Shown here piece after piece: positions 1-64,000 of a stretch of DNA of 64,000 nt. Numbering within the stretch: the first letter of the stretch is position 1; each line of letters opens with the position of its first letter. The DNA lies in the NCBI GenBank assembly GCA_028702495.1, contig JAQVOS010000002.1, positions 39-64,038 on the forward strand. The letters run 5' to 3'. The notes beneath the pieces were generated by a model. The model made no database searches, was not told where the DNA came from, and saw only the letters and a list, made by a program, of their open reading frames with translations. The DNA is from Bacilli bacterium (GTDB lineage: Bacteria; Bacillota_I; Bacilli_A; ML615J-28; CAG-698). The position numbers and the translations under genes were made by a program.

Positions 1-111
1 GTAATTTTGCATATTCATACATATCCCGAGCATCTTCAGGAGTAATTTCGCGTAAAATTAATCGTTTCGTTTCAATAAATGGTAATTCGATTTGCATAAA
101 CATCAGCCTTC

Positions 112-888
112 CTATTCAATTGCTTGGATGCTTTTTATATGGATGGGGCAAAGTGTTTTATCATCTACCTCAACTAAAATCGCATTAAACCGACTTTTTC
201 CATCATTCTCGGGGGTAAAAACATCCTTTGTTTGATGTAAATAACGATTGATGATGATTTCTTTTTTCATGCCTATAATCCCATCAAGGGGACCTGTCAT
301 TCCAACATCGGTGATATAAGCGGAGCCTTTTGGAAGAAGTCGTGCATCTGCTGTTGGTACATGCGTATGTGTGCCAAAAATAATCTGAACACGGCCATCA
401 AAATAATGAGCATAAGCAACTTTTTCGCTAGTCGCTTCCGCATGAAAATCACAAATATAAAGATCACTCGGTACTTGTTTTAAGAGTTCTTCTGTTTTCT
501 CGAAAGGAGAAGCATTTCCTTCCCCCATAAATACCGTTCCAATCATTTGAAATACCGTGATTTTTAGTCCATTGTAATTAATAGTAGTATATCCTCTACC
601 TGGGGCTTTTTCAGGAAAATTATAAGGTCGTACTAAATTAGGGGTTGATTCAATAAATTCGAGAATGGCCTTATTATGGTATGAATGATTTCCTAACGTG
701 ACGACATGAACTCCGAGAGACAAAAACCACTTAAAATGCTTCTCATTGAGACCCCGCCCATGAGAAGTATTTTCACCATTTACGATGATAAAATTGACTT
801 TGTGTTGCTCACGAATTCTTTTTAAATTGCGCTCGAAACTTTCACGTCCTAATTTTGAAAAAACGTCACCCACAATGAGGATTACCAT
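112..888 (-). CDS. ymdB: YmdB-like metallophosphoesterase (2',3'-cyclic-nucleotide 2'-phosphodiesterase family, TIGR00282). The true start is the internal ATG at 886-888, not the ORF-track start at 990
   Basis: Characteristic N-terminus MVILIVGDVFSKLGR, then GNHSYH and GTHTHVPTAD metal-binding motifs. RBS AAGGTGA lies 6 nt upstream of the ATG at 888. The residues before it in the track ORF have no RBS. Confidence 0.8.
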   Translation of the reverse strand: MVILIVGDVFSKLGRESFERNLKRIREQHKVNFIIVNGENTSHGRGLNEKHFKWFLSLGVHVVTLGNHSYHNKAILEFIESTPNLVRPYNFPEKAPGRGYTTINYNGLKITVFQMIGTVFMGEGNASPFEKTEELLKQVPSDLYICDFHAEATSEKVAYAHYFDGRVQIIFGTHTHVPTADARLLPKGSAYITDVGMTGPLDGIIGMKKEIIINRYLHQTKDVFTPENDGKSRFNAILVEVDDKTLCPIHIKSIQAIE

Positions 889-1023
889 AAAATCACCTTG
901 GTTTATTATAACCAAAAATTGGGGAATTGTCAAACGAAAGGAAACAAAAAAAAGACTTTGAACCTTTAAATAAATATAAAAATGCCCCATACGTTTAGGT
1001 ATGGGACATGTGATTAATCATTA

Positions 1024-3354
1024 TTAGCTTCTTGGTTTAGCATCAAATTGTAAGAAAGTCAATTGAGTGCCAGCAACAGAGAAGATACTAGCAAGAGCAA
1101 TCTTGTCTTGGCTGGTCATTGGATCCCATGCAAACCCACCAGCAGGAATTACTAAATGATCTGGCAACGTATAGACGCCATCACCATCAGCATCATGAAT
1201 AGCAATAAGAGATGGTTCAATGTATGTTGGACCAAATCCAACAACTACTTTTGCTGTAGCATCAGCGACAAAGGCAAATCTCCAGGCACTAATCGCGAAT
1301 GCACATTCACGAATTAATGTCGTTCCATTGACGTCAACGGATCTAGTACTTCCCTTGTAGTTCAAGTATGTTAATGGCATCTTGATATCTTTACTAGTAT
1401 TATTAATAAATAATCCACCTTGATAGTTGGCATGAATGTTAACACCATTGACTGATCTTACTTTAACTGCAGAGTTGAATAGAGTCATTTCACCATTTTC
1501 ATCAACGGTAACACCACCATCAACACCTTCATTAATAACAAATGTGTAAGAAGCATTTCCAAAATATTGATAACGAGTGACTACACCAGTAACTGAATCA
1601 GTCACATCAACATAGTATGTATAACCAGACCATGTCATTGTAGTGCTGGCATCATTGGCAGGATCACCTGAAGCTAGATCGTCTTGTGAGAATTGATGTA
1701 ATTCATCATATGGTTGAGTAGGATTGGTGACACCACTACGCACGTTGAAACGTCCACCCACATAGAGAGTGTTTTGAAGTTCAGCGACACCGACATTGAC
1801 ACCAACTTCTGCTGTAGCTGTTTCAGCACCAATGGTCACTGCATAAGTCATTTGAACTTGGTGATAACGTAAATATTGTTTTAGAAGTGTCCATGATCCA
1901 TCAAATAATCCAACTTCTGGACAAGTCCACGTAATGGCAGTATCTTTATAAGTTCCATCTCCACCAATAGTGGCTGGAAGAGGAATCACGTTTCCGCCAT
2001 CACGATCTTTTAGACCATATGGGAAGTAACTTGGGAATGTTTCAGCTTCAAACTTATTGCTTAAGTCAAACATAACTCTTTGAAGATCGCTGGTTGCAGG
2101 ATTAACTGTAACTGTGATTTCATAAGTTTCAGTAAAGTTCTTATCTTCAGCATTTCCAACATAAGTAATCGTACCAGTTAATGTTACGACGGTTTGAGTT
2201 GCTAGATATGGATCCATTTTACCTCTTACGGATAATGCAGTTTCATTACTAGATGCCCAAGAAATGGTAGCACCAAACTTAGCACTAATAACAGGAAGTG
2301 TTACATTTTCACCGTTTAAGGTAATGGTTGCTGCTGGCAATTCATTAGCAATCATGTATTCCATTTTTTCTGCTTGTGTGTAACCTTTGGCTACCATGTT
2401 ATGTCTAGTAACACCAGTAACGCCACCGCAAACATAATAAGCTTCTAAGGTAACATCTGTATCATCAGATGGTCTCTTATATTCAACAGCGGTACGAACT
2501 ATTTCACCATCGACATAAGCATCATTCACTTTCATGACGGTTGTCATAGATGATGTCCAAGAAATGACAACATCTTTACCAAAAGTATCAGTAGAACCAT
2601 TGAGTGCATAAGCTTCAACCAAAGTGGTTGGAAGAATGATGTCATCAGTAACATCAGCTTCTGCTAGGTATTCTGCGAGTTCTGCTTTTGCAGCTTCAAT
2701 TGCTGTGAATTCGTTCACATCAACATCATCAACAATTTTAAGTGTTAGTTGAAACTCAATTGTTGTATCATCATCGTATGTTAAAACGCATTTGATTGTT
2801 TCAATTGAATCGGCAACATAATCATAATTATAACGATCCCACGCAAGGACATTATCGTCGACATCATAATAATCAGCATCGATTAATTCGTTTGGATATA
2901 CTGGGAAAGTGAAAGTCTCAGCAACATATGCAGGTGTATTTTGCTTAATATATTGCATTGCATTAAAAAGGACTTTTGCTTCATCAGTATCTTCATAAAC
3001 TTTTATTTCGATTTTGTTTTTAACTGCTGGGTTCATAGTCGAAGTTGCAGTAATGGTGGTTGTTCCACCTTTGTGACCAGTTACTTTACCATCTTGATCA
3101 ACAGTTGCAATCGATGTATCTTTTGAAGACCAAGTAACTGTTTTCACTGCATCTGCAGGGACTACTTCAACGCTTAATTCCATTGGATCGCCACCTAATA
3201 AGACTCCGTTTTCACCAATGAAAGTGTCTGCAAACACTTCGAGTGATGTTGGAGCGATAGGTTCTGGCTCTGGTTCTGGTTTACATGCAGCAAGGAAAAT
3301 TGCAGCAAATGCAAAAACCAAGACAATTAACCATTTTCTTGTTTTAGTTAACAT
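1024..3354 (-). CDS. Large surface lipoprotein (775 aa). Signal peptide with lipobox LAAC, an EPEPEP linker and one Big_2 (bacterial Ig-like) domain. The rest has no recognisable domain
   Basis: N-terminus MLTKTRKWLIVLVFAFAAIFLAAC and a Big_2-like stretch VKTVTWSSKDTSIATVDQDGKVTGHKGGTTTITATS. RBS GAGGAGG before the ATG. Confidence 0.7.
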   Translation of the reverse strand: MLTKTRKWLIVLVFAFAAIFLAACKPEPEPEPIAPTSLEVFADTFIGENGVLLGGDPMELSVEVVPADAVKTVTWSSKDTSIATVDQDGKVTGHKGGTTTITATSTMNPAVKNKIEIKVYEDTDEAKVLFNAMQYIKQNTPAYVAETFTFPVYPNELIDADYYDVDDNVLAWDRYNYDYVADSIETIKCVLTYDDDTTIEFQLTLKIVDDVDVNEFTAIEAAKAELAEYLAEADVTDDIILPTTLVEAYALNGSTDTFGKDVVISWTSSMTTVMKVNDAYVDGEIVRTAVEYKRPSDDTDVTLEAYYVCGGVTGVTRHNMVAKGYTQAEKMEYMIANELPAATITLNGENVTLPVISAKFGATISWASSNETALSVRGKMDPYLATQTVVTLTGTITYVGNAEDKNFTETYEITVTVNPATSDLQRVMFDLSNKFEAETFPSYFPYGLKDRDGGNVIPLPATIGGDGTYKDTAITWTCPEVGLFDGSWTLLKQYLRYHQVQMTYAVTIGAETATAEVGVNVGVAELQNTLYVGGRFNVRSGVTNPTQPYDELHQFSQDDLASGDPANDASTTMTWSGYTYYVDVTDSVTGVVTRYQYFGNASYTFVINEGVDGGVTVDENGEMTLFNSAVKVRSVNGVNIHANYQGGLFINNTSKDIKMPLTYLNYKGSTRSVDVNGTTLIRECAFAISAWRFAFVADATAKVVVGFGPTYIEPSLIAIHDADGDGVYTLPDHLVIPAGGFAWDPMTSQDKIALASIFSVAGTQLTFLQFDAKPRS

Positions 3355-3423
3355 TGAAACCTCCTCAATTCTTTCAATATTATTGTATTTTTTATGCAGA
3401 TTTAAATACTTAAATCCGAATAT

Positions 3424-3452
3424 ATTTTAAACCATTTGTTCAAAAAAGTCAA
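3424..3452 (-). promoter_or_regulatory. Sigma-A-type promoter for the 1024..3354 lipoprotein gene (-35 TTGACT, 17-nt spacer, -10 TAAAAT)
   Basis: Minus-strand reading TTGACTtttttgaacaaatggttTAAAAT, about 60 nt upstream of the GAGGAGG RBS and ATG. Confidence 0.55.
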
Positions 3453-3584
3453 TATTAATTAAAAACGTTTACAATTTTTTTGTGATACTCTTTAATAATA
3501 CAAACAAACTAACAAAAATTATTAAATGAACCAGACAAAAATCGTAATATTTTGACATTGACTTTTTTAAATGGCGGTTTAACC

Positions 3585-4979
3585 CTAAATCACTTTCCCG
3601 GGATTTAAAATCGCATTGGGATCGAATACTTTTTTAATACCTCGCATAATTTCGATTTGCGTATCTCCAAGAATGCGACGCATGTACTCTTTCTTGGCAT
3701 AACCAATGCCATGTTCTCCAGAAACGAGTCCACCCATTTCTTTGGCTTTGTCGTACATCTCATCGAACACACGAGTAAGTAAGCTTTTCCATTCCGTATC
3801 AGCAATGTTGTCTTTACAAATGTAAATATGAAGATTTCCATCACCCGCATGTCCAAAGGATGGAATGCGAACATTATACTTATGACTGCAATCATGAGTA
3901 AAGGCAATGTAATCCGCAATTTTATCACGAGGAACAACAACATCACATTCATCCATTAAAGTGGTTGAGGCTTTAATGGCTTCAAGGAAGGCTCCACGAG
4001 CTTTCCAAACATCGTCTTTTCGTTCTTGGGTATCAACAATTAAGACATCCAGTGCTCCAAGTTCATTTAACGCGAGCTCAGCCGCACGATGAGATTGCTT
4101 TTGAATATCCTCATCGCTTGATCCATCAAAGGTTAATAAGATATAAGCATCATATCGTCTTTCAGGAAATTTCTTCCCCAAAAAATCTTCGGCAAAGCCG
4201 ATGGTATTTCGATCAAAGAATTCAATCGCTGTTGGAGCAAGTGTTGATTGTAATATTTTAGGAACGCTAAAGATGGCATCTCTTGCTGTTTCAAAAGGAA
4301 CGAGTAAACTGATGGCTTTTTCTGGCAATGGAATCAGTTTAAGGAAGAGTTTTGTAATAATGGCTAAAGTTCCTTCAGAGCCAATCACAAGATCTTTCAA
4401 GGCATATCCGGTGGAATTTTTCGCAACAATCCGTCCAAATTGGGTGATTTCACCACTTGGAAGAACGACTTCCATGGCTTTTACCCAATCACGTGTTACA
4501 CCATATTTGACGGCTCGCATTCCTCCAGCATTGGTTGCAACATTTCCACCGATGGTAGCTGTTTTTTCACCTGGATCAGGAGCATAAAAATACCCCTTCT
4601 TTTCTACAAATTCATAGATATTCATGAGTAGGACACCTGGTTCTACTTCAAGAACAAGATTTTTCTCATCAATACCAATGATGCGATTCATCTTAGTCAT
4701 ATCGAGTAATATTCCATGTTCAATGGGAACACAAGCCCCCACAAGTCCCGTTCCACTTCCGCGAACGGTTACGGGGATTAAGTGTTGATTGGCGTATGCC
4801 ATAATTCGGGAAATTTCTATAGCTGATTCAACCTTGATGAGAACATCCGGAGTACTTCGGACGGTTCCTAGTTCATCTTTGGCGTAGTCCTCACTGATAA
4901 AATCGTGAGTAATAACATCCATTTCTCCAACAATGGATTGAAGATATCGAATATCTTCTGGTCCAATTTTATGATACAT
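3585..4979 (-). CDS. FAD-linked oxidase (GlcD / D-lactate dehydrogenase family), the LctD-like dehydrogenase subunit of an Etf-dependent lactate dehydrogenase. The true start is the ATG at 4977-4979
   Basis: FAD-binding domain GSGTGLVGACVP and FAD-oxidase C-terminal features. RBS GGGGGTGA lies upstream of the internal ATG (M29 of the track ORF). ATGA overlap with the etfA stop. Gene order etfB-etfA-glcD. Confidence 0.8.
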   Translation of the reverse strand: MYHKIGPEDIRYLQSIVGEMDVITHDFISEDYAKDELGTVRSTPDVLIKVESAIEISRIMAYANQHLIPVTVRGSGTGLVGACVPIEHGILLDMTKMNRIIGIDEKNLVLEVEPGVLLMNIYEFVEKKGYFYAPDPGEKTATIGGNVATNAGGMRAVKYGVTRDWVKAMEVVLPSGEITQFGRIVAKNSTGYALKDLVIGSEGTLAIITKLFLKLIPLPEKAISLLVPFETARDAIFSVPKILQSTLAPTAIEFFDRNTIGFAEDFLGKKFPERRYDAYILLTFDGSSDEDIQKQSHRAAELALNELGALDVLIVDTQERKDDVWKARGAFLEAIKASTTLMDECDVVVPRDKIADYIAFTHDCSHKYNVRIPSFGHAGDGNLHIYICKDNIADTEWKSLLTRVFDEMYDKAKEMGGLVSGEHGIGYAKKEYMRRILGDTQIEIMRGIKKVFDPNAILNPGKVI

Positions 4980-6169
4980 CAATTCACCCCCTTGATTTCT
5001 TTGATTTCTTTTATCAGTTGAGGGAGAATTTTGAAAGCATCCCCAACGAGTCCATAATGACAAATATCGAAAATCGATGCACTTTTATCTTGGTTAATCG
5101 AGAAGATGGTTTGAGCCCCTCTCATTCCTGCAGTGAATTGCACGGCTCCACTAATACCCAAAGTAATTAGTAATTTGGGAGCAACGGTTCTTCCACTGAG
5201 TCCAATCTGTTTTTTTGCATCCATGAGCCCACATTCAATTAGTGGTCGTGTACAAGCAAGTTGACCTCCTAAGAGGGTGGCTAATTCTTCGGCTAAGGCC
5301 AAATCTTCTTTGGTTTTAAAAGCTCTTCCAACCGCAACAAGAACTTCCGCCTCACTAATATCCACTACTTTTTCTTTTAGCTTTACTTCGAGTAAAGTAG
5401 CACTCGCTTTAAGTGAAAAGCCAATGGGCATACGAATGATTTTCCCAGTTGGATTTTGTTTTTGTGGCATTGGAAATATTTTATAACGAACGGTTGCCAT
5501 TTGCGGTCTCGTGTTGGGACATACAATGGAAGCCATGATATTGCCCCCAAAAGCAGGCCGATTTTGGATGAGATCAGTGTTTTCTTTCATTCCTAGAATG
5601 GTGCAGTCTGCTGTCAAGCCAGTATGAAAGCGAGCAGCGACTCTTGGCGCAAAACTTCTTCCAGTGGAAGTCCCTCCATATAGGACGACTGAGGGTTTAA
5701 TGCGCTTGATGAAATCTTCCATACAATTGGTATACTTTTCAACATTGAAATGATAGAGTTCTGAATGTTCATAAATATAGAGTTCATCAACGCCATAAGA
5801 TAAGATTTCTTGTTCAAAAGCACTTGCATCTTGACACATAAGGATTGCCATGACGGAGTGATGTGTCACTTTTGCGAGTTCTTTCGCTTTTCCAATCAGT
5901 TCGAAACTGACAGGATGGATTTCATGGCCATCATGTTCCATGAAAACAGCAATACCTCTCCAAACATTTTTATCAATACCAGGAACATTCTCTTCTTCAA
6001 AAGTGATAGCTCCTTGAGGTCCACGTTTCACGCATAATTTACACATCCGGCAAGCCGAATTGATGTATAAATCATCATTATATTCAATTGCTCCAAAAGG
6101 ACAGACTTTGAGTAGTTGTGCAATCACTTCTGGATTTAATTTTTCTTTATGAATCACTAGTTTTCCCAT
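4979..6169 (-). CDS. etfA: Electron transfer flavoprotein alpha subunit with an N-terminal ferredoxin-like [4Fe-4S] domain (LctC/FixB-like)
   Basis: Cys cluster CPFG...CRMCKLC in the first 50 aa, then an Etf alpha FAD-binding domain (SGAVQFTAGM...). Confidence 0.85.
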   Translation of the reverse strand: MGKLVIHKEKLNPEVIAQLLKVCPFGAIEYNDDLYINSACRMCKLCVKRGPQGAITFEEENVPGIDKNVWRGIAVFMEHDGHEIHPVSFELIGKAKELAKVTHHSVMAILMCQDASAFEQEILSYGVDELYIYEHSELYHFNVEKYTNCMEDFIKRIKPSVVLYGGTSTGRSFAPRVAARFHTGLTADCTILGMKENTDLIQNRPAFGGNIMASIVCPNTRPQMATVRYKIFPMPQKQNPTGKIIRMPIGFSLKASATLLEVKLKEKVVDISEAEVLVAVGRAFKTKEDLALAEELATLLGGQLACTRPLIECGLMDAKKQIGLSGRTVAPKLLITLGISGAVQFTAGMRGAQTIFSINQDKSASIFDICHYGLVGDAFKILPQLIKEIKEIKGVN

Positions 6170-6177
6170 GGTGCCAC

Positions 6178-6966
6178 CTATAACAACTTCAAGTCACGGA
6201 GTTTACTTGCCATGATTTGTGCCAAATCTTCTTGTTCCCACATCACTTTTTCAGTGTTTTTTGTTGGAGGAAACATCCGTTCAACTTGGGTTGGAGAACC
6301 CATTAATCCATAATGAGTTGCATCCGAATCAATCATATCTTGAATCGTGAGTTGGCGAATAGGTTGGTTTGCGAACTCAAGACTTCTCTTATATGAGGGA
6401 AGTCGTGGAGTGAAAATTCCTTTATCGACGGTAATGAGACAAGGAAATTGAATTTCCCAAATCTCAACGGTTTTATCCATACTGATGGATACGACCATGG
6501 ATTTTTCTTTGACTTCAATAATTTTATCGACATAAGCGATGTGGGGAATGCGTAAACATTCCGCAATTTCTGGCCCGACTTGAGCCGTATCTCCATCGGT
6601 GGTTTGTTTCCCACAAATGATTAGATCAAATTCTCCCATGGCTTTAATACCTTGTGAAAGGGTATAAGAGGTTGCAACAACATCTGCTCCTGCAAATTTA
6701 CGATCCGTTAATAATGCTGCTTCATCGCATCCCATCCAAATGGATTCCTTAAGGACGGTGGTAGCAGAAGGGGGGCCCATGGTAATCGTTGAGACCTTGG
6801 CTCCAGTTTGTTCTTTAATGCGAAGGGCTGTTTCAATGGCATAGAGATCGTAGGGGTTCATTTTTGTGTTGTTACCATCACGAATGAGAACCCCTGTGAT
6901 AGGATCGACCTTCACATCAGAACTTGCAGGGACTTGTTTTATGCAAGTTAGAATATTCATAGACAC
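6178..6966 (-). CDS. etfB: Electron transfer flavoprotein beta subunit (LctB/FixA-like)
   Basis: Typical EtfB N-terminus ILTCIKQVP...VKVDP and overall length. Immediately upstream of etfA. Confidence 0.85.
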
Positions 6967-7045
6967 ATAATCCTGAACTAATAAGATTTTCTTGTTAGCG
7001 TTTCCTTTCTTGTTTTCTTTCTTTTCGGTTCATCACACAATTATC

Positions 7046-7074
7046 ATTATATCACATTTTTTGCACTTTATCAA
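7046..7074 (-). promoter_or_regulatory. Sigma-A promoter for the etfB-etfA-glcD operon (-35 TTGATA, 17-nt spacer, extended -10 TGaTATAAT)
   Basis: Minus-strand reading TTGATAaagtgcaaaaaatgtgaTATAAT. A ~70-nt purine-rich leader follows before the etfB ATG. Confidence 0.6.
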
Positions 7075-7808
7075 AACAGTTGTTTTAAAAATGCCATTGA
7101 TTGTTCGAGCAATTGCGTTTTCGAAGGTTCTTCATCATATCCATGACCCGATTCATTTACGATATGAAGCCTGGAATTGGGGAATTTGACTGTATAGGTT
7201 ACCCCTGTCAAATAAGGGACAGCTTTATCTTGACGTCCATGAATCACTAAAACGGGTTTTTCGAATGATTCACATTCACGGAAGGGATCAATATCAGCCA
7301 TGGAATCGATTAATTCTCCTGATAACTCAAACCCTGCTGAATATACATGACCATTTTCCATTTTTGGAGCAGCATCAAAACGCTCTTTCATTTTTTGATA
7401 CATCGTTCCTGCTGGGGACCATAATAGAAGGCGATCAATCGCAATTTCGTTGCACACAAGAGCAGCGATGGCACCTCCCATTGAAAATCCCATCAGAGAG
7501 ATGGTTTCAATCCCAGGAAAGTTTTTAGCCGTTTGAAGCATGAGTTTTGCATCTTCGATGGCTTCAAGATATGAGAATTCATAGAATTCACCATCAGATT
7601 CTCCATTACAACTGTAATCCATCCGTAGCGAAGCAATGCCTTGCTCATTCAAAAGACGTGACATGGTACGAAAATAGCCATTGTGTTCGGTTTTATTACC
7701 GGTATAGCCATGTAACATCACCACACAACGATTTGCTCCTTCGGGATGATCTAGATAGCCTCGTAACACGCGATTTTGCTTGTTTATGATTTCGATGTGT
7801 TGAATCAT
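7071..7808 (-). CDS. Alpha/beta-hydrolase-fold esterase or peptidase (S9/BD-FAE-like)
   Basis: Nucleophile-elbow motif GFSMGG, HGYTGN and the catalytic His near the C-terminus (ESGHGY). Its start overlaps the murQ stop by 4 nt. Confidence 0.7.
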   Translation of the reverse strand: MIQHIEIINKQNRVLRGYLDHPEGANRCVVMLHGYTGNKTEHNGYFRTMSRLLNEQGIASLRMDYSCNGESDGEFYEFSYLEAIEDAKLMLQTAKNFPGIETISLMGFSMGGAIAALVCNEIAIDRLLLWSPAGTMYQKMKERFDAAPKMENGHVYSAGFELSGELIDSMADIDPFRECESFEKPVLVIHGRQDKAVPYLTGVTYTVKFPNSRLHIVNESGHGYDEEPSKTQLLEQSMAFLKQLF

Positions 7809-8713
7809 TTTCCTGCCTCCTTGAGCGCTTTATGAATATTTCCGCCTGCAGCATTCAGGAATTGATCAATGGTTATTTCATCTTGAATCCCACTAAGTTG
7901 ACTAAAAAGAGCTTTTTTAACGGTGTGATATTTTTGTAGCAAAAGCGTTGCTTCTTCATTAGATATTTGAAGGGCTTCTTCAAGGATGGATTGCGCTCTT
8001 TTTACGAGTTTCTCATTGGTTGCTTGAACATCAATCATGAGGTTTTCATAGACCTTTCCCATTTTAATCATGGAAGCCGTTGATAGCATATTACAAATCA
8101 TCTTTTGCGCTGTTCCTGATTTCATTCGCGTTGATCCAGTTAAAGGTTCAGCACCCGTAATGGCTTCAATCGGATAAGAAACGAGTGATGCGAGCTCACT
8201 GTTTACTGATGTAACAATACAAGAAGTTAAGCACCCTAGCTTTTTCGCATATTCAATGCCACCAATGACATAAGGTGTTCTTCCTGAGGCGGCAATCCCG
8301 ATGACGATGTCGAGATTGGATAAATTAATGGCCTTAAGATCTTCAACTGCCATTACTTTATTGTCTTCAGCCCCTTCAACCGCTTTGACCATGGCTTTCA
8401 TGCCACCAGCCATAATGCATTGTACCATATCGGGGGAAACGGAGAAGGTGGGTTGACATTCGACTGCATCAATGAGCCCAATACGACCACTGGTCCCGGC
8501 TCCGAGATAAATCATACGCCCACCTGCTTCAAATGTTTTTACAATCGCATCGACTGTTTTTGCGATTTGAGGTAAAACTGCTTCGACGGCATAAGCGACG
8601 ATTTTATCTTCTTCATTCATAGCACGAACCATTTCTTCTGTGGACATTTGGTCAATGTGAATGGTTCTTAAATTTCTTTTTTCAGTTCCTATTTTTTTTA
8701 AATCGATGTTCAT
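7805..8713 (-). CDS. murQ: N-acetylmuramic acid 6-phosphate etherase
   Basis: SIS-domain protein with a MurQ-type N-terminus (TEKRNLRTIHIDQMSTEEMV), GAGTSGR and the conserved C-terminal region. Sits next to anmK. Confidence 0.85.
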   Translation of the reverse strand: MNIDLKKIGTEKRNLRTIHIDQMSTEEMVRAMNEEDKIVAYAVEAVLPQIAKTVDAIVKTFEAGGRMIYLGAGTSGRIGLIDAVECQPTFSVSPDMVQCIMAGGMKAMVKAVEGAEDNKVMAVEDLKAINLSNLDIVIGIAASGRTPYVIGGIEYAKKLGCLTSCIVTSVNSELASLVSYPIEAITGAEPLTGSTRMKSGTAQKMICNMLSTASMIKMGKVYENLMIDVQATNEKLVKRAQSILEEALQISNEEATLLLQKYHTVKKALFSQLSGIQDEITIDQFLNAAGGNIHKALKEAGK

Positions 8714-9831
8714 TCTTTTTGCTTTGGACTCGGTGTAATTTGACCTAAGACCACGGGCATTTTTGCACCTGTGGCGGAAGGAACATTACTTGGTTTTCCA
8801 CTTAAGGTCATGTATCCAAGGATGGCGAAAGCAACGGCTTCCTTGGCATCACTATTGAGTCCAAACTCCTCTCCTGTTATGATAGTGAACTGTGTTATTT
8901 CTCGAAGACGTTTTAAAATATAGTGATTATGACTTCCACCCCCACAAATAACCGCACAATCAATCTGCTTGATAAAATGTAGGTATTGATAGGCAATCGA
9001 GTAAGCTGTTAATTCGGTGATGGTTGCAATAATATCTTGAGGACGGTAATTCGCGAATTGATAAGTTTCACTGAGTGTTTCCATAAATTCTTGACTATAT
9101 TGCTCGCGTCCCGTTGATTTGGGAGGTATCCGAGTAATAAAAGCATCTTGTTTTAAATGGTTAAAAATAGTCTCTATCACATGTCCTGACAGGGCAATTT
9201 TACCATCTTCATCATAGGGTTTATTATAATATTTGTGAGTGAAGTAATCAATCATGATGTTTCCAACGCCACAATCGAATGATTTAACTTCCTCCATCGT
9301 TGCTCCAACGGGAATATATGTCAAGTTACTGATTCCCCCAATGTTTTGTAAAACAAGGTTTATGGGGGTATTACGATATAAATAGTATTCAGAGAAAGGG
9401 ACCAAAGGTGCTCCTTCTCCGCCAGCGGCGATATCCATCACTCGAAAATTCGACACAACTTGAATGTTGGTATGATAAGCAATGATGCTCGCTTCGCCAA
9501 TTTGTAGTGTTGAAGGAATTTGTCCTTTTGGATCATGCCATATGGTTTGTCCATGAGATGCAACAAAGGCGATGTCTTGATAGGTATAGGGGGTTCCTTG
9601 AAGCAGGTTGTCAATGGCTTTTACAAACCAATGTCCTAATTCAAAATTAAGCGTTGAGATTTCTGAAAGTTTGGCCGTTTTCACATTTAAATTGCGAAAA
9701 AGACGATTTTTAAAATCTTGATCGTAGGGAAGTGTATGAAATTTGATTAATTTTACTTCCTCTTGAATATCGACCAGAGCTGCATCGACACCATCAAGAG
9801 AGGTTCCACTCATTAATCCGATGGCTAACAT
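8710..9831 (-). CDS. anmK: Anhydro-N-acetylmuramic acid kinase
   Basis: N-terminus MLAIGLMSGTSLDGVDAALVDI is diagnostic of AnmK. 4-nt overlap with murQ. Confidence 0.85.
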   Translation of the reverse strand: MLAIGLMSGTSLDGVDAALVDIQEEVKLIKFHTLPYDQDFKNRLFRNLNVKTAKLSEISTLNFELGHWFVKAIDNLLQGTPYTYQDIAFVASHGQTIWHDPKGQIPSTLQIGEASIIAYHTNIQVVSNFRVMDIAAGGEGAPLVPFSEYYLYRNTPINLVLQNIGGISNLTYIPVGATMEEVKSFDCGVGNIMIDYFTHKYYNKPYDEDGKIALSGHVIETIFNHLKQDAFITRIPPKSTGREQYSQEFMETLSETYQFANYRPQDIIATITELTAYSIAYQYLHFIKQIDCAVICGGGSHNHYILKRLREITQFTIITGEEFGLNSDAKEAVAFAILGYMTLSGKPSNVPSATGAKMPVVLGQITPSPKQKE

Positions 9832-10739
9832 AATAGATTCATCCTTTTCACTTTATAATAAGCACCAAATATGGGATCAAAATCCCCTTCTACAAATTTT
9901 AAACTGATATTGTCTTCTTTTAAGGTTAGAAGCAATTCTTCTTGAGTGATGCGTGAATTCATGATAAACCCACCTCTAAAACCAATGACGGCCTCTTCAT
10001 CAAGTTTTAGATTTTGAACTGCTTTTTTTACATCCACGGCCAAATCACGCCCTGCTTTTTTTAAAAGTTGAATGGCTTCTTGATTATTCTTTAATGCTGC
10101 TTTGCTAACAACATCTGCGAAGGCAGCAATTTCGCGTTTGGTTCGATGATAGACAAAGGAGCGAAGGTCATAAATGCTACTTGCTCCAATTACTTGAAAA
10201 AACTGTAGTGTTAAAGGGGATAATGTTTGATTGGTCTCATATTGATGAATGCTTTGGCACATAAGATCGCGTACGGTTGTAAAAGCAGATCCCACTTCCG
10301 TAAGCATATGGCCAAATCCACCAATGAGTTGCGTTTCATTGTTATGAAGCCCCAAAACGGCTGATCCAGTACCTGATAATACGAGGATGCCTTGATTATA
10401 TAAGTCAGTAACAATCGAGTATAATGCGATACTAGCATCATTATCGATGTAAGTAGGAATATGATAAGTTGCTTCGTAATCTAAGCGAATCTCTTCAAGA
10501 TTGGTGATAACCCCTAATCCAGATAGACCCATGGATATACAAACAATCTCGTATTGTAAATGGGCAAACTGATAAGCTTTATCAACACCCAATCGAATAT
10601 TTTCAAGGGCTTGATCGCCGACAACGGCAGGAGAACCTGAGCCTTCAATGGTTGTAAAAAGAATGTTTTTGAGTGCATCAATGATGCATACTTTGGTCTT
10701 GCTGCCACCCGCATCAACGGCAATGATTACTTTTTCCAT
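9825..10739 (-). CDS. BadF/BadG/BcrA/BcrD-type ATPase, a putative N-acetylmuramic acid / N-acetylglucosamine kinase (MurK-like)
   Basis: N-terminus IIAVDAGGSKTKVCIID is the ASKHA sugar-kinase phosphate-1 motif. 7-nt overlap with anmK. Confidence 0.7.
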   Translation of the reverse strand: MEKVIIAVDAGGSKTKVCIIDALKNILFTTIEGSGSPAVVGDQALENIRLGVDKAYQFAHLQYEIVCISMGLSGLGVITNLEEIRLDYEATYHIPTYIDNDASIALYSIVTDLYNQGILVLSGTGSAVLGLHNNETQLIGGFGHMLTEVGSAFTTVRDLMCQSIHQYETNQTLSPLTLQFFQVIGASSIYDLRSFVYHRTKREIAAFADVVSKAALKNNQEAIQLLKKAGRDLAVDVKKAVQNLKLDEEAVIGFRGGFIMNSRITQEELLLTLKEDNISLKFVEGDFDPIFGAYYKVKRMNLLC

Positions 10740-13345
10740 GGTACAACGCCTCGAATCTGAAAACGGAATTTTTGACCTGGACGAATTTCATTCAGTAAGT
10801 AGTCGCTGATATGAGCGATTCCCACCACATTGACACGTTCATCAAAGGGGAGCTCTTGACGCATAATGGTGAGTTCTCCTTGATAACGGAGGAATCCTTC
10901 ATTATCAATGGTCACCATCTTCTTCTTGCGGTCAAAGGTATTTCGCTTAGGAATGGTATTGAGTTCACGCATGGAAGAACGAACACCATAAGGGTTCTCA
11001 TCTGTTCTATTGGTGTGAACTTTATTCAGTATGGTTCGTCCAATGTCACTGATTCCTTCAAATACATCAATAGGAATGGTAATTAGATCGCGATTGTACG
11101 TTAAAGCTTCTTCGAGTTCTTCAGCACTACAATAGGCATCACCAAAGCATACTTCGTCTACTTCTAGCATAGCCAAATCAGCCAAGGAAGCAAGGAGGTC
11201 CATTTGACGATGTTCTTCAATTGTTGGAAGTCCTTCATAGATGGGAGGACGTTTTCCATGACTAGATGGAACATAAGCCATAATATGCAGACCTAATGAT
11301 TTATATAAGAGGTTTCGATTTAATACGTCTTCTTGACTAAGTCCCGTGTAGGGTTTAGGATAAAAATTATGGCTAATTCTTAACTTTGAAAAATCAATTC
11401 CTCGAGAAATCAAGAATTCAATTTCTTCACGATGAGCAATGGAGGCATTGATTTCAATAAAGAAATCATTTTTTGATAATTCAAGAATATCGTCACATGT
11501 AAAGCCCCAATCTAATCGTAGAGAATAAATTCCTTTAGGAATTCCAATTCGGTCTAAAACTTTCTTTGAAACATCTAAAATAACTTTTAACCCCAACTCG
11601 TTGGCGTAATTGATGGTTGCCACTAAGTCTTCTAAAAAATCGGGTAAAGCTTCAGGCATATGAGCTGAAATAAAGATGGTATCAACATTTTTCGACTTCA
11701 AGAAAACCATGTATTCAAAGTTTTTAGCTTGAGGATAGTCTTCTAATCCGACGTAAACAGATGCAAAAACATTGAAGGGACGAACAAGCGTGATGGGAAC
11801 TTTCCCCCGAGGGGTGATATTACCAGCTAAGTATTCCACAACCGCTTGAACAGAATTGGGAGTATATTCGTATAAAGCCAAATAGTTCTCTACATTGTCC
11901 AAAACAAGATAATCGTACGGATTTCTCATTGAAATAACGAAAGTCTTTTTCGCTTTATTGATGATGGTATTAATCATCTTCGTTTGGTTTTTATAATTGG
12001 CAGCATTGTAACTACAAATAATGACTGTGTCATAATTTGCTACTTCATTAATCAAACGAGCATCAAATTGATTGAGTTCCATTTTTAAGCATGTAATGTC
12101 AGGAATGCGTTTACGCACTGCTTCAATGACATTTCTAGTATCCATCTTATCTTCCGCAATTGTTGTTGCAAATGGGGCAGTGGCAATGAGAAGGGTTCGA
12201 TCTTTTAGAAAGAAACGTTCTCCCTTAATGCATGTAAGAGATGCAAGGGTGATTTCTTGAGCCTTCTTTTGATTTGATAAATTGGGGAAATACTTAGTAT
12301 TGGCAGGATTATGAAGAAAATTTATATTGATAAGATTCATGCTAGTTTCTTTTGCTTTTAGAATCCGCGCAACTTTTACATCAATTTCTGCTTCAGTAAT
12401 TTTTCCTTCATGAACTGCTTCTTCCATAAGCGTTAGGAAAGCAAGTTGCTTCTCAAGTGTGTGTGAAATACAAACCAAATCAAGACCAGAAATGATTCCT
12501 TGAACTGCTCCCTTTGCAGCACCATAGGTATCATCGATGGCTTTCATTTCCATGCAATCACTGATAATGAGACCATTGAAACCCAATTCTTCGCGAAGAA
12601 GCCCTGTTAGTATTCGTTTGGATAAGGTGGCAGGACGTCCTTCAGTTTCATAAGCCGTGAAATAGATGTGGGCACTCATGATGGCACCTACACCCTCAGC
12701 AATGGCTTTTTTAAAAGGAACAAGTTCCGTGCTATGAATGTCTTCAATACTTTTTGTAATAACAGGAAGTCCTAAATGACTATCGACAACGACATCGCCA
12801 TGACCGGGAAAATGTTTGGCAGTCGCAAGAAGTCCATCTTTTTGCATTCCTTTGATGAAAGCAGTTCCCATGGCTGCGACCATGTGGGGATTATCCCCAT
12901 AACTGCGAACACCAATAACGGGATTTTTTGGATTGTTGTTTACATCAAGAACAGGAGCCAAATTAAGATTGATTCCAAGATGTGACAATTCATCACTCAT
13001 GATGGAACCAATTACTTCCGCATTGCCTTTTTCTGTGGCGGAAAGCGTCATCGCTCCAGGGCAAAATGTAGCCCCATTCATAATGCGTGTCACAATTCCG
13101 CCCTCTTGATCGATGGAAATGAGCGGCATTATTCCCGTGTGTTCCATCACTTTTTGATGAATTGTACGATTAAGGGTTGATAGTTGGTCAATAGAATGAA
13201 TATTACGAGCAAATAAAATCACATTCCCTACTTGATGCTCTTCAATTAAGGAGCGCATGTGTTGATTGTATTCATATCCATCAAAACCTGCGACGAGCAA
13301 TTGTCCGATTTTTTCTGTGAGCGTCATATCATTTATTTTTTTCAT
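10727..13345 (-). CDS. Two-domain fusion (872 aa). An N-terminal GH3 beta-N-acetylglucosaminidase (NagZ-like, ~520 aa) is joined to a C-terminal ~350-aa TIM-barrel-like domain that resembles the DUF871/MupG 6-phospho-N-acetylmuramidase family
   Basis: GH3 motifs ISIDQEGG, KHFPGHGD..VDSH and LIISDCMEMKA. The C-terminal half (ILDVS..LRLDWGF..ISHNFYPKPYTGLS..HIMAYVPS) lacks any GH3 C-terminal domain signature. Its DUF871 assignment is from memory and is tentative. Confidence 0.65.
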   Translation of the reverse strand: MKKINDMTLTEKIGQLLVAGFDGYEYNQHMRSLIEEHQVGNVILFARNIHSIDQLSTLNRTIHQKVMEHTGIMPLISIDQEGGIVTRIMNGATFCPGAMTLSATEKGNAEVIGSIMSDELSHLGINLNLAPVLDVNNNPKNPVIGVRSYGDNPHMVAAMGTAFIKGMQKDGLLATAKHFPGHGDVVVDSHLGLPVITKSIEDIHSTELVPFKKAIAEGVGAIMSAHIYFTAYETEGRPATLSKRILTGLLREELGFNGLIISDCMEMKAIDDTYGAAKGAVQGIISGLDLVCISHTLEKQLAFLTLMEEAVHEGKITEAEIDVKVARILKAKETSMNLININFLHNPANTKYFPNLSNQKKAQEITLASLTCIKGERFFLKDRTLLIATAPFATTIAEDKMDTRNVIEAVRKRIPDITCLKMELNQFDARLINEVANYDTVIICSYNAANYKNQTKMINTIINKAKKTFVISMRNPYDYLVLDNVENYLALYEYTPNSVQAVVEYLAGNITPRGKVPITLVRPFNVFASVYVGLEDYPQAKNFEYMVFLKSKNVDTIFISAHMPEALPDFLEDLVATINYANELGLKVILDVSKKVLDRIGIPKGIYSLRLDWGFTCDDILELSKNDFFIEINASIAHREEIEFLISRGIDFSKLRISHNFYPKPYTGLSQEDVLNRNLLYKSLGLHIMAYVPSSHGKRPPIYEGLPTIEEHRQMDLLASLADLAMLEVDEVCFGDAYCSAEELEEALTYNRDLITIPIDVFEGISDIGRTILNKVHTNRTDENPYGVRSSMRELNTIPKRNTFDRKKKMVTIDNEGFLRYQGELTIMRQELPFDERVNVVGIAHISDYLLNEIRPGQKFRFQIRGVVPWKK

Positions 13346-13354
13346 TCCAAACTC

Positions 13355-14491
13355 CTAATATAATAAATATTGTTTTCGTTCTTCTGCAAACTTCTTTGAA
13401 TCACGGGCGATGATATTCCATTGTTCTTCTAAGGAATAGGTTTCTTTCAAAATATAATCACACCCAGTGTTGAGTTCAAGCATTCGATTTCCACCTGCTT
13501 TATAGGGAGGTAAAACCTCAAAAGCATTAGGGTATAGTCGACGAATGATAGCAAGCATGGACCATCCCGTTTTCACCGCTTCAAATGTGTTTTTATCGGT
13601 AATGTGAACATGAACCCCTTTGCATAAGAATCCATTATGCTTCGAAAAAGTAGGGGTAAATGTGATGGGCGTAAAAAGCACTCCAGGAAGATGTAGTTCA
13701 TTCAATGCGGTTGTGAGTTCTCTTGGATTCATATAAGGTGCTCCGATGTATTCAAAAGGTTTTGTGGTTCCTCTTCCTTCAGAAACATTAGTCCCTTCAA
13801 AAATACAGGTGCCATTATATAAATAACAAGTTTCAAGCGTAGGAACATTGGGAGATGGACACAGCCATGGTAAACGAGTATCATGGAAGTCCATTGAGCG
13901 TTTCCAACCTTCCATAGGGATGATGGTCAAATGACAGCCAATCCCAAAATGCTCATTAAACATTTTTGCCAACTCACCAATGGTCATCCCATGACGTTGA
14001 ACAATTGGATAATATCCGATAAATGACCGGTATTCTAGATCAAGGATGTTCCCTTCACAAACTTCTCCGCCAACGGGATTAGGACGATCAAAAACAACAA
14101 ACTCTTTCTTTGCCTCACTACAAGCCATCATCGAATATGCCATGGTATAAATGAAGGTGTAAAAACGAGAACCGACATCTTGAATATCAATGCAAATTAT
14201 GTCAATCGTATCAAGCATTTCCTTGGTGGGACGTTTATCTTTGGTGTATAAACTATGAGCAATGATACCAGAATCTTGATCGATATAGGAATCAAAATGG
14301 ATTCCAGCTTGAAATTCACCGCGAACACCATGTTCTGGCGAAAATAAGCACACTAAGTTTACTTTTTCCTTCAATACATCAATGGTTGTCGTCATCTGGC
14401 TATTGGTTCCTGTTGGGTTGGTGATGAGTCCAACTCGCTTGTTGGCAAAGAGCGTAAGATAGCGATCAATATTGTCAATTCCGAGTTTCAT
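13355..14491 (-). CDS. namZ: DUF1343 family protein (YbbC/NamZ-like exo-beta-N-acetylmuramidase, GH171-like). The start is at the ATG at 14489-14491
   Basis: DUF1343-type sequence with its N-terminal VGLITNPTG..VLK...V...LF.PEHG signature region. AAAGGA RBS lies 8 nt before the second ATG. Sits next to the NagZ fusion and murQ. Confidence 0.7.
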   Translation of the reverse strand: MKLGIDNIDRYLTLFANKRVGLITNPTGTNSQMTTTIDVLKEKVNLVCLFSPEHGVRGEFQAGIHFDSYIDQDSGIIAHSLYTKDKRPTKEMLDTIDIICIDIQDVGSRFYTFIYTMAYSMMACSEAKKEFVVFDRPNPVGGEVCEGNILDLEYRSFIGYYPIVQRHGMTIGELAKMFNEHFGIGCHLTIIPMEGWKRSMDFHDTRLPWLCPSPNVPTLETCYLYNGTCIFEGTNVSEGRGTTKPFEYIGAPYMNPRELTTALNELHLPGVLFTPITFTPTFSKHNGFLCKGVHVHITDKNTFEAVKTGWSMLAIIRRLYPNAFEVLPPYKAGGNRMLELNTGCDYILKETYSLEEQWNIIARDSKKFAEERKQYLLY

Positions 14492-15158
14492 TTGAACCAT
14501 CCTTTCTTTCCATAAGATCTTGATTTTCTTGATGGATTAACATCCAATATGTTTTTTTAAATAGGAGATGTCCTGCTAAAATGGGGATGCTAAGACAAGT
14601 GACGGCCCACAAGGGAACAAAGACGATATACAATAATACTTCAAGAGCGATGATGAGTACACACCCTAAACTTGAGGCGATATGTTTAGTGGCAACATAA
14701 AAAGCAAAACGGAAATTATCAAAATAGCGAAAATTGAAATGAGTATAGATCATCGGCAATTGAATCGTAATGAGCAGGAGCAATACCATCGCAAAAGCCA
14801 CAAAATAAAAGCCGATAACCGATATTGTTGTTAGTATTCCTACACCTTCTGAAGTTTCAGAATAAAAAATAAGAGCAACGACAAATACGATTGCGGCACC
14901 AATGATAAAGATGTTCCCTTCTAATGGACGAATAAAGTTATTTTTTAGGTTTCTAAAATAAGCGGAAAAAACATTTTTTTCTTCTCCGGCAGTATAATCA
15001 TAGATTGTTTTATAACACGCTGTAATACTAGGAAGGAAAGTGATAATCCCTAATGAAGTGATGAGTGTTAAAATATTGAGTACTGTAATTCGCCATACCC
15101 AATCGAAGAAACGATATATTTTACTGTTTACAAACTTTTCAATGTTCATATCCAACAT
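14475..15158 (-). CDS. DUF624 (YesL-like) integral membrane protein
   Basis: Multi-pass hydrophobic protein with the conserved N-terminal region RFFDWVWRITVLNILTLITSLGIITFLP that is typical of DUF624. Confidence 0.65.
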   Translation of the reverse strand: MLDMNIEKFVNSKIYRFFDWVWRITVLNILTLITSLGIITFLPSITACYKTIYDYTAGEEKNVFSAYFRNLKNNFIRPLEGNIFIIGAAIVFVVALIFYSETSEGVGILTTISVIGFYFVAFAMVLLLLITIQLPMIYTHFNFRYFDNFRFAFYVATKHIASSLGCVLIIALEVLLYIVFVPLWAVTCLSIPILAGHLLFKKTYWMLIHQENQDLMERKDGSNETRN

Positions 15159-15220
15159 TCCCCTGTTATATGTTAATTATAGCATATTTCTAGTTAAATA
15201 ACAAGGTAAAATCATCCTGA

Positions 15221-15250
15221 GCACCTATGAAAAAAGACCAACTTTTCAGT
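15221..15250 (-). terminator. Rho-independent terminator after the Big_2-SBP lipoprotein gene
   Basis: Minus-strand RNA GGCCAACU-GAAA-AGUUGGUC followed by UUUUUU. Confidence 0.6.
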
Positions 15251-15270
15251 TGGCCTTTTAGATTCAATTA

Positions 15271-16966
15271 TTATGAGAATGCTTTTGTTAAAGATTCTTG
15301 TAGTTGGTCAATTAATGGACCAACTGCTTCAGCAAATGTAGCAGCACCTGTTGCATTTACATATTTTTGGATGGCTGTTGAAAAATCAGAGTAGCCAGTA
15401 TTCACAATCGCATTTCCTGGTTCAGCTAATGGTTCATAGAAACCAATCGTTTTTGCGTTTCCAGCGATGTATTTGAATGCAGCGACACTTGGTTCATCTT
15501 CAGTATATTTACGTGCATAGTCATCAAGCGCTTGAGCAGCATCATAAGTTGGAGAATTCAAGCGATATTCAGTTGTTAATTGGAATGTTTTAACCAAAGC
15601 ACGATAAATATTTTCAGCTGTACATTGAGTTCCAAATCCAGTATAGTCTCTACCAATTGGCATAACCCATGTAGCAGTTCCTGTTAATCCAAGTTTTTGT
15701 TGATCTTTAGTAGTCCCATCAGGTCTTGGGAATGGTACATATCCAAACTTAGTATCATCAGCATTTCCAGGGCTCCATAAGTCTTCTTTCCAACGGTTAG
15801 AAGTATTAACGAACCATAAGTCACCTGAAGCGATAAGTGAACGAGCTTCATTCCATGTAGTATCTCCACCATCAAGGGCACGAGTGCCAAACATAGCTCC
15901 TGCATCAAAAATTTGTCTTAAAGTATCAGCAGCAGCAATAGCAGTGTCAGTTAATGGTTGGAAAGTCATTGTTGAAAGGTCAGCAATTTTTACACCACCG
16001 GCATTGGTCATACCTACCCAATAGTAAGCAGCACAACCAGAAAGGGCATAGAAATCTTTATCAACGGCTTCTGGAAGTCCATCAAGGGCAGCTTGTGCAG
16101 CGATACAGAAGTTTTTAAACTCTGTATAAGTCCAGTTGCCTTCATTGAATATTTGGGCAGGAGACTTTGGTAATCCTAATTTTTCAAATAAAGCGATATT
16201 ATAATAGATAACATTATAAATCCCAGATTCTCCATTTGTAATAGAGTATAAGTTTCCTTTATAAGATCCAGATTGCGCATAGACTTCGTCCATGTATCCT
16301 TGTCCATATAAAGCATACCAATCGCTGACATCAATAATAGCGTTACCTTCAACGAATTTTCCGATTTGAGCATCAGGAACAGTATAGAAGTCATAATCAG
16401 CTGTATTACTTGCAGCTTGATTTAGGATATAATTCCATCTAGGAGTTCCCCATTCAGCATCATCTGGATAAGCAACAACTTCGATTTGACAATTGTAATT
16501 GTCTTCAACCCAAGTCCATGCTTGTTGTTTTGCTTGGCGATCTGCTCCAGCATATAAATCATTGAAAGGGTCTGTTTCATTCAATGCATGGCCTGCTTGA
16601 GCAATTTTAATGGTATATCCACCAAGGTCGATATTGTCTTCATCACTAGCAGTAACAGATATACGAATTTGACCAACTATTGCTGTATTAACAGTTGAAG
16701 TTGCACGAATAACTGTATTTCCAGCAGAAACACCAGTAACGTTTCCCTCTTGATCTACGGCAGCAATATTGTCTTTTGCAGAAGTCCAAGTTACTGTCTG
16801 TGGAGCATTTTGGGGCACAACGCTAGCTGTTAATTTAATGGTTCCTTCAACTGCAACTGTTTGTAATCCTGTAATATTAACAGATGTTGGAGCGATTTCT
16901 TTGGTTCCGCAACCAACTAAAACAATTGCGAAAGTCAACATTAGCATAAATGCTAACAATTTTTTC
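15271..16966 (-). CDS. Lipoprotein with an N-terminal Big_2 domain fused to a family-1 extracellular solute-binding-protein-like domain. There is no adjacent permease gene
   Basis: Lipobox LVGC, Big_2 stretch (TVTWTSAKDNIAAVDQEGNVTGVSAGNTVIRATS), then SBP-like features (YKGNLYSITNGESGIYNVIYYNIALFEKLGLPKSP...WTYTEFKNF). RBS AGGAGG before the ATG at 16964-16966. Confidence 0.6.
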
Positions 16967-17061
16967 ATTTTTTCTTTCCTCCTCGATAATTTTTTGTTAG
17001 TTTGTTTATATACTTTAGGACTTTCTCCTAATAGCCAAATAAAAAATATAACTGAAAATGT

Positions 17062-17090
17062 TTACACAATAATTATACACTATTCGGATT
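17062..17090 (-). promoter_or_regulatory. Sigma-A promoter for the Big_2-SBP lipoprotein gene (-35 TTGCTA, 17-nt spacer, -10 TATAAT) with a ~90-nt leader
   Basis: Minus-strand reading TTGCTAaaaaaatccgaatagtgTATAAT. Confidence 0.55.
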
Positions 17091-17108
17091 TTTTTAGCAA
17101 GCCTTTTT

Positions 17109-18026
17109 CTATGCTTTTTTTGACATATATTTATAGGTCTTCCAAACTTCAAAACCAAATTGTTGATAAAATGTGACGAGTCCAGTCCAATCAATCATTA
17201 CCTCTATCATGCCACGCTTTTTCATTTCACGAAGGGCATATATGACAATATCACTGCCTAAACCTCGTCCTTGATAAGATTTGTGAACCCCTAATGGGCC
17301 AATTCCCCCCAGATTTATGAAGCGAGCATGCCAAGTAATATTGTATCCACCATAAGGAAAACTACGATCATTAGTGCGTGCAAAAGCAATCACTTTTCCT
17401 TCATGTTTTGCAATCACATACTCGTGTCCAGTTCCACCCGCTTCGAAATAACGAATGCCTTCATGGGCCCAACGATCACTAAAGGTTTTAAGTAGTTCAA
17501 TGATTCCCTTTTCGTCCTCTTTTGTTGCAACCGAAAATGACATATTCATATTCTTGATGGGATATTCCATGATATTTGCACAAAACATATCATGAGTGGA
17601 TCTTGAGCCAAAATAGCCTCGCTTTGTGAGCCATACATCGGTTAAATTATCAAAATCAGTAGGGACTCCTGGGAAGAAGTTAAATAAATCTGAGCCGATC
17701 AATATTTCATTTTTTCCTTCCAATGATGCTTCCCCGCCACTTAGAAGCGTTGAGCCAATCCCTTGATGTCGATATTTTTTTGCTACATAAAAGAGAGAAA
17801 TCCATCCTCGATCTAGATAGGCGGGAAGAAGGGAATCGTTCGATGTTTTTGTAATGATGAATCCAACGAGGGTATCATCATCATAAGCGCCTAATACCCA
17901 TTTGTTGGGATAGCTAGTAACATTTCTTAAAAATACATCGTCTGCAATCGGATAAATAAATCCGACTTCACGATTCCACAATGTTTGAATGGCTTGAAGA
18001 TCTAGGATATCGTGATATTGAATCAT
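17109..18026 (-). CDS. Tandem-GNAT N-acetyltransferase (two acetyltransferase domains, 305 aa)
   Basis: GNAT motif A (RHQGIGSTLL in domain 1, QGRGLGSDIV in domain 2). Paralogous to the 37971..38942 gene. Confidence 0.65.
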   Translation of the reverse strand: MIQYHDILDLQAIQTLWNREVGFIYPIADDVFLRNVTSYPNKWVLGAYDDDTLVGFIITKTSNDSLLPAYLDRGWISLFYVAKKYRHQGIGSTLLSGGEASLEGKNEILIGSDLFNFFPGVPTDFDNLTDVWLTKRGYFGSRSTHDMFCANIMEYPIKNMNMSFSVATKEDEKGIIELLKTFSDRWAHEGIRYFEAGGTGHEYVIAKHEGKVIAFARTNDRSFPYGGYNITWHARFINLGGIGPLGVHKSYQGRGLGSDIVIYALREMKKRGMIEVMIDWTGLVTFYQQFGFEVWKTYKYMSKKA

Positions 18027-18745
18027 AAAAGAGCAGCTGCCTCTTCATCGACAACCACAGTAACATGAGAATGTTGTTGAAGAATAGACGCTGGGAAGGT
18101 CTCAGTCACAGGACCGTGTACTAATTCATATACTGCTTGTTGTTTTCCTTTTCCACTTGCAATCAGAAGAATTTCTTTTGCTTGCATAATATTATGAATC
18201 CCCATAGTGATGGCATGGGTTGGCACTTCATCAAGTGAATTGAAGAAACGTTTGTTATCCTCCCGTGTTTTATCCGTCAGTCTTACGACAAAAGTTTCTG
18301 TTTTAAATGAGGTACCCGGTTCATTAAACCCAATATGCCCGTTACCACCGATTCCAAGTAATTGTAAATCAATGGTCGCTTGATGTAATAATTCATTATA
18401 AGCATCGCATTGTGCTTGAAGATTATTTCCTTCTGCAGAAGGAACATGAACGTTTTCTTCCTTGATATCCACGTGATGGAATAAATGACGATGCATGAAA
18501 TTGTGATAACTTTCTGGATGTGACCGAGGAAGTCCACAATATTCATCGAGATTATATGTTTTTACTTCCGCAAACGATATTTCTTGTCTTTGATAGCTCT
18601 GAATTAAATTTTGGTAGAGTCCAATTGGGCTACTGCCAGTCGCCAACCCCAATGTGGCATTGGGTTTTTTTTGTAATAAGTCAATCATTAGTTGACTTGC
18701 AACACGACTAAGTTCTTGATAATCTTTTACGCGAATAATTTTCAT
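18023..18745 (-). CDS. nagB: Glucosamine-6-phosphate deaminase
   Basis: Conserved LGLATGSSP, YNLDEY and GIGGNGHIGFNEPG motifs. Confidence 0.9.
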   Translation of the reverse strand: MKIIRVKDYQELSRVASQLMIDLLQKKPNATLGLATGSSPIGLYQNLIQSYQRQEISFAEVKTYNLDEYCGLPRSHPESYHNFMHRHLFHHVDIKEENVHVPSAEGNNLQAQCDAYNELLHQATIDLQLLGIGGNGHIGFNEPGTSFKTETFVVRLTDKTREDNKRFFNSLDEVPTHAITMGIHNIMQAKEILLIASGKGKQQAVYELVHGPVTETFPASILQQHSHVTVVVDEEAAALL

Positions 18746-18748
18746 TTC

Positions 18749-20260
18749 TTACACCTCTAATCGTACCGGTAAACTTCCAGTAAATGTATTATCTTTACAT
18801 TTTTGACAAACAGCTCCTATGCTTTCTTTGGTACAGTCATACGTACATATTAAAGCGCCACTTTTCTTTAAAATCACTCCATCATAAGGCGAGCGCAAAC
18901 ATACAAGAATGACTTTGCTTTTGTCGAGTTGTTCATATAGTTTTGTAAAATAATCTCCTGTTTTGACCTGGTAAGTTGCCAATAGTATTTTATCATATTT
19001 TGTGCACATTTGCACGATGTTTTCTAAATTACCCATTTCCTCATCGATGATCGTTTCAGGATAAGGCAAATGCTTTTTGAATGTTTCATACCCTTCTTCT
19101 TCATTATCTACCAAACTAGCTAAATGAATTTTAGGAAAGAGCATGAGGACAGAATCGTTTTTTTGTAAAGGAAGTAAGCCACAATCATATACCTTTGTGA
19201 TGCTTTTCTCGATAAGTTCATCCGTGTATGGTGCTAAACGATTCAAGGCAAGTTTTCGTGGAACTTTTGTATATTTTTGTTTCAAAGCAATAATCTTTTC
19301 AACTGATTCGTCAAGACGTGATAAAGGAATTTCACCCCTCATTACCAATTGACGAAATGTTTTTATGATGGTTATTTGCTCTTCTAAATCAGCCTTTCCA
19401 CAAAAAACTAAAATATCATTTCCTGCCATAATGCCGTTTTTTACAATCTCTTCAATGGAATAACGTCCCCAAATGGCTGCCATGGTTAGGGAATCCGTGG
19501 TAATGAGGCCTCTAAAACCTAGTTCTTGTTTTAGAAGCTCAGTAATCATCGGATAAGATAAAGAACTGGGGAAAGCAGGATCAATGGCATCATACAAGAT
19601 GTGAGAAATCATGACGCCTTCACACCCCTCGCGGATGGCTTCAATATACGGAACAAGTTCTTCTTGGAAGAGAGTAGCTTTGTCCTTTTTTACAATCGGT
19701 AATCCCAAATGACTATCGACATTGGTATCCCCATGCCCAGGAAAATGTTTAACCATCGGTAAGATCATTGCATCTTGAAAGGCTTTGCTTGCTCTTACCA
19801 CTTGTTCTGCTACTTTTTGGGGATTATCCCCATAACTACGAGAATTAATGACTGGATTTAAAGGATTGGAATTGATGTCAGCTACAGGTGCATAATTAAT
19901 GTGAAATCCTAGTTGCTTTAAATCTTCACCACAAGCTCTCGTAACTGGATAAATATCCTCTCCGGTTGCAGATAAACTCATTGCTCCTGGTAAATAGGTT
20001 ACATCCTCCATCAAACGACGAACCATCCCTCCCTCTTGATCTAAGCTAATAAAGATCGGGTGTTTCGCATGTAGTTGAATATCATCATTTAATTGCTTTA
20101 CTTGTTCATAAGATGTTATGTTATGAGCAAACTCCACCACATTCCCAACGTGATAGTTTTCTATCAGTGTTTTTAATTGATGATTATAGGTCGTTCCACG
20201 AAAAGCAAAACATAACATTTGGCCAATTTTTTCTTCGATGGATAATTGATTTATATTCAT
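18749..20260 (-). CDS. GH3 beta-N-acetylglucosaminidase (second NagZ-like paralog, 503 aa)
   Basis: SLDQEGGMV and KHFPGHGDTNVDSH motifs. No signal peptide. Confidence 0.8.
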   Translation of the reverse strand: MNINQLSIEEKIGQMLCFAFRGTTYNHQLKTLIENYHVGNVVEFAHNITSYEQVKQLNDDIQLHAKHPIFISLDQEGGMVRRLMEDVTYLPGAMSLSATGEDIYPVTRACGEDLKQLGFHINYAPVADINSNPLNPVINSRSYGDNPQKVAEQVVRASKAFQDAMILPMVKHFPGHGDTNVDSHLGLPIVKKDKATLFQEELVPYIEAIREGCEGVMISHILYDAIDPAFPSSLSYPMITELLKQELGFRGLITTDSLTMAAIWGRYSIEEIVKNGIMAGNDILVFCGKADLEEQITIIKTFRQLVMRGEIPLSRLDESVEKIIALKQKYTKVPRKLALNRLAPYTDELIEKSITKVYDCGLLPLQKNDSVLMLFPKIHLASLVDNEEEGYETFKKHLPYPETIIDEEMGNLENIVQMCTKYDKILLATYQVKTGDYFTKLYEQLDKSKVILVCLRSPYDGVILKKSGALICTYDCTKESIGAVCQKCKDNTFTGSLPVRLEV

Positions 20261-20261
20261 A

Positions 20262-20296
20262 TTTCACCTCATAAAAGAAAGATGCCACAGAATTTG
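20262..20296 (-). terminator. Rho-independent terminator after the permease pair
   Basis: Perfect hairpin aagatgccaca-gaattt-tgtggcatctt, followed on the minus strand by UCUUUUAU. Confidence 0.7.
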
Positions 20297-20311
20297 TGGC
20301 ATCTTTGCTCA

Positions 20312-21346
20312 TTACATACCAGTGATGCCTGTTCTTCCTATGCTTTCAACAAATAATTTTTGGATAAAGAAATAAGCAATTAAAAGTGGAAGCATCATTA
20401 ATAAGGCCGCTGTGTTGGTGACTAAACCAAAGAAGAGTGGGTCATCCTTAATTTCGTCACCTAAATTACGAAGTAATTCTCCAAATGATGTGACCATAGT
20501 TGCAGATAGGGATCCTGATCCGGCTGCAAGTTTTGTGGTTAACACAGGGAAAACTCGTTCAAATCGGTAAAGATGGGCATAGTAGTAATCATTGTATTGC
20601 CATACAAAGGCAAAGAGTCCGACGGTGACGGTGGCTCCACCCGCATTTGGAAGCATGACACTCCAAAACGTTCTAATGACACCAGCTCCATCGATTTCTG
20701 CTGATTCTTCGAGTTCAATCGGTAAGTTACGGAAGAACTGAACAAATAAATAGATAAAGATAGCACTACGAAGCCCCATTCCGAAAGCTGACATAATATA
20801 AATTGAGAAGACATTAAAGATAAGGTCGATTCCAAAGAAATTAGTACTCTGGAAGAATAACCATCTTGACAAGTCGAGGGTCTCATTGGGAACCACTAAC
20901 GTAAACAACACTAAGTAGAAGAATATTTTACTACCAGGAAATTTTAATCGAGCAAAAGCATATCCTGCAGTGGCGGTTGCGATGATTTGAATACACATGG
21001 AGAAGAACGATAACACGATTGAGTTTATAAATGTAATATTATAGCTCAAATAGTGATACGCAATTCTAATGTTTTCAAAACTAAAGGTTCCAGGAATCCA
21101 AATGACTTGTGGATCTGTAATATCGGTTGGATAACGAAGAGCAAATGAAAACTTTTGTAACAGTGGTAACAAGATAATGAATGACAAGCCAATTAAGATA
21201 AAGGCACGGATGATGTTACCTCCGACTTCCATTGCTTTCTTTGAACGAACACGTTTTTTGATTGGATTATCCCAATCTTTACGGAATTCTTGATAACGAG
21301 TCCGAAGCTGATCTTTGAATCTAATTTTTGTTGGATTATTCGTCAT
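20312..21346 (-). CDS. Carbohydrate ABC transporter permease (LplC/YtcP-like)
   Basis: Multi-pass membrane protein with an EAA-like loop (ESAEIDGAGVIRTFWSVMLP). Confidence 0.75.
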   Translation of the reverse strand: MTNNPTKIRFKDQLRTRYQEFRKDWDNPIKKRVRSKKAMEVGGNIIRAFILIGLSFIILLPLLQKFSFALRYPTDITDPQVIWIPGTFSFENIRIAYHYLSYNITFINSIVLSFFSMCIQIIATATAGYAFARLKFPGSKIFFYLVLFTLVVPNETLDLSRWLFFQSTNFFGIDLIFNVFSIYIMSAFGMGLRSAIFIYLFVQFFRNLPIELEESAEIDGAGVIRTFWSVMLPNAGGATVTVGLFAFVWQYNDYYYAHLYRFERVFPVLTTKLAAGSGSLSATMVTSFGELLRNLGDEIKDDPLFFGLVTNTAALLMMLPLLIAYFFIQKLFVESIGRTGITGM

Positions 21347-22409
21347 AATAGAACACCGCCTTTGAGAGTAGCCATAATACTAAGGCGACAATGACCATAC
21401 TGACTATACAGAACACCCACGACATCGCAGCATTCACCCCGAAATCAGTGAGTGGGCCCAACGTTGCAGATGCAATTTTATCGGTTGTATTATAAGCTGC
21501 AATAAAAGTAACCAATGGTGAGGTTAAGAATGAATCGACCACGGTATAAACAGCTGCTGTTAGCATCATAGGTGATACCATTGGGAAAGTGATTTTCCAG
21601 AACATTTCATATTGAGTAGCACCTTCAATTTTTGCAGCTTCATATAAGTGTTTGGGAACAGATTGAATTGCTGACAAGAAAATTAGGATTTGAACCCCTG
21701 AATAAGAAATGATGTCATAAATTTTAGCAGATGCGTTACCTAAGAAAGTCACTCCGCCAACAGGAATGTTCGCATTGAGTAAGAAATCTTCAAAGCTAAA
21801 CATTTGGGCAAATAGATCATTCGTCGTCGATTGAATGGTTTGTTGAAGAGCAGTTGCAGAAGTCATGGCGAGATCAATTGCCTGGGAGTTAAATATAACA
21901 GGCATGAAGAAAATAGCACGAACAAAAGCTCTTCCTTTGAATTTTGAATTTAATACAACAGCAATTAATAAACTGAAAATCAAGATAACAGGAATATCGG
22001 AAACGATATCAATAATCGCCTGAACGAGGATTTCTGAGAATGATCCAGAAGAAGTTGCTGCTTCGGTGAATGCATAAATATAGTTTTTAAATCCTACAAA
22101 TTCAAGTTTAATCCCTTGATCAATGACAACGTTATTAAAACTATAATTAACGGAAACAATAAGAGGAATTATAAAGAAGTAAATCAACCCCACGAGGAGA
22201 GGAAGAACGAATACAACACCCCATATTTTCTTTCGTTGACGATAAGGAATGACTCTTGCAAGATAATTGGGAATATATCCCAAAACTCGGGAAATCGCTT
22301 GAACAAATTTTGTTTCACCTAATTTACTAAAGAATTGGCGAAGGATGGTCATGATTTTAGTGAAAAAATGTGAAATGCTTGAAGCAATATTCTGAAAGAA
22401 TTTTTTCAT
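21336..22409 (-). CDS. Carbohydrate ABC transporter permease (LplB/MalF-like)
   Basis: Multi-pass membrane protein with an EAA loop (YEAAKIEGATQYEMFWKITFP). Confidence 0.75.
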   Translation of the reverse strand: MKKFFQNIASSISHFFTKIMTILRQFFSKLGETKFVQAISRVLGYIPNYLARVIPYRQRKKIWGVVFVLPLLVGLIYFFIIPLIVSVNYSFNNVVIDQGIKLEFVGFKNYIYAFTEAATSSGSFSEILVQAIIDIVSDIPVILIFSLLIAVVLNSKFKGRAFVRAIFFMPVIFNSQAIDLAMTSATALQQTIQSTTNDLFAQMFSFEDFLLNANIPVGGVTFLGNASAKIYDIISYSGVQILIFLSAIQSVPKHLYEAAKIEGATQYEMFWKITFPMVSPMMLTAAVYTVVDSFLTSPLVTFIAAYNTTDKIASATLGPLTDFGVNAAMSWVFCIVSMVIVALVLWLLSKAVFYYDE

Positions 22410-22413
22410 ATCA

Positions 22414-25400
22414 TTAACCTCCTATCTTAATGTAATTATATGGATTGATGGTGGTTAGACCATATGTGTAAGCACGATTGCTACCATTAATCACAAGAAC
22501 AACGCCATTGGAATAAGTAACTTTTGAGATATCTTTCGCAATACGCTCATGATTAACTAACTGTCCTCCATGGATGTTAGTTTCATTGATGCGAGTGTTA
22601 AAACTAACGATGGTATCTCTCCAGTTTTCATAATATGTCTTGAAATATTGTGTGTAATCAGTTTCTAACAAGACGTTAGGATTTTCATATGATAATTGGA
22701 AATTTACGTTTGCTCCTGTTTCTAATGCTTTCACAAAATAGTAGTTGGTGCTACGATCGCTCGTTCCATTGACAAGTTCAGTAGTATAATCGAACAATCC
22801 ACTCACAACCAATTGATAGAAAGGAATGGTTTGATCGAAAATCCCATAAGTACTTGAAGTAACAGGAACATCGATGGCAATATCAACATATGGGAATGCA
22901 AAATCGTAAGGAGCGGATAGTTGAACAGATTCAAGCTGCGATTGCAAATATTCAAGAGTTGCTATTTGATAACGGACGCTATCATGATTAAATATCTCAG
23001 ATTTTTTCTTATAATCACCAATTCTCATATTACCTAAATCAGATAAATAAGCACCTGTAATTCCGAAATCATCAAAAGAAGCATAGAGTCTTTCAGCAAG
23101 AGATTGATAATACTTAGGACTAGTATAGTAAGTTGGAGTTAATTTTTTATCGATATACAATGTTGCTAAATTGAATGGATACTGCATCGCATCATTGTTA
23201 CCAACGCTCCTGCTTGTATATTTAATCGTTCCAAAGGGGTATTCATATCCCTTAGAGGAAGTAACATACAATTCAGGATAAAAAGCAATGCTATTATCAT
23301 CGAGATATTGGGCAAGATTTATGAGTCCTTTTTTTCTCCCCAATGCTTCTGAGGCTCTTAGGTAAGCAGTAGTTTCATATTCAAATTCATCATCAGTCCA
23401 AGATGAATAACTTACTGTAAGATTAGCAACACCTAAGTCGAGTAACTCGGATATGATGGTTTTAGCTTGACTAAAGGTTGTTAGGTTGTCTGGTTTCATG
23501 TATTTGATTCCTAGTAACATTTGATAACGTTCAAATGCTCCTAAGAAATTAAGATTTGTTACATTAGTTGTCGTGTTATCTTTGAGTGTTAAATCATATT
23601 TATCAATCAGATATTCACGATATTTTTGAGCGACTCCCGTATAGCCTAGTTCTGTATTTTCTAAGAAAATGAAACGATAAGTGATATCATTGGGAGCTAA
23701 TACTTTTGTCCATTTAGGGAATTCAACAGCATTCCACCCTGTTCCAGCAGTCACATATTCGTTTTCACGAACATTGGTAGTGTAGAAAATGGTGTTAACT
23801 CTATTACTTCCTCTAGGAACATCAGCGACCAATTTAGATTGGGATGCGCCTTGTTCAACAACGGTCATAATTCCTTTTTGGTCAGTCGTGTCGATAAAAC
23901 CATACATGCCAAGCATCAAGTTTTCAACATCTTCAACAGCACGATTGAGCATGAATGCTTTATCTAGCCCATAAACCGATTTACTATAACCAGCATAGTT
24001 TAATTCTGCTTTTCCATTACTGAAGTTGATGATTGCTCCAGATCCATCGGGAATAATCATCATTCCTTCGCGGAAGGGATCATCTTCTTCTGGTCCTATA
24101 CGTTCACTAGCTGTGGTCATTTCCTTTAAAAATTGCACAGAAGTCATGATATAGTCATGGTCATAAATGGGATTTAAAGCTTTGTGATCAGAATCGCGAA
24201 GGGACTCTGATAATACCGTTGCTTCTAAGCCATTATCTGTTAGTATTAATTGCAAGCAAACTTGGAAACGCTCTAAGGATGTTGCTGTCTCAACATTAAA
24301 AAGGGCATTATCCTCTGCTACTTGTTCGAGAGAATACAATTGCTGTACTGGTTTTCCTTCATTATCATATAAGAAGTTTCCTTCGGCATCGCGTTTATGG
24401 TAACCTCCACGAATAATTGGTTCTCCTGATTCCCAAACAATGGGAATCTTATCTTCAGAGTAGTCGGTTTGTTCGAAAGAGGTATACAAGAAACTGTAAC
24501 AAGCTTGCTTTTCCATCGAGGATTTCATGTTGGTATCAAAATAAGAAAGAGAAGGGTCTTCTTTTGAATGAATGACCTTATAATATGACTGACTTAATGA
24601 GTTAAACATTTGACTCGAGAAGAAAGGATTACTAGTACATGGCGAAGTGGGACTATTGAGATGCGTTCCATAACTATTATAAAATGATGGATCAATATCA
24701 CTAATTCTCCAATAACCAAGACTAAGTCCTTCATCAAAACCAGTATCGACAGTAGCAAGATAGTTTTCTTCAATATATTTAACTGCGTCATATGAATACA
24801 CATACCCCATGCCATTAAATTGTAACACTTGGGGGTTGGCTGATAAATTCTGAATTTTCGTTCCGAAGAGGACATTTCCACGGAATCTTTCCTCTAAAGT
24901 GCTTCGATTATATAATTCGATTACTTCGAGTTCGGCTTCTGAAAGTTCAGTCTCTGAAGTATATTTTGCATTATAATTTGCAATGTTGAACTTCACAGGG
25001 AAATAATCATCATTGGCACTAAAACGTCCAATATCGTAAAGGATTTGAACACCACCATCGATATACTTTAGTTTGTAATGACTTTCAGATTCACCGGTTA
25101 AGGTATTCTTAAATTTTACACTACTAAGCATGGTATCATAGGGCGTGGTTTGAGCAGCTCCGTTGGATCTTGCAGCATAATATAACAACAAATTAGCTCC
25201 TGCAGCCGATGTGGTATCATCTTTTGCAGTTTGATATGTAACAGTTGCAGTACTATAATCCCCTGGAGTCGTGCATGATCGCTTATCAACAATGGTTGCA
25301 ATGGTTGTTTCTTCATCAAAGAACATCGCATGTGTTGCTGTTTCACCAATCAATTTATTATGATCATATGTTAAGGTGATGAGAGTCCCATCATCTTCCT

Positions 25401-25563
25401 TTTGACCAGTACTAAAATTGATAAATCCAGTTTCATCAAAAGCAAGGGAATCTTTTTCAAGAGCCGTTATTTTCAAACCTCCAACGAAATAGAGAAGGGT
25501 TAAAACAACAACAACGACAATAATGATATAAGAGACAATATATTTTAGTTTTAAAAATCTCAT
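22414..25563 (-). CDS. Very large (1049 aa) protein with one N-terminal transmembrane anchor and an extracytoplasmic body with no recognisable domain
   Basis: N-terminal TM IVSYIIIVVVVVLTLLYFVGG. The rest is hydrophilic and Thr/Tyr/Asn-rich. It sits immediately upstream of the permease pair, where an SBP gene would be expected. Confidence 0.6.
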   Translation of the reverse strand: MRFLKLKYIVSYIIIVVVVVLTLLYFVGGLKITALEKDSLAFDETGFINFSTGQKEDDGTLITLTYDHNKLIGETATHAMFFDEETTIATIVDKRSCTTPGDYSTATVTYQTAKDDTTSAAGANLLLYYAARSNGAAQTTPYDTMLSSVKFKNTLTGESESHYKLKYIDGGVQILYDIGRFSANDDYFPVKFNIANYNAKYTSETELSEAELEVIELYNRSTLEERFRGNVLFGTKIQNLSANPQVLQFNGMGYVYSYDAVKYIEENYLATVDTGFDEGLSLGYWRISDIDPSFYNSYGTHLNSPTSPCTSNPFFSSQMFNSLSQSYYKVIHSKEDPSLSYFDTNMKSSMEKQACYSFLYTSFEQTDYSEDKIPIVWESGEPIIRGGYHKRDAEGNFLYDNEGKPVQQLYSLEQVAEDNALFNVETATSLERFQVCLQLILTDNGLEATVLSESLRDSDHKALNPIYDHDYIMTSVQFLKEMTTASERIGPEEDDPFREGMMIIPDGSGAIINFSNGKAELNYAGYSKSVYGLDKAFMLNRAVEDVENLMLGMYGFIDTTDQKGIMTVVEQGASQSKLVADVPRGSNRVNTIFYTTNVRENEYVTAGTGWNAVEFPKWTKVLAPNDITYRFIFLENTELGYTGVAQKYREYLIDKYDLTLKDNTTTNVTNLNFLGAFERYQMLLGIKYMKPDNLTTFSQAKTIISELLDLGVANLTVSYSSWTDDEFEYETTAYLRASEALGRKKGLINLAQYLDDNSIAFYPELYVTSSKGYEYPFGTIKYTSRSVGNNDAMQYPFNLATLYIDKKLTPTYYTSPKYYQSLAERLYASFDDFGITGAYLSDLGNMRIGDYKKKSEIFNHDSVRYQIATLEYLQSQLESVQLSAPYDFAFPYVDIAIDVPVTSSTYGIFDQTIPFYQLVVSGLFDYTTELVNGTSDRSTNYYFVKALETGANVNFQLSYENPNVLLETDYTQYFKTYYENWRDTIVSFNTRINETNIHGGQLVNHERIAKDISKVTYSNGVVLVINGSNRAYTYGLTTINPYNYIKIGG

Positions 25564-25573
25564 ATGTTGCCTC

Positions 25574-26251
25574 CTATATTAAATCCCGTAAGGTTATTTC
25601 ACGATATAAGGTATACAAGAATCCGTACATCCGTTGAAATAAGTCATAACTTAGGAGTAATACGAATACAATAATGGATGCTGCAAGTAAGGTTCCTAAA
25701 ATGGTAATAATGCATTTAAAGAGGCCATATTCATGAATGGAAATCATTCCAAAAAAGACCATATAGCCCATTAAAAAGGAACCAATAGAAAGAGTTAAAC
25801 CATAGAATGCAATTTCATCACCTGTTAGAAAATTACTTAAAATAAGTGCAAACCCTGTTGCCCAAATCATGGGGAAAAGAGAATAAGAAATCATCATAAA
25901 GATATCTTTCATTTTTCCTTTTCCATCAGCGAGGGTTGTGACAGACCAGTTTGAAATGGTGATGAGGATGATGGGAGCAATGATGTAAATTATTTCAGCA
26001 ATACTATTCAAATCGCGAATATCATTGTTATTGAGTTCGAATCCTGTGTATTGGAATGATAAGATATTAAGAAGAACCAATACAATAATAAACACGATAC
26101 TAACTTTCATGCTACCGCGTTTCCCACGTTTGAATTCCTCAAATCCTTTGAGTGGATGAAGCATGATATAAACAGGGAATTTGATGTATTCAGAAACGAA
26201 TACTCCCCATCCTTTTTTTAGATTTTCCATAAATTTAGTCATAGGATTCAT
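25574..26251 (-). CDS. Yip1-domain multi-pass membrane protein. The start is probably the ATG at 26249-26251 or 26240-26242
   Basis: Five hydrophobic helices and a Yip1-like topology. RBS AGGAGG immediately upstream of the internal ATGs. Overlaps the stop of the upstream gene. Confidence 0.5.
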   Translation of the reverse strand: MNPMTKFMENLKKGWGVFVSEYIKFPVYIMLHPLKGFEEFKRGKRGSMKVSIVFIIVLVLLNILSFQYTGFELNNNDIRDLNSIAEIIYIIAPIILITISNWSVTTLADGKGKMKDIFMMISYSLFPMIWATGFALILSNFLTGDEIAFYGLTLSIGSFLMGYMVFFGMISIHEYGLFKCIITILGTLLAASIIVFVLLLSYDLFQRMYGFLYTLYREITLRDLI

Positions 26252-28187
26252 CAGCCTCCTGCCGTATATTTCCGATACGTTTCTTTTTGTAGATCCCGTA
26301 GGCAATCATACCAGCGACGATGGCAAGAAGTCCTGCTGTAATATAAGGGAATGATTTACGAATTCTTGCATCACGATATAATTTGAAAGCACGAGAATAC
26401 GCATCACGGTCAGCACCAATTTTAAAATACTCCATGGCTTTTTCGTAATCTTTTTGTTTATTATACATTTTACCAATGCCAATATATGCATATTCATAAT
26501 TTGAATTTTGTTTAACAACTTCCATCCATTTCAATGCTGCTTGATCATTATCACCAACGTATTCAAATTGAACAGCTTCATTGATGAGAGCACCAATATC
26601 GGTATTTTCATATACGAGGATGGCTTTGCTATTCTTGTCAAGCACTAAGATATCATCCCCGTGATAAGTAATGGCAACGGGGTTGCTTAAAGTATCGATT
26701 TGTGCTCCACGTTCAGCAGCAAGGTATAGAGGTTCACCAGAAATATATAAGAGGTTCCCTTCATAATCGTAGGTAAAAAGTTTCCCCATTTTTGAGTCAA
26801 CAACAGTATAAACACCATAGTCATTTACGGTAATACCTGTGAGTTTTGAAGGACCACGAACGGCAGCAGCCGTACTCGAACGAATATAAATGACATCACC
26901 TTTAGGAGCTTGATATCCATTACGACGAATGACATCTTTTCCAGAAGTATTAATCAATTTAATCATGCTATTATCATTGGTGACAATGCCATCCTCATTG
27001 GTGATGGCAAAAGATGTTGAATAGATGAAGCCACTACTATTTGTACACATACTCGTAAAGGAGGTATTGATAATTGAGCTTTGTTTTGATAATTGGGATT
27101 CTGTTGAAATATTTCTCCAGAATATTTCCCATGCACTTAAAGTAACATAGTTCACACCTGTAAAACGATTGAATATACCATCCACACTGAATTGAATGAT
27201 ACCTTCAAAAATATTGTCGGCAATGACATACATTCTCCCTGTGACATCAGTAATAATGTCTTTGGGAGCAAATGTTACACCTTGGAATGAAATATCATCG
27301 GGAACTGTTACAAATTTGACCACTTCATAAGTAAGAGCATCAACGACAACGATTTGGTTGTTGCCTTTGTCACATAAGTAGATGTAATCTTCTCCTGTTT
27401 TTTCAACCACAGAACGATAGACTCCCACCACTCCAGAGAGTTTCAATTGAAAAGAAGTCATATTATCGAGTTCTTCTTGTGAAAATGCGCTGTTCTTATT
27501 GGGGTCAATAACGCTTCCAGGAACTTCAGTTGTCACGACAACTTGAAATTTTTGGGAAATAGAAGGAGTAGGAGTCATTTTTTCCAAGTCAGTTACAGTA
27601 TAAAATTCAGCAGTGACGCTGGTTTTACCAATGCCTTTAGCAACGACATAATCGACTCCGTCAATATTTTCTACTTTTGCGATTTGATCATTGGCGCTTT
27701 TCCATCTCATTTCAACATATTCTGTTGTTACCTCATAGGGAGTAATCACAGCTTTGCCTAGATTAGGATCACCATTTTGAAGGAAAAAGGTATCACGAGC
27801 AACGACCCAATCTTTATTGCTCTTAATCTTTGATAGAACACTCGGTGAGAAATTATCAATGGTTAATTTAAAATCACTGACGGTTTCTTGTAAAACAAAG
27901 TTTTCATCAAAAACAAAGAGTTTATTAGAAATGGAATCAACCACATAAATGGTTTCATTTCCTAAATTATCTTTATAAATGAATAAATCTTCAGGAGATG
28001 TAAAATCTGTGGGTTCAATTCCAAGAGTATCAGCAATATAAGGATCTTGGTTCACAGTTAACCCAATGGTAGAATAGATGGCTTCGCCTTTGTGGTTGTA
28101 GGTATAACCGGTAGCCGCTTTGGCATTGATGGTCGTGAATAGGACGATTGCCGTCAATAGAAAAATGAGAATTTTTGTTTTTCGCAT
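26235..28187 (-). CDS. Secreted, membrane-tethered protein (650 aa): signal peptide, a beta-propeller-like repeat region, C-terminal TPR repeats, then a C-terminal TM anchor with a basic tail
   Basis: Signal peptide MRKTKILIFLLTAIVLFTTINAKA. Repeated short hydrophobic beta-strand-like segments (e.g. YVVDS, YLCDKGNNQIVVVD, ILVLDKNSKAILVYE). TPR-like segment (YEYAYIGIGKMYNKQKDYEKAMEYFKIG). TM ITAGLLAIVAGMIAYGIY followed by KKKR. Confidence 0.55.
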   Translation of the reverse strand: MRKTKILIFLLTAIVLFTTINAKAATGYTYNHKGEAIYSTIGLTVNQDPYIADTLGIEPTDFTSPEDLFIYKDNLGNETIYVVDSISNKLFVFDENFVLQETVSDFKLTIDNFSPSVLSKIKSNKDWVVARDTFFLQNGDPNLGKAVITPYEVTTEYVEMRWKSANDQIAKVENIDGVDYVVAKGIGKTSVTAEFYTVTDLEKMTPTPSISQKFQVVVTTEVPGSVIDPNKNSAFSQEELDNMTSFQLKLSGVVGVYRSVVEKTGEDYIYLCDKGNNQIVVVDALTYEVVKFVTVPDDISFQGVTFAPKDIITDVTGRMYVIADNIFEGIIQFSVDGIFNRFTGVNYVTLSAWEIFWRNISTESQLSKQSSIINTSFTSMCTNSSGFIYSTSFAITNEDGIVTNDNSMIKLINTSGKDVIRRNGYQAPKGDVIYIRSSTAAAVRGPSKLTGITVNDYGVYTVVDSKMGKLFTYDYEGNLLYISGEPLYLAAERGAQIDTLSNPVAITYHGDDILVLDKNSKAILVYENTDIGALINEAVQFEYVGDNDQAALKWMEVVKQNSNYEYAYIGIGKMYNKQKDYEKAMEYFKIGADRDAYSRAFKLYRDARIRKSFPYITAGLLAIVAGMIAYGIYKKKRIGNIRQEADESYD

Positions 28188-28197
28188 GATGACCTCC

Positions 28198-29142
28198 TTA
28201 TTTCATACCTGAATGAGCCATTGTTTCCATAACTTGAGATTGAGTAATCACAAAGACGGAAATAGGAACTAAAATCATTATTAAACTAACCGCAGCTAAG
28301 GTTCCTTGACGAGCAGGACCAGCTGTTGCAATTTGGGTAATGGCATAACTGACCATTTTTAAATCTTCACGATAAATATATTGTGCCCCTGAAGCAGCCC
28401 ATAAGCTTTGGAATAATAAGATTAAGAGTGTTAACCAAGCGGGTTTAACGATTGGCATAACAATTTTCCACAAAATCTTCATATCGCCTGCTCCATCAAG
28501 TTTCGCTGATTCAATATAATCGGTTGGAACTTGAGTCATGAATTGTCTCATAAGGAAGAGACCAAGGGATGAAGCAATGGAAGGAAGGATGAGGGACCAT
28601 TGAGTATCAATCATTCCCAATACATTAAAGATAAGGTAATGAGGAATCGCAGTAACGCTTCCTGGGAACATTAGGGAATACACAATGATGCCCATGATGA
28701 GGCTTCCACCAGGAATTTTGTATTTTGCTAGGGGGTAAGCACACATGGAGGCAATGATGATATGCCCAAGAGTACCAGCGAAAGTGACAAGAATGGTATT
28801 AAAGAAATAGCGTGAGAAGGGAACTAAAGAATTTCCTAAGGCATTGGCTAAGTCAATAAAGTTCACAAGCGTTGGATTTGCCACCCATAGTCTTGGGGGA
28901 TATAGGAACAATTCATTAAGCGGTTTAAAGGCATTAAAGAATGTTAACAACAAAGGTAGCATACTAAATGAGCCAGCAATCGCTAGGAAGACAAAGAGAG
29001 TAATATCGCCCGCTTTGGAACGGTTCACTCTTTTCTTCTTCTTTGAACGAAGAAGAACGGTATAAGCACCGATTTCCGAGAATGGACGAGAATCAATGCG
29101 ACGAGCTTTAATGGCGTTGTAATCTTTTTCTTTTTTAGCCAT
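28198..29142 (-). CDS. Carbohydrate ABC transporter permease (LplC/YtcP-like)
   Basis: EAA loop ESAKLDGAGDMKILWKIVMP and 6 TM segments. Confidence 0.8.
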   Translation of the reverse strand: MAKKEKDYNAIKARRIDSRPFSEIGAYTVLLRSKKKKRVNRSKAGDITLFVFLAIAGSFSMLPLLLTFFNAFKPLNELFLYPPRLWVANPTLVNFIDLANALGNSLVPFSRYFFNTILVTFAGTLGHIIIASMCAYPLAKYKIPGGSLIMGIIVYSLMFPGSVTAIPHYLIFNVLGMIDTQWSLILPSIASSLGLFLMRQFMTQVPTDYIESAKLDGAGDMKILWKIVMPIVKPAWLTLLILLFQSLWAASGAQYIYREDLKMVSYAITQIATAGPARQGTLAAVSLIMILVPISVFVITQSQVMETMAHSGMK

Positions 29143-29144
29143 TA

Positions 29145-30131
29145 TTAGTTACCTACCCTTCTAATCATACGACGAATCAGTTTATTGAGTCCTATGGATG
29201 CTAGGAAGAGGAGCGTTGCAATTGCCGATGCATAACCCATTTCATATCGAATTCCCCCGTAGTCAGATAAGTGGTTCACGATGGTGTGAGCCGCATAGGA
29301 TACAGAGGGGAACCCAGCAAGGGCAGTGGTGATTCCACCAATCCCAAGCGTTCCAGAAATTTGCATAACGGCACTGAATATCAATTGTGGTTTCATTGAT
29401 GGAAGAGTTATATACCATAATTCTTGCCAACGATTACGAATGCCATCAAGAGCTCCAGCTTCATATAATTCTTTATTCACTGATTTTAAACCAGCAACGA
29501 GGGATAAGAACCCTACGCCCAAACTCATCCACAATTGAACGACGATGACAATGGGGAGAATATAGGTCGTGTTGGTTAACCATGTTTGTGGTTCAGTGAT
29601 AAAGCCCCATTCCAAGAGAAAGGCATTGGCATACCCATAAATATCACTTGAAAAAATGAGGGTCCAAATGACAAGAGCATTGGCAGATAATGAAGGGGCA
29701 TAGAAAGCAAGTGTAACAATGGAACGAAGTTTTCCAGGGAGTTCATTAATCAACCAAGCAATCACGAAAGCAGCAACATACCCAATCGGGCCAGTGATGA
29801 CTGCTAATATCAATGTGTTTTTAATTGCAATGATGAAAATTTCATCATCAAGGAATAAGGTAAGATAATTGGTCCATCCAATGAATTTAGGGGCTTCTAA
29901 AATATTATAGGATGTGAAACTCAATGCTAAACTCATGAGGACAGGGATTACTGTGAATGTTACGAAGAGGATTAAATAGGGAAGCATCATGAGGTAAAGT
30001 GTACGGTTTAAGTACATTTTACGACGAACAGGTCCACCTTTTTTACTCCATGCTTCAGCTTTTTCACCCATACGACGCCACCATTGACGAAAAGAGGTCA
30101 AGGCATTTTTCTTTTCAATTGATTGTTGCAT
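29145..30131 (-). CDS. Carbohydrate ABC transporter permease (LplB-like)
   Basis: EAA loop YEAGALDGIRNRWQELWYITLP. Confidence 0.8.
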   Translation of the reverse strand: MQQSIEKKNALTSFRQWWRRMGEKAEAWSKKGGPVRRKMYLNRTLYLMMLPYLILFVTFTVIPVLMSLALSFTSYNILEAPKFIGWTNYLTLFLDDEIFIIAIKNTLILAVITGPIGYVAAFVIAWLINELPGKLRSIVTLAFYAPSLSANALVIWTLIFSSDIYGYANAFLLEWGFITEPQTWLTNTTYILPIVIVVQLWMSLGVGFLSLVAGLKSVNKELYEAGALDGIRNRWQELWYITLPSMKPQLIFSAVMQISGTLGIGGITTALAGFPSVSYAAHTIVNHLSDYGGIRYEMGYASAIATLLFLASIGLNKLIRRMIRRVGN

Positions 30132-30142
30132 CTTAATCCTCC

Positions 30143-33118
30143 TTATTCATCCGATCCAACAGGTAGACCGAATTCTTCACGTTTACGGGTAATTTCATTA
30201 TTGATGGTTTGAATGTATTGTTCAAAGGTGTTACGTGGATTGTAATTGTTATTCACAACTTCACGGAAGGCATTTTCAAGATTTCTTCCTGTATAGTATC
30301 CACCAGCAATTTCAGGAACACCAACGGTTACTTCCCATTGCGAAAGCAAGATTTGTTGTTCTTCAATTGTCCATGCAAGCCGTGTGAATGCTTCCACATT
30401 CGCGGTTGGATGACGAGCTGCTGATCCTAAAATTGCTTCTACTTCACGAGCATAACTGGTTTGTGTATCGGTAGATATCCACCATTTCATAAACTTCCAA
30501 GCCGCTTCTGGATTGTCGGTGTCATTCATCATGACTACGGATGTCCCGCTAGCAGCACCTGAATGGTCAATGGTGTTATCATCTTGACGAGTTCCAGGTA
30601 ATAGTGCAAAAGCCCAACGTCCTTTAATTTCAGGAGCAGATACGGCAAGCGTGTTATATAAGTCGTAGTTGGCAATACCAATTGGCATTTCACCACTTCG
30701 AAAGCGGTTAATGAAGGTTGCTCCAGTAATGGTCAGTGAGAAGCTATGATTTGTATAGAAGTCACACCACCACTCAAAGGCAGACATGGCTTCTTCACTA
30801 TCAAAATTCGATTCGATGTATTCTTCGCCTTGATTGTTTAAGGCATTTCGATAGAAGGACCCGCCTGTTTGATAGAGACGAGAAGCAAATACTTGGTTCA
30901 CGACACTACTTGCTCCCACAGTATTAAGGGGTAGATAGAATTTTAAGTTTTGAATTTGCAATTCAGAAATAAGATTGATCACATCGACCCAAGTTTCTGG
31001 AACATCCCAGTTTTGAGCTTCAAAAATGTCCGTGCGATAGAAAAGCATCAAGAAACTTTGCGTATTGGGAAGACCATAATAACCACCTTGGAATTCATAA
31101 GGGGTCATTGAACTTGGTGCAAACTGTGCGACAACCTCTTCAAAATCTTCAAATGTAGATAGATCATAGGTTGCACCTCGGAGCGCATAATTGACAGGGA
31201 GTCCATTGGCTGCATTGATGGCAATGTCTGGACCTTTCCCGGCAAGGGTTGCTGTCAAGAGAACATCCGGAGATACAATTTTTAAGGTAATGTTTAAATC
31301 TTCTCCAAAATCAGAATCGATGAGGGTACGAATCGCGTTGGCTTGTTCACGACCAGCCATTTCAGAAGTCAATAACCACACTTCGATATTCTCTGCATTT
31401 TCTTTAGCAACGGTGGTTCCGATAGACTCGTAATCAAAGGTAAAGGATTGAATAAATGCTTTTATATTAAACCAAGATCCAATAAAGAAATTGGGGTTGG
31501 CACGTGGTAAATCATAATCATCGCTATGAACAATTAGGTAATCAACCACTAAAGATTGACGTGATACGGTTAAAATCCAAGTACCTAGGGATGAAATATT
31601 GGTACTGAATGTTCCGAGATTTTGTTGAATCAAACGTGGTTTTTTAATGAATTTTCCAAGTTGCAACATAATGGTTTGAAGGGAAGCGGTTTCACTACTC
31701 TTTTCACCACTAATGGAGTTGATGGTATCAGCGACATCGGAAAGTTCTTCAAGAGCATTTTGAAAAGTAGTAATTAGATTTGGAATTTTTGTCGTTAATT
31801 GATAATCCTGATATTTATCTGGATTAATACCTGTTTTTGCGATAATCCTACGATACATATCATTCAAATTGTCAATGACATTTTGTACACGAGCGATTTG
31901 TGCTCCGTAATCTCCTAAAGTGGCTTCCAAAGTAATTTGATGAGTACCTTCGGTTAAATAGAAATAGAAAGGTTTATCTTCAGTTCCTAAAGTCACCATG
32001 CTGAAATCAGAAGTATAAATGAATTTCGCATTTTGAGCTTCAGCGAAAGGAACTTCACCATCAACATATACCGCCCGGGTTGAGAACAATCCACGAGAAG
32101 TGCTTTGTTTTGCCCGAAGAGTGATGTTGTATAATCCACTTTGAGGGACAGTAAATTCCCAAGTAATCCAATCTCCAGGAGTGATCCATTTTGAACCACC
32201 AATGGAGTTAAGAATAATCTTAACGGGATCCGCCGGAGAGTTATAAGCGCTGGAACGATCGGAAGTGGCATAAATGGTGGGTGAAGAACGATAAATGGCA
32301 TTCTCACCTTCGATGAAATCTGTTCCGCTATCACTTGAAGCAGCGATTTCACCAGTCACTTTGTCGTATCCTTTGGTTTCATATTCAGCTTCTACTTCAG
32401 CATAAGTCTTAAAGACTTGTTTGCTGATGATGTGAACAGCAAAAATGCTCATTGCTTCACGAAGTGATTTAAATGTGAGGGTATTAATACCACTGCTAAA
32501 ATAAACTAGATAAGGCTCACTCACATAACCTACTTCATCTTTTACATAACTTGAACGTTTCACTGGTATTTCAATTTGACGAGGACGAATTTGATTTCCT
32601 GTGATATCAGTAATGATTTCACCACCATCGCCCCATACACGTTTAAAAGCTACGTTTTCTAAATCTTGGTAAGGAATCGAACCATTCACATAAATGGTGC
32701 GTTCAATATTTGCTCCACCATCAATTTCAGGAATGTAGTCCACTTTAATGTTATAGAAGCCAGCTGTTGGTACATTAAAACTCCAAGTAGCTGATCCTGA
32801 AGAGGTGGTTTCAAGAGCAAGAGGGGTAGCAGGATAGCTCGCGCTATAATCCTTCACATTAAAATCACCTGTTGCATCTCCTGGCTGTAAAACAATGTCC
32901 ACATTGTTTGGAGTTAGGGCATCGGGATGTTCTTCTATGTAGTTGTTATAAGGTCCGCTAACAATAACGGGTTCAGAAATGGTCGAACGAGAATAGGCAT
33001 GGTCATATCCATAACTATCAACGATAATGAAAAGTAAGAGTGAGACCAACCCGACGAGTAATAACCAAAGGACAACTTTTTTAACTAGTTTCCCTGTAAT
33101 CATGAATTGCTTATTCAT
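30143..33118 (-). CDS. Membrane-anchored extracytoplasmic protein (991 aa). Two tandem ~170-aa carbohydrate-binding-module-like repeats are fused to a C-terminal ~480-aa family-1 sugar-binding protein domain (LplA/YtcQ-like)
   Basis: N-terminal TM VVLWLLLVGLVSLLLFIIV. Internal repeat (YNIKVDYIPEIDGGANIERTIYVNGSIPYQDLENVAFKRVW and YNITLRAKQSTSRGLFSTRAVYVDGEVPFAEAQNAKF). SBP hallmarks in the C-terminal half (ITLKIVSPD...GKGPDI...YYGLPNTQSFLMLFYRTDIFEAQNWDVPETW). Confidence 0.65.
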   Translation of the reverse strand: MNKQFMITGKLVKKVVLWLLLVGLVSLLLFIIVDSYGYDHAYSRSTISEPVIVSGPYNNYIEEHPDALTPNNVDIVLQPGDATGDFNVKDYSASYPATPLALETTSSGSATWSFNVPTAGFYNIKVDYIPEIDGGANIERTIYVNGSIPYQDLENVAFKRVWGDGGEIITDITGNQIRPRQIEIPVKRSSYVKDEVGYVSEPYLVYFSSGINTLTFKSLREAMSIFAVHIISKQVFKTYAEVEAEYETKGYDKVTGEIAASSDSGTDFIEGENAIYRSSPTIYATSDRSSAYNSPADPVKIILNSIGGSKWITPGDWITWEFTVPQSGLYNITLRAKQSTSRGLFSTRAVYVDGEVPFAEAQNAKFIYTSDFSMVTLGTEDKPFYFYLTEGTHQITLEATLGDYGAQIARVQNVIDNLNDMYRRIIAKTGINPDKYQDYQLTTKIPNLITTFQNALEELSDVADTINSISGEKSSETASLQTIMLQLGKFIKKPRLIQQNLGTFSTNISSLGTWILTVSRQSLVVDYLIVHSDDYDLPRANPNFFIGSWFNIKAFIQSFTFDYESIGTTVAKENAENIEVWLLTSEMAGREQANAIRTLIDSDFGEDLNITLKIVSPDVLLTATLAGKGPDIAINAANGLPVNYALRGATYDLSTFEDFEEVVAQFAPSSMTPYEFQGGYYGLPNTQSFLMLFYRTDIFEAQNWDVPETWVDVINLISELQIQNLKFYLPLNTVGASSVVNQVFASRLYQTGGSFYRNALNNQGEEYIESNFDSEEAMSAFEWWCDFYTNHSFSLTITGATFINRFRSGEMPIGIANYDLYNTLAVSAPEIKGRWAFALLPGTRQDDNTIDHSGAASGTSVVMMNDTDNPEAAWKFMKWWISTDTQTSYAREVEAILGSAARHPTANVEAFTRLAWTIEEQQILLSQWEVTVGVPEIAGGYYTGRNLENAFREVVNNNYNPRNTFEQYIQTINNEITRKREEFGLPVGSDE

Positions 33119-34943
33119 AGATTCCTCCTTGCAATATGGTTGTAAATTGGATAAGTGTTTTAATATACTGGATGCTCTTATTTAAGCCGCTTCTTTTATT
33201 GCGAGCCATCCAAAGAGTTTTGAGTCCTTCAATCAATGGTTGTTCCATGGCAATCACGTCCCCAAGCAGTGCTTTACGAGCGGCGAGCGTCAATTCTTGA
33301 TTCATTGATTGATTGATTTTTAGTAATGTTTCTACAAACGAAATTGAGTGTTTAATTTCTTCTTTCACAAGAGGTTCAACTGCAGCAAGTTCTAATTCTT
33401 TGCGTTTTTGTTGGAAGAACCCAGTTAGTATTGTATATTTTTTTGTTGATAAGATTTTATCTTGGGTCTTTAATTTAAAATAAGCAATAGGATCTTTTTC
33501 TTTCATAGCATAGGTTGCCCATAATAAAATATGGAAGGCGTGAGTACCGTTATCAACAAAATTGTTTTCTAGTTGATGATAAGTTCCTAAATTGAGCAAG
33601 CAGTCAGCAATGATATTTTCTTTGTCATGGAAAACATAACGATTGACAAAGTGCTTCAAATCACGATAGACACCAGGGGTGACGCGATAGCTCATGAGGC
33701 CTGCATATGCAAGGGGAACTAGACTAATTGGCAAGAATTGAAGATGTCCAAAGTCTCCCCAATCAGTGAGTAACAGTCCTTTTCCATGATAAGCTTTTAC
33801 ATAGATACAAGCATTGGAAATGGTTTCAAGAGCATCCCAAGTCCGTCCTAAGAAACTACACCAGCTGGCTGTTCCAGGAGCGGCCATGAAAGGAATGTTG
33901 GCATCACTTAAGACTTTCAGATGGCGATCGTAAGGATAAGTCGCATCATATCCCCAATCGACAAATATCATATCTTTGGGAAGTCGAGAGAGAGCATCAT
34001 CATGACGAATGAGAACATCCCCCCAAATAAGGGGTGTTTTTCCATATTTCTTGATTTCATCATAAGCTTTTAAAGTGTAATCAATGTATACATTGGCAAG
34101 ACCTTTGGTCTCAACTTCTGCTTTACTACGTCCACGACCCAATTCAAAGGGTTCATCAAAATTCATATTAAAATAGGGGGATTTTGAATAGGGCAACATG
34201 TCCTGATACATTTTTTGGATGAGTTCAAATGAACGTGGATCCAAAGGATTCAAGGTAGAAGGAGCACGATGTGTTCCCCACAAGAAAATTCCTTCAGGAG
34301 CTTCCGCTAAATCTTTTAACTCATCATGACTTAACCAGTCAGCCATGTGCCCAAATCCATTCTGATTCGGTACTAAATCAATAAAGCGATCCATGGCATA
34401 GGTTTCTAGTTCTTGATATTCTAAAACGCTAATGAATGATTCAGCTTCAAGATATTGAGGAAACGATTTGTACTCAAATGAAAAGCCTTCAACATATAGT
34501 TCAAAGTGATTCATTTTAAGAAGACTCATTAGATCTAATACTTGTTTAATAGTCGAAACTGTTGGAACTTTATTCCGACTAATATCCATCATATAACCAC
34601 GAATGGGAAGATCGGGTTCATCAAAAATGCTGACACACTCCATTAATGGCGATAACATTTGTTTTAGAGTTATAACGGCATAGAAAAAACCAACTGTTTT
34701 ACTTGCATAAACCAGAATGGCATTTTCTTGTACCTCGATCTCATAGGATTCGGGTCTTAAATCTAATTTGTTATAAAAGCGAAGGGAACTATCTTCTTCA
34801 CACCCTAAAGAAAAAGGGGCATCAGTGTTTAGTTCGCGAAAAACACGTTCATCGAATGATTCGAAATAAGCGATTTGCTTTTCCAACCGGAATTGACCAG
34901 CATGGGCAATGTTCTTTTTAGGGCGTGGAAAAATTTTATACAT
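33111..34943 (-). CDS. Cytoplasmic GH20-family beta-N-acetylhexosaminidase. The start is at the ATG at 34941-34943
   Basis: GH20 catalytic-domain features (IRGYMMDISRNKVP, HFELYVEGFSFEY, and the D-E pair in FDEPFE). No signal peptide. GGGAG RBS. 8-nt overlap with the downstream SBP-fusion gene. Confidence 0.65.
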   Translation of the reverse strand: MYKIFPRPKKNIAHAGQFRLEKQIAYFESFDERVFRELNTDAPFSLGCEEDSSLRFYNKLDLRPESYEIEVQENAILVYASKTVGFFYAVITLKQMLSPLMECVSIFDEPDLPIRGYMMDISRNKVPTVSTIKQVLDLMSLLKMNHFELYVEGFSFEYKSFPQYLEAESFISVLEYQELETYAMDRFIDLVPNQNGFGHMADWLSHDELKDLAEAPEGIFLWGTHRAPSTLNPLDPRSFELIQKMYQDMLPYSKSPYFNMNFDEPFELGRGRSKAEVETKGLANVYIDYTLKAYDEIKKYGKTPLIWGDVLIRHDDALSRLPKDMIFVDWGYDATYPYDRHLKVLSDANIPFMAAPGTASWCSFLGRTWDALETISNACIYVKAYHGKGLLLTDWGDFGHLQFLPISLVPLAYAGLMSYRVTPGVYRDLKHFVNRYVFHDKENIIADCLLNLGTYHQLENNFVDNGTHAFHILLWATYAMKEKDPIAYFKLKTQDKILSTKKYTILTGFFQQKRKELELAAVEPLVKEEIKHSISFVETLLKINQSMNQELTLAARKALLGDVIAMEQPLIEGLKTLWMARNKRSGLNKSIQYIKTLIQFTTILQGGIYE

Positions 34944-34980
34944 AGGAACTCCCATCAATAAATGAAATTCAGTATAGACA

Positions 34981-35009
34981 TACCTAATTAATTATACTCT
35001 AAAAATGCT
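34981..35009 (-). promoter_or_regulatory. Sigma-A promoter for the GH20 / SBP-fusion / permease operon (-35 TTGAAA, 17-nt spacer, -10 TATAAT)
   Basis: Minus-strand reading TTGAAAataaagcatttttagagTATAAT, about 35 nt upstream of the GH20 start. Confidence 0.6.
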
Positions 35010-35070
35010 TTATTTTCAAGGACATATTTTAGTAATTCCACGAAAGTTGCCCTCAAAATGTGAGTATTTT

Positions 35071-35111
35071 GGTAAAAAAAGACATGAACTGATATATTAT
35101 CAGTTCATGTC
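35071..35111 (-). terminator. Rho-independent terminator after queH
   Basis: Perfect 14-bp stem gacatgaactgata / tatcagttcatgtc, followed on the minus strand by a U7 run. Confidence 0.7.
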
Positions 35112-35704
35112 ACTCTTCGTTTCATATCTTCATAGGAAAAAACACATCCACAGTAGTGTTGACGATAGATTCCCATTTCACGGCACAACGCGATGGATTT
35201 CTTATAACCATCATTCTTTTTGAAATTAGAATATACAAAAGGAACCCCATATTCTTTTGCGAGTTCTTGCCCAATTTCATTCAGTTTGTCACTGTTTTTA
35301 TACGGGCTAATGGAAAGAGTAGTCGTAAAGTAATCAAATCCGCCTTGAATGGCAACCTTGGCTGTTTCTTCGAGTCGAATGCGATAGCAAGTAAAACAGC
35401 GATGGCTACCTTCCGGAAGTTCTTCCATTCCTAGAATATCTTCGTAAAATGAATCGGGTGTATATGGCCCTTCTATCAAAGGATATTTTCCTAGTTTAGC
35501 AAACTCTTCTTTACGTTTTAAATATTCTTCTTCGGGATAAATATTAGGATTATAATAAAAAATCGTTATGTCAAAAGCGTCGCATAAATACTCAAGGACA
35601 TACGTACTACACGGTGCACAACAAGCATGTAACAGAAGCCTTGGTTTTATCTCGTGAGGTTCATCAAGATATTCCGACAGGGCCTCAAATGAATCTAAAT
35701 CCAT
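35105..35704 (-). CDS. queH: Epoxyqueuosine reductase QueH (DUF208)
   Basis: Diagnostic LLLHACCAPCS motif and conserved Cys residues (CFTCY, HYCGC). Confidence 0.85.
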   Translation of the reverse strand: MDLDSFEALSEYLDEPHEIKPRLLLHACCAPCSTYVLEYLCDAFDITIFYYNPNIYPEEEYLKRKEEFAKLGKYPLIEGPYTPDSFYEDILGMEELPEGSHRCFTCYRIRLEETAKVAIQGGFDYFTTTLSISPYKNSDKLNEIGQELAKEYGVPFVYSNFKKNDGYKKSIALCREMGIYRQHYCGCVFSYEDMKRRVT

Positions 35705-35728
35705 ATTTTTCTCCTAAGCAGACACACA

Positions 35729-37033
35729 CTATTTGGGTGAAACATCGTGCGTCCACATCGTTTTTAATATTTTTCTTGCTTCCACTTGAGCAGGAATCGT
35801 CATTTTTACGAAGTCTCGATATGTGAAAAAGATGGTTCCAGAAATATGTGGGAATTTTGAATTATATTTCAATTGATTAGGAACTTCTTCAGGATTGCTC
35901 CAATTTCCTTGATCGCTATAGCGATAAAAACCTTGACCAATATAAAGTTTGGTATTGGTTTTTTCACACATATCGGTCCACCAGTCAACCAAATCAGCAT
36001 ATTTAACACGTTCGACTTCACTACCATCTTCTTTGGAAACGACATAGTTATCAAAGTTGAAGTAAACTTGAGGAACCACATAATCGCACCAACCATTCTT
36101 CATCCATAAAACGACATCAGCAAATAAGCCTTCATATCCTTGATAGCATGAATAATGATTATTTGATCCTCCAACCCATCCCCCTTGTTTTCCATTCTTT
36201 TCGAATTGTGTGGTATTGGTACGATAGATTCCAAAAGGACTAATACCAAATTCAACATGTTTTGGAAGGGCTTTTAATTGTTTGGCAATACGTTCCATGA
36301 GGTCAGTCACATTTTGACGTCTAAAATCAGCAAGCGATAATTCAGGGTAACGAGCTTGATGTTTTTCCTCTTCATGAGGGTCAATGATGGCTTCATAAGG
36401 ATAGAAGTAATCATCGATGTGAACCGCTTTAACATCATAATTGGCAGCAATTTCAGTGGCGGTATTGGCAACAAACTCTTGAACAAGGAGACTAGCAGGA
36501 TCTAAAATCAACATAGATTCAGCTGTTTCAATCACACATTCCGGATGACGACGAGCCCAATTTTTTGGACTCAAACTAGCAAGCATGGTTGCTTTATCTT
36601 TACCAAGATCACTCATTTTCGCTTTCGTCACACGATATGGATTAATCCAAGCATGAACCTCAATGGATTCCTTTTTGGCTTCTTCGATGAACCATCCTAA
36701 GACATCAAAACCAGGATAACGATCTTCTTCCCCTGTAATAAAGCGACTCCATGGATTTTCTTGTGATTGATAGAAAGCATCATTGGTGGGGCGAACTTGG
36801 AAAACAATGGTATTCATGTGATACTCTTTCACAGTTTGAATGACAGATCTTAAATAAGTTTGGAAGCTTTCAACATCCTTCATGACTTCAAAATCAATGT
36901 TCGCAACCGTTGAAAACCACACTCCACGTGTTTCTTCTTTTTTCTCAACAAATTCTTCTGGAATTTCAACGAGGACATCACTATCAAAATAGTTGACATA
37001 TCCTCCACGAATGAAACGATTAATCTTCTTCAT
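35729..37033 (-). CDS. DUF187 / glycoside-hydrolase-like family 10 (YngK-like) protein, cytoplasmic. The start is at the ATG at 37031-37033
   Basis: N-terminal RGVWFSTVANIDF motif typical of DUF187/GHL10. GGAGG RBS before the internal ATG. No signal peptide. Confidence 0.6.
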   Translation of the reverse strand: MKKINRFIRGGYVNYFDSDVLVEIPEEFVEKKEETRGVWFSTVANIDFEVMKDVESFQTYLRSVIQTVKEYHMNTIVFQVRPTNDAFYQSQENPWSRFITGEEDRYPGFDVLGWFIEEAKKESIEVHAWINPYRVTKAKMSDLGKDKATMLASLSPKNWARRHPECVIETAESMLILDPASLLVQEFVANTATEIAANYDVKAVHIDDYFYPYEAIIDPHEEEKHQARYPELSLADFRRQNVTDLMERIAKQLKALPKHVEFGISPFGIYRTNTTQFEKNGKQGGWVGGSNNHYSCYQGYEGLFADVVLWMKNGWCDYVVPQVYFNFDNYVVSKEDGSEVERVKYADLVDWWTDMCEKTNTKLYIGQGFYRYSDQGNWSNPEEVPNQLKYNSKFPHISGTIFFTYRDFVKMTIPAQVEARKILKTMWTHDVSPK

Positions 37034-37967
37034 ATAATTCCTCCAATACGGTAATGGTTTGGTTGTTAGCATCTAGAGACACTTCTAAACCAATCGGAAG
37101 ATTGATAAAGGGAAATTCGTGTCCTGAGGCAAAGTGGGATAAAACTGGTTTCCCTAACGGGGCTAAAAATTCGTAAAAGAGCAGATCGAGCGTCTTATTG
37201 CTCGCGGCATCGCTAGTACAATCTGTCATATGGCCAATGATGAATCCTTTGGCTTCTTGGAGGCGACCTGATAGTCTGAGTTGGGTGAGCATCCGATCAA
37301 TCCGATAAGGAGCTTCATTCACTTCTTCAATAAAGACGATGTGATTACGAAAAGGAATTTCATAAGGTGTTCCGACTAAATGAGCAATTAAACTCAAATT
37401 ACCTCCAACAAGGATACCTTTTGCTACCCCTTCTACCATGGTAGTGACCATTGTTGTGATCGTTGTGGTTGCTGGGGAAGAAAGAATGCGTCCCTTCATC
37501 GGCTGCGTTAGTGCGGTATGAAAATCTTGTAAAGAAAATTGATCTTGAAAGGGAGATCCTACAAAGATTCCAACTTGACCATGTAAGGTAGGAAGTGCGG
37601 CTTTGGTATAAAAATTATTGAGTAAGACTGTAATATCGCTGAATCCTAAAAATAACTTAGGATGATTTTTAATGATGGAATAATCTATTCGGTCGACAAA
37701 GCGGCTGGTTCCATATCCACCCTTTAAACATAGGATGGCATCAATGGAAGGATCTAAAAACATCGCTTCAAGATCGTGTCGCCTTTCATCATCGGTTCCT
37801 GCAAGATACCCATCTTCTTGATAACAAGAAGCGCCATATCGGAAATGAAATCCCCAAGAGGTTAGGATTTCCTCCATTTTAGGAAGACGAGTACTCTTCA
37901 TATCTGCTTTAGAAGCAGGACAGATGATACCGATGGTCGATCCTGGTTTTAATGATTTGACTTTCAT
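37020..37967 (-). CDS. ldcA: LD-carboxypeptidase (muramoyltetrapeptide carboxypeptidase, peptidase S66)
   Basis: S66 features: nucleophile-Ser motif LFLGFSDITVL, and the catalytic-triad His (GFIIGHMT) and Glu (IVFIEEVNE) regions. Confidence 0.8.
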   Translation of the reverse strand: MKVKSLKPGSTIGIICPASKADMKSTRLPKMEEILTSWGFHFRYGASCYQEDGYLAGTDDERRHDLEAMFLDPSIDAILCLKGGYGTSRFVDRIDYSIIKNHPKLFLGFSDITVLLNNFYTKAALPTLHGQVGIFVGSPFQDQFSLQDFHTALTQPMKGRILSSPATTTITTMVTTMVEGVAKGILVGGNLSLIAHLVGTPYEIPFRNHIVFIEEVNEAPYRIDRMLTQLRLSGRLQEAKGFIIGHMTDCTSDAASNKTLDLLFYEFLAPLGKPVLSHFASGHEFPFINLPIGLEVSLDANNQTITVLEELYEED

Positions 37968-37970
37968 AGA

Positions 37971-38942
37971 TTATGCCAATTCTTTACGCATAATGGCAAA
38001 AGATTGACGAACTTTAAATCCAGCATATAAATAGATGTTACGAGCAGGATTGTCTGAACCTGTGAAAAGACTCATAAAAGATGCTCCATTTTTTCGTGAT
38101 TCGTAACATAAGTGGCAGAACAATGACTTTCCAAGTCCCAATCCTTGCGTTTCGGGATGTACCCCAATGCCGGCAAAATACCCTCGACCACTATCTTGAG
38201 TAAACATTGGGCCAGTCCAACCGAGAATGGTTCCATCTTTCTCAGCAATCAACATCGGAGCTGGATTTTCTTTTGCAAGGTTACTCTTAACGGCATCATG
38301 CCATCCTGGATTTTTCAAAGCTTCAAATAATTCAGGGAAGCCATGATGCTTTGCTTCATTATAAATGGTAATGTAATAATTATTCTTTTCGTTTTCAATT
38401 TCCTTCGCAATGACTTTTGCTGGAATTTCATATTGACGAATATCAAGATAATAGCCATCAAGTTGACCATTGGTATTATAGCCATTGGCTAATAGGAGAA
38501 AGTAATATGGTGTGTTGTAAGCAACTGCAGGAGCACCTGGATGATCTGCTTTGTTTGTATCAGGAATATACCATTCAAGATTAATCGGAGAACCAAAATA
38601 CAACCGAACAAGGGTCTTTTTCTTGCTCTTCAGATAAGCTTCGAGCAGAGCAAGAATTTTCGTTCCATATCCTTGGCGTTGATAGGAGCGCTCAATGGCA
38701 ATACAGGTAATGAAGCCTGGAGCGGCTTCATTTTGATTAACAATGGCATGTCCAAAACCAATGAGTTCTTCGCCTTCATAGGCTAACATGAAGCCTTCGG
38801 GATCAAAGCAAGGATTGGTTACAAATTTACTATGAAATGATTCGCAAGTAAACGGTTTATAAATCGAGTAGGGAACGACCGATGTGTTCCACAGTTCAAC
38901 AATGGCAGGAATATTGTTTTCTTCGAATTTTTCTATAATCAT
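37971..38942 (-). CDS. Tandem-GNAT N-acetyltransferase (323 aa), paralog of the 17109..18026 gene
   Basis: GNAT motif A (RQGYGTKILALLE in domain 1, QGLGLGKSLF in domain 2). N-terminal region similar to the other tandem-GNAT. Confidence 0.65.
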   Translation of the reverse strand: MIIEKFEENNIPAIVELWNTSVVPYSIYKPFTCESFHSKFVTNPCFDPEGFMLAYEGEELIGFGHAIVNQNEAAPGFITCIAIERSYQRQGYGTKILALLEAYLKSKKKTLVRLYFGSPINLEWYIPDTNKADHPGAPAVAYNTPYYFLLLANGYNTNGQLDGYYLDIRQYEIPAKVIAKEIENEKNNYYITIYNEAKHHGFPELFEALKNPGWHDAVKSNLAKENPAPMLIAEKDGTILGWTGPMFTQDSGRGYFAGIGVHPETQGLGLGKSLFCHLCYESRKNGASFMSLFTGSDNPARNIYLYAGFKVRQSFAIMRKELA

Positions 38943-38952
38943 AAAGTTCCTC

Positions 38953-39990
38953 CTAAATGTGACTCATGATATAATTGCCTAAGCGACCGCGAAAGGCAAT
39001 GATTTTAATGTTTTCGCGTGTGGGGTGTACCCGGTTTGTAAGCATGCAAAAAGCAACCTGGTTGGTGCGATCGATGAAAATATGAGTTCCTGTAAACCCA
39101 GTATGCATGATGGTTTCAGGACTAACCAAATCACCAGAACAAGGATAATCTCCTTTGATGAGCCAACCCAATCCACGACGATTGAGAGCTTTTGCGATTC
39201 CATTGGGTTCTTCTACTTGAACGGTATACAGTAAATTAATGGTTTGAGGACTGAAAATTCGTTTTCCACGATAAAGTCCTTGATTTAATATCATCTCCAT
39301 AAAATGAGAAATATCTTCAACTGTTGAGAATAATCCCGCATGACCCGCAACTCCTCCTAATGTATGAGCTGCTTCATCGTGAACATAACCTCGGTCAATT
39401 TTATCACCACGATCCTCTGTCGGTGCGCAACGAGCAACATCCGTCGGATTATAAGTGGTATCCTTCATCTCAAGGGGATCAAATATTTGTTCTTTGGCAA
39501 ATTGAGCGAGTGACTTACCACTAATCGCTTCAACAATCCATCCCAAAAGAATAAATCCTAAATCAGAATACACAATTTTAGTGTTCTTTTCGTATTTCAT
39601 ATCCACTTTTTGAATCAAAGTGATGAGTTCTTCCTTGGTTTTATACAAAGAACGAGAGATGAGGGGGGGGAGTCCAGACGTATGCGTCATGAGATCCCAA
39701 ATGGTGACGTTGGTTTTTTCAAAAAATGGTAAATAGGTAGAAACACTATCAAAGAGGCGCAGACGTCCTGCTTCCAAGAGTTTCATAATACAAGAGGTGG
39801 TTGAGACAACTTTAGAGCAAGAAGCCATGTCATATAAAGTTGAAAGATCATTGGCTTCATAAGCGGGATACAAAGCTTTGGCCCCAAAAGATCCAAAGGT
39901 TGTTTTTCCTTTAATGATAAGAGCGAAGTTTGCTCCTGGAAAGACACCCTCCGCTATGGCCTGTTCAATCAGGCGATTCATTCCATCCAT
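38953..39990 (-). CDS. Serine hydrolase of the beta-lactamase / PBP-like family (candidate AmiE-like N-acetylmuramyl-L-alanine amidase or D-aminopeptidase), cytoplasmic
   Basis: SxxK active-site motif (MASCSKVVS), YSD-like region and the KTG-like box HTGFTGT. No signal peptide. Confidence 0.65.
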   Translation of the reverse strand: MDGMNRLIEQAIAEGVFPGANFALIIKGKTTFGSFGAKALYPAYEANDLSTLYDMASCSKVVSTTSCIMKLLEAGRLRLFDSVSTYLPFFEKTNVTIWDLMTHTSGLPPLISRSLYKTKEELITLIQKVDMKYEKNTKIVYSDLGFILLGWIVEAISGKSLAQFAKEQIFDPLEMKDTTYNPTDVARCAPTEDRGDKIDRGYVHDEAAHTLGGVAGHAGLFSTVEDISHFMEMILNQGLYRGKRIFSPQTINLLYTVQVEEPNGIAKALNRRGLGWLIKGDYPCSGDLVSPETIMHTGFTGTHIFIDRTNQVAFCMLTNRVHPTRENIKIIAFRGRLGNYIMSHI

Positions 39991-39991
39991 A

Positions 39992-42184
39992 TTAAGAACT
40001 CCTTAAGGTAATTTTTTGGTGAAAACGACAATAAAAATTGAGATAACACAATTTATCAATCTCGATTTCTGTATAACCACGTTGTTTTAACCCTTCTGCG
40101 ATTTTATAAACTTTGGTGGTATTATCAACATCGATGAGATTGCTATTCGGGAATTCCGATAAATAATCCATAAAGTCAAACCCGAAGCATACATGGTCAA
40201 CATCCATAATCGAAACGGCATAATCAACATGATTGAGGAAATGCTCCAAATCTTGCTCTTCCTTATTGGAAGAAACAAAATTATTCGCAAGAGTAAGGCC
40301 CATTAGCCCATCCGCTCTACGAAGAGCTCGCATTTGATCATCGGTGAGATTACGAACATGGTTACACAAAGACTTAACATTCCCATGGGAATTGATGATG
40401 TTTTTCTGAGTCATCGCTAAAACATCATAGAAACTCTTTTCGTTTAAATGAGCCAAATCGATGATCATATCGAGTGCTTCCATGCGACGAATGAGTTGTT
40501 TTCCTTCTTCATGAAGTCCATGAGATGGATTTGCTTTTGCCCCAGTGGCATATTTGTTTTCTTCATTCCAGGTTAACATCGCATGGCGAAAACCCATTTT
40601 GTATAGAACGTCGATGTCTTCTACTTTTTTAAGATTACGAAGACCTTCTAATCCTAAAATCACTTCAAATTCAGGAAGAAGTTTTAGATTGATTTCTTTC
40701 ATGGCTCGCTCACATGCTTCGATTAAATCAAAGTCATCTGGGGAATACATCGTCCAAATGGAAGCTTTGACGTTAGATGATACGAGTTGAGGAACATGGA
40801 ATGAAGCAAAATGATTGTGATTGTTTGCGAGTGCTTTTTGATTCAAATCATAGAGCATATCACTGTGAATATCAAAAAAGCGTTGATTGGTAAAGACATA
40901 GTTTTTCACAAGATCCTCCATACTTTCACGATGAACGGCGACATGAATGGTGCTATCGCGAACAAAAATGACTTCACTCTTTGTGGCTCCATTATAATTG
41001 GAAGCCATCGAATGACCATAAGCACCTGTGGAATATACAACCAATGTGTCATTAGTTTCTGGTAGTCCCAAGAGGGTATTAGTAACGACAATATCGCCCG
41101 ATTCGCAACATTTACCAACCACATCTACGGTTTCAGTTTTGTCTAGATACGGACGATTGGCAATATCCACGGTATATTTGGCTTTATAGAGGGCGGGTCG
41201 AATGTTATCAGTCATTCCACCATCGACAAATACATATGTTTTCCCATTAAAAATCTTTTTAACCGAGCCAACTGTGTATAAAGTAAGTCCCGCATCCCCC
41301 ACAATGCTTCGTCCTGGTTCAAGCATCACTGTTTCAAGTGTTAGCCCACGGGCAACAACTTCTTCTTGAAGCTTTGTAATCATTGCTTGTAAAAGGGAAG
41401 GAAGATCAATTTCATGATCTGAATCAAGATATTGAATCCCGAACCCACCCCCAAGATTGAGGGTTGTTGCATGAAAACCCGTTAAGCCCCTCACGTGAGC
41501 GATAAACTCTAACAAAGTTTCAATTTCCTTGAGGAAAGCTTCTTCGGTATGAATGTTCGACCCGATGTGAGCGTGGAATCCTTCAAATTTTAAGTAGGGA
41601 GAGATTTCACAAATTTTTACAACCTTCATCATAGTTTCATCATCAAAGATGGATTCTCCAAATTTCGAATACATTTTTGAGGTTTGAATGTATTCGTGAG
41701 TATGCGCTTCAATTCCTGGATTGACACGCAGCAAAATTCGTTGCTCTATTTTCATTTCTTCGGTAAGATTCTTTAAGAGGAGCAACTCTTGAACATGATC
41801 AACCACAATCAAACCAACTCGATTTTCAAGAGCAAACACCAGTTCATCACGCGATTTATTGTTTCCATGAAGAACAACTTGCTCCATGGGGAACCCTGCA
41901 CGCTTCATAAGATACATGTCTCCCAAACTAACAGAATCGAGGTAACACCCTAATTCATGCATCAATGTACAAATATAGGGGGCTATAAAGGCTTTTGATG
42001 CATATACAATATGGGTTTTAAATTGATTGCTTTGGAAATGGGTTTTAAAGGTTGTAACTTTATCGCGAATTTGATTTTCATCATAAACATATAGAGGAGT
42101 CTTATAGACTTTTGCAAGACTTGATAGGAAAAATTTTCCGATGATAAGTTCATTATTTTGAATGGTCATTGATGTTGTCTTCAT
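39992..42184 (-). CDS. Fusion protein (730 aa). An N-terminal diaminopimelate decarboxylase (LysA, PLP fold-III) is joined to a C-terminal M19 (renal/membrane-dipeptidase family) zinc dipeptidase
   Basis: LysA motifs: PLP-Lys VYASKAF, GGGFGI, EPGRSIVGDAG and CESGD. M19 motifs in the last ~300 aa: DIHSD, LTWNEEN, IIDLAHL, NSHGN and CFGFDFMD. Confidence 0.75.
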   Translation of the reverse strand: MKTTSMTIQNNELIIGKFFLSSLAKVYKTPLYVYDENQIRDKVTTFKTHFQSNQFKTHIVYASKAFIAPYICTLMHELGCYLDSVSLGDMYLMKRAGFPMEQVVLHGNNKSRDELVFALENRVGLIVVDHVQELLLLKNLTEEMKIEQRILLRVNPGIEAHTHEYIQTSKMYSKFGESIFDDETMMKVVKICEISPYLKFEGFHAHIGSNIHTEEAFLKEIETLLEFIAHVRGLTGFHATTLNLGGGFGIQYLDSDHEIDLPSLLQAMITKLQEEVVARGLTLETVMLEPGRSIVGDAGLTLYTVGSVKKIFNGKTYVFVDGGMTDNIRPALYKAKYTVDIANRPYLDKTETVDVVGKCCESGDIVVTNTLLGLPETNDTLVVYSTGAYGHSMASNYNGATKSEVIFVRDSTIHVAVHRESMEDLVKNYVFTNQRFFDIHSDMLYDLNQKALANNHNHFASFHVPQLVSSNVKASIWTMYSPDDFDLIEACERAMKEINLKLLPEFEVILGLEGLRNLKKVEDIDVLYKMGFRHAMLTWNEENKYATGAKANPSHGLHEEGKQLIRRMEALDMIIDLAHLNEKSFYDVLAMTQKNIINSHGNVKSLCNHVRNLTDDQMRALRRADGLMGLTLANNFVSSNKEEQDLEHFLNHVDYAVSIMDVDHVCFGFDFMDYLSEFPNSNLIDVDNTTKVYKIAEGLKQRGYTEIEIDKLCYLNFYCRFHQKITLRSS

Positions 42185-42220
42185 ATTTTGCTCCGTTCAT
42201 GTCAGTTTATTATAACATAG

Positions 42221-43198
42221 TTACAAAAGATTGTTAATGTCTTGATACAAATTACCTTCAACTATTTTTAAGAAGGCATCAAGTGTGGTCACGGTTGTTA
42301 AAGCATTTTTAAACGCTTTGGCATGAGGAAATCCTTTGACGTACCATCCAGCTAAGGAACGCATCTCTAGAATGGCAATTTTTTCATTTTTTAAATGAAT
42401 GAGTTGATATAGATGATAAAGCATCATATCAAGGCGTTCGGAAAGGGTAGGAGGAGTGTAGGGAAGTTCGCGAAGAGCATGATCCACTTCAGCGATCACC
42501 CAAGGATTTCCTAAAGTAGCACGACCAATCATGATGGCATCGGCTTGTGTATATTGCAACATCCTAAGGGCATCATTCGCATTTTTGATATCGCCATTCG
42601 CAATGACAGGGATGGAAACGACTTCTTTGACGCGTTTGATGTAATCCAAATTAACGCTTCCTTTATAGAGGTCACTTTTTGTACGACCATGGATGGTAAT
42701 GGCAGATGCTCCCGCTTTCTCGATGGCTTTCGCAATGACATCACAATTAATCTCATCATGGGTCCAGCCAGCGCGAATCTTGACGGTGACAGGAAGATTT
42801 GTATGACTCACCACGGCACGTGTGATGTCATAAACAGCACCTGGATCTTTTAGTAGAAACGAACCGCTGTTCTGTTTCATGACTTTTCGCACCGGACATC
42901 CCATATTAATGTCAATGAGATCAGCATGAGTGCGACGCGTCACCTCTTCCGCTGCTTTTGCCATTTCTTCAGGATCACTTCCAAATAATTGTAATCCAAT
43001 AGGATGCTCAAGAGGATCAACATCAGTCATCTCCCACGTTTTATCATTTTCGTAAAGTAGGCCTTTGGCACTAATCATCTCACTATATACCAAAGAAGCT
43101 CCCATCTTTTTCGCAATCAAGCGATAGACTTGGTTGGTGTAGCCAGCGAGGGGAGCGAGAATAACTTGACCTTGTAAGGTAATGGATCCAATTTTCAT
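42221..43198 (-). CDS. dusB: tRNA-dihydrouridine synthase (DusB-like). Start at the ATG at 43196-43198 (the track ORF starts at an upstream GTG)
   Basis: Dus family motifs LAPLAGYTN, DINMGCP, VTVKIRAGW and IHGRT. Confidence 0.8.
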   Translation of the reverse strand: MKIGSITLQGQVILAPLAGYTNQVYRLIAKKMGASLVYSEMISAKGLLYENDKTWEMTDVDPLEHPIGLQLFGSDPEEMAKAAEEVTRRTHADLIDINMGCPVRKVMKQNSGSFLLKDPGAVYDITRAVVSHTNLPVTVKIRAGWTHDEINCDVIAKAIEKAGASAITIHGRTKSDLYKGSVNLDYIKRVKEVVSIPVIANGDIKNANDALRMLQYTQADAIMIGRATLGNPWVIAEVDHALRELPYTPPTLSERLDMMLYHLYQLIHLKNEKIAILEMRSLAGWYVKGFPHAKAFKNALTTVTTLDAFLKIVEGNLYQDINNLL

Positions 43199-43253
43199 TT
43201 TGTTTACCACATTTTCTATGCATTATTTTATCATATTTTACGTCTTTATTCAA

Positions 43254-43311
43254 GTAAAAAGTAGATAACAAATCCCCCATCCTAGGATGGGGAACGGATG
43301 TTATCTACTAA
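43254..43311 (-). terminator. Rho-independent terminator after the GH18 gene, with a nested (bipartite) hairpin
   Basis: Outer 11-bp stem agtagataaca / tgttatctact enclosing an inner palindrome ccccatcc-tagg-atgggg, followed on the minus strand by a U-run. Confidence 0.65.
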
Positions 43312-43322
43312 CTTGATTATTT

Positions 43323-44945
43323 CTATCGATCTTTTACTAAGTAGTCATAGACTGCTTCTAGTAGTTCACCAGTGGGATCTTCATGATATTCCCAGAACAT
43401 CGCTCCACCCAATTCATTATCAATGATGTATTGAGCTTTATACATGATGCTTTCGCGGTCCTCATAGGATATTGCCACTTTCTGAACGGTATCAAACAAG
43501 TAAGCTGCTTTGGCAATGGAATCAAAATAACGAATGACCTCTCCTGTTCCAAGTCGACTCAAATAATCTTCAACAATGTCATCATGATAAATGGTTTCTC
43601 GTGAACTTGCTGATTGTTTCATGGGTTGAGTCGCAGAGGGTGATAAGTAAAAGCGACGTCCATAAAAAGCAATTCCAACAATCAACTTATTTTTCGGAAC
43701 ACCATAGGCGGCATAGTAATTGACGGTATCGTGAACACTACATCCAGATACTCCATTACTAGAATAGTACAAAGGATTCAAATGAGTTGACGTTGTTTCG
43801 CTGTCCATATCATAGGTCATCAAATGGAAAAAGTCTAAAACAGGTGCTAAATTACTAATTTCAAAGCGAGTAGGTGCCCAAGGTCCTCCTGGGACAGCGG
43901 CACTAAGAATATAATCGGCATTTGCTCGTTTGAGTTGAGTCCGAAGTTCGACCATTAAAGCAGTATAATTCGCTGAGTCTTTGACGACGTTGGTTTCTCC
44001 CCCTTGTGTTCCGCTATAGAAACCGGGATACTCCCAGTCGATGTCAACCCCATCGTAATGGTATTGTTCAATGGCAGCGACAATTGAGCGGGCAAGTGTA
44101 GCCCGTCCTTCTGCTGTTCTTGAAGCTTCACTGAAGGGAACGGCCCCATCGGCATATCCTCCAAGACATAAAACAACCCGAACACCTCGTTTACGAAGGG
44201 CAAGGACATCCTGATAATCCCCGAGTGACGTCACTGAAGCTTCGCCATTGAATACACGACCGAATGCATAATTCACAACATCAAGGGCTGCATACTCATT
44301 TTCTCTTAATCCTGAAAAAGAGGCGTGATCATACAAATATCCAAATGACCGACGACTGGTTGGAAGTGGATCAAAGTTAATTTTTTCGACCAATACTTTT
44401 TGGGTGAAGCTATAAGTTGTGTTTTGCCATCGTAGGGTCGTCGTCATGGTCACGATGATGTCTCTTCTTCCGGGATTGGTAATCCCCGTATTGGATAAAG
44501 TGAAGCGATCAGAGGAAGACCATAAGACGGCCAACTCTCCAAGAGGGGTATTGATGGAAGAAGGAAGCGTGATATTTTCATTGAGTGTTGCCGGTAAATA
44601 GTCCATTAATTCAGCTTGTGCGGCTTCAAAGGATGCTTGTATTAAGGCTTCTGCTTCAGCTTGAGCAGTTTTAAGGGCAAGAATTGTTGCTTCAGCATCG
44701 AGGAGCGTGGAATAGGTGGTAATGAGAACTTTTTCATCCGCAGTTAATTCATCATATTGAACTCGAGCGGCTATGACATCTTCTTCATCATCTAGATTGA
44801 CCTCATCAGGCAATAATAAGATAAGATCTAATACATTATTAATTTTTTGATAATCTAACTCAACAGGAGGATTTCCTTGATTTTTACAACCACCGAGAAT
44901 TCCAATGATTGCGAAAAGCAGGATCAATATAAGGGTTTTTTTCAT
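43323..44945 (-). CDS. Surface lipoprotein with a GH18 domain (chitinase / endo-beta-N-acetylglucosaminidase-like)
   Basis: Lipobox LGGC. GH18 catalytic motif DGVDIDWEYP. ~180-aa N-terminal linker region. Confidence 0.75.
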   Translation of the reverse strand: MKKTLILILLFAIIGILGGCKNQGNPPVELDYQKINNVLDLILLLPDEVNLDDEEDVIAARVQYDELTADEKVLITTYSTLLDAEATILALKTAQAEAEALIQASFEAAQAELMDYLPATLNENITLPSSINTPLGELAVLWSSSDRFTLSNTGITNPGRRDIIVTMTTTLRWQNTTYSFTQKVLVEKINFDPLPTSRRSFGYLYDHASFSGLRENEYAALDVVNYAFGRVFNGEASVTSLGDYQDVLALRKRGVRVVLCLGGYADGAVPFSEASRTAEGRATLARSIVAAIEQYHYDGVDIDWEYPGFYSGTQGGETNVVKDSANYTALMVELRTQLKRANADYILSAAVPGGPWAPTRFEISNLAPVLDFFHLMTYDMDSETTSTHLNPLYYSSNGVSGCSVHDTVNYYAAYGVPKNKLIVGIAFYGRRFYLSPSATQPMKQSASSRETIYHDDIVEDYLSRLGTGEVIRYFDSIAKAAYLFDTVQKVAISYEDRESIMYKAQYIIDNELGGAMFWEYHEDPTGELLEAVYDYLVKDR

Positions 44946-44957
44946 CGTTTGTCCTTT

Positions 44958-46754
44958 CTAATTCACTCGAACAAGGGTATGGTCAACATGATCTTGATAT
45001 TGTAATTGATATAACTTGTAATAATGACCTTTTTGTTTGAGTAATTCTTGATGGGTTCCCTGTTCAATGATGACGCCTTTTTGTAAAACAATAATGTTGT
45101 TGGCATGTTGAATCGTGGATAAGCGGTGAGCAACCACAATCATCGTTCCAATATTCATCATTTTTTCTAGAGAATCTTGTATCAGTAGTTCGGTTTCAGC
45201 ATCGATATTCGCTGTTGCTTCATCGAGAATCATAACAGCTGGACGATGAATGATGGTCCGTGCAAAACTTAAGAGCTGTCTTTGACCAGAAGAAAAGTTA
45301 TTGCCTCGTTCACGAACTTCTTCATCATACTGTTTAGGTAATTGCTCAATAAAGTGATTGGCGTTCACATAATGACATGCTTCTCTCACTTCTTCATCCG
45401 TAAAGTCTTCGCGCATTTTTATATTTGATGCCACAGTTCCACTGAATAAGAACACATCTTGTAACATTTGGCCTACATGACGCCTAAGCGATGCAATTTT
45501 AATCTTTTTGATATCAATCCCATCAATGAGTATTTGTCCTTTTTGAATGTCATAATTTCGAACAATGAGACCCAAGATGGTAGTTTTCCCACTTCCGGTT
45601 GCTCCAACGAAAGCAACCGTATCACCAGCAGAAATTTTAAAAGAAACATCTTTTAAAATCCATTCGTCTTTTTTGTAGTAGAACGACACACTCTTGAATT
45701 CAATATCCCCTTTAACATGTTCTAGCTCAATGGCATCAAGAGCATCCACAATTTCAGGTTCTGTATCGAGGGTTTCGAAGATTCGCTCGCTTGAAGCAAA
45801 GGCTGATTGCATGATGTTAAAATCTTCGGCGATGCGCTGAATCGGACCAAACAATCTTTCTACTAATTGATAGAATACCAGTAAGATGCTATAAGTAATA
45901 ATACCACCTGCAATGTGGTCTTGAGTGCCAATCCAAAGCACAACCATCATGGTTACCATATATAACACATAGATAAAAGGACGAAAGATGGCAAAGACGA
46001 AAATTTCTTTCAAAGAGCTTTTGCGAAGAGCGAGATTTCGCTCTCTAAATTCACTCAGTTTCTTGTCTTCTTGATTACATACTTGAGTGATTTTCATACC
46101 CGAGAGGTTTTCTGATAAAAAGGCATTGATATTCGACACATTATGACGAACTTCGCGATAAGCAGCTCGTGAAAATTTTCGAAAAATAAAGGCCGCAACG
46201 CCCACAATGGGACAAATGACAATGACATATAAAGATAACTTAGGGCTTAAGACGGCCATTGTAATTAAAATGGCAACAATCATGAGAATACTTCGAACAA
46301 GACTAATGATGATTTGAGTAAACATTTGATTCAAAGCATTGGTATCGTTGGTGATGCGTGTTACCATTTTCCCAATAGGGACACTGTTTAGTTGTGCTTG
46401 CGAGAAAGATTCAATCTTCGTAAAGACCTCTTCACGAACACTATAAATAATGGTTTGTCCGGCTTTTTGCAACATCATGGTCTGTCCATATTGAACAAAA
46501 CTAGATATAATTAATGAAACAAAACTAATAATGACTATTACAAAAATTTTATCGTAAGTGGCATCAGGTTCTCCGAGGATTTTTGAAGCTTCACCGAATA
46601 AAATAGGGAGGAGAAGTTCAAATCCAACGGCTACTATCATTAAAATTGTGGAAATGATAAAGGATTTTTTTTGTGTTTTGGCATATCCCCACAAACGTTG
46701 CATAATTCCACGATCACTCATCGTTGAAGGATTGACAAGAGATGTCTTTCTCAT
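44958..46754 (-). CDS. ABC exporter, fused permease/ATPase half-transporter (heterodimer partner 1)
   Basis: Six N-terminal TM helices, Walker A GATGSGKTT, signature FSSGQRQ and Walker B ILDEAT. Confidence 0.85.
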   Translation of the reverse strand: MRKTSLVNPSTMSDRGIMQRLWGYAKTQKKSFIISTILMIVAVGFELLLPILFGEASKILGEPDATYDKIFVIVIISFVSLIISSFVQYGQTMMLQKAGQTIIYSVREEVFTKIESFSQAQLNSVPIGKMVTRITNDTNALNQMFTQIIISLVRSILMIVAILITMAVLSPKLSLYVIVICPIVGVAAFIFRKFSRAAYREVRHNVSNINAFLSENLSGMKITQVCNQEDKKLSEFRERNLALRKSSLKEIFVFAIFRPFIYVLYMVTMMVVLWIGTQDHIAGGIITYSILLVFYQLVERLFGPIQRIAEDFNIMQSAFASSERIFETLDTEPEIVDALDAIELEHVKGDIEFKSVSFYYKKDEWILKDVSFKISAGDTVAFVGATGSGKTTILGLIVRNYDIQKGQILIDGIDIKKIKIASLRRHVGQMLQDVFLFSGTVASNIKMREDFTDEEVREACHYVNANHFIEQLPKQYDEEVRERGNNFSSGQRQLLSFARTIIHRPAVMILDEATANIDAETELLIQDSLEKMMNIGTMIVVAHRLSTIQHANNIIVLQKGVIIEQGTHQELLKQKGHYYKLYQLQYQDHVDHTLVRVN

Positions 46755-48493
46755 GCTGTCACCTCATCTTCTAGTGTTTGTAAGCGAACCATATTGGCAT
46801 AAAGAGGACTACTCTTCAATAGTTCTTGGTGGGTTCCAAAAGCTTCTACTCGTCCTTCATCCAACACTAAGATTTTGTCCATGGATTGAACCGTCGTAAT
46901 TCGATGGGCAATGAGGATGGTGGTCTTATTCTTCCGAACTTTTCGTAAATTAAGTAAGATTTGTTCTTCTGTTTTGGTATCTACCGCCGAAACAGAATCA
47001 TCCATAATGAGGATTTTAGCATCCTTTAAGAGGGCTCGAGCAATCGAGACTCTTTGCTTTTGACCACCAGAAATAGTCACACCTCGTTCACCTAAGATGG
47101 TATCATATCCTTGGGAAAATTCTTGTATGTTTTTATCCACATCAGCAAGAACAGCTGCTTCTGTGATTTTTGATAAGTCTTGTGTGTTCGCTGCAAAATC
47201 AATGTTGTTGCGTATGGAATCGCTATAAAGAAAATTATCTTGAGGAACATAGGCAATCTGATCACGAACCAAGCGAAGGGGTAATCTCATAATGTCAATA
47301 TCGTCAATCAGAATGGTGTTTTCAGGAACATTATAGATTCTAAGCAATAAATCAACCAAGGTGGTTTTTCCACTTCCGGTGCGCCCGATAATGCCAAGAC
47401 TTTCTCCAGCTTTTAAGGTAAAACTAATGTTCTCTAAAACTGGCTTTTCGCTTTTAGGATAAGAAAATGTTAAATTGTTGAATTGTATTTGACCCCTAAA
47501 ATCATGATGCGAAAGAATGTCTTTCCCATCTTGAATTTCAATCGGATGGTTTAGATGGGCATCTATCCGCTTAAGCGATGCTTTTGCTTGACTTTGCATA
47601 TTGATCAGTTGAGCAATCGCCATCATCGGCCAAGTAAGTGTTCCAAAATATGCAATATACTCTGTGAGTTTTCCAATGGATAAGGTACCATCAAATACGA
47701 GGTATCCTCCATAACCAATAATCACAATAATTACAAGGGAGATTAACCCACCAATGAGCACTTCTAAGAGGATGGCGGCCTTGACAAAAGAAATATTTTT
47801 ATCCAGGTAGTCGCGATTGATTTTAGAGAAAGCAATGAGTTCTTTTCCTTCCTTCACGAATGCTTTAATAACACTCATTCCTGAAAAGTTTTCTTGTGTA
47901 AAATCGGATAAATCTGCATAGGATTTTTGACGATCTTCAAATTTCTTACGCATGAATTTCCCGATAATTCCCCCACATAAGGCAAGAATCAAAAGGGGAA
48001 TACTTGCAAAAATAGATAACCATTTGTCAATGGACCACATTTTATAGAATGATAAGAAACCGAGTAAGGCGGCATCAATAAACATGATTGTTCCTGAAGC
48101 AATTGATTGCCGAATGGTTTGTAAATCATTCGTATAGAGCGCCATGAGCGCGCCTGTTTTGTTTTCTTGATAGTAAGACTGAGATAATTTTTCTGAATGA
48201 GCAAACATTTTTTCACGCAAATCAGCTTCAATCCGAATTCCATTTCCAAATATACAAACACGCCATAAAAAACGACCGACAAACATAATTCCAACAATCA
48301 CAAGTAATTGTTTCATATATTGCATGAGCAATCCCTCGGTTATGGTTTTTTCTTTGATGCCATCAATCAACTGACCGATGATTTCAGGGATATCTAACTG
48401 ATAAATATCGACAAAAATGAGGGCGATGATTCCAAGAATAAAGAAATGAGCATATTTGAAGTAGTATCGATTGACATTTTTTCCAAAAATCAT
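46751..48493 (-). CDS. ABC exporter, fused permease/ATPase half-transporter (heterodimer partner 2)
   Basis: Walker A GRTGSGKTT, signature ISGGQKQR and Walker B IMDDSVSAVD. 4-nt overlap with its partner. No C39 peptidase domain. Confidence 0.85.
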   Translation of the reverse strand: MIFGKNVNRYYFKYAHFFILGIIALIFVDIYQLDIPEIIGQLIDGIKEKTITEGLLMQYMKQLLVIVGIMFVGRFLWRVCIFGNGIRIEADLREKMFAHSEKLSQSYYQENKTGALMALYTNDLQTIRQSIASGTIMFIDAALLGFLSFYKMWSIDKWLSIFASIPLLILALCGGIIGKFMRKKFEDRQKSYADLSDFTQENFSGMSVIKAFVKEGKELIAFSKINRDYLDKNISFVKAAILLEVLIGGLISLVIIVIIGYGGYLVFDGTLSIGKLTEYIAYFGTLTWPMMAIAQLINMQSQAKASLKRIDAHLNHPIEIQDGKDILSHHDFRGQIQFNNLTFSYPKSEKPVLENISFTLKAGESLGIIGRTGSGKTTLVDLLLRIYNVPENTILIDDIDIMRLPLRLVRDQIAYVPQDNFLYSDSIRNNIDFAANTQDLSKITEAAVLADVDKNIQEFSQGYDTILGERGVTISGGQKQRVSIARALLKDAKILIMDDSVSAVDTKTEEQILLNLRKVRKNKTTILIAHRITTVQSMDKILVLDEGRVEAFGTHQELLKSSPLYANMVRLQTLEDEVTA

Positions 48494-48565
48494 AGAACCC
48501 TCCTATTAATATACAATGAAAATTATACCATATAACCACTATCTTCGCAATCATTCATTTTGATT

Positions 48566-48619
48566 CCTAAAAAAATAATCGCTCATGGATATGAGTAAGA
48601 TCTCATATCGTCGAGCGAT
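48566..48619 (-). terminator. Rho-independent terminator after the DUF1295 gene
   Basis: Stem atcgctc...gagcgat enclosing an inner hairpin gatatgag-taagat-ctcatatc. Minus-strand U-run UAUUUUUUU. Confidence 0.55.
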
Positions 48620-48625
48620 CATGAA

Positions 48626-49507
48626 TTATCGATGGCGTTTTATAGGAAGTAACATTCTTGTTGAGGCTTGATAAATGGCATAGTCAGACTTTGACTGCAG
48701 CAGTTTCACTTCTGCCATGGGAATACTGATGAAGATAAACATAAGGGTATTAAACAATGGACCTAAAAGGGTAATCCAAAGTGAAGGAAGAGAAGCAAGC
48801 ATCATTAAGTATACGCCCCACCACATTAGGATTTCCCCTAAGTAATTGGGGTGACGCGAATACTTCCAAAGTCCAATATCGATGGTTTTTCCACGAATGC
48901 GATTGTGTTTACGGAAATAATGCATTTGAATATCCGATATCATCTGTAAGGTTGTTGCACCTACGGATACCAGAAAACCAATGAACATCAACGGTTCAAA
49001 ACTCCCTTTTTCAATGAATAGAATCGCAGGAACCATCGCTCCATAAACAATGAGCGTAGGGAATAAATGAATTCCAAAAAAATTCACCAAGGGATACCAT
49101 TGCTTCGACTTTTCCTTTAACATCACATAGCGCCAGTCCTGATAGTTGAAATCGGTAAAGGTACCCATCCAGTTAAGAGTGAGACGAATGCCCCAATAAA
49201 ACACGGCAGCTAGTAAAATGAACACTCCCAAATGGAACCCTTGGTAATAAAAAGCACTGAGTGGCAGCACGACCAAAGGAGCTACACTCCAGTAAGGATC
49301 ATAAACTGAAGCATTACGAAAAAGAAGACTCATGAGATAGACAAAGATGGTCGAAGCAATATCGCTCCATAGAAGGCGAATGAGGAAAGATGAATGGGAT
49401 AGATGGCAAAAAGTCATAACCCCAACCATGATGGCACCAATATAAATTAGAAAGATGAGTAAAAAGCAGAATTTTCGATTGTTTTTCATAAAAATATCAC
49501 CACTCAT
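48626..49507 (-). CDS. DUF1295 family integral membrane protein (steroid 5-alpha-reductase / ICMT-like fold)
   Basis: Multi-pass protein with the C-terminal WKYSRHPNYLGEILMWWG motif. The start may be M1 or M7. Confidence 0.6.
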   Translation of the reverse strand: MSGDIFMKNNRKFCFLLIFLIYIGAIMVGVMTFCHLSHSSFLIRLLWSDIASTIFVYLMSLLFRNASVYDPYWSVAPLVVLPLSAFYYQGFHLGVFILLAAVFYWGIRLTLNWMGTFTDFNYQDWRYVMLKEKSKQWYPLVNFFGIHLFPTLIVYGAMVPAILFIEKGSFEPLMFIGFLVSVGATTLQMISDIQMHYFRKHNRIRGKTIDIGLWKYSRHPNYLGEILMWWGVYLMMLASLPSLWITLLGPLFNTLMFIFISIPMAEVKLLQSKSDYAIYQASTRMLLPIKRHR

Positions 49508-49561
49508 ATTATATATGAATGGTGATGCTTAATCAACAGTTTTTAGAAATTTGTTCATAAA

Positions 49562-50515
49562 TTAGGAGCTTTGAAACCAACGAATGCGATCAAGATAATC
49601 AAGAAGAGTGAGAGTATCCTCTTTTTTCATTCGTGAAGAGGTCTTTCTTCCGGCAAGGATATCTTCTTTAGCAGCCATAAATTCTTCTAGATAGCCACTT
49701 CCTACTCTTAAATTTGCGATTCGTTTTTCCACTTCGTGCTTGTTGTTTCTAATTTCAATCCACTCTGGACGAGCAATGTTTTCAATGTAGATGGAGCCAT
49801 TGTTTCCAAAAATTTCACCATACATCCCGAGATTTTCAACCGTGGAAGCGGTAATGGTTGCTTTCAATCGATTTGGATAACGAAGAATGATGGTTTCTGA
49901 TTGATCCACATTATTCACTTCTTGAAGGTATACTTGCTCAATGCGAGGATCGTCTCCGAAATGAGAAAGAGCGAAATAGAGGGGGTATAACCCAATATCA
50001 AGGAGGGCTCCTCCTCCTAGTGCTTTTTCATGAACACGAGGAACATGCCATATTGAAGCACCAAATACACCATGATAGGAAATTAGATCACCAATGGGCT
50101 CTTCTTTTAATAAATCATCAATGATGGTTCTTGAAGACTGGTATGCTGGTACCATTGCTTCAGCAACAAATACTCCTGCCTGTTCTGCTGCTGCAAAAAC
50201 TTGAGTGGCTTCCCTATGATTTAAGCAAAAAGCTTTTTCACATAAAACATTTTTATGATGAGCAATGGCAGCCATCATTTGTTCATAATGGAAAGAATGA
50301 GGCGTTGCGATGTAAATGAGATCAACCAAAGGGTCAGAATATAGTTCTTCATAAGACCCATATGCAACTTGAAATCCATAATTCTCACAAAATTCTTTTG
50401 CTTTTTCAATGTCGCGCGAAGCAACCGCATAGAGGGTGAGATTGGGGTCATCTTTTAGTGAGTTCACCACGACATGAGCAATATTTCCCGGACCTAAAAA
50501 TCCAATCCGAAACAT
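49562..50515 (-). CDS. Gfo/Idh/MocA-family NAD(P)-dependent oxidoreductase. The start is at the ATG at 50513-50515
   Basis: Rossmann N-terminus FRIGFLGPGNIAH and the EKAF motif. RBS GGAGTG lies 6 nt upstream. Confidence 0.75.
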   Translation of the reverse strand: MFRIGFLGPGNIAHVVVNSLKDDPNLTLYAVASRDIEKAKEFCENYGFQVAYGSYEELYSDPLVDLIYIATPHSFHYEQMMAAIAHHKNVLCEKAFCLNHREATQVFAAAEQAGVFVAEAMVPAYQSSRTIIDDLLKEEPIGDLISYHGVFGASIWHVPRVHEKALGGGALLDIGLYPLYFALSHFGDDPRIEQVYLQEVNNVDQSETIILRYPNRLKATITASTVENLGMYGEIFGNNGSIYIENIARPEWIEIRNNKHEVEKRIANLRVGSGYLEEFMAAKEDILAGRKTSSRMKKEDTLTLLDYLDRIRWFQSS

Positions 50516-50516
50516 C

Positions 50517-51836
50517 TTAATCACTCCATCCTTGCCATAAGGCTCGATAAAAGACATCTCCTATTTGTAAATACCCAGCTGTTGAAGGATGCATTCCCAT
50601 GGAAGTCCCGACAAGCTCGGTTGTACTTGATTCGGTATTGACTGGTTTTGTGATGGTTGGCATATTGTATTCAGAATCAAATTGGCTGGCAACATCGATA
50701 TAACGAACGAAATCTTTATAATCATCCATTTGTGAAAAAGTTAATAGCATCGCATTATAACGAAGAGCTGTCACAAATTGACCATAGTTATCTCCATAAT
50801 TGACATCAATTTCAAAGTAAGCTCCGAGTCCACTCGCAACCGAAGGCTGCGGGATTCCAAGAAGAGTGATCTTACCATTGGGATAATCCGCATGAAATTG
50901 ATCAATTATTTTTTTAGCACTCACAAAGGGTTCACTGAGCATGGAGAATGTTCTAAAACGTCCACCAATACCATTCCATGTCATCAAAACATAGAGTTCA
51001 TCAATACCAGTATATCCATTTCGACTACAGTATTCCGAGAAACTAATACCTGAGGGCGTGGATGCTTTGAATGGTGAATCAGTATCTCCAAAACCGCCCA
51101 CAAAACTTGACCATTGCCATCCACCTCTTCCTTCATAGTGAAGGGTAGTAGATTGATAACCGCCCGTTATCGTTCCAAGGAAGGTATGAGTAGTTCCCCC
51201 ACTAGCAAGATATTGGCTATACCCATGTGCTACCCAATATCCATTTGCAGTTAAACTATCACCAATACATAAAATGCGCTTGGAGGTCGAAGTTGATTTG
51301 CGAACCTTTAAGAGGGTGGTTGCAGTCGCAAGAATGTCACCTTGATCGGTGCATATATCCACTTTTAAAGAGTAATCACTATTGAGATTGTCATTGTCTG
51401 GAGTCCATTCGTAATATCGATTATAGCCATGTCCTACAGTGCCTGTTAGACGAATGTAATATCGGTAAGGATCGACAGCTTGAATAAAACTACGATAGAA
51501 CAATTGAAAAGTTTCGCCAGGAACTAGATAATATTCAGGTGCTAAAAAGAGAGTGACGGTTGAATTTGTAATATCTTCTAAGGCTGTCACTTTGGTTTCG
51601 AGCTGGGTAATTTTAGTTCTTGTATTCACACGCTGCTCTTCTAACACTGCGATACGATCTTCATATTCAGCCAAATGAATCTCACTGGTGCTGATTTCAG
51701 TTTCCAATTCCATGATTTGATTTTCAAGATTCTGAATGCGACGCTCTAAAGCACTAAGCTGATCATTTGAACTGCATCCCGATAAAAACATTCCAACTAA
51801 AACTAAACCCATTAATAATCCAATCATTTTCTTCAT
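50517..51836 (-). CDS. Lipoprotein with an N-terminal coiled coil and a C-terminal SGNH/GDSL hydrolase domain (candidate carbohydrate or peptidoglycan O-acetylesterase)
   Basis: Lipobox LSGC. Heptad-rich segment (ALERRIQNLENQIMELETEIS...). GDSL block ILCIGDSLTANG. Confidence 0.65.
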   Translation of the reverse strand: MKKMIGLLMGLVLVGMFLSGCSSNDQLSALERRIQNLENQIMELETEISTSEIHLAEYEDRIAVLEEQRVNTRTKITQLETKVTALEDITNSTVTLFLAPEYYLVPGETFQLFYRSFIQAVDPYRYYIRLTGTVGHGYNRYYEWTPDNDNLNSDYSLKVDICTDQGDILATATTLLKVRKSTSTSKRILCIGDSLTANGYWVAHGYSQYLASGGTTHTFLGTITGGYQSTTLHYEGRGGWQWSSFVGGFGDTDSPFKASTPSGISFSEYCSRNGYTGIDELYVLMTWNGIGGRFRTFSMLSEPFVSAKKIIDQFHADYPNGKITLLGIPQPSVASGLGAYFEIDVNYGDNYGQFVTALRYNAMLLTFSQMDDYKDFVRYIDVASQFDSEYNMPTITKPVNTESSTTELVGTSMGMHPSTAGYLQIGDVFYRALWQGWSD

Positions 51837-52723
51837 TTGTCCTCCTCCAGTACTTTGATGATTTGTGGATGAGTTGCTTTGAGGGATAATAGCGTCATTG
51901 ACGCCATTTTTTTTCCTAAAGCAATCATCGCTTGATGATTGTTATGACCTTTTAATAATTCATAAGTAACTCCCGATAAAAATGCGTCTCCTGCACCCGT
52001 TGCATTCACTATATCCTGTCTTATTGGGACCTCAATTGAATAGACTTCACCATGATAACAATATATAATTGGCTTTGATCCTTGAGTGATAATCATAAAA
52101 GGAATTTGACGCTTCACAGCTTCCTTAATTAACATCTCTGCACTAGCAACTTGCCCAAATATCGCTTGAGCCTCATAAATATTGGCTTTAAAACAAGTGA
52201 TTTTATCTAAATAAGGAAGGAATTTTAAAGCTTTTGCTGTGGATATTGCGTCCACAATGATTTTATGATGTGGATAGTGGGTAAAGAAATAGTCGATGGT
52301 TTCTTTGGATAAATTGCCATCAATCACTACCCACGTAAACTTACGAATCAAGGCATCATAGTTTGCTAAGTATTCCGCAGTAATAACATCGGTTGCCCTA
52401 CTATCACATAAAGCAACTTCCATGTCATGATCAGGACCAATCATGGCGATGTAATAAGAAGAAGATTGATTCTCTGGAGTATAAAGATGAACTCCTAAGG
52501 ATAATAATTCTTCTTCCATGGACTTAGAATAGGCATCTTGACCAATGGATGTTAAAAAAGTAACGTCGGTTTTAAGTCGAGCAAGGTTCTCGACGATGTT
52601 TCGCCCTACTCCACCATAGCTCATAGCGACCTCACCAACATTCGAATCTTTATTAATCATCGGTGCTTTTAAATACCCGATGATGTCAATATTCGCTCCA
52701 CCAATGACTAAAATTTTTCCCAT
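51833..52723 (-). CDS. PfkB-family carbohydrate or nucleoside kinase (ribokinase fold)
   Basis: N-terminal GGANIDI/GG dinucleotide fold and C-terminal GAGDAF motif. 4-nt overlap with the SGNH gene. Confidence 0.75.
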   Translation of the reverse strand: MGKILVIGGANIDIIGYLKAPMINKDSNVGEVAMSYGGVGRNIVENLARLKTDVTFLTSIGQDAYSKSMEEELLSLGVHLYTPENQSSSYYIAMIGPDHDMEVALCDSRATDVITAEYLANYDALIRKFTWVVIDGNLSKETIDYFFTHYPHHKIIVDAISTAKALKFLPYLDKITCFKANIYEAQAIFGQVASAEMLIKEAVKRQIPFMIITQGSKPIIYCYHGEVYSIEVPIRQDIVNATGAGDAFLSGVTYELLKGHNNHQAMIALGKKMASMTLLSLKATHPQIIKVLEEDK

Positions 52724-52771
52724 GTTTTTTATCTCCTCTCCTTATTGTATCATACTCTTATTGAGAATGAT

Positions 52772-52799
52772 AGCAAAAAGGGTCATGTTTTCATGACCC
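52772..52799 (-). terminator. Rho-independent (bidirectional-type) terminator overlapping the stop of the CAT-like gene
   Basis: Stem gggtcatg-tttt-catgaccc flanked by an A-run and a T-run. Confidence 0.65.
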
Positions 52800-53447
52800 A
52801 AAAAGGATGTGAGATCCTGGTGAAGATAGGTATTCTTGAATCTTTATAAAAGCAAGTGCTAGCGGATATCCATCAATGAGTCCGTGATGAACACACATAT
52901 TGAGATGAATTTTGGTTGCATTTCCCTCTTGGTAGTATTTTCCCCAAACGATGCGAGGAACTGAGATGGTCATGTCTTTGGGAATGGGATGAGTCACTCC
53001 AACAAAGTCAATCCAAGGAAGTGAAGAAAAGTAAAATTGATCAAGGGTTGAAAAATCATTATAGGGTCGATTTGTTTTTACTCCGACCTTAGCTTGATCT
53101 ATTGCTCGTTTTGTTTCTTGATAAAATACATTAAAATCAGAATAATATTGATTTTCGCAATTATCAAAGACACCCTCGTGAGTCATTACGGTATAAGCAG
53201 GGTGAATCACCTCATATTCGATGACATCATTATTCATCATTCTAAGGCGGAATTCTGGAATTTCATTTAAAGCTTTGGTAATAAGGTAAAGAAAAGGAAT
53301 AAAAAAGGAAAGATTTTGTTTTTTAATGAAAGCAATGAATTCAGTGATATCAAGGGTGGATGTAAGCGTATAGGTAGGACTATCGTAAGTTTTGAACCAC
53401 TCGTAATGCTTTCTTCCTTTCCATTCGTTAAGATTTAATTTCTTCAT
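52791..53447 (-). CDS. Chloramphenicol-acetyltransferase (CAT) family O-acetyltransferase
   Basis: CAT-fold length (218 aa), N-terminal W..R..H(Y/F)..F and catalytic-region motif HHGLIDGYP (compare CAT HHAVCDGFH). Confidence 0.6.
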   Translation of the reverse strand: MKKLNLNEWKGRKHYEWFKTYDSPTYTLTSTLDITEFIAFIKKQNLSFFIPFLYLITKALNEIPEFRLRMMNNDVIEYEVIHPAYTVMTHEGVFDNCENQYYSDFNVFYQETKRAIDQAKVGVKTNRPYNDFSTLDQFYFSSLPWIDFVGVTHPIPKDMTISVPRIVWGKYYQEGNATKIHLNMCVHHGLIDGYPLALAFIKIQEYLSSPGSHILFGS

Positions 53448-53537
53448 AAAATACCTCTTTTATACATTGAATATCATATCAGTTTTTATTTTATTTTTCA
53501 AGTGTTGTTTTTATTGATTCATGAGAAGTGGAGATAA

Positions 53538-53566
53538 GTTTACAATTAGGTAATATTGTGGTAAAA
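53538..53566 (+). promoter_or_regulatory. Sigma-A promoter for the Amidase_2 surface lipoprotein gene (-35 TTTACA, 17-nt spacer, extended -10 TGgTAAAAT)
   Basis: TTTACAattaggtaatattgtggTAAAAT, followed by GGAGG RBS and the ATG at 53590. Confidence 0.6.
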
Positions 53567-53589
53567 TATTAACATTGGAGGAATTATAT

Positions 53590-56500
53590 ATGAAGAAAAT
53601 TATCGTCTTTTTATTGGTTGTTGGTTTGTTTTTCTTTAGTGCCTGCACCAAAGAAGTTACTTACGAACTAACACTCAATGAAGATAACGTCACACTGTAT
53701 GTGGGAGATGTCTATGAAGTGGATTATACAGCAACTGCCAATGGAAAAGAAGCCGATCTGGACGTCACACTCATTACAAGCTCAACAAAAGTCACAATAG
53801 AAGGAAGTAGTATTACTCCTCTTAGTGTTGGGACTGCTAACATCACCGTCGTCTTAGATGAAGATCAAACACTCTTAAAAGCCCTAACCGTGACCATTGT
53901 GAACCCACTTGTCATAACAGAATCCCTAGATGAAATATTTGTGGGGGAAAATATAACCCTATCTGTCGATGATCTTCGCTCTGCTGATCGTTTAGGAACT
54001 CTGACTTGGTCAACCGATGCTCCCGGAGTTGCTACCGTCGAAAACGGGATTGTCACTGGGGTTGGTTCTGGAACAGCCACCATCACCGTAGAAAGTGAAG
54101 AAGGCCTCACTGCAAGAAAGGATATCACCGTTATGTATCGCACGATAACAGGTATCAGTATCAATCCCCTCGAAGAAACATTATACATCTTTGGTTCTAC
54201 TACTTTAGAAGCAACTGTTACTCCTAGCAATGCTGATGGACGCATCACTTGGTCTTCATCCGATACAGACATTGCTTCCATTGATGAAAATGGTAACATC
54301 ACTGCTCATTCAGTTGGAACTGTTACCATCACAGCCACTTCTGTTGCGAACTCGACAATTCAAGCTACTTATGAATTCGATATAGAAATTGATCCCATTG
54401 CCATCATGGCTTCGCTTAACAATCCAAATCCAATCAATCAATTGGTTACTACCTATGGAAATACTGAACTTCAACAAACCGTTTATGGAAGTGTCTCAGA
54501 CTATTTCTTTAGCACCCTTAATCTCATCGATCAAACTGCTAACACTCCCATTACCTTATTGGGGGGAACTGGGCTTACCAATACTTATGCGGGTCTAACA
54601 GCGACCCCTGCGATGCTTCTTGAGGCAGAACCTAAAAAGTTTACTCGTTCTGGCATTTTACATCCAGAAACAACCTATATTACCTACCATGATACAGGGA
54701 ATAATTCTGCAGGAGCCAACGCGATGATGCACCAAAACTATTTGGTGGGTTCATACAATCTGAGTGATCGTGCTCGTTCATGGCATTATACGGTTGATGA
54801 TGATTCCGTGGTTCATCACATTCCCGATAATGAAGTGACATGGCAAGGTGATAGCTACACCAGCTATGCTTACTCCATCGGTATTGAAACCGCCGTTGAC
54901 TTTGGGTCTGATCTCTATGCCACTTGGCATCGAACTGCAAAACTCATGGCTCAACTCATGATTACCTATGATATACCTTTCGAAAACATTGTTCAACACT
55001 ATGACTGGAATGGTAAAAATTGCCCTCAAACCTTACGTCGTAACAACTTATATCCTAAAGCTATGGAAATGGTTCAAGCAGAATTCATGGTAGCCACTTA
55101 TTTATCAGAATATACCATGACCATGACCTCACTCAATCCTGAGTATGTGGATAATCGCGGTCGCGTGGTTGCCCTCCCAGAAACAGCAACTCGCATTGGC
55201 TATCTCGTTCGTATTCAAAAAGGTGAATATGATGAAAGCATCATTTTATATAGCAATCTTCCCGGTCAAGATTCAACCACCACTCCTGTCCTTCCTGGAA
55301 CTGGTACTGATTTAGAAGCAGCAGAAATTTTTGATCAGGGTGTTGCCAATCTTCCTTATACCGTAACAGCTACCGATGATGGTGATATCAAAGCCATGAG
55401 AATTGCTTATAACTGCTTATCCGAAGTGCAACGAAGCTTGGTAACAACTCTTGACTACTTAGAAGCCAAAGAACTAGCCCTTCATGGACTCGATGCTGTA
55501 GCAACACCGCTTGTCATCCATGAAATTTATTCAAGTGATAATGATACCCTATCCCATGGGTTTGTTGAAATATACAATACAACGAATCAAGATATTTCCT
55601 TAAATGGTTATGCTCTCCAAATCAATAATGGTGCTTCTACATCCGTCTTTACCTTTGCAGCCACAGCATCCATTGGTCCAAAGAAAACTTACTTGGTTCA
55701 ATTTGAAGCAACTGCCAATTCGAATGGAACATATTTACCGCTCCCAGATGATGTATCTACGATTCATTTATCGAAGAATGGCTTTGTTGCCCTCACCAAT
55801 TCACTAGAACCATTGGCATCTGCAACGGGTGCCAACGTCATCGACTTTGTTGGGATGGGAACAGGTGCCCTCTTTGAAGGTGTTGCGACCTCAAGTGCTA
55901 ATCAAGACAATCGTTCAATCACTCGCTGGGGTTCCATCGACACCAATCAAAATGCAACTGATTTCAAATCAACTCTACCAACTCCACAAAACTCAAATGG
56001 TCATCTAATTGATACCGATATGAGTGATAATGAAAAGGCAGCAAGAAGTGTTGATTTACTAATTCTTGCTCTTCCTCATGAACTCACAACCGATGATCAA
56101 TCAAAAGTTGCAACCACTCGTACTTCTTACAATGATCTATCCAGTGAAGTAAAAGGTCTTGTCACACTTCTACCATTGCTTGAAGCAAAAGAAACCGAAA
56201 TTGAAGGCTTACTTGATCCAAATCTACAAGTCATCAATCAAGCCATCGCAACCATGAGTCGTCATATTACCGATGATTATGTTTTACCAACCGCTGGTGG
56301 TATTGTATGGTCTTATAAAGCAGGACAAGATACCTCATATTTTGATATTGCAACGGGAACTTATTTGAGATTATCTTATGGATACAAACCAATCACCCTA
56401 GTTGCAACCGTCAATACAACCTCAAAAGAAATTCTCATTAATTTTGGAGTTCTTGAAGCAGGACAAAAGAGCATCTTCTACACAGGAGCTTCTCTACCTG

Positions 56501-57111
56501 CAGCGGGCCAAAATACTGGTGATGGCAAGGGAACTGCTGCTGAACAAGCTGCAAAAGTAGGCTTTGCTGGAATCGCTTTAGTAGTGGATGGAAAAGTATA
56601 TTATGTAGCCGAAAAGAGTTATATTCCGCTTTCTGACGCCCTATCAGGCAGCACCCTCATGATGGAAGATCTACGTCCTTATGGATCCTCTTCGGATTCT
56701 AGCGCTGCTTATAATCAATCTCTTGTTCGTGGCGTGCCAACAGGTTACGCCGGAGCTGGAACACTCTATGAAAACACCTCAAATGTTGACTTATCCTTTG
56801 ACCCAAGCTTCACTTACGGACGTAATAATAGTGGTGCTTATGGCTATGCAAAAGTCGTGTTCAGCCCCAATGGAGATGGAACCTATACGATTAAAACGGC
56901 ATGGGAAAATAGCGGAACCAACACTAGTACCAGTGGTCTTACTAAAACACTGAAACCAGGAGAACTCTTGTGGTGTCCACATACCTATGATACAAATGCA
57001 ACCATGGGTACATGGTGTACACAACCTGGTACTTCAACTTTAGGTACTCCAGCATTAATCGTTGACCATCAAATCACACTCGTATTCTTTAAAACATCGT
57101 TTACAAACTAA
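53590..57111 (+). CDS. Giant surface lipoprotein (1173 aa): three Big_2 domains, an Amidase_2 / PGRP-type N-acetylmuramoyl-L-alanine amidase domain, a lamin-tail (LTD) domain, and a long C-terminal region of unknown fold
   Basis: Lipobox FSAC. Big_2-like repeats. Amidase_2 motifs (ITYHDTGN, SWHYTVDDDSVVHHIPDNEV, SIGIE, HYDWNGKNCPQ). LTD-like segment (LVIHEIYSSDNDTLSHGFVEIYNTTNQDISLNGYALQINNG). This is the only confident plus-strand gene. Confidence 0.75.
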   Translation: MKKIIVFLLVVGLFFFSACTKEVTYELTLNEDNVTLYVGDVYEVDYTATANGKEADLDVTLITSSTKVTIEGSSITPLSVGTANITVVLDEDQTLLKALTVTIVNPLVITESLDEIFVGENITLSVDDLRSADRLGTLTWSTDAPGVATVENGIVTGVGSGTATITVESEEGLTARKDITVMYRTITGISINPLEETLYIFGSTTLEATVTPSNADGRITWSSSDTDIASIDENGNITAHSVGTVTITATSVANSTIQATYEFDIEIDPIAIMASLNNPNPINQLVTTYGNTELQQTVYGSVSDYFFSTLNLIDQTANTPITLLGGTGLTNTYAGLTATPAMLLEAEPKKFTRSGILHPETTYITYHDTGNNSAGANAMMHQNYLVGSYNLSDRARSWHYTVDDDSVVHHIPDNEVTWQGDSYTSYAYSIGIETAVDFGSDLYATWHRTAKLMAQLMITYDIPFENIVQHYDWNGKNCPQTLRRNNLYPKAMEMVQAEFMVATYLSEYTMTMTSLNPEYVDNRGRVVALPETATRIGYLVRIQKGEYDESIILYSNLPGQDSTTTPVLPGTGTDLEAAEIFDQGVANLPYTVTATDDGDIKAMRIAYNCLSEVQRSLVTTLDYLEAKELALHGLDAVATPLVIHEIYSSDNDTLSHGFVEIYNTTNQDISLNGYALQINNGASTSVFTFAATASIGPKKTYLVQFEATANSNGTYLPLPDDVSTIHLSKNGFVALTNSLEPLASATGANVIDFVGMGTGALFEGVATSSANQDNRSITRWGSIDTNQNATDFKSTLPTPQNSNGHLIDTDMSDNEKAARSVDLLILALPHELTTDDQSKVATTRTSYNDLSSEVKGLVTLLPLLEAKETEIEGLLDPNLQVINQAIATMSRHITDDYVLPTAGGIVWSYKAGQDTSYFDIATGTYLRLSYGYKPITLVATVNTTSKEILINFGVLEAGQKSIFYTGASLPAAGQNTGDGKGTAAEQAAKVGFAGIALVVDGKVYYVAEKSYIPLSDALSGSTLMMEDLRPYGSSSDSSAAYNQSLVRGVPTGYAGAGTLYENTSNVDLSFDPSFTYGRNNSGAYGYAKVVFSPNGDGTYTIKTAWENSGTNTSTSGLTKTLKPGELLWCPHTYDTNATMGTWCTQPGTSTLGTPALIVDHQITLVFFKTSFTN

Positions 57112-57113
57112 AC

Positions 57114-57155
57114 AAAAAAAGCCATGGATATCAATATTTTCCATGGCTTTTTTTA
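57114..57155. terminator. Bidirectional rho-independent terminator shared by the two convergent surface-hydrolase genes
   Basis: aaaaaaagccatgga-tatcaatattt-tccatggcttttttt: a perfect stem with an A-run and a T-run. Confidence 0.8.
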
Positions 57156-59792
57156 TTATCTAGTGGAGTGGCCTTCGCCATCTGTTGCCCCACTAATATC
57201 AAAGGTAAAGGATTCACCTTCATAACTAGGGTATTCAGGCAATCCATATCCTGTAATTTTACTATACAATAACGTATAACTGCGTTTAGCAACCATATCA
57301 CTCGTATTCCCTTCGATGGTATAAACGGTCGTACCATCACACGAAATGACAATACCTGTATGAGAGGCTCCATCGCTCTTAAAGAAGATGAGATCTCCTG
57401 CTTTAGGAACATAATTTTCTTTGTATTGAAACAATCCTCTCGTCTTAAACCAATCCATGCCAATACTGACTGATGCATACTTAGGAATAATATCGGTCGA
57501 TATTCCTACTTGATTGCTACACCAAGAGACAAACATTGCACACCACGCTTGATTAGGCAGTCCATACCATGTCCCAAACTTGGTATCATTGTTCGTTCCT
57601 TCTCTATATCCTTCTTCACTTAATGCTTTTTGTAAGAGTAAATGGATGTAATCAATATTAATAGACTTGCCTACGATAATCGGGAATGTGGTGGTGTAAG
57701 TTCCTTTTGATATGGTTAAGATCGCTGTCCCTTCTTTCAGGGGAGTAATAATGCCTTCTTGATTGACCGTAAAGATGGATTGATTACTCGATGAAAATAT
57801 TGCATTCTCATCACTTAGCATCTTGGGATTTGAATCCAAATGAACGAGATTACTTCCATATACTTTAGGACTCGCAAGTAGTGCATCGTAACTAGATAGG
57901 GGTTCATTGCTAGAAGCTCCCATAAACTTAGAACTATGAGAAGCAAGTGCAATTGGATGAGTGGTATCCGTTCCATAAAAATTATGATTCATGTTGATAT
58001 TAGATGGATTGGAGGCTTCTGTATCAGTACTATTCTTATTCTTTAAATAATAAGTACTAGGCAAGCCAATAAAAGTATTATAATTGATGAAGGCTTTGAA
58101 ACGAACTTGATTGGCTACAGCTGCATTATTACGAAGTAAAATGTAGTTTGCACAATCTTCAAAATGGTTATAACTCATGTTGATGGTTGTTAATCCTTCT
58201 TGATAATTTCTAAAGGATACAGCTCCCGAAAATTGAACTGTTTTTTTGCCAACTTCAATAAATGTATTATCAAAAATTGAAATAATGTTTTCAATATTGG
58301 GGGATTTTGATCCATATGTTCTAAAAAAGATGCCATTATATTCGCCATTTTTAAAAGTATTACCCATGATGACCCACTGACAACTTTTATTCACGATACC
58401 ATTTGACATTCTGATGGCATCCTTTGAAAACCCATCAAACGTATTATTGATGATTTTAAAGGAATCCATATTTGATAAAAGAATGCCCATATCCCCAAGG
58501 TTCGAAAAGTGATTGTTTTCAATAATCACATTATTAGAATATTTTGTACCTCCTACAAATAGGAGGAATCCTGTTCCATAAGTAGCTCCATCTGCCCAGC
58601 TTGTCGCAACCACACTTGTATCTTTCACCACATTGTTGATAAAAGTAAAAGTGTTTGCTTGTCCTTCAGCAGTCACGGTTCCACCTTTAGTAAAACATAA
58701 CCCATTCAATGTAAGTTCTTTTACTTGATCTTGGATTCTAATTTTGCCTTCAAGGATGGCTTCTTCGTCTCGTTCTTGGGTTATAGGATTCTTGTCTTTG
58801 TTAGGGCCAACAATTTTAATTGAACTTTTTGCAATCGTAATGTCCTCATTATACGTTCCACCGAGAAGAACAATCTCTGTATGAAGGATGGCTTCCTCGA
58901 TGGCTTGGGCGATGGTAGGAAAAATGTTCACATTTCGATGATAATCGACTCCACCAATATAAAATATGCTTTGCTCAGGATGTTGATCTATCGATGGATC
59001 AACAATGATTTTTAGTAGACTTGTATTAATGATATCACTAACTTCAATCGTTTGTTCAACAAATTGCATAGGATAGGCTGTTGAAGTAGCTCTAATGGTC
59101 ACTGCACCAACCCCAACAAAATGAATTTCACCACTATTGTTGATGGTAGCCACCGATGTATTACTACTATCCCATGTGACAGGTTCGTGATTTTCGATGG
59201 ATAAAACTCTTGTTTCACACACTAAAGCAGTGGTGTTTGTTTGAAATTCAAACGCGGGAAGGATAATGGGAAGAATGGTAACTGTCGTGGATGCAACGAT
59301 ATCGCTATCCATCATCGCTTCAATTTCAACTTTTCCTGCCGCTAGTGCAATGAGTAAGCCATCACTAGTGATGGTTGCAAGTGTATCATCACTTACTTGC
59401 CAAATCACTTCAAGGGCGAGCTCATCATCAATTAAAAGTTGATAAGGACTTTGTTCACCAACATCTATGGTTTGTTCTCCTGTAATGACATAGATTGGGA
59501 GCGGATGAACGGTGATATCAATCGCAAAGGTTTCGCTTATTCCTTCTAATCCAACAATTAGTATAGCATCTCCTTCTGCTATGGCATTCACTGAAAGCCC
59601 TTCAATGGTGACAATTTCAGGATTTTCATTCATTATGGTTAATGGGGCATTACCAATCACAAATATATCAAGATTAAAACTATCTCCAATCGTTACTTCA
59701 TAAGAGGGAGTATTGACTACAAATGTATCGTTTTGAATGGTACACCCTCCCAAGAAAATCATTAATAGAATCATTAATACAATTTTTTTCAT
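57156..59792 (-). CDS. Surface lipoprotein (878 aa): three Big_2 domains, a right-handed parallel beta-helix (pectate-lyase or tailspike-like) region, another Big_2 domain, and a C-terminal CHAP (cysteine, histidine-dependent amidohydrolase/peptidase) domain. The start is at the ATG at 59790-59792
   Basis: Lipobox LGGC. Beta-helix repeats (IIENNHFSNLGDMGILLSNMDSFKIINNTFDGFSKDAIRMSNG...). CHAP catalytic Cys (NQAWCAMFVSW) and His (GASHTGIVIS). GGAG RBS. Confidence 0.75.
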   Translation of the reverse strand: MKKIVLMILLMIFLGGCTIQNDTFVVNTPSYEVTIGDSFNLDIFVIGNAPLTIMNENPEIVTIEGLSVNAIAEGDAILIVGLEGISETFAIDITVHPLPIYVITGEQTIDVGEQSPYQLLIDDELALEVIWQVSDDTLATITSDGLLIALAAGKVEIEAMMDSDIVASTTVTILPIILPAFEFQTNTTALVCETRVLSIENHEPVTWDSSNTSVATINNSGEIHFVGVGAVTIRATSTAYPMQFVEQTIEVSDIINTSLLKIIVDPSIDQHPEQSIFYIGGVDYHRNVNIFPTIAQAIEEAILHTEIVLLGGTYNEDITIAKSSIKIVGPNKDKNPITQERDEEAILEGKIRIQDQVKELTLNGLCFTKGGTVTAEGQANTFTFINNVVKDTSVVATSWADGATYGTGFLLFVGGTKYSNNVIIENNHFSNLGDMGILLSNMDSFKIINNTFDGFSKDAIRMSNGIVNKSCQWVIMGNTFKNGEYNGIFFRTYGSKSPNIENIISIFDNTFIEVGKKTVQFSGAVSFRNYQEGLTTINMSYNHFEDCANYILLRNNAAVANQVRFKAFINYNTFIGLPSTYYLKNKNSTDTEASNPSNINMNHNFYGTDTTHPIALASHSSKFMGASSNEPLSSYDALLASPKVYGSNLVHLDSNPKMLSDENAIFSSSNQSIFTVNQEGIITPLKEGTAILTISKGTYTTTFPIIVGKSINIDYIHLLLQKALSEEGYREGTNNDTKFGTWYGLPNQAWCAMFVSWCSNQVGISTDIIPKYASVSIGMDWFKTRGLFQYKENYVPKAGDLIFFKSDGASHTGIVISCDGTTVYTIEGNTSDMVAKRSYTLLYSKITGYGLPEYPSYEGESFTFDISGATDGEGHSTR

Positions 59793-59811
59793 ATTTTTCT
59801 CCAATATGACT

Positions 59812-59840
59812 ATTATACTGAATATAAAGGGGGATGTCAA
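59812..59840 (-). promoter_or_regulatory. Consensus sigma-A promoter for the CHAP lipoprotein gene (-35 TTGACA, 17-nt spacer, -10 TATAAT)
   Basis: Minus-strand reading TTGACAtccccctttatattcagTATAAT, ~15 nt before the RBS. Confidence 0.75.
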
Positions 59841-59871
59841 TTTCAATTATTTATTCATATTTTGACTACTT

Positions 59872-59916
59872 AAAAAAGCATTGTCACTATTAGGGCAATG
59901 CTTTGATGTTTTTTAT
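59872..59916. terminator. Hairpin with A/T flanks (bidirectional-type terminator) upstream of the CHAP gene promoter
   Basis: aaaaaagcattg-tcactattaggg-caatgcttttgatgtttttt. Confidence 0.5.
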
Positions 59917-60067
59917 CATCTTGTGTAGTAAATCCATATATGGATTATCTTCCTGAATTTATAAAAATTTGTGAGCTTTAAAGAAATGATTGATAAAAAA
60001 AATATAAAAATGACAATGAGTTCATTGTTATAAATTAAGTAAAAGCAATACTCTTGATTTTTATTGA

Positions 60068-60277
60068 TTATTTACAAAATTTACTCATTGTAATGAGGCT
60101 CAGCAGCATAACAACGATTGTGGGAGTCATCAGTGGCCAAACCAAATTAAAATAGGCAACGAAAGCCATGAAAATATTGTCTGATTCGAAAATATTCAAG
60201 ATCGCTCTAAACACTTCAATATGTGTCATCACAATTGTTATTAGAGCAATAAGACTAATAACAAAAAATAAAACCAA
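60068..60277 (-). CDS. Possible small (69 aa) two-TM membrane protein in an AT-rich intergenic island
   Basis: Two hydrophobic helices. No clear RBS seen. Low coding confidence. Confidence 0.25.
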   Translation of the reverse strand: MVLFFVISLIALITIVMTHIEVFRAILNIFESDNIFMAFVAYFNLVWPLMTPTIVVMLLSLITMSKFCK

Positions 60278-60370
60278 TAAGTCTTCTCATACTATACTCC
60301 TTTAAATATTATTATGTAATGATTATATAGCATAAAAGTATTTTTATACAAGACACTTTTTTATTCATAT

Positions 60371-60400
60371 AAAAAGAGCGATTATCCAATCGCTCTTTAT
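60371..60400 (-). terminator. Rho-independent terminator after the peroxiredoxin gene
   Basis: agagcgatt-atcc-aatcgctct stem with a minus-strand U-run. Confidence 0.7.
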
Positions 60401-60404
60401 TACT

Positions 60405-61082
60405 CTAGTTTGTCTTCTTTTCTTTCTTAAAGCATAGAAACCAATCAAGACATACTTTGTCCTCTGACTTCGTTTCCATTCTTTCTTTTGCGACACCACA
60501 AGAACCTGGAGTTGGAATGATGGTATCATCACCAGGACGCCAGTTAGCTGGAGTTGCAACTCCATCTTTGTCTGCTTTTTGAAGAGCAAGAAGGGCTCGT
60601 TTGATTTCATCAAAATTACGACCAACAGCTGCAGGATAGTACAAAATCAATCGAATAACAGCTTTAGGATCAATAATAAAGACAGCACGAACTGCTTGGG
60701 TACTAGATTGTGATTGAATCATCCCAAACTTATTAGCTACATCCATTTTGATGTCCTCAATCAATGGAAACTTCACTTCCACATTCTTCATGCCCTTCCA
60801 TTTTAACTCTTGAATTTTTCGTAACCATGCAATATGGGCATACAATGAATCGACGGATAGTCCAATGAGTTCTGTGTTGAGCGCTGCAAATTCATCTGCC
60901 ATGGTCGCAAAAGTCATGAATTCAGTAGTACAAACGGGAGTAAAATCCGCAGGGTGGGAGAATAAGATAACCCATTTCCCTTGGTAATCTTCGGGAAATT
61001 TAATCTTTCCTTGCGTTGTAACTGCTTCAAAAGCAGGGGCCGGATCGCCAATTAATGGCATTTTGTAGATTTTTTCTTCCAT
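60405..61082 (-). CDS. 1-Cys peroxiredoxin (Prx6-like, AhpC/TSA family). The start is at the ATG at 61080-61082
   Basis: Peroxidatic-Cys motif DFTPVCTTE and WVILFSHPADF. RBS AAGGAG 8 nt upstream. Confidence 0.8.
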   Translation of the reverse strand: MEEKIYKMPLIGDPAPAFEAVTTQGKIKFPEDYQGKWVILFSHPADFTPVCTTEFMTFATMADEFAALNTELIGLSVDSLYAHIAWLRKIQELKWKGMKNVEVKFPLIEDIKMDVANKFGMIQSQSSTQAVRAVFIIDPKAVIRLILYYPAAVGRNFDEIKRALLALQKADKDGVATPANWRPGDDTIIPTPGSCGVAKERMETKSEDKVCLDWFLCFKKEKKTN

Positions 61083-61149
61083 AATATCACTCCTTTTCAA
61101 TTATATCTCCATTATACCATAATGAAAATATCATGGGTGATATTTGCTT

Positions 61150-61662
61150 TTATATTAGTTTTTCATAAGCCAATCGCCAGTAATCCTTTTGGTTATGATC
61201 AAATAATTCAATTTCGCCACAATGCTGATAGCCAAGTTTTTGGACGAGACGATTCATTGGGATGTTGAGCCGATGGGTATCAATGCGAATACTATGTAAG
61301 TCATTTTTTCTCGCAATGGTTTCTGCTTCGAGTAAGAGATGTTGAGCAATCCCATGACCTAATGCTTCTTTTTTCACGGCAATCCGATGAACAACCGCAT
61401 AATCCCCTTGTGTTAGCCATTTTCCATGATAGATTCTGTCATATTGAGGGTCGCGTTCACAAGCAATATTTGCCATAGCAACAATTTTCTGCTTTAGAAT
61501 AAACACATACAGTGTTTGTTTCTCAATATCACGGAGTAACAAAGTTTCATTTGGATAATTGTTTTGCCATTGAGGAATATTGTTGTCCCTTAAGAATAGA
61601 ACTGCATCATGCACAACATCCATGATGGCGGGTAAATCCGCTTTTTGTGCTAAACGTATCAT
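61150..61662 (-). CDS. GNAT-family N-acetyltransferase (170 aa)
   Basis: Motif A region RIAVKKEALGHGIAQHLL. ATGA overlap with the upstream gene. Confidence 0.7.
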   Translation of the reverse strand: MIRLAQKADLPAIMDVVHDAVLFLRDNNIPQWQNNYPNETLLLRDIEKQTLYVFILKQKIVAMANIACERDPQYDRIYHGKWLTQGDYAVVHRIAVKKEALGHGIAQHLLLEAETIARKNDLHSIRIDTHRLNIPMNRLVQKLGYQHCGEIELFDHNQKDYWRLAYEKLI

Positions 61663-63533
61663 TCTTCACCTCGTAAATACTCAATGAGACTTTCAAATTG
61701 ATTAATGGTTGAAGTTGTCATAAAATCCCAAATATTTGTTGCTTCAAGTGTAATTTTCACGATGTATAACTCATGATTCGAATCATCATAGACACAGAAA
61801 TATATCTCATAATTCTGATTGAGACATAATAATTCTAATTGATACTGCTCAAGAGATACATCTGTAATGGTCGTAGCTAATTCATCATCAACATATATTT
61901 CATAACGTTTGACGACATTATTTTCAAGACGACTGTCCCAAAAAAGAGTCGAAGTTCCTCGGTTCACTCCCACATTGACAATGGACCCATAATTATAGCG
62001 AAGATTGTCAAAAATGAAACTAGAAGATCCCATAGACTGATTATGGTAGTATAATTCAACCGATACATGATATTCTAGATCCTTCAAATTCAACTCTAAA
62101 ACGTTATAACTTGTCATTGTAGGATAGGGGATTTCCAATAAAATCTGATCAGATTCATCTCGTACCACCACTTTTTCCACAGCTCCAATAGTTTGGGGAG
62201 CAATCGTAAGAACACCAACGTCAGGAGATGTTTTAGAACGTATTAATTGGATTCCTTGAATAAGACTTTCCTGATTGATATAGTCATCTTTGTCATAAAT
62301 TTGAAAACGATCTAGTTCTTCACCCGCTGTATTAAAAAAAGTAATATCCATATAATCTTCATAGACTTTGATTAAATTTCCACCATCAATTTTTCCGCCA
62401 ATGGCTGTTTCAACGGCACTCATCGGTGTTCCATTATTGACAACGTAGCGATCACCTAATTGAATACCGGTGATATAGGTGGTCCCCAAGCGAGTGTTTG
62501 TTGCATCAAACGCATGATGAGTTCGTTTGGTGCGAGCATATACATGATTATGACCCGTTAAAACAAGATCGACCCCACAGGTATCAAATATTTTTTGCCA
62601 AGCATTCCTCATCGTTTCTGCTTGTGATGCATTTAATCCATCACCCGTGTAGAAAGGTCGATGTGTATAAACAACAATAAACGTTTTACGATTTTCTTCG
62701 ACAACTTCTCTAAACCATTGTTGTTGATTGGCTAAACTTTCATTTGATTGGTCCTGCATTTCTGAATCAATGGATATCAATAACGTATTCCCATAAGTGA
62801 AGAAATAAGTCGAATTCATGGCCGTTTGGGCTCCATTTTGAGGATTGTATGTGACCTTGTTGAAAAAGGTGTTATCAGCCGTTGCTACACCCGAAGTTGG
62901 ATAATAGTAATAATCATGATTCCCGGGAGTGGCTGCAAAGGCCATCTCTTTCATCATCGATAAATCAAACAAATTGACCCATTGTTGATAATATGAGCCA
63001 TAAGCGGTCACATCCCCACTTGCAACTGTAAATGCTAGATTAGGGTCGAGTTGTTTGGCTTTTGCCATGACATTATTGGCCGCTGTAATACGACCTGGAA
63101 TACTCTCATAAGAATGAATATCCGTCACGTGTAAAAAACTAAAGGAGCTTCCTCCTGCTGTTTGAAAATGATAGGAATCGGTTTTTACTGTTTTCCCAAC
63201 GCGATAAATATAACGTGTGTTCGGAGTTAAGCCGCTTAGTTCAGCTTCGCATCGATTATATGAGCGAACATTTCCAGTAAGATTATCGAATTGATCGGCT
63301 TTGCATGTGGGAGTTATCACGATTTTTTGACTATAAGTTGGATCACTCTCCAATGTGTACTCAATCATTGTTCCGGTGGTGTTGGTGTGATAAGAAATAT
63401 GAATCGAAGTACTCATATCTTCAGCTGGACTTGTTAAAACCATGGTAACTTCGCTAGTTGTTGCATCCACTGTTTTGGGAATCAAAAAGATACTGAATAA
63501 TAGAATCAATAATATTATGACTGCTTTTTTCAT
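61659..63533 (-). CDS. Secreted calcineurin-like metallophosphoesterase (purple-acid-phosphatase-like) with an N-terminal FN3/PAP beta-domain and a ~200-aa C-terminal beta-rich extension. The start is at the ATG at 63531-63533
   Basis: Signal peptide MKKAVIILLILLFSIFLIPKTVDA. PAP metal-ligand motifs (GDVT..Y, GNHDY, TGHNHVYAR). AGGTGA RBS. Confidence 0.7.
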   Translation of the reverse strand: MKKAVIILLILLFSIFLIPKTVDATTSEVTMVLTSPAEDMSTSIHISYHTNTTGTMIEYTLESDPTYSQKIVITPTCKADQFDNLTGNVRSYNRCEAELSGLTPNTRYIYRVGKTVKTDSYHFQTAGGSSFSFLHVTDIHSYESIPGRITAANNVMAKAKQLDPNLAFTVASGDVTAYGSYYQQWVNLFDLSMMKEMAFAATPGNHDYYYYPTSGVATADNTFFNKVTYNPQNGAQTAMNSTYFFTYGNTLLISIDSEMQDQSNESLANQQQWFREVVEENRKTFIVVYTHRPFYTGDGLNASQAETMRNAWQKIFDTCGVDLVLTGHNHVYARTKRTHHAFDATNTRLGTTYITGIQLGDRYVVNNGTPMSAVETAIGGKIDGGNLIKVYEDYMDITFFNTAGEELDRFQIYDKDDYINQESLIQGIQLIRSKTSPDVGVLTIAPQTIGAVEKVVVRDESDQILLEIPYPTMTSYNVLELNLKDLEYHVSVELYYHNQSMGSSSFIFDNLRYNYGSIVNVGVNRGTSTLFWDSRLENNVVKRYEIYVDDELATTITDVSLEQYQLELLCLNQNYEIYFCVYDDSNHELYIVKITLEATNIWDFMTTSTINQFESLIEYLRGEE

Positions 63534-63578
63534 ATGGGTCACCTCGATTAGTATTATAACAAAAATTGATGGAAAATA

Positions 63579-63830
63579 CTATAAAAAGCCAACAACTCCT
63601 AAAATGTAAAAAGCATCTTGTTTAAACAAGATGCTCTCTACAGGGATGTTGAATACTTTTGCAATTAAATTCACCACTTCTATATTCATGGTTCCTTCTT
63701 TTTCAAGTCGTCTGATTTGGCGGTCGCTATAACCGAGCAAATCTCCCATATCAAATTGAGTCATATTTCTACTCAGCCGCAAATTCTTAATGTTTAAAGC
63801 AATGGTGCGGATTTCAACGATTTGATTCAT
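63579..63830 (-). CDS. XRE-family (Cro/CI-type) helix-turn-helix transcriptional regulator with a short hydrophobic C-terminus
   Basis: HTH_XRE pattern LRLSRNMTQFDMGDLLGYSDRQIRRLE. Confidence 0.6.
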   Translation of the reverse strand: MNQIVEIRTIALNIKNLRLSRNMTQFDMGDLLGYSDRQIRRLEKEGTMNIEVVNLIAKVFNIPVESILFKQDAFYILGVVGFL

Positions 63831-63960
63831 GATTCTTCCTCCTCTTATGATTACCTAACGACACATACTAATCGTACATGTTGATCTATCATATTTTATA
63901 TAAGAGGACAAGGATCTTTCACCCTATTTATTATACCTAATAAATCAAAAAATGCAAAGT

Positions 63961-63990
63961 AAAAATCGGACAGGATATGTCCGATTTTAA
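63961..63990. terminator. Hairpin with A/T flanks (bidirectional-type terminator) at the window edge
   Basis: aaaaatcggac-aggatat-gtccgattttaa. Confidence 0.5.
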
Positions 63991-64000
63991 CTGTTTTATA

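Follow-up and report, generated by a model that had tools for sequence, protein, structure and literature searches.

A conserved eight-gene ABC permease cassette of Firmicutes encodes a membrane-anchored relative of GH129 glycosidases and may serve glycan uptake

How complex glycans cross the single membrane of Gram-positive bacteria has been worked out much less fully than uptake by the Sus systems of Bacteroidota. The closest described importers are the CUT1 (MalEFGK2-like) systems and Gram-positive polysaccharide utilisation loci, which combine a family-1 binding protein (SBP) with MalF/MalG-like BPD_transp_1 permeases carrying EAA loops. One CUT1 maltose importer, MusEFGK2I of Corynebacterium glutamicum, depends on a small membrane protein, MusI. 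In Bacillus subtilis, YknW, a multi-pass protein of the Yip1 family, is encoded with the YknXYZ ABC transporter and is needed for its assembly (PMC4887032). The enzymes used as references here are NagBb, the GH129 α-N-acetylgalactosaminidase of Bifidobacterium bifidum (PDB 5wzn), and DagB/ZgGH129, the GH129-like 3,6-anhydro-D-galactosidase of Zobellia galactanivorans (PDB 5opq, 8rzk).

The window analysed here is a 64,000-nucleotide stretch of a Bacilli genome, and all features below lie on its minus strand. Eight genes between positions 33118 and 20312 form a single conserved cassette, which in this genome shares its transcript with a GH20 gene. A promoter-like site, TTGAAA-17-TATAAT (34991..35019; 11/12, consensus match only), probably marks the start of the transcription unit, and a strong hairpin terminator (35111-35081) sits just upstream of it. 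The GH20 gene (33111..34958) encodes a β-N-acetylhexosaminidase-like protein of 615 aa with no signal peptide (Pfam Glyco_hydro_20 and 20b), and its 3' end, stop codon included, shares 8 nt with the beginning of the first cassette gene. That gene encodes a giant SBP of 991 aa (30143..33118), and is followed by permeases A1 (MalF-like, 29145..30131) and A2 (MalG-like, 28198..29142), a 650-aa propeller/TPR protein (26235..28187), a Yip1-family membrane protein (25574..26251), a 1049-aa DUF5696 protein (22414..25563), and permeases B1 (MalF-like, 21336..22409, 23% identical to A1) and B2 (MalG-like, 20312..21346, 27% identical to A2). The 51-nt gap past permease B2 contains a terminator-like hairpin with a 12-bp stem (20278..20306). 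The three central genes (28187-22414) had been predicted in an initial annotation of the window and are all real: each is preceded by a GGAGG-type ribosome-binding site, they are tightly packed with spacings of 10 nt or less or overlaps, and their products have many full-length homologues. Further downstream lie genes for a 565-aa lipoprotein with Big_2 and an SBP-like body (15271..16968) and a MusI/DUF624-type membrane protein (14475..15158; a weak family match of 50.7 bits against a 160-bit cut-off), whose counterpart directly follows permease B2 in the Acholeplasma-type loci L007, L011 and L012.

The giant SBP starts with an N-terminal TM anchor, continues with some 540 aa to which no domain is assigned and carries at its C-terminus a family-1 sugar SBP domain (residues ~576-895) that matches SBP_bac_1/8 and sugar SBPs in the PDB (5ysb, E 1.6e-12). 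All four permeases matched BPD_transp_1 above threshold and have visible EAA motifs, so the cassette contains the two such permeases and the family-1 SBP by which CUT1 systems are recognised. Judged from their sequences, the permeases are two anciently diverged MalF/MalG-type pairs. The giant SBP is ~40% identical to its Paenibacillus and Clostridia versions, and permease pair A 51-55%, despite differing neighbour enzymes, a degree of conservation that fits poorly with simple substrate-specific importers. Lipoprotein SBPs of the type encoded at 16968-15271 adjoin the cassette in 55 of 80 loci, usually at one end. In the window this gene lies four genes downstream of the cassette, and its product probably works with permeases B1/B2. 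A motif scan (one Walker-A pattern plus LSGGQ) found no importer ATPase in the window, and it also overlooked the two exporter-type ABC_tran genes present at 44958-48493. We assume that an importer ATPase is shared in trans; in P. cellulosilyticus a ugpC-like gene immediately precedes the cassette.

The 650-aa protein begins with a hydrophobic signal and ends with a TM segment (residues 615-633) followed by KKKR. Its AlphaFold model (pLDDT 84.2) shows a β-propeller with an Ig-like insert (~130-220), TPR-like helices (530-590) and a long TM helix. The best Foldseek matches were NHL propellers (the NHL domains of Lin41, TRIM71, TRIM2 and Thin, E 4e-13 to 1e-8), and the family profile matched TRIM3 NHL with an E of 2e-7; the body is thus predicted to be a six-bladed NHL-type β-propeller. 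Pfam NHL gave no above-threshold match in the window protein itself, although it did in homologues. The TPR-like part scored 19.3 bits with TPR_1, under the 27.8 cut-off, and the family profile matched designed consensus TPR proteins (E 7e-6). NCBI names the protein 'tetratricopeptide repeat protein', and it has no dedicated Pfam family. The next protein has five hydrophobic segments and matched Pfam Yip1 (PF04893) with an E of 4.8e-11 and 43.3 bits against a gathering score of 28.6, over model positions 2-172 of 173. The mechanical ORF, which ends at 25574, starts at TTG 26305; the likely starts are ATG 26251 or ATG 26242, which are preceded by AGGAGG and would both open the gene before the 650-aa frame has closed (stop at 26237-26235). 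The features that the initial annotation had read in these two proteins were borne out, the TPRs as probable ones that stay sub-threshold in Pfam. Propeller and Yip1 are encoded as a single ORF in 10 of 80 loci, and both are present in 46 of 149 family representatives; the fusion was confirmed by Pfam in seven of the eight ~700-aa representatives tested.

The 1049-aa protein has one N-terminal TM segment (residues 9-27), an extra N-terminal region (~30-410), and then the three-domain arrangement of GH129: a β-sandwich, a (β/α)8 barrel and a C-terminal β-sandwich. Residues 413-1044 matched Pfam DUF5696 (PF18952) with 439.3 bits against a cut-off of 25.6, over model positions 2-612 of 612. With hhalign, residues 380-1040 (22444..24426) aligned with full-length NagBb (residues 1-634) at a probability of 99.5% and an E of 2e-21 over 557 columns, and Foldseek linked DUF5696 to GH129 with E values of 7e-26 and 1e-22. 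A 69-aa fragment of NagBb clears the Pfam DUF5696 gathering score. Pairwise phmmer searches between DUF5696 and characterised GH129 members gave nothing, and the DUF5696 profile reached GH129 members of the PDB with E values of 0.11 and 0.0096. Sequence profiles and fold thus show DUF5696 and GH129 to be homologous, at a distance typical of a superfamily and not of one family, and make the 1049-aa protein a remote, membrane-anchored relative of GH129. The initial annotation had rightly called this protein single-pass, but its statements that it holds no recognisable domain and that none of the three proteins belongs to a nameable family are contradicted by the DUF5696, GH129 and Yip1 matches. 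It had also placed the protein in the slot of an absent binding protein and named an SBP and a GH as the cryptic folds to look for. The fold found is that of a glycoside hydrolase; a family-1 SBP was rejected, with neither an SBP_bac_1/8 match nor a two-lobe structure, and a lipoprotein SBP is present at 16968-15271.

Full-length homologues of the trio proteins numbered 35 and 306 hits, with 717 cluster representatives at E ≤ 1e-30. Among 80 loci, 67 had enough flanking sequence to assess gene order, which was scored automatically in 65 and by inspection in two. In all 67 the order was giant TM-anchored SBP, two permeases, propeller/TPR protein, Yip1 protein, DUF5696 protein and two permeases, all co-directional, and it was repeated in two RefSeq-annotated examples. 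The loci span Acholeplasmataceae, Paenibacillus, Bacillaceae, Ruminococcus and Lachnospiraceae. As a negative control, no cassette genes were found within 3 kb of NagBb-type GH129 genes (80 loci). TM topology was kept in 73 of 77 DUF5696 proteins, 64 of 68 SBPs and 61 of 63 propeller C-termini; these proteins and the Yip1 protein are membrane-anchored, with the bulk of the giant SBP and the three accessory proteins outside the cell. The trio is therefore not wedged between two sugar importers, as first described, but belongs with the giant SBP and both permease pairs to one invariant unit. The broader suggestion of a co-inherited, extracytoplasmic, membrane-anchored module tied to the permeases agrees with this synteny, with the frequent fusions and with the CAZyme flanks. 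The initial annotation had set two outcomes against itself: the large protein did prove GH-like, whereas its genes stay strictly linked to those of the transporters.

On balance, the cassette is probably a machine of monoderm bacteria for the capture, trimming and import of glycans at the cell surface. The propeller-TPR-TM protein and the Yip1 protein would form a membrane scaffold, for which YknW in YknXYZ is the precedent, and this would keep both the giant SBP and the ectoenzyme of GH129-like fold beside the two permease dimers. The ectoenzyme would cut captured glycan, and products would reach pair A by way of the giant SBP and pair B by way of the lipoprotein SBP, with import through both driven by a common MsmX/UgpC-type ATPase from elsewhere in the genome. 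We infer the protein-protein contacts within this machine only from fusion and synteny.

Glycosidase catalysis by DUF5696 is an unproven proposal, since the nucleophile-equivalent Asp is there and the acid/base equivalent is not. The alignment sets the NagBb nucleophile Asp435 ('AYLD') on Ser841, with Asp842 ('AYLSD', 23038..23040) one residue on. This position is D/E in 58 of 79 relatives, or 61 if a one-column shift is allowed, and the Asp is absent from about 18. The column of the NagBb acid/base, Glu478, is occupied by Ser883; across the family it reads S18/D18/N15/E14, with D/E in 32 of 79. Because the Glu478 equivalent is absent, we ranked the protein as GH129-like rather than as a GH129 member (cf. 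DagB, PMC5698469). The same cassette and complex could instead hold a catalytically dead DUF5696, which would serve as lectin, as lid or as docking platform and keep glycan chains or SBPs over the permeases while neighbouring secreted or intracellular enzymes hydrolyse. We regard this as rather unlikely, although every member of the window clade (9/9) has Ser or Lys in the acid/base column, the Ruminococcus-type group has Ser/Thr in that of the nucleophile, and the His and Asp of NagBb 'LHLDGW', both Ala in the quadruple mutant 5wzq, are not kept (the family has Y-S/N-G-W). Moreover, the invariant PDGSG motif (residues 505-509, 24037..24051; 79 of 79 cassette-type DUF5696, with ERSSG as its counterpart in NagBb), YG.D, N590, N932 and W981 do not coincide with the catalytic residues of GH129 and belong mostly to the N-terminal sandwich. 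Against a dead enzyme, the carboxylates D506, D534 and D910 are kept in 77-79 of 79 relatives and look active-site-like, although they are not the GH129 catalytic pair; no other carboxylate in the barrel is as well conserved across the clade as D910 (22834..22836; 74 D and 3 E of 79). The active GH129-like DagB also lacks the NagBb acid/base and uses an Asp of its N-terminal domain (PMC5698469). Where the cassette sits in a xylan context, acidic residues occupy the equivalents of both NagBb positions (D842 in 22/22, D/E883 in 14/22). Across loci, the GH129 catalytic columns co-vary with the neighbouring enzymes, as fits the capture, trimming and import reading.

Those neighbours include GH10 (19 loci), GH43 (15), GH3 (11), GH95 (6) and GH38 (6). 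Xylanases stand alongside the Paenibacillus and Lachnospiraceae cassettes. An annotated cassette on a P. cellulosilyticus plasmid speaks against the glycan reading, as its flanks encode flavin oxidoreductases and no CAZymes. The window carries a peptidoglycan/GlcNAc salvage gene set, and the surrounding regulon suggests that in this genome the substrate is a glycan with GlcNAc/MurNAc, for instance fragments of peptidoglycan or chitin. Histidine kinases and response regulators of the AraC type adjoin the cassette in at least 14 loci, as would be expected if the propeller/TPR-Yip1 pair, or even the whole cassette, mainly served to sense or regulate, reporting extracellular glycan or gating the transporters. 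One representative of the propeller family (P0207) joins the same NHL module to His_kinase and HATPase_c in place of Yip1, and the giant SBP is far more conserved than a specificity determinant should be. A mainly sensory role nevertheless seems improbable to us: the cassette propeller has no cytoplasmic output domain, only the short KKKR tail or the Yip1 TM segments, the strict linkage is to permeases and not to kinases, and no regulator was found beside the window operon. That three unrelated and uncoupled membrane genes came by chance to lie between two independent importers is scarcely credible, since the 23-27% identity that marks the permease pairs as distinct translocators is outweighed by a gene order and orientation common to all 67 complete loci from several Firmicutes orders, by the propeller-Yip1 fusions, by translational coupling in the window and by soluble GH129 enzymes without adjoining cassette genes.

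The cassette is far from confined to this genome. Relatives of its DUF5696 protein are encoded in at least 558 species-level genomes, and the cassette is carried by fibre degraders of the rumen and gut (Ruminococcus, Butyrivibrio, Lachnospiraceae), by Paenibacillus of soils and by bacteria resembling Acholeplasma. We found no experiment or publication on any cassette component, and the cassette, widespread in Firmicutes, is apparently unstudied. The same eight genes always occur together while their neighbours shift from xylanases to fucosidases to peptidoglycan salvage, a pattern that suggests an uptake platform of general use in which the three accessory proteins are obligatory. Its characterisation would give DUF5696, bacterial Yip1 and the unnamed propeller/TPR family a function, and would show whether two ABC translocators can form one complex. 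In the source genome it would show by what route a probably wall-less bacterium lives on muropeptides.

Compared with NagBb and DagB, DUF5696 is ~12-17% identical with no pairwise sequence match. It has a TM anchor and ~380 extra N-terminal residues where NagBb lacks a signal sequence, its clade-invariant PDGSG and YG.D are absent from NagBb, and it always lies inside an ABC cassette, unlike NagBb. CUT1 systems resemble the cassette further in having an ATPase elsewhere (cf. the shared MsmX/MsmK) and GHs and AraC/histidine kinase regulators nearby. They differ in that the cassette unites two permease heterodimers in a fixed order, has an SBP of 990 aa that is TM-anchored and whose N-terminal half spans ~540 aa, and always places three accessory membrane proteins between its permease pairs. 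MusI has no relationship to the propeller, Yip1 or DUF5696 proteins, and its linkage is confined to Acholeplasma-type loci. With YknWXYZ only the analogy of a Yip1 protein beside an ABC transporter holds: YknYZ exports, belongs to the MacB type, works with a membrane-fusion protein and protects against SDP toxin, whereas the cassette has type-I importer permeases, SBPs, propeller/TPR and a GH-like enzyme, and no MacB-type permease, membrane-fusion protein or ATPase among its genes. By functional analogy the cassette would be closest to Bacteroidota Sus, in which surface glycan-binding proteins, glycosidase and transporter likewise make one unit that is re-used with varied enzymes; it has no outer membrane, SusC/SusD or homology to Sus, and ABC permeases do the transport. 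We suggest, tentatively, that it represents a previously unrecognised class of multi-subunit glycan uptake in monoderms, a counterpart of Sus in which a propeller/TPR-Yip1 scaffold would physically join a GH129-like surface enzyme, a giant SBP and two translocators, and which would be re-used for xylan, for fucosylated or mannosylated glycans and, in the wall-less-type lineage studied here, for peptidoglycan scavenged from other bacteria.

The three genes of the trio lie on the minus strand, and the ORFs for the 650-aa protein (28187-26235) and the 1049-aa protein (25563-22414) were found where the initial annotation had placed them. Between them the Yip1 gene ends at 25574, and the sequence offers only two plausible starts for it, ATG 26251 or ATG 26242 behind AGGAGG, both overlapping the stop of the 650-aa gene. 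Every trio gene has a GGAGG-type ribosome-binding site upstream, and the intergenic gaps to neighbours are 4-10 nt. In a simple hydropathy scan the 650-aa protein showed a hydrophobic segment at each end, with KKKR after the C-terminal one; the Yip1 protein showed five segments, and the 1049-aa protein a single N-terminal one. The ORF coordinates, ribosome-binding sites, hydrophobic segments and start/stop overlap all bear out the anatomy first described for the trio.

A one-genome-per-species scan identified at least 558 loci encoding a relative of the 1049-aa protein, which belongs to the DUF5696 family. The best 80 were fetched, and their six-frame ORFs were searched with the window proteins. 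A single invariant, co-directional order was observed: giant solute-binding protein (SBP; ~990 aa), permeases A1 and A2, propeller/TPR protein, Yip1 protein, DUF5696 protein, and permeases B1 and B2; in the window this cassette occupies 33118-20312 on the minus strand. An automatic completeness test was passed by 65 of the 67 loci with enough flank, and the other two, complete on inspection, failed it solely through overlapping stop-to-stop ORFs. The trio and the permeases, for which a fixed position had been proposed, thus keep the same order in all 67. The hosts are Acholeplasmataceae and Bacilli MAGs; Paenibacillus, Cohnella, Lederbergia, Gracilibacillus and Thermobacillus; and Ruminococcus, Oscillospiraceae and Lachnospiraceae. 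PGAP product names give the same order on two RefSeq plasmids. Butyrivibrio fibrisolvens pNP243 carries GH43, SBP, permease, permease, NHL repeat protein, YIP1 family protein, DUF5696, permease, permease, SBP and SBP. On Paenibacillus cellulosilyticus plasmid NZ_CP054609.1 (80384-104390; locus L083) a ugpC-type ABC ATPase gene lies directly upstream of the cassette, in which the 'YIP1 family protein' is a 720-aa fusion; downstream come extra SBPs and several LLM-class flavin-dependent oxidoreductases in place of glycoside hydrolases. As a negative control, 80 loci of soluble GH129 enzymes of the NagBb type contained no cassette gene within 3 kb. Cassette neighbours in other hosts include GH10 (19 loci), GH43 (15), AraC-type response regulators (14), GH95 (6) and GH38 (6). 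The constant order and host-dependent neighbours therefore indicate that the cassette is a constant platform joined to variable enzyme sets.

The 1049-aa protein had been described as lacking any recognisable domain, which is wrong: residues 413-1044 match Pfam DUF5696 at 439 bits, and NCBI naming follows this family. Its predicted structure (34 homologues in the input; pLDDT 90.3, pTM 0.82) matched in Foldseek the Zobellia galactanivorans GH129-like enzyme DagB (ZgGH129) at E 7e-26, and NagBb, the GH129 alpha-N-acetylgalactosaminidase of Bifidobacterium bifidum, at E 1e-22 with a TM score of 0.6 on the target. A 69-aa stretch of NagBb alone passes the Pfam DUF5696 gathering score (35.3 vs 25.6 bits), and DUF5696 family profiles match the NagBb structure 5wzn weakly (E 0.11 and 0.0096). 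Searched pairwise against PDB sequences, the 1049-aa protein gave no match, and NCBIfam gave no meaningful names. An earlier homologue search for NagBb had returned only fragments of 41-109 aa, one of them on a frameshift-ridden long-read contig. A metagenome scan yielded intact NagBb genes; the sequence was rebuilt from a metagenome locus and its numbering verified by the motifs CAYLD435, TSSE478E and 512-VPLYNLVYHDCV-523. Alignment by hhalign of 79 cassette-type DUF5696 sequences with 47 GH129 sequences gave a probability of 99.5 % and E 2e-21 over 557 columns; residues 380-1040 of the window protein align with NagBb 1-634, leaving ~380 extra N-terminal residues relative to GH129. Together, these structural, fragment, profile and hhalign matches identify a distant GH129 homologue in the 1049-aa protein, which is anchored in the membrane and faces outward. 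A cryptic SBP fold, which the initial annotation had proposed checking for alongside a glycoside-hydrolase fold, is ruled out by the DUF5696 match and the GH129 fold matches.

The catalytic residues of NagBb were mapped onto the window protein by profile alignment. Asp435, a catalytic residue of NagBb (PMC5698469), aligns with S841, and D842 lies one residue further ('AYLD' vs 'AYLSD'). Column 842 holds Asp or Glu in 58 of the 79 relatives, three more having Asp one column earlier. Glu478, which we take to be the second catalytic residue described in the NagBb structure paper, aligns with Ser883, a column occupied among the 79 by S (18), D (18), N (15) and E (14). DagB itself retains only the catalytic Asp, and also needs an Asp from its own N-terminal domain (PMC5698469). 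Nearly all of the 79 relatives conserve the carboxylates D534, D910 and D506, the last as part of an invariant PDGSG motif; no NagBb catalytic residue is among them. The catalytic columns vary with the neighbouring enzymes. In loci flanked by GH10/GH43, position 842 is D in 22/22 and position 883 is D or E in 14/22; in the GlcNAc-context clade, which includes the window, 842 is D in 8/9 and 883 is S or K in 9/9; and in Ruminococcus loci with a GH95 context, 842 is S or T and 883 is D in all three. Because columns 842 and 883 track the flanking enzymes, we read DUF5696 as a functional pocket that would have been retuned between substrates. Its catalytic competence is unproven, and a binding-only role is the main rival.

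The AlphaFold model of the 650-aa protein (mean pLDDT 84.2; 43 homologues in the input) comprises a signal sequence, a beta-propeller, TPR-like helical hairpins at 530-590 and one long C-terminal helix. An Ig-like beta domain at ~130-220, missing from shorter homologues, interrupts the propeller. Against the PDB, Foldseek returned the NHL propellers of Lin41/TRIM71, TRIM2/3 and Thin, together with virginiamycin B lyase and YncE (E 4e-13 to 1e-8), and the family profile matches TRIM3 NHL (E 2e-7) and consensus TPR proteins (E 7e-6). Neither Pfam nor NCBIfam has a whole-length family for this protein, which NCBI names 'tetratricopeptide repeat protein'; at E<=1e-30 its family counts 717 representatives of 50 %-identity clusters. 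The Yip1 protein matches Pfam PF04893 over nearly its full length (43.3 bits; cut-off 28.6).

In 10 of the 80 loci (the best of at least 558), propeller/TPR/TM and Yip1 form one uninterrupted ORF of ~690-820 aa, each half matching its window protein at E 1e-17 to 1e-68. A C-terminal Yip1 domain is present in 46 of the 149 best representatives of the propeller family, and Pfam shows NHL, TPR and Yip1 in seven of eight tested family members of ~700 aa. These fusions are strong evidence that the propeller/TPR protein and Yip1 operate as one membrane unit. An artefact of stop-to-stop ORFs was rejected, as both halves match inside single uninterrupted ORFs, and is also countered by the RefSeq 720-aa 'YIP1 family protein' of Paenibacillus cellulosilyticus and by independent database proteins with NHL, TPR and Yip1 in Pfam. 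One relative of the 650-aa protein, P0207, shares its NHL propeller module, but joined to His_kinase and HATPase_c domains and not to Yip1; there the propeller is the ectodomain of a sensor kinase. This histidine-kinase fusion in one family representative puts a sensing role for the propeller protein on the table, beside the membrane unit favoured by the Yip1 fusions.

The giant SBP of the window (991 aa; 30143-33118, minus strand) has an N-terminal TM anchor, a region of ~540 aa and a C-terminal family-1 sugar-binding domain, which matches SBP_bac_1/8 in Pfam and PDB 5ysb at E 1.6e-12. For residues ~40-575 Pfam gives only sub-threshold Golvesin_C and BclA_C hints, which suggest two beta-sandwich modules with a helix-rich segment after them; this N-terminal half is ~40 % identical across Firmicutes orders despite having no family match. 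A second SBP, a lipoprotein related to the 565-aa Big_2 lipoprotein of the window (16968-15271), occurs in 55 of the 80 loci, most often immediately ahead of the giant SBP or immediately behind permease B2. In three related cassette loci (L007, L011 and L012) it lies directly 5' of the giant SBP, with a MusI/DUF624 protein directly 3' of permease B2; in the window lineage the lipoprotein is separated from permease B2 by inserted genes for GH3, NagB and a GNAT protein. The second permease pair therefore does not lack a binding protein, nor does the 1049-aa protein, contrary to the initial annotation, fill that slot. A DUF624 membrane protein of the window (14475-15158, minus strand), with a weak sub-threshold match to the MusI family, adjoins the displaced lipoprotein SBP. 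Such a protein accompanies Acholeplasma-type cassettes directly after permease B2 (L007, L011, L012 and L070), and may be a further accessory subunit.

All four permeases have EAA loops. Identities of 23 % (A1/B1) and 27 % (A2/B2) mark pairs A and B as old paralogues. A scan of the window with one Walker-A pattern and the LSGGQ motif found nothing; since it missed the two exporter-type genes (44958-48493) that are the only ABC_tran matches in the window in Pfam, it does not prove the absence of an importer ATPase. An ATPase encoded elsewhere and shared is usual for transporters of the CUT1 class, and one is assumed to serve the cassette permeases. Median identities of non-Acholeplasma loci to the window proteins are 39.5 % over ~916 residues for the giant SBP, 55 % and 51 % for permeases A1 and A2, 39 % and 37 % for B1 and B2, 34 % for both propeller and Yip1, and 27 % for DUF5696. 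Such conservation of the giant SBP across hosts with differing neighbour enzymes is unexpected for a specificity determinant. Many protein contacts possibly constrain it; alternatively, transporter A might take a common ligand, with specificity held by DUF5696, the lipoprotein SBP and transporter B.

A hairpin with a perfect 14-bp stem (35111-35081) scores as a terminator whichever strand is read and separates a 199-aa gene from the GH20/cassette operon. A near-consensus promoter-like site lies upstream of the GH20 gene (35019-34991) and a 12-bp terminator-like hairpin 3' of permease B2 (20306-20278); like the first hairpin, both are consensus matches only. The GH20 stop overlaps the start of the giant SBP, and these features agree with a predicted single nine-gene transcript of GH20 and the cassette. 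Around the cassette lies a set of peptidoglycan and amino-sugar salvage genes. They encode NamZ, a NagZ-like GH3 and NagB; AnmK, a MurQ-like SIS protein and a BadF-type kinase; GHL10, GH18, LD-carboxypeptidase and a beta-lactamase-family protein; and two fusions, GH3-MupG and DAP-decarboxylase/M19 dipeptidase. Nearly all of 7071-44945 (minus strand), GH20 included, reads as a salvage island of this kind. The closest relatives of the source MAG are Acholeplasmataceae, which are wall-less; the salvage genes and these relatives together suggest scavenging of other bacteria's cell walls. The GH3-MupG fusion (10727-13345, minus strand) is a single ORF of 872 aa with a GH3 N-terminal domain and the N- and C-terminal domains of MupG (6-phospho-N-acetylmuramidase). 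An Orn/DAP-decarboxylase-type PLP enzyme and an M19 membrane-dipeptidase domain make up the other, 730-aa fusion (39992-42184, minus strand). This fusion gene lies next to those for LD-carboxypeptidase and the beta-lactamase-family protein, and it may form part of a module for muropeptide stem-peptide catabolism. The sole plus-strand ORF of at least 150 aa in the 64 kb encodes 1178 aa (53575-57111).

A single surface machine is the best-supported mechanism for the synteny, fusion, topology, homology and context observed. The propeller/TPR-Yip1 unit would form a membrane scaffold, the GH129-like ectoenzyme would trim captured glycan, and the two SBPs would feed two ABC translocators, both powered by an ATPase encoded in trans. 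We infer physical assembly, catalysis and a division of labour between the two transporters; the substrate here is probably GlcNAc/MurNAc-containing fragments. The initial annotation was sound in its core intuition, but erred in three specific statements.

We found no publication on DUF5696/PF18952, the propeller family or the cassette, and public annotation is limited to generic names. An unspecified 'GH129' protein of Paenibacillus O199, detected by proteomics only during growth on crystalline cellulose (PMC4867992), could be a cassette-type DUF5696 protein caught by CAZy-style annotation. We class the cassette as a CUT1-type sugar importer locus with a surface glycosidase, and not as categorically new. 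For its Yip1 protein the one experimentally studied bacterial example found in the searchable literature is YknW of Bacillus, which as an accessory membrane subunit modulates how the YknXYZ ABC transporter is assembled (PMC4887032). Yip1 proteins in the service of ABC transporters thus have a precedent in YknW, which is not evidence that the cassette belongs to the YknXYZ system.

Follow-up and report, generated by a model that had tools for sequence, protein, structure and literature searches.

A conserved fusion of diaminopimelate decarboxylase with an M19 dipeptidase domain heads an operon in a predicted peptidoglycan-catabolism island of Acholeplasmatales-related bacteria

Introduction

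Diaminopimelate decarboxylase (LysA) is a homodimer. It occurs as a monofunctional enzyme (TIGR01048; structures from M. tuberculosis, 1hkv, M. jannaschii, 1twi, and C. glutamicum, 5x7m) and also in fusions, namely aspartokinase-LysA (NF006515), LysA-DapF (P0206), C39-like peptidase-LysA (P0213), and LysA-GNAT (P0234). N- or C-terminal partners from related metabolism are thus tolerated by LysA. The M19 (renal-dipeptidase-type) enzymes with which we compare the protein described here are Lmo2462 (3neh/3lu2), Rsp0802 (3ly0), Sco3058 (3id7), the Cys-Gly dipeptidase GliJ (5lwz), and human DPEP1 (1itq). Characterised bacterial members such as Sco3058 reportedly hydrolyse L-Xaa-D-Xaa dipeptides. 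DPEP1 is a homodimer with a binuclear metal site formed by His20, Asp22, Glu125, His198, and His219 (PMC9305348).

Catabolism of peptidoglycan stem peptides to free diaminopimelate (DAP) is known from the LdcA-MpaA-YcjG-PepD route of E. coli and from YkfABCD of B. subtilis (PMC2954226), and MurNAc recycling from the B. subtilis operon murQ-murR-murP-amiE-nagZ-namZ (PMC8054146, PMC5061867). Here we describe a gene in which a LysA and an M19 domain are joined and which lies among genes of this kind. It was found in a 64-kb stretch of DNA, the whole of which is called the window in the following (Table 1).

Table 1. Features of the window around the lysA-M19 fusion gene
Feature	Position	Strand	Size or basis
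lysA-M19 fusion gene	39992..42184	-	730 aa + stop; ORF, Pfam, NCBIfam, homologues
LysA domain, predicted fold-type III PLP-dependent meso-DAP decarboxylase	40901..42184	-	residues 1-428; TIGR01048
Inter-domain linker, ~6 residues	40883..40900	-	residues about 429-434; alignment; in-frame read-through
M19 domain, predicted binuclear metallo-dipeptidase (renal-dipeptidase type)	39995..40882	-	residues 435-730; PF01244
Promoter-like TTAACA-17-TATAAT with extended -10, then GGAG ribosome-binding site	42209..42237	-	best-scoring site in region
Cytoplasmic beta-lactamase-fold serine hydrolase (PBP4B/YfeW-like)	38953..39990	-	PF00144, 197.7 bits
Two-domain GNAT acetyltransferase	37971..38942	-	Pfam; syntenic in most loci
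S66 peptidase (LD-carboxypeptidase/MccF family)	37020..37967	-	PF02016, PF17676
GHL10 putative glycoside hydrolase	35729..37072	-	PF02638; syntenic
Terminator-like hairpin, 14-bp stem and T-run, after queH	35081..35111	-	promoter/terminator scan
GH20 hexosaminidase, 991-aa solute-binding protein, two ABC permeases	28198..34958	-	Pfam; synteny
MurQ, AnmK, BadF-type kinase, GH3-MupG fusion, NamZ, second double GNAT, NagB, GH3	7805..20260	-	Pfam
Two giant surface/secreted proteins, Amidase_2 (+ strand) and CHAP (- strand)	53575..59846		Pfam

Architecture of the fusion gene

The gene is a single ATG-started ORF of 730 aa with Pfam matches to Orn_Arg_deC_N, Orn_DAP_Arg_deC, and Peptidase_M19, and its reading frame, read directly from the sequence, is continuous across the LysA/M19 junction. 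All three domains are present in 114 of the 120 best protein clusters, nearly all of them 725–744 aa long and 49–76% identical, with a linker that differs in length among homologues. The fusion is present at no fewer than 43 of 80 related loci taken from species-representative genomes and is herewith confirmed as real and conserved across species.

An earlier note on this DNA had reported one ORF joining a complete LysA to a complete M19 dipeptidase, and this description has held. The joining is borne out by the ORF, the Pfam and NCBIfam matches, and the homologous clusters; the motifs that had been named (VYASKAF, GGGFGI, EPGRSIVG, CESGD, DIHSD, LTWNEEN, DLAHL, NSHGN) are all present in the translation; and both domains are complete and have kept their catalytic residues, as seen from domain matches, alignment, and fold comparisons. 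By family scores, PDB matches, and aligned residues, the N-terminal half belongs with genuine LysA and not with the decarboxylases of ornithine or arginine. The note knew of no described fusion of this kind, and in the literature searched no paper describing a LysA-dipeptidase fusion was found.

The LysA half

The fusion protein scores 412.7 bits with the lysA equivalog TIGR01048 of NCBIfam (cutoff 297.9); the models for DokD, FslC, and the exosortase-associated decarboxylase stay far below their own cutoffs. The best PDB sequence matches of the LysA half are all LysA (E = 1e-73), and in structure comparison its fold, an alanine-racemase-like barrel plus a beta-sheet domain, corresponds to that of 1twi, 5x7n, 1hkw, and 2qgh with TM-scores of 0.89–0.92 (normalised by target length). 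K64, H206, G245-247, E289-R292, and Y389 are invariant across 34 homologues; K64 (YASKAF), H206 (HIGS), the GGG loop, EPGR, and Y389 (GAY) are in register with LysA from M. tuberculosis and C. glutamicum. The same register is found for R292, R329, Y333, and C360-E361-S362, of which R329, Y333, C360, and E361 are invariant in the alignment of homologues and S362 nearly so.

From LysA structures we take R329 and Y333 (RPALY), together with the CES motif from the partner subunit, to recognise the distal L-centre of DAP. Because the residues for this centre (R292, R329, Y333, and C360-E361-S362) are conserved, the LysA half is predicted to decarboxylate free meso-DAP. An ornithine, arginine, or D-Orn/D-Lys decarboxylase is ruled out by the TIGR01048 score, the PDB matches, and the residue alignment. 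The LysA half thus has the same full fold, signature, and substrate-binding residues as the monofunctional enzymes, from which the fusion differs by the added C-terminal M19 domain and by the location of its gene in an operon for peptidoglycan catabolism instead of a biosynthetic setting. It differs from the other LysA fusions in that the partner is a catabolic metallo-dipeptidase.

The M19 half

With PF01244 the fusion protein scores 204.3 bits (gathering cutoff 26), the match covering only profile positions 104–314, and no sequence alignment of residues 435–505 to solved M19 structures was obtained. This does not mean that the domain is truncated. Truncation is ruled out by the domain model (pLDDT 92.4, pTM 0.91), in which eight strand-helix units form a complete (beta/alpha)8 barrel, and by the fold search, in which the top 20 PDB matches are all M19 enzymes (TM 0.79–0.85, normalised by query length).

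Invariant among the homologues are H440, D442, E513, H579, H600, R611, and D670. In sequence alignment, GliJ has counterparts of E513, H579, and H600 and also of D670 (GFDFMD versus GSDFDG) and R611 (HVRN versus HARN); H440 and D442 were assigned from the invariant DxHxD at the end of strand 1, because their segment cannot be aligned by sequence. H440, D442, E513, H579, and H600 are the counterparts of the metal ligands of DPEP1. The arginine equivalent to R611 presumably binds the C-terminal carboxylate of the substrate in M19 enzymes, and the invariance of R611, the Arg of the HxRN block of GliJ, fits a predicted dipeptidase-type substrate. At the position of His152 of DPEP1 (LTH), an invariant tryptophan, W539, is found instead of the histidine. 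Since Zn-loaded Lmo2462 has a Trp at the same position (LTWNNAN), W539 marks a subfamily and is no bar to M19 membership, and an inactivation of the domain through this replacement is ruled out.

The M19 half therefore resembles the solved M19 enzymes in its barrel and in the aligned bridging Glu, two downstream His, Arg, and catalytic Asp, and it shares LTWN with Lmo2462. It differs from them in its compact, divergent N-terminal third, in the block TWNE-x-N, which is invariant and reads TWNEEN in the window, and in its fusion to LysA.

The operon

The fusion gene is the first of a conserved operon that continues with genes for a beta-lactamase-fold hydrolase, a double GNAT, an S66 peptidase, and a GHL10 protein. 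The order Dus-[LysA-M19]-Blac-GNAT-(PIG-L)-S66-GHL10-(QueH)-GH20-SBP is found in about 43 loci. The hairpin behind queH is the probable end of the operon. It should be noted that the total site counts of the promoter/terminator scan equalled those of shuffled controls and that the sites are suggestive only. Neither a riboswitch or other regulatory RNA nor tRNAs were found in the window.

The beta-lactamase-fold gene starts 1 nt past the stop codon of the fusion, and its AAGGAG ribosome-binding site lies within the last codons of the fusion; this tight arrangement suggests that the two genes are translationally coupled. In every fusion locus whose contig extends there, the beta-lactamase-fold gene adjoins the M19 gene or domain. 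Its product reaches 172.8 bits with the PBP4B model NF002968, below the cutoff of 385, and it has no close characterised structure, for which reasons a designation as AmiE or PBP4B is unjustified. The S66 protein scores 141 with the LdcA equivalog (cutoff 378); in the PDB its closest sequence match is MccF (1e-38), and LdcA matches with 1e-31 to 1e-23. The positions of the Ser/Glu/His catalytic triad are conserved. From 12 fusion loci the S66 gene is absent in the cluster.

The island and known pathways

The GH20, solute-binding protein, and permease genes appear to form a syntenic module for uptake and deglycosylation. MurQ, AnmK, NamZ, MupG, a NagZ-type GH3, and NagB (Pfam) are all encoded on one strand between 7.8 and 20.3 kb, and by its predicted gene functions the window as a whole constitutes an island for peptidoglycan catabolism. 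The earlier note had proposed murein salvage from the immediate neighbours, which are indeed there (by Pfam, the beta-lactamase-fold gene directly downstream with a 1-nt gap and the S66 peptidase two genes downstream). This context is strengthened because the catabolic genes extend over the whole window and because the operon recurs in more than 40 species; the role that the note gave to the M19 half as the releaser of meso-DAP is possible but less favoured.

The island has MurQ, a NagZ-like GH3, and NamZ in common with the B. subtilis murQ-murR-murP-amiE-nagZ-namZ operon, and, as in murQ-murP-yfeW (PBP4B/YfeW) of E. coli, the sugar genes are found together with one for a beta-lactamase-fold protein. 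It differs from these MurNAc recycling operons in using ABC transporters instead of PTS uptake and in the additional presence of AnmK, the GH3-MupG fusion, GH18, GH20, and GHL10. The transporters are sugar-type ABC systems and not Opp/Dpp peptide systems.

With LdcA/MpaA/YcjG/PepD and YkfABCD the locus shares predicted cytoplasmic processing and the expectation of free DAP; its S66 protein is a candidate for the LD-carboxypeptidase of these pathways. Unlike in these pathways, LysA is attached, and the window is without an MpaA/YkfC-type endopeptidase and a YcjG/YkfB epimerase: Pfam revealed in the 64 kb neither an MpaA/M14 or YkfC/NlpC-P60 gamma-D-Glu-mDAP endopeptidase, for which the secreted CHAP protein is the sole candidate, nor an enolase-superfamily match for an L-Ala-D/L-Glu epimerase. 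The M19 dipeptidase could replace the route via epimerase and PepD by cleaving L-Ala-D-Glu directly. Genes of the dap, asd, and lysC type were also not found in the window.

Origin and carriers of the fusion

lysA and M19 genes are adjacent but separate in five loci (L027, L081-L084) and lie in the same cluster in a further one, L033, where the stand-alone LysA ends and the stand-alone M19 protein begins at the position of the linker of the fusion. At 50% identity, the members of the fusion all group in a single cluster. The fusion arose once, from an adjacent gene pair. As sister lineages use the two as separate neighbouring genes, fusion is not required. At 16 loci, a stand-alone M19 gene is found in the same cluster with no lysA seen in the available stretch; more distant relatives have only the M19 gene in the corresponding cluster, and in the wall-less Haploplasma modicum a stand-alone M19 gene lies near MurQ, PIG-L, and GNAT. 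The primary substrate of the M19 enzyme therefore need not contain DAP.

The carriers of the fusion are related to Acholeplasmatales and are wall-poor or wall-less in part, but not uniformly wall-less; among the genomes with the fusion are DUOT01, JAAYBG01, JBMNLZ01, JBMNLX01, and Coprobacillus sp. CAG:698. Their orders have been predicted to depend on salvage and on muropeptides that they scavenge (PMC10868615), and when dead E. coli biomass labelled with 13C was supplied, it was assimilated mainly by Acholeplasma (PMC4628116). A search for literature on peptidoglycan catabolism or lysine biosynthesis in Acholeplasma yielded nothing specific. In guts and anaerobic digesters, bacteria of the Acholeplasmatales and of uncultured orders close to them are abundant.

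Proposed function and alternatives

The architecture, the intact active sites, the single-origin fusion, the conserved synteny, and the gene content of the island are direct observations. We consider it likely that this gene, the first of a stem-peptide operon, codes for a bifunctional enzyme of the cytoplasm through which meso-DAP from scavenged cell wall is converted to lysine. Secreted Amidase_2, CHAP, GH18, and other hydrolases would break up the cell walls of foreign bacteria, or of the organism itself if it has one; the muropeptides would be imported through the ABC systems and their sugars consumed by GH20, GH3, NamZ, MupG, AnmK, MurQ, and NagB; and the beta-lactamase-fold hydrolase, together with the S66 peptidase, would free the stem peptide and trim it. 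Next, the M19 half would cut an L-Xaa-D-Xaa bond with a free alpha-carboxylate. As its target we favour L-Ala-D-Glu, present as the free dipeptide or N-terminally in L-Ala-gamma-D-Glu-mDAP, over the alternative mDAP-D-Ala; given the clusters that have the M19 gene but no visible lysA, cleavage of L-Ala-D-Glu is at least as likely as a release of meso-DAP by this half. Finally, the LysA half would decarboxylate the D-centre of free meso-DAP to yield L-lysine. What we infer in this scheme is the sequence of the reactions, what the M19 half cleaves, and that the purpose is to supply lysine. Since some of the lineages with the fusion are wall-less, scavenging would be the use of the pathway, and not the recycling of the cell's own wall.

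A strictly sequential coupling, in which the M19 half itself frees meso-DAP (e.g., from mDAP-D-Ala) and passes it on to the LysA site, possibly by channelling, as the earlier note had suggested, would have the classic rationale of a fusion, one domain using what the other produces. In its favour, the two domains are joined by a very short linker, mDAP-D-Ala is a genuine dipeptide of the L-Xaa-D-Xaa type, and at the 12 fusion loci where the cluster lacks S66, D-Ala may have to be removed by a different enzyme. We nevertheless regard such coupling as unlikely. The M19 gene is a core member of the cluster in the 16 loci without visible lysA, the pair is present as two genes in sister lineages, an endopeptidase generating mDAP-D-Ala was not found in the window, and LysA and M19 enzymes are each homodimers. 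In addition, the model of the full-length fusion has a pTM of only 0.63, versus 0.91 for the M19 domain alone, and the relative placement of the two domains is therefore uncertain.

It is very unlikely that the LysA half serves as the last step of the ordinary DAP/lysine pathway and that its fusion to a dipeptidase has no meaning for a pathway. The LysA half is a canonical equivalog, and the other LysA fusions mentioned above could be quoted in favour of such a housekeeping role. However, the gene belongs to this peptidoglycan-catabolic operon in about 43 species, a split lysA still lies beside the M19 gene in that cluster, biosynthetic dap, asd, and lysC genes are missing from the window, and the carrier lineages are described as salvage-dependent.

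Not all of the genes point to murein. GH18, GH20, GHL10, and PIG-L are not specific for peptidoglycan, the transporters are of the sugar type, GliJ shows that a solved M19 enzyme can be a Cys-Gly dipeptidase, and the pairing of PIG-L with a double GNAT is reminiscent of thiol-conjugate metabolism. The conserved trio of M19, PIG-L, and double GNAT could act on a non-peptidoglycan amide. That the core cluster (M19, PIG-L deacetylase, double GNAT, GHL10, GH20, and SBP) as such degrades chitin oligomers, host glycans, or a thiol/amino-sugar conjugate, with M19 cutting a non-murein amide and lysA recruited for other reasons, is nevertheless highly improbable: meso-DAP, the only known substrate of LysA, is a metabolite of peptidoglycan or of the DAP pathway, the operon includes the S66 peptidase and the beta-lactamase-fold protein, the island also encodes MurQ, AnmK, NamZ, and MupG, which are unambiguous MurNAc functions, as well as Amidase_2 and CHAP proteins, and MurQ lies near the M19 gene also in H. 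modicum.

A sequencing or assembly frameshift that merged two genes, which the earlier note had raised and for which a T6 run at the junction and the genuine split versions in relatives could be cited, is ruled out, since independent assemblies of SRR22315505 and SRR22315503 contain the identical 730-aa ORF with unchanged neighbours, the junction is in frame, and over 110 clusters and no fewer than 43 species have the in-frame fusion, with residues conserved to either side of the junction.

Biological significance

Beyond the scavenging role that we favour, it is possible, but should be taken as tentative, that in wall-less Acholeplasmatales relatives devoid of the DAP pathway lysA is its sole survivor, fused into a wall-digesting operon, and that these organisms obtain lysine from the DAP-type peptidoglycan of others. 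LysA-M19 would then be the terminal, possibly channelling, module of necromass or predatory feeding. If the proposed function is correct, there would be a biochemical link from peptidoglycan scavenging to amino-acid supply in wall-poor Bacilli with reduced genomes and a reason for wall-less bacteria to keep a DAP-specific enzyme. A route via an M19 dipeptidase would join the known pathways of stem-peptide catabolism, and with the fusion as a marker gene, cell-wall eaters could be recognised in metagenomes. The database label of the fusion protein is simply "diaminopimelate decarboxylase", and hundreds of entries that carry only this label are predicted to be bifunctional.

The LysA-M19 Fusion Protein

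Both domains of the fusion clearly belong to known families. Pfam places two LysA-type decarboxylase domains at residues 32–387 and Peptidase_M19 at residues 505–718 (204 bits), and every motif quoted in the earlier note is present in the translation. The assignment of the N-terminal half to LysA made there is borne out by the NCBIfam equivalog TIGR01048, which scores 412.7 bits versus a curated cutoff of 297.9, whereas the remaining decarboxylase models all stay far under their own cutoffs. The domain junction (...RESMEDLVKNYVFTNQRFFDIHSD...) is in frame and without interruption. The gene is preceded by a GGAG ribosome-binding site and, just upstream, by the top promoter-like site of the region; the following gene starts 1 nt past its stop codon and has its ribosome-binding site within the last codons of the fusion.

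A search of 5.8 billion proteins yielded 114 clusters with all three Pfam domains among the best 120, nearly all of 725–744 aa and 49–76% identity. The names found in the sources, if any, go no further than "diaminopimelate decarboxylase", and belong to MAGs of Bacilli or Acholeplasmataceae; the databases under-annotate the fusion. On one-genome-per-species contigs 247 relatives were found, and the fusion is present in at least 43 of the best 80 of these loci, with labels including Acholeplasmataceae, Acholeplasmatales, Acholeplasma sp., Mollicutes, Tenericutes, Bacilli, and "Coprobacillus sp. CAG:698". The suspicion that a frameshift or assembly error had joined two genes is ruled out by these clusters and loci and by two sequencing runs, assembled independently, that gave the same 730-aa ORF with the same neighbours. 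When 1.84 billion representatives clustered at 50% identity were searched exhaustively, all members of the fusion family fell under one representative (P0019), and every other top match was a LysA or an M19 protein standing alone. The fusion thus arose once and is limited to one clade.

Active Sites

Residue conservation was judged over 34 fusion proteins of only 49–76% identity. Invariant in the LysA half are K64 (the PLP lysine), H206, G245–247, E289-P-G-R292, R329, Y333, C360, E361, and Y389. Its blocks align in register with LysA from M. tuberculosis and C. glutamicum, and the modelled half fits solved DAP decarboxylases with TM 0.89–0.92. Since the residues that hold the distal L-centre of DAP in published LysA structures are all conserved, the substrate is most likely free meso-DAP rather than peptide-bound DAP.

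In the M19 half D438, H440, D442, E513, H579, H600, R611, and D670 are invariant. The last five align to GliJ; E513, H579, and H600 match the DPEP1 metal ligands Glu125, His198, and His219 (PMC9305348), and R611 and D670 correspond to the conserved Arg and to the catalytic Asp. Over its first ~70 residues the domain gave no sequence alignment to any solved M19 enzyme; H440 and D442 were placed at the end of strand 1 by a confident domain-only AlphaFold model of eight strand-helix units (pLDDT 92.4, pTM 0.91). The 20 best PDB fold matches of the model are without exception M19 enzymes, namely Lmo2462, GliJ, Rsp0802, Sco3058, and DPEP1, the last with TM 0.85 and an rmsd of 2.7 Å. Trp539 is invariant where DPEP1 and GliJ have His. 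Because Lmo2462, crystallized with Zn and a dipeptide mimic, has the same Trp (LTWNNAN), this residue is a subfamily mark and not an inactivation of the site. Judged by their residues, both halves look catalytically competent.

Genomic Setting

The remainder of the window lies nearly all on the strand of the fusion. Its genes for MurNAc and GlcNAc catabolism (MurQ, AnmK, BadF-type sugar kinase, GH3-MupG fusion, NamZ, NagB, and a second GH3) are known parts of MurNAc and peptidoglycan recycling (PMC8054146, PMC5061867), here combined with lytic enzymes; GH20, GH18, DUF5696, and two sugar-type ABC systems are also present. GH3-MupG is a second unusual bifunctional enzyme of the island. The FAD-linked oxidase and ETF genes follow MurQ and AnmK closely, with a small alpha/beta hydrolase between, and could plausibly serve to consume D-lactate released by MurQ. 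The two Big_2 giants are surface or secreted proteins and may be extracellular lytic enzymes; the relatives of the organism are largely wall-less.

Features of the window and of related loci (L-numbers)
Feature	Position	Strand	Remark
lysA-M19 fusion	39992..42184	-	uninterrupted ORF, 730 aa
FAD-linked oxidase (D-lactate-dehydrogenase-like), ETF alpha, beta	3585-6966	-	
GH3 (NagZ-like)-MupG fusion	10727-13345	-	872 aa; complete MupG 6-phospho-N-acetylmuramidase
Two-domain GNAT paralogues	37971-38942, 17109-18026	-	MshD-like architecture
DUF5696 protein	22414-25563	-	1049 aa; among island transporters
ORFs without significant family match	26235-28187, 50517-51836	-	650 and 439 aa; among transporters
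Dus and QueH	42221-43210 and 35105-35704	-	tRNA modification; syntenic with cluster
Big_2 giant with Amidase_2 and lamin-tail domain	53575-57111	+	
Big_2 giant with CHAP	57156-59846	-	
PIG-L family deacetylase (PF02585)	L050:10881-11573, L004:14264-14953, L033:6574-7275, L065:9228-9911		in relatives

The order Dus-[LysA-M19]-beta-lactamase-fold-double GNAT-(PIG-L)-S66-GHL10-(QueH)-GH20-large solute-binding protein is kept in essentially all fusion loci. The S66 protein retains the Ser/Glu/His triad, is in sequence between MccF and LdcA, and scores under the LdcA equivalog cutoff. The beta-lactamase-fold protein is no more than PBP4B-like, under the cutoff, and a search for a close characterised structure found none. 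Most fusion loci have Dus and about a dozen have QueH, for no obvious functional reason. PIG-L adjoins the GNAT and M19 genes in relatives and is absent at that position in the window.

From Separate Genes to Fusion

Three arrangements are seen: M19 alone, lysA and M19 as separate genes of one cluster, and the fusion. M19 alone occurs at 16 loci in clusters of the type Blac-GNAT-PIG-L-M19-GHL10-GHL10-GH20-SBP (Blac, beta-lactamase-fold hydrolase; SBP, solute-binding protein), with no lysA within the stretch examined around M19; one is labelled Erysipelotrichaceae and most Bacilli or Firmicutes. A related arrangement, M19 with MurQ, BadF-type kinase, GH20, PIG-L, and double GNAT, is present in Haploplasma modicum ATCC 29102, which is wall-less and in culture. 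The same RHAM[LV]TWN/GFDFMDY subtype is found as tandem M19 duplicates in Clostridia, at about 10000-12200 in L075 (Oscillospiraceae) and L079 (Anaerotignum), and lies there outside a cluster of the Acholeplasmatales type.

Separate lysA and M19 genes are directly adjacent on four independent contigs (L081–L084; gap 2–12 nt), overlap by 13 nt in L027, and are three small genes apart in L033, where stand-alone LysA ends and stand-alone M19 starts exactly at the linker position of the fusion. From these arrangements and this boundary it follows that M19 is older in the cluster, that lysA was recruited alongside, and that fusion came last. The L033 spacer (9591-11108) encodes a lipoprotein-like ORF, a LytTR DNA-binding protein, and a small membrane protein, and may be an inserted regulatory module.

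Because the pair also exists naturally as two separate genes, the partnership does not require a covalent link, which argues against an obligatory channel. The lower pTM of the whole-protein model (0.63), which suggests that the relative placement of the domains is uncertain, also counts against it.

Proposed Function

Wall fragments would be imported and their sugars consumed, the beta-lactamase-fold hydrolase and S66 peptidase would release and trim the stem peptide, the M19 half would cut an L-D peptide bond with a free alpha-carboxylate beside it, and free meso-DAP would be turned into L-lysine by the LysA half. Stem-peptide catabolism yielding DAP in E. coli and B. subtilis is a precedent for this logic (PMC2954226). 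The favoured M19 substrate is L-Ala-D-Glu, as dipeptide or as N-terminus of L-Ala-gamma-D-Glu-mDAP, because M19 is in the cluster at many loci without lysA in the stretch examined, because L-Xaa-D-Xaa dipeptides are the preferred substrates of characterised bacterial M19 enzymes, as Cummings et al. reportedly found in 2010, and because no YcjG/YkfB-type epimerase, required for L-Ala-D-Glu in known pathways (PMC2954226), was found in the window. The alternative is mDAP-D-Ala, which would render the two halves strictly sequential. A non-murein substrate is also conceivable, given the conserved trio of M19, PIG-L, and double GNAT, which is kept even in Haploplasma modicum; the trio might re-acetylate de-N-acetylated muropeptides or handle D-amino acids.

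The main gap of the scheme is the gamma-D-Glu-mDAP bond, for which no MpaA-type or YkfC-type enzyme was found in the window except the secreted CHAP protein. The DUF5696 protein or the two family-less ORFs could include this activity.

LysA also occurs fused to aspartokinase, to DapF (P0206, 757 aa), to GNAT (P0234, 626 aa), and to an N-terminal C39-like peptidase (P0213, 636 aa), the last being another peptidase-LysA pairing. The literature searched gave no description of a LysA-M19 fusion, in agreement with the earlier note. New are M19 as a LysA partner, the place of the fusion as first gene of a peptidoglycan-catabolic operon, and the limitation of the fusion to wall-poor or wall-less Bacilli. 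Published work on these lineages reports that synthesis of the m-DAP type is incomplete, that they generally depend on salvage, and that they may need muropeptides obtained by scavenging (PMC10868615; PMC7301438), and in stable-isotope probing with dead E. coli biomass Acholeplasma was the dominant rapid assimilator (PMC4628116).

What the first reader, a model, noticed from the sequence alone, without database searches (positions are those of the whole stretch)
53538..59840. Convergent pair of giant surface lipoproteins carrying Amidase_2+LTD and beta-helix+CHAP murein-hydrolase modules
Both genes start with lipobox signal peptides followed by three Big_2 Ig-like domains. Both have textbook sigma-A promoters (TTGACA-17-TATAAT and TTTACA-17-TGgTAAAAT) and share one perfect bidirectional terminator. 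One carries a PGRP/T7-lysozyme-type MurNAc-L-Ala amidase plus a lamin-tail domain. The other carries a parallel beta-helix (depolymerase or tailspike-like) plus a CHAP peptidase. This toolkit resembles phage endolysins and depolymerases, but it is anchored on the cell surface and sits next to murein-fragment importers. They may therefore be 'foraging' lysins that attack neighbouring cells or wall debris rather than housekeeping autolysins. The amidase gene is the only plus-strand gene in the window.
Basis: partly seen in the sequence, partly recalled or inferred. Interest (0 to 1): 0.75.

Follow-up and report, generated by a model that had tools for sequence, protein, structure and literature searches.

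The report
Membrane-tethered wall-digesting enzymes for murein scavenging
Two large lipid-anchored enzymes built from phage-lysin-like parts sit at the edge of a ~45-kb gene island for eating bacterial cell wall, in an uncultured Acholeplasma-like bacterium. They are most likely feeding tools that cut up other bacteria's walls, not enzymes for the cell's own division.

Summary
Gene A (53590-57111, +, 1173 aa) has a lipobox, three Big_2 domains, Amidase_2, LTD and an uncharacterised C-terminal domain. Gene B (59792-57156, -, 878 aa) has a lipobox, three Big_2 domains, a pectin-lyase-fold beta-helix, a fourth Ig domain and CHAP. Both promoters and the shared bidirectional terminator are present. 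Catalytic residues and the lipobox Cys are conserved across both families.

About 45 kb of the window encodes murein catabolism: MurQ, AnmK, NagZ-MupG, NamZ, NagB, GH18, GH20, LdcA, LysA-dipeptidase and two binding-protein-dependent importers.

In an Acholeplasmataceae MAG, a Big_2 + beta-helix + Amidase_2 protein lies in one gene string with AnmK and the orthologous importer. The window's lineage is Acholeplasma-like, a group that mostly lacks peptidoglycan. No window protein has a wall-anchoring motif.

Best reading (0.6): surface-tethered lysins feed a foreign-murein scavenging pathway. Whether this MAG lacks its own wall could not be tested. The A/B pairing is lineage-specific, and no phage context was found. 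This is a new variant of known hydrolase kinds. Interest 0.6.

The parts
53539..53567 (+). Gene A promoter: TTTACA, 17-nt spacer, extended -10 TGgTAAAAT. The leader to the RBS is about 15 nt.
53590..57111 (+). Gene A CDS (1173 aa): surface lipoprotein MurNAc-L-Ala amidase (NCBI MDD4211885.1, annotated only as an Ig-like domain-containing protein).
53590..53646 (+). Gene A signal peptide plus lipobox (FSAC, Cys19).
   Evidence: Cys is at least 90% conserved, and all 24 homologues have lipoprotein-type N-termini.
53662..54393 (+). Gene A: three Big_2 Ig-like domains (aa about 25-268), inferred to act as a stalk.
54634..55047 (+). Gene A Amidase_2 catalytic domain (aa 349-486). Zn ligands H367, H470 and C478, plus Y400, E433 and K476, are invariant in 24 homologues.
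55519..55737 (+). Gene A lamin-tail domain (aa 644-716).
   Evidence: PF00932 is precomputed in most homologues.
56467..57108 (+). Gene A C-terminal conserved domain of about 210 aa with unknown fold family (aa 960-1173). It is preceded by a helix and an Ig-like module (aa 872-955).
57114..57154 (.). Shared bidirectional intrinsic terminator: a GC-core hairpin flanked by an A-run and a T-run.
57156..59792 (-). Gene B CDS (878 aa): surface lipoprotein with a beta-helix and a CHAP domain.
59742..59792 (-). Gene B signal peptide plus lipobox (LGGC, Cys17).
   Evidence: C17 invariant in 13 homologues
59043..59735 (-). Gene B: three Big_2 Ig-like domains (aa about 20-250).
58035..58922 (-). Gene B right-handed parallel beta-helix core (aa about 291-586), pectin-lyase fold. 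D458 is invariant, and A459 and R461 are nearly invariant.
57684..57863 (-). Gene B fourth Ig-like domain (aa 644-703).
57225..57638 (-). Gene B CHAP domain (aa 719-856). C751, H811 and E827 are invariant.
59812..59840 (-). Gene B promoter: perfect TTGACA-17-TATAAT.
59875..59904 (-). Terminator-like hairpin that insulates gene B from the upstream peroxiredoxin / small-ORF unit.
43323..44945 (-). Context: lipoprotein GH18 (EndoS-like endo-beta-N-acetylglucosaminidase fold) with an aBig_2 domain. Candidate third extracellular wall-cutting enzyme.
26235..33118 (-). Context: importer module with a giant membrane-anchored SBP (991 aa), two permeases and an NHL/TPR protein. It is orthologous to the importer that follows the surface amidase in L040.
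7805..14500 (-). Context: cytoplasmic MurNAc pathway. MurQ etherase, AnmK, a BadF-type sugar kinase, a NagZ(GH3)-MupG fusion and NamZ.
37020..42184 (-). Context: stem-peptide pathway. LD-carboxypeptidase (S66), a double GNAT, a PBP4B/AmpH-like beta-lactamase-fold protein, and a LysA (DAP decarboxylase)-M19 dipeptidase fusion.

Best explanation
Genes A and B encode two independently transcribed enzymes that are lipid-anchored to the outer face of the cell membrane. They digest peptidoglycan that does not belong to the producer: wall debris, and possibly the walls of cells it touches. Their products feed the murein-catabolism pathway encoded in the rest of the window.

Proposed steps:
1. Each protein is exported and acylated at the lipobox Cys. 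Three Ig-like domains hold the catalytic parts away from the membrane. This step is inferred from the sequence.
2. Gene A's Zn-dependent Amidase_2 domain cuts the MurNAc-L-Ala bond and separates glycan strands from stem peptides. The LTD and the novel C-terminal domain probably bind substrate (inferred).
3. Gene B's beta-helix binds or depolymerises a wall-associated glycan such as teichoic acid, capsule or the glycan strand. Its CHAP Cys-His-Glu domain cuts stem peptides or cross-bridges (inferred).
4. The GH18 lipoprotein may shorten the glycan strands (inferred).
5. Fragments enter through the binding-protein-dependent importers (inferred from context).
6. Cytoplasmic NamZ, NagZ-MupG, AnmK, MurQ and NagB convert the sugars to fructose-6-P and D-lactate. 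LdcA, the dipeptidase and LysA process the peptides, yielding lysine from meso-DAP. The genes are shown; the flux is inferred.

Shown here: domain identities, conserved catalytic residues, lipoboxes, transcription signals, the gene context, and the operon linkage in a relative.
For: Domains and catalytic residues are intact and invariant across 24 (A) and 13 (B) homologues. The lipobox Cys is conserved.

The window encodes MurQ, AnmK, NagZ, NagB and LysA above NCBIfam cut-offs, plus NamZ, MupG, GH18, GH20, GHL10, S66 LdcA and two importer sets.

In Acholeplasmataceae MAG GCA_046540115.1 (L040), a Big_2 + beta-helix + Amidase_2 protein with a lipobox lies on one strand between [MurR-like regulator, AnmK, GHL10, beta-lactamase-like] and [SBPs, two permeases, NHL protein]. 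These are orthologues of window genes: giant SBP 44% over 962 aa, permeases 61% and 57.5%, AnmK 41%.

Lineage: all named top YmdB hits are 'Bacilli bacterium' or 'Acholeplasmataceae bacterium' MAGs. A full-length gene A homologue occurs in Acholeplasma sp. OttesenSCG-928-E16.

Acholeplasmataceae are predicted to lack peptidoglycan (PMC10868615). Acholeplasma was the dominant early assimilator of 13C-labelled dead E. coli biomass (PMC4628116).

All exported proteins in the window are membrane-anchored: six lipoboxes and at least two N-terminal TM anchors. None of the ORFs has an LPXTG signal, and no LysM, SH3b, SLH or choline-binding domain was found.

The pathway ends in catabolism: NagB, a FAD-linked 2-hydroxyacid oxidase with EtfAB beside MurQ, and LysA.
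Against: Acholeplasmatales and neighbouring orders include species predicted to be thin-walled.

The same catabolic genes (MurQ, NagZ, NamZ, LdcA, PBP4B-like) serve recycling of the cell's own wall in walled bacteria such as B. subtilis and E. coli (established knowledge; PMC5061867 and PMC8054146 listed).

Genes A and B are about 10 kb from the nearest catabolic gene and 20-33 kb from the importers. No shared operator motif links their promoters to the catabolic operons.

In other genomes, A and B homologues sit in unrelated contexts. No enzymatic activity or substrate is demonstrated.
Confidence: 0.6

Rival explanations
1. The organism has a (thin) peptidoglycan wall of its own. A and B are membrane-tethered autolysins or remodelling enzymes for growth, separation and turnover. 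The island recycles the cell's own turnover products, as the B. subtilis murQ-murR-murP-amiE-nagZ-namZ region and E. coli AmiD/AmpG/LdcA do.
For: The island's gene set overlaps known recycling pathways. Lipoprotein or membrane-tethered wall hydrolases that act on the cell's own wall are known, for example E. coli AmiD (established knowledge). Some Acholeplasmatales and related orders are predicted to be thin-walled. The wall status of this MAG is untested.
Against: Family members occur in genomes assigned to Acholeplasma and Acholeplasmataceae, a family predicted to lack peptidoglycan. The window has no wall-binding or sortase-anchored proteins. The pathway ends in catabolism (NagB, LysA, 2-hydroxyacid oxidase/Etf), and the window has no Mpl/MurU-type re-use genes. 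A depolymerase-like beta-helix is not a usual autolysin module.
Confidence: 0.25
2. A and B are antagonistic weapons: contact-dependent bacteriolysins used mainly to kill competitors, like lysostaphin- or zoocin-type exolysins but cell-bound. Nutrition is only a by-product.
For: The catalytic modules are endolysin-like. Both genes have strong stand-alone promoters and their own terminator. They are physically separate from the catabolic operons and share no operator motif with them.
Against: No immunity gene or bacteriocin-type export/processing genes lie nearby. In L040 the related amidase is embedded in the importer/catabolic operon, which points to feeding. Killing and feeding are not mutually exclusive.
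Confidence: 0.1
3. They are remnants of a prophage (endolysin plus tailspike depolymerase) or recently transferred phage genes with no cellular role.
For: PHROG endolysin hits for both catalytic domains. The CHAP domain is 37-44% identical to proteins on 27 small viral contigs. The beta-helix resembles phage depolymerases.
Against: No phage structural, holin, integrase or terminase genes among the window's ORFs. No relative of the gene A family was found on IMG/VR contigs, and only the CHAP domain of gene B matched there. Neither protein's beta-helix or other regions matched a tailspike PHROG. Both have lipoprotein signal peptides, conserved family-wide. GC content matches the surroundings. 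Synteny with housekeeping neighbours is conserved in a species whose orthologues are 54-57% identical.
Confidence: 0.03

Closest known systems
Bacillus prophage endolysin amidases XlyA (PDB 3hmb/3rdr) and PlyL (1yb0); CwlA-type Amidase_2 enzymes
   Same: Best solved-sequence match to gene A's catalytic domain (E 6e-18). Same Zn ligands and H-x5-K-x-C motif. PHROG amidase/endolysin hits.
   Different: Those are proteins of about 160-300 aa without a lipobox, released by holins or secreted, and carrying wall-binding domains. Gene A is a 1173-aa lipoprotein with three Ig domains, an LTD and a novel C-terminal domain, and it is not in a phage.
E. coli AmiD (outer-membrane lipoprotein, Amidase_2 fold)
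   Same: A lipid-anchored Amidase_2 MurNAc-L-Ala amidase linked to muropeptide turnover and recycling (established knowledge, not tested here).
   Different: AmiD is small (about 276 aa), has a PG_binding-type C-terminal domain, faces the cell's own periplasmic sacculus, and has no Ig stalk or LTD. Sequence relationship was not tested beyond shared Pfam membership.
B. subtilis MurNAc recovery system (murQ-murR-murP-amiE-nagZ-namZ) and S. aureus MurQ/MupG pathway
   Same: The window encodes MurQ, NagZ, NamZ, MupG and a beta-lactamase-fold protein that may correspond to AmiE. The papers are listed (PMC8054146, PMC6262408, PMC5061867).
   Different: Uptake here uses binding-protein-dependent ABC importers with giant SBPs, not the MurP PTS. 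NamZ and NagZ lack signal peptides here. The window adds AnmK, GH18, GH20, LdcA and a LysA-dipeptidase fusion. The extracellular step uses tethered endolysin-like enzymes.
Phage tailspike / capsule depolymerases and bacterial beta-helix polysaccharide lyases (for example Vibrio RbmB, PDB 9ozd)
   Different: Only 11-18% identity. No tailspike PHROG hit. No particle-binding N-terminus. It is fused to a CHAP domain and a lipobox. No catalytic residues of a defined PL or GH family could be assigned.
CHAP endolysins / TIGR02594 family
   Same: CHAP profile match and Cys-His-Glu triad. Endolysin phrog_9589 at 2e-28. 37-44% identity to viral-contig proteins.
   Different: TIGR02594 scores 34.8 against a cut-off of 70.55, so it is not a member of that subfamily. 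The CHAP domain is the C-terminal module of an 878-aa lipoprotein.
Murein scavengers and predators (Tannerella forsythia MurNAc auxotrophy; Bdellovibrio prey-wall hydrolases)
   Same: The concept of a bacterium using other bacteria's peptidoglycan (established knowledge; Bdellovibrio papers listed).
   Different: Different phyla, enzymes and envelope. Here the producer is probably a wall-less Mollicute-like cell using membrane-tethered enzymes. No such system turned up in six targeted literature searches.

Membership tests
Amidase_2 (PF01510; T7-lysozyme/PGRP-type N-acetylmuramoyl-L-alanine amidase) | Profile match above the curated threshold | tested here: met
   57.7 bits against 26, aa 366-485. 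PDB XlyA E 6e-18.
Amidase_2 (PF01510; T7-lysozyme/PGRP-type N-acetylmuramoyl-L-alanine amidase) | Zn-binding His/His/Cys and catalytic Lys/Glu/Tyr present | tested here: met
   H367, H470, C478, K476, E433 and Y400 align to XlyA and are invariant in 24 homologues.
Amidase_2 (PF01510; T7-lysozyme/PGRP-type N-acetylmuramoyl-L-alanine amidase) | Hydrolysis of the MurNAc-L-Ala bond | not testable with these tools
   Needs an enzyme assay with muropeptide LC-MS.
CHAP (PF05257) | Profile match above the curated threshold | tested here: met
   48 bits against 26, aa 765-847.
CHAP (PF05257) | Catalytic Cys and His plus a polar third residue | tested here: met
   C751, H811 and E827 (and N829) are invariant in 13 homologues.
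CHAP (PF05257) | Bond specificity (amidase or D-Ala-X endopeptidase) | not testable with these tools
   Requires biochemistry.
Pectin-lyase-fold beta-helix polysaccharide depolymerase | Right-handed parallel beta-helix fold | tested here: met
   [not shown]
Pectin-lyase-fold beta-helix polysaccharide depolymerase | Catalytic residues of a defined PL or GH family | tested here: inconclusive
   D458 is invariant, and A459 and R461 are nearly invariant, but they could not be mapped to a defined family. Non-enzymatic beta-helix adhesins such as PfbA also match.
Phage tailspike | Virion-attachment N-terminal domain and phage genomic context | tested here: not met
   No tailspike PHROG match. Only the CHAP domain of gene B matched viral contigs. 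No phage genes in the window.
Phage endolysin | Encoded in a lysis cassette of a (pro)phage | tested here: not met
   No holin or phage genes in 64 kb. No IMG/VR relatives for the gene A family. Chromosomal synteny is conserved.
Bacterial lipoprotein (Lgt/LspA substrate) | n-region, h-region and lipobox with an invariant Cys | tested here: met
   B has LGGC (canonical). A has FSAC (Phe at -3 is unusual). The Cys is conserved across both families. An Lgt gene lies next to the related operon in L040.
Bacterial lipoprotein (Lgt/LspA substrate) | Actual acylation and surface exposure | not testable with these tools
   Needs globomycin or palmitate labelling, or surface shaving.
Housekeeping septal autolysin | Producer has peptidoglycan, and the enzyme carries or partners with wall- or divisome-targeting modules | tested here: inconclusive
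   No LysM, SH3b, SPOR, choline-binding or SLH domains. The lineage is mostly peptidoglycan-deficient. The genome of this MAG could not be inspected.

The most novel reading that the evidence does not exclude
A wall-less, Acholeplasma-like free-living Mollicute is a specialised murein eater. It carries endolysin-derived enzymes on lipid anchors and Ig stalks, including a previously unseen C-terminal fold and a depolymerase-CHAP fusion. With these it lyses walled bacteria on contact ('lysis from without' by a cell rather than a phage) and lives on their peptidoglycan, including salvaging lysine from meso-DAP through a LysA-dipeptidase fusion. Having no wall itself makes it immune to its own enzymes.
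Probability: 0.2. Interest if true: 0.85.

Novelty: new variant of a known kind. Interest (0 to 1): 0.6.

Why it matters
Peptidoglycan is a major pool of bacterial necromass, yet few dedicated anaerobic or uncultured consumers are understood at gene level. Stable-isotope probing showed free-living Acholeplasma to be the first assimilators of dead bacterial biomass (PMC4628116), but no mechanism was offered.

This locus, together with the operon in L040, gives a concrete and testable enzyme-to-importer-to-catabolism route. If the producer has no wall, these are lysins with no self-target. That would be a clean natural example of cell-surface 'exolysins'.

It would also be a source of new modules for engineered lysins:
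- an Ig stalk;
- a novel C-terminal domain that may bind wall material;
- a depolymerase-like beta-helix fused to CHAP.

It also bears on how lineages that lost their wall exploit the walls of others.

Tried and rejected
- Exact-sequence look-up of A and B in the assembly index found nothing. Only a 5,987-bp Logan contig carries B, so the rest of the genome, and hence its wall status, could not be reached.
- The word-indexed search made gene B look like an orphan. This was an artefact of Big_2 words saturating the candidate list. The exhaustive HMMER search found about 15 near-full-length relatives, and an orthologue with 54% identity is present in L006.
- The phage-origin hypothesis was rejected.
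- An obligate A+B two-gene module was rejected. The pairing is seen only in the window and in one related species (L006-L008, with three genes inserted between A and B). Elsewhere A or B occurs alone.
- Co-regulation motif: there are no shared 9-mers or longer, and no common palindrome, between the A and B promoters or other intergenic regions.
- Rfam found no regulatory RNA. The only weak hit is the terminator hairpin itself.
- A weak alpha-lactalbumin/lysozyme hint in the 776-aa lipoprotein did not survive a direct BLAST against hen lysozyme.
- PDB searches of the 439-aa and 565-aa lipoproteins were uninformative.
- The L006 orthologue could not be used in structure prediction because it was not an admissible sequence. 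The beta-helix model therefore rests on only three sequences.
Full report
**1. What is there**

The region holds two convergent ORFs, 53575..57111 (+) and 57156..59846 (-). The sequence places good ribosome-binding sites before ATG 53590 (GGAGG, 8 nt upstream) and ATG 59792 (GGAG, 6 nt upstream). The 1173-aa product of gene A is identical to NCBI MDD4211885.1, 'MAG: Ig-like domain-containing protein [Bacilli bacterium]', on a 64,140-bp contig.

Both N-termini are lipoprotein signal peptides: A ends ...LFFFSAC and B ends ...IFLGGC.

Pfam results for gene A are Big_2, Amidase_2 (57.7 bits, cut-off 26) and LTD (41.9, cut-off 34.3). For gene B they are Big_2, CHAP (48, cut-off 26) and a borderline Beta_helix (25.5, cut-off 25.9), which is backed by TIGR03804.

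An iterated internal-repeat search resolves three N-terminal Ig repeats in each protein. It also finds a fourth in B just before the CHAP domain.

The promoter scan finds a perfect TTGACA-17-TATAAT at 59840..59812, the only 12/12 match in 7.5 kb. It also finds TTTACA-17-TGgTAAAAT at 53539..53567. The overall number of promoter-like hits equals the shuffled expectation, so the argument rests on match quality and position. My estimate is that a 12/12 match has about a 1% chance of occurring anywhere in this stretch. Both leaders are only about 13-16 nt long, which leaves no room for a riboswitch, and Rfam finds none.

The 44-bp spacer between the stop codons is one hairpin with an A-run on one side and a T-run on the other. 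It folds at -20.1 and -22.2 kcal/mol on the two strands (z -8.0 and -6.8).

Gene A is the only plus-strand ORF of at least 150 aa among 45.

**2. The two proteins are real, conserved enzyme families**

Gene A has about 28 full-length homologues at 33-68% identity. In a 24-sequence alignment the Zn ligands and catalytic residues (H367, H470, C478, K476, E433, Y400) are invariant. They align to the B. subtilis prophage endolysin XlyA. Every homologue has a lipoprotein-type N-terminus.

Gene B looked like an orphan in the word-indexed search. That was an artefact:
- An orthologue with 54% identity sits in the syntenic locus L006.
- An exhaustive HMMER search of 1.84 billion representatives finds about 15 near-full-length relatives at 33-51% identity.

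In 13 of these, the lipobox Cys17 and the CHAP residues C751, H811 and E827 are invariant. D458 in the beta-helix is also invariant, with A459 and R461 nearly so.

Gene A's last ~300 residues model confidently (pLDDT 90.8, pTM 0.88) as a helix, a small Ig-like module and a beta-rich domain of about 210 aa. That domain has no detectable relative:
- The viral structure set gives nothing at E<=0.001.
- A permissive Pfam scan of 16 family members finds no consistent family.

It carries many invariant polar residues (R, N, Y, K, H). It is therefore probably a ligand-binding or catalytic module of a kind not yet described.

**3. Not phage-borne**

Both catalytic modules resemble endolysins: PHROG amidase 1e-27 and CHAP endolysin 2e-28. 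The CHAP domain is 37-44% identical to proteins on 27 small viral contigs. Five things argue against a phage origin:
- None of the window's other ORFs is a phage gene.
- The gene A family has no relatives on IMG/VR contigs.
- Only the CHAP module of B matches viral contigs.
- GC content is unremarkable.
- The locus is syntenic with housekeeping neighbours in a second species.

**4. Context: a murein-catabolism island**

Scanning every large ORF shows the following.

Sugar pathway:
- MurQ etherase (TIGR00274, 358 bits against a cut-off of 302).
- AnmK (435 against 387).
- A BadF-type sugar kinase.
- A NagZ(GH3)-MupG fusion.
- NamZ.
- A second GH3.
- NagB (297 against 237).
- GH20 and GHL10.
- A lipoprotein GH18 with an EndoS-like barrel.

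Peptide pathway:
- An S66 LD-carboxypeptidase.
- A PBP4B/AmpH-like beta-lactamase-fold protein.
- A LysA (413 against 298) fused to an M19 dipeptidase.

Transport and other:
- Two sets of binding-protein-dependent permeases, one with a 991-aa membrane-anchored SBP.
- A FAD-linked 2-hydroxyacid oxidase with EtfAB next to MurQ.

NamZ and both GH3 enzymes lack signal peptides. The extracellular steps therefore fall to the lipoproteins (A, B, GH18 and others).

The adjacent ABC transporters (44958-48493) are exporter-type. The importers are 20-33 kb away.

**5. The key comparative result**

In Acholeplasmataceae MAG GCA_046540115.1 (L040), a lipobox-bearing Big_2 + beta-helix + Amidase_2 protein (P0123) shares A's catalytic module and B's beta-helix. 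It lies on one strand, with short gaps, in this order:
- a MurR-like HTH_6+SIS regulator;
- AnmK;
- GHL10;
- a beta-lactamase-like protein;
- P0123;
- an 805-aa protein;
- an Ig+SBP lipoprotein;
- a 966-aa SBP;
- two permeases;
- an NHL protein.

These are orthologues of window genes: giant SBP 44% over 962 aa, permeases 61% and 57.5%, AnmK 41%, GHL10 39%, beta-lactamase-like 39%, NHL/TPR protein 39%. In a relative, then, a surface amidase of this type is operonically coupled to the same importer and to anhydro-MurNAc catabolism. This is the best available evidence that such enzymes feed the pathway.

**6. Whose wall?**

The top 120 YmdB homologues that carry names are all 'Bacilli bacterium' or 'Acholeplasmataceae bacterium' MAGs. 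A full-length gene A homologue is in Acholeplasma sp. OttesenSCG-928-E16 (Mollicutes).

A 2,650-genome survey predicts that Acholeplasmataceae lack peptidoglycan. It also predicts that the order and its neighbours mix thin-walled and wall-less species (PMC10868615).

No window protein has an LPXTG signal or a wall-binding domain. All exported proteins are lipid- or TM-anchored.

RNA-SIP identified Acholeplasma as the dominant early assimilator of 13C-labelled dead E. coli biomass (PMC4628116).

Together these favour foreign peptidoglycan as the substrate. I could not inspect the rest of this genome, so this step is inference.

**7. Limits on the 'pair'**

The convergent arrangement is shared only with one related species, whose A and B orthologues are 57% and 54% identical to the window's. 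In that species three small genes are inserted between A and B, so the shared terminator is not conserved. Elsewhere, B relatives keep the peroxiredoxin neighbour but have no A nearby. A relatives occur alone in unrelated contexts. No common operator motif links the two promoters to each other or to the catabolic operons. A and B are best seen as two independent members of a modular toolkit (Big_2 stalk plus shuffled Amidase_2, beta-helix and CHAP modules), not as a two-gene system.

**8. Verdict**

Most likely (0.6), these are membrane-tethered exolysins that supply a foreign-murein scavenging pathway. The main rival (0.25) is turnover and recycling of the cell's own wall in a thin-walled organism. 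Antagonism (0.1) and phage remnant (0.03) are less likely.

The catalytic domains belong to known families. The new features are the architecture, the tethering, the likely wall-less producer, the depolymerase-CHAP fusion and the orphan C-terminal fold. In six targeted literature searches I found no description of such enzymes in Acholeplasma-like bacteria. The absence of a paper in the held library is not proof of novelty.

Noticed in passing
window 39992-42184 (-): Fusion of a bona fide diaminopimelate decarboxylase (LysA, TIGR01048, 413 bits against 298) to an M19 membrane-dipeptidase-family domain, inside the stem-peptide operon. It suggests channelling from a DAP-containing dipeptide to lysine, that is, lysine salvage from foreign murein.
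   Followed up: partly
window 10727-13345 (-): Single 872-aa protein fusing GH3 NagZ (beta-N-acetylhexosaminidase) to 6-phospho-N-acetylmuramidase MupG. It is adjacent to a BadF-type kinase, AnmK and MurQ.
   Followed up: partly
window 3585-6966 (-): A FAD-linked 2-hydroxyacid oxidase (GlcD-like) with EtfA/EtfB lies directly downstream of the MurQ cluster. It may oxidise the D-lactate released by the MurNAc-6-P etherase. This is inference only.
   Followed up: no
window 50517-51836 (-): A 439-aa lipoprotein with an N-terminal coiled coil, a CIGDSLT motif and a weak GDSL-lipase hit (E 0.023). It is conserved, together with the PfkB kinase, immediately upstream of gene A in L006-L008. It could be a peptidoglycan O-acetyl esterase or another SGNH hydrolase.
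   Followed up: partly
[not shown]
   Followed up: yes
L040 5680-22991: An Acholeplasmataceae MAG operon: MurR-like regulator, AnmK, GHL10, beta-lactamase-like, Big_2 + beta-helix + Amidase_2 lipoprotein, 805-aa unknown, two SBPs, permeases and an NHL protein. An Lgt gene lies just upstream. The 64-kb window itself contains no MurR-like regulator.
   Followed up: yes
window 30143-33118 and 22414-25563 (-): Unusually large transport-associated proteins: a 991-aa SBP with an N-terminal TM anchor and a ~590-aa extension ahead of the SBP fold, and a 1049-aa TM-anchored DUF5696 protein beside the second permease pair. Their roles are unknown.
   Followed up: no
window 1024-3354 and 15271-16968 (-): Two more Big_2 lipoproteins (776 and 565 aa) with no recognisable catalytic domain. 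The 565-aa one is 25% identical to an Ig+SBP lipoprotein in L040, so it may be a divergent substrate-binding protein.
   Followed up: partly
L010-L036 (IMG/VR contigs of 4-14 kb): Gene B's CHAP domain (aa 719-842) is 37-44% identical to proteins on 27 small viral contigs. Many are 4-6 kb, which is roughly the size of small ssDNA phage genomes. The source of this CHAP lineage may be worth tracing.
   Followed up: no
window whole (1-64000): Extreme strand bias: about 58 kb of coding sequence on the minus strand against 3.5 kb (gene A only) on the plus strand. Cumulative GC skew declines steadily across the window.
   Followed up: partly
window 52791-53447 (-): A chloramphenicol-acetyltransferase-family gene is transcribed divergently from gene A across a 142-bp intergenic region. 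It is absent from the syntenic locus in L006-L008.
   Followed up: no
window 60068-60277 (-): A 69-aa hydrophobic small ORF lies in the 560-bp gap between the peroxiredoxin gene and gene B, followed by a terminator-like hairpin (59875-59904). The gap is only about 105 bp in L006.
   Followed up: no
L006 13658-15062: In the related species, three genes (95 aa, 47 aa and a 323-aa metallophosphoesterase) are inserted between the A and B orthologues. The shared terminator seen in the window is therefore a recent, local arrangement.
   Followed up: partly
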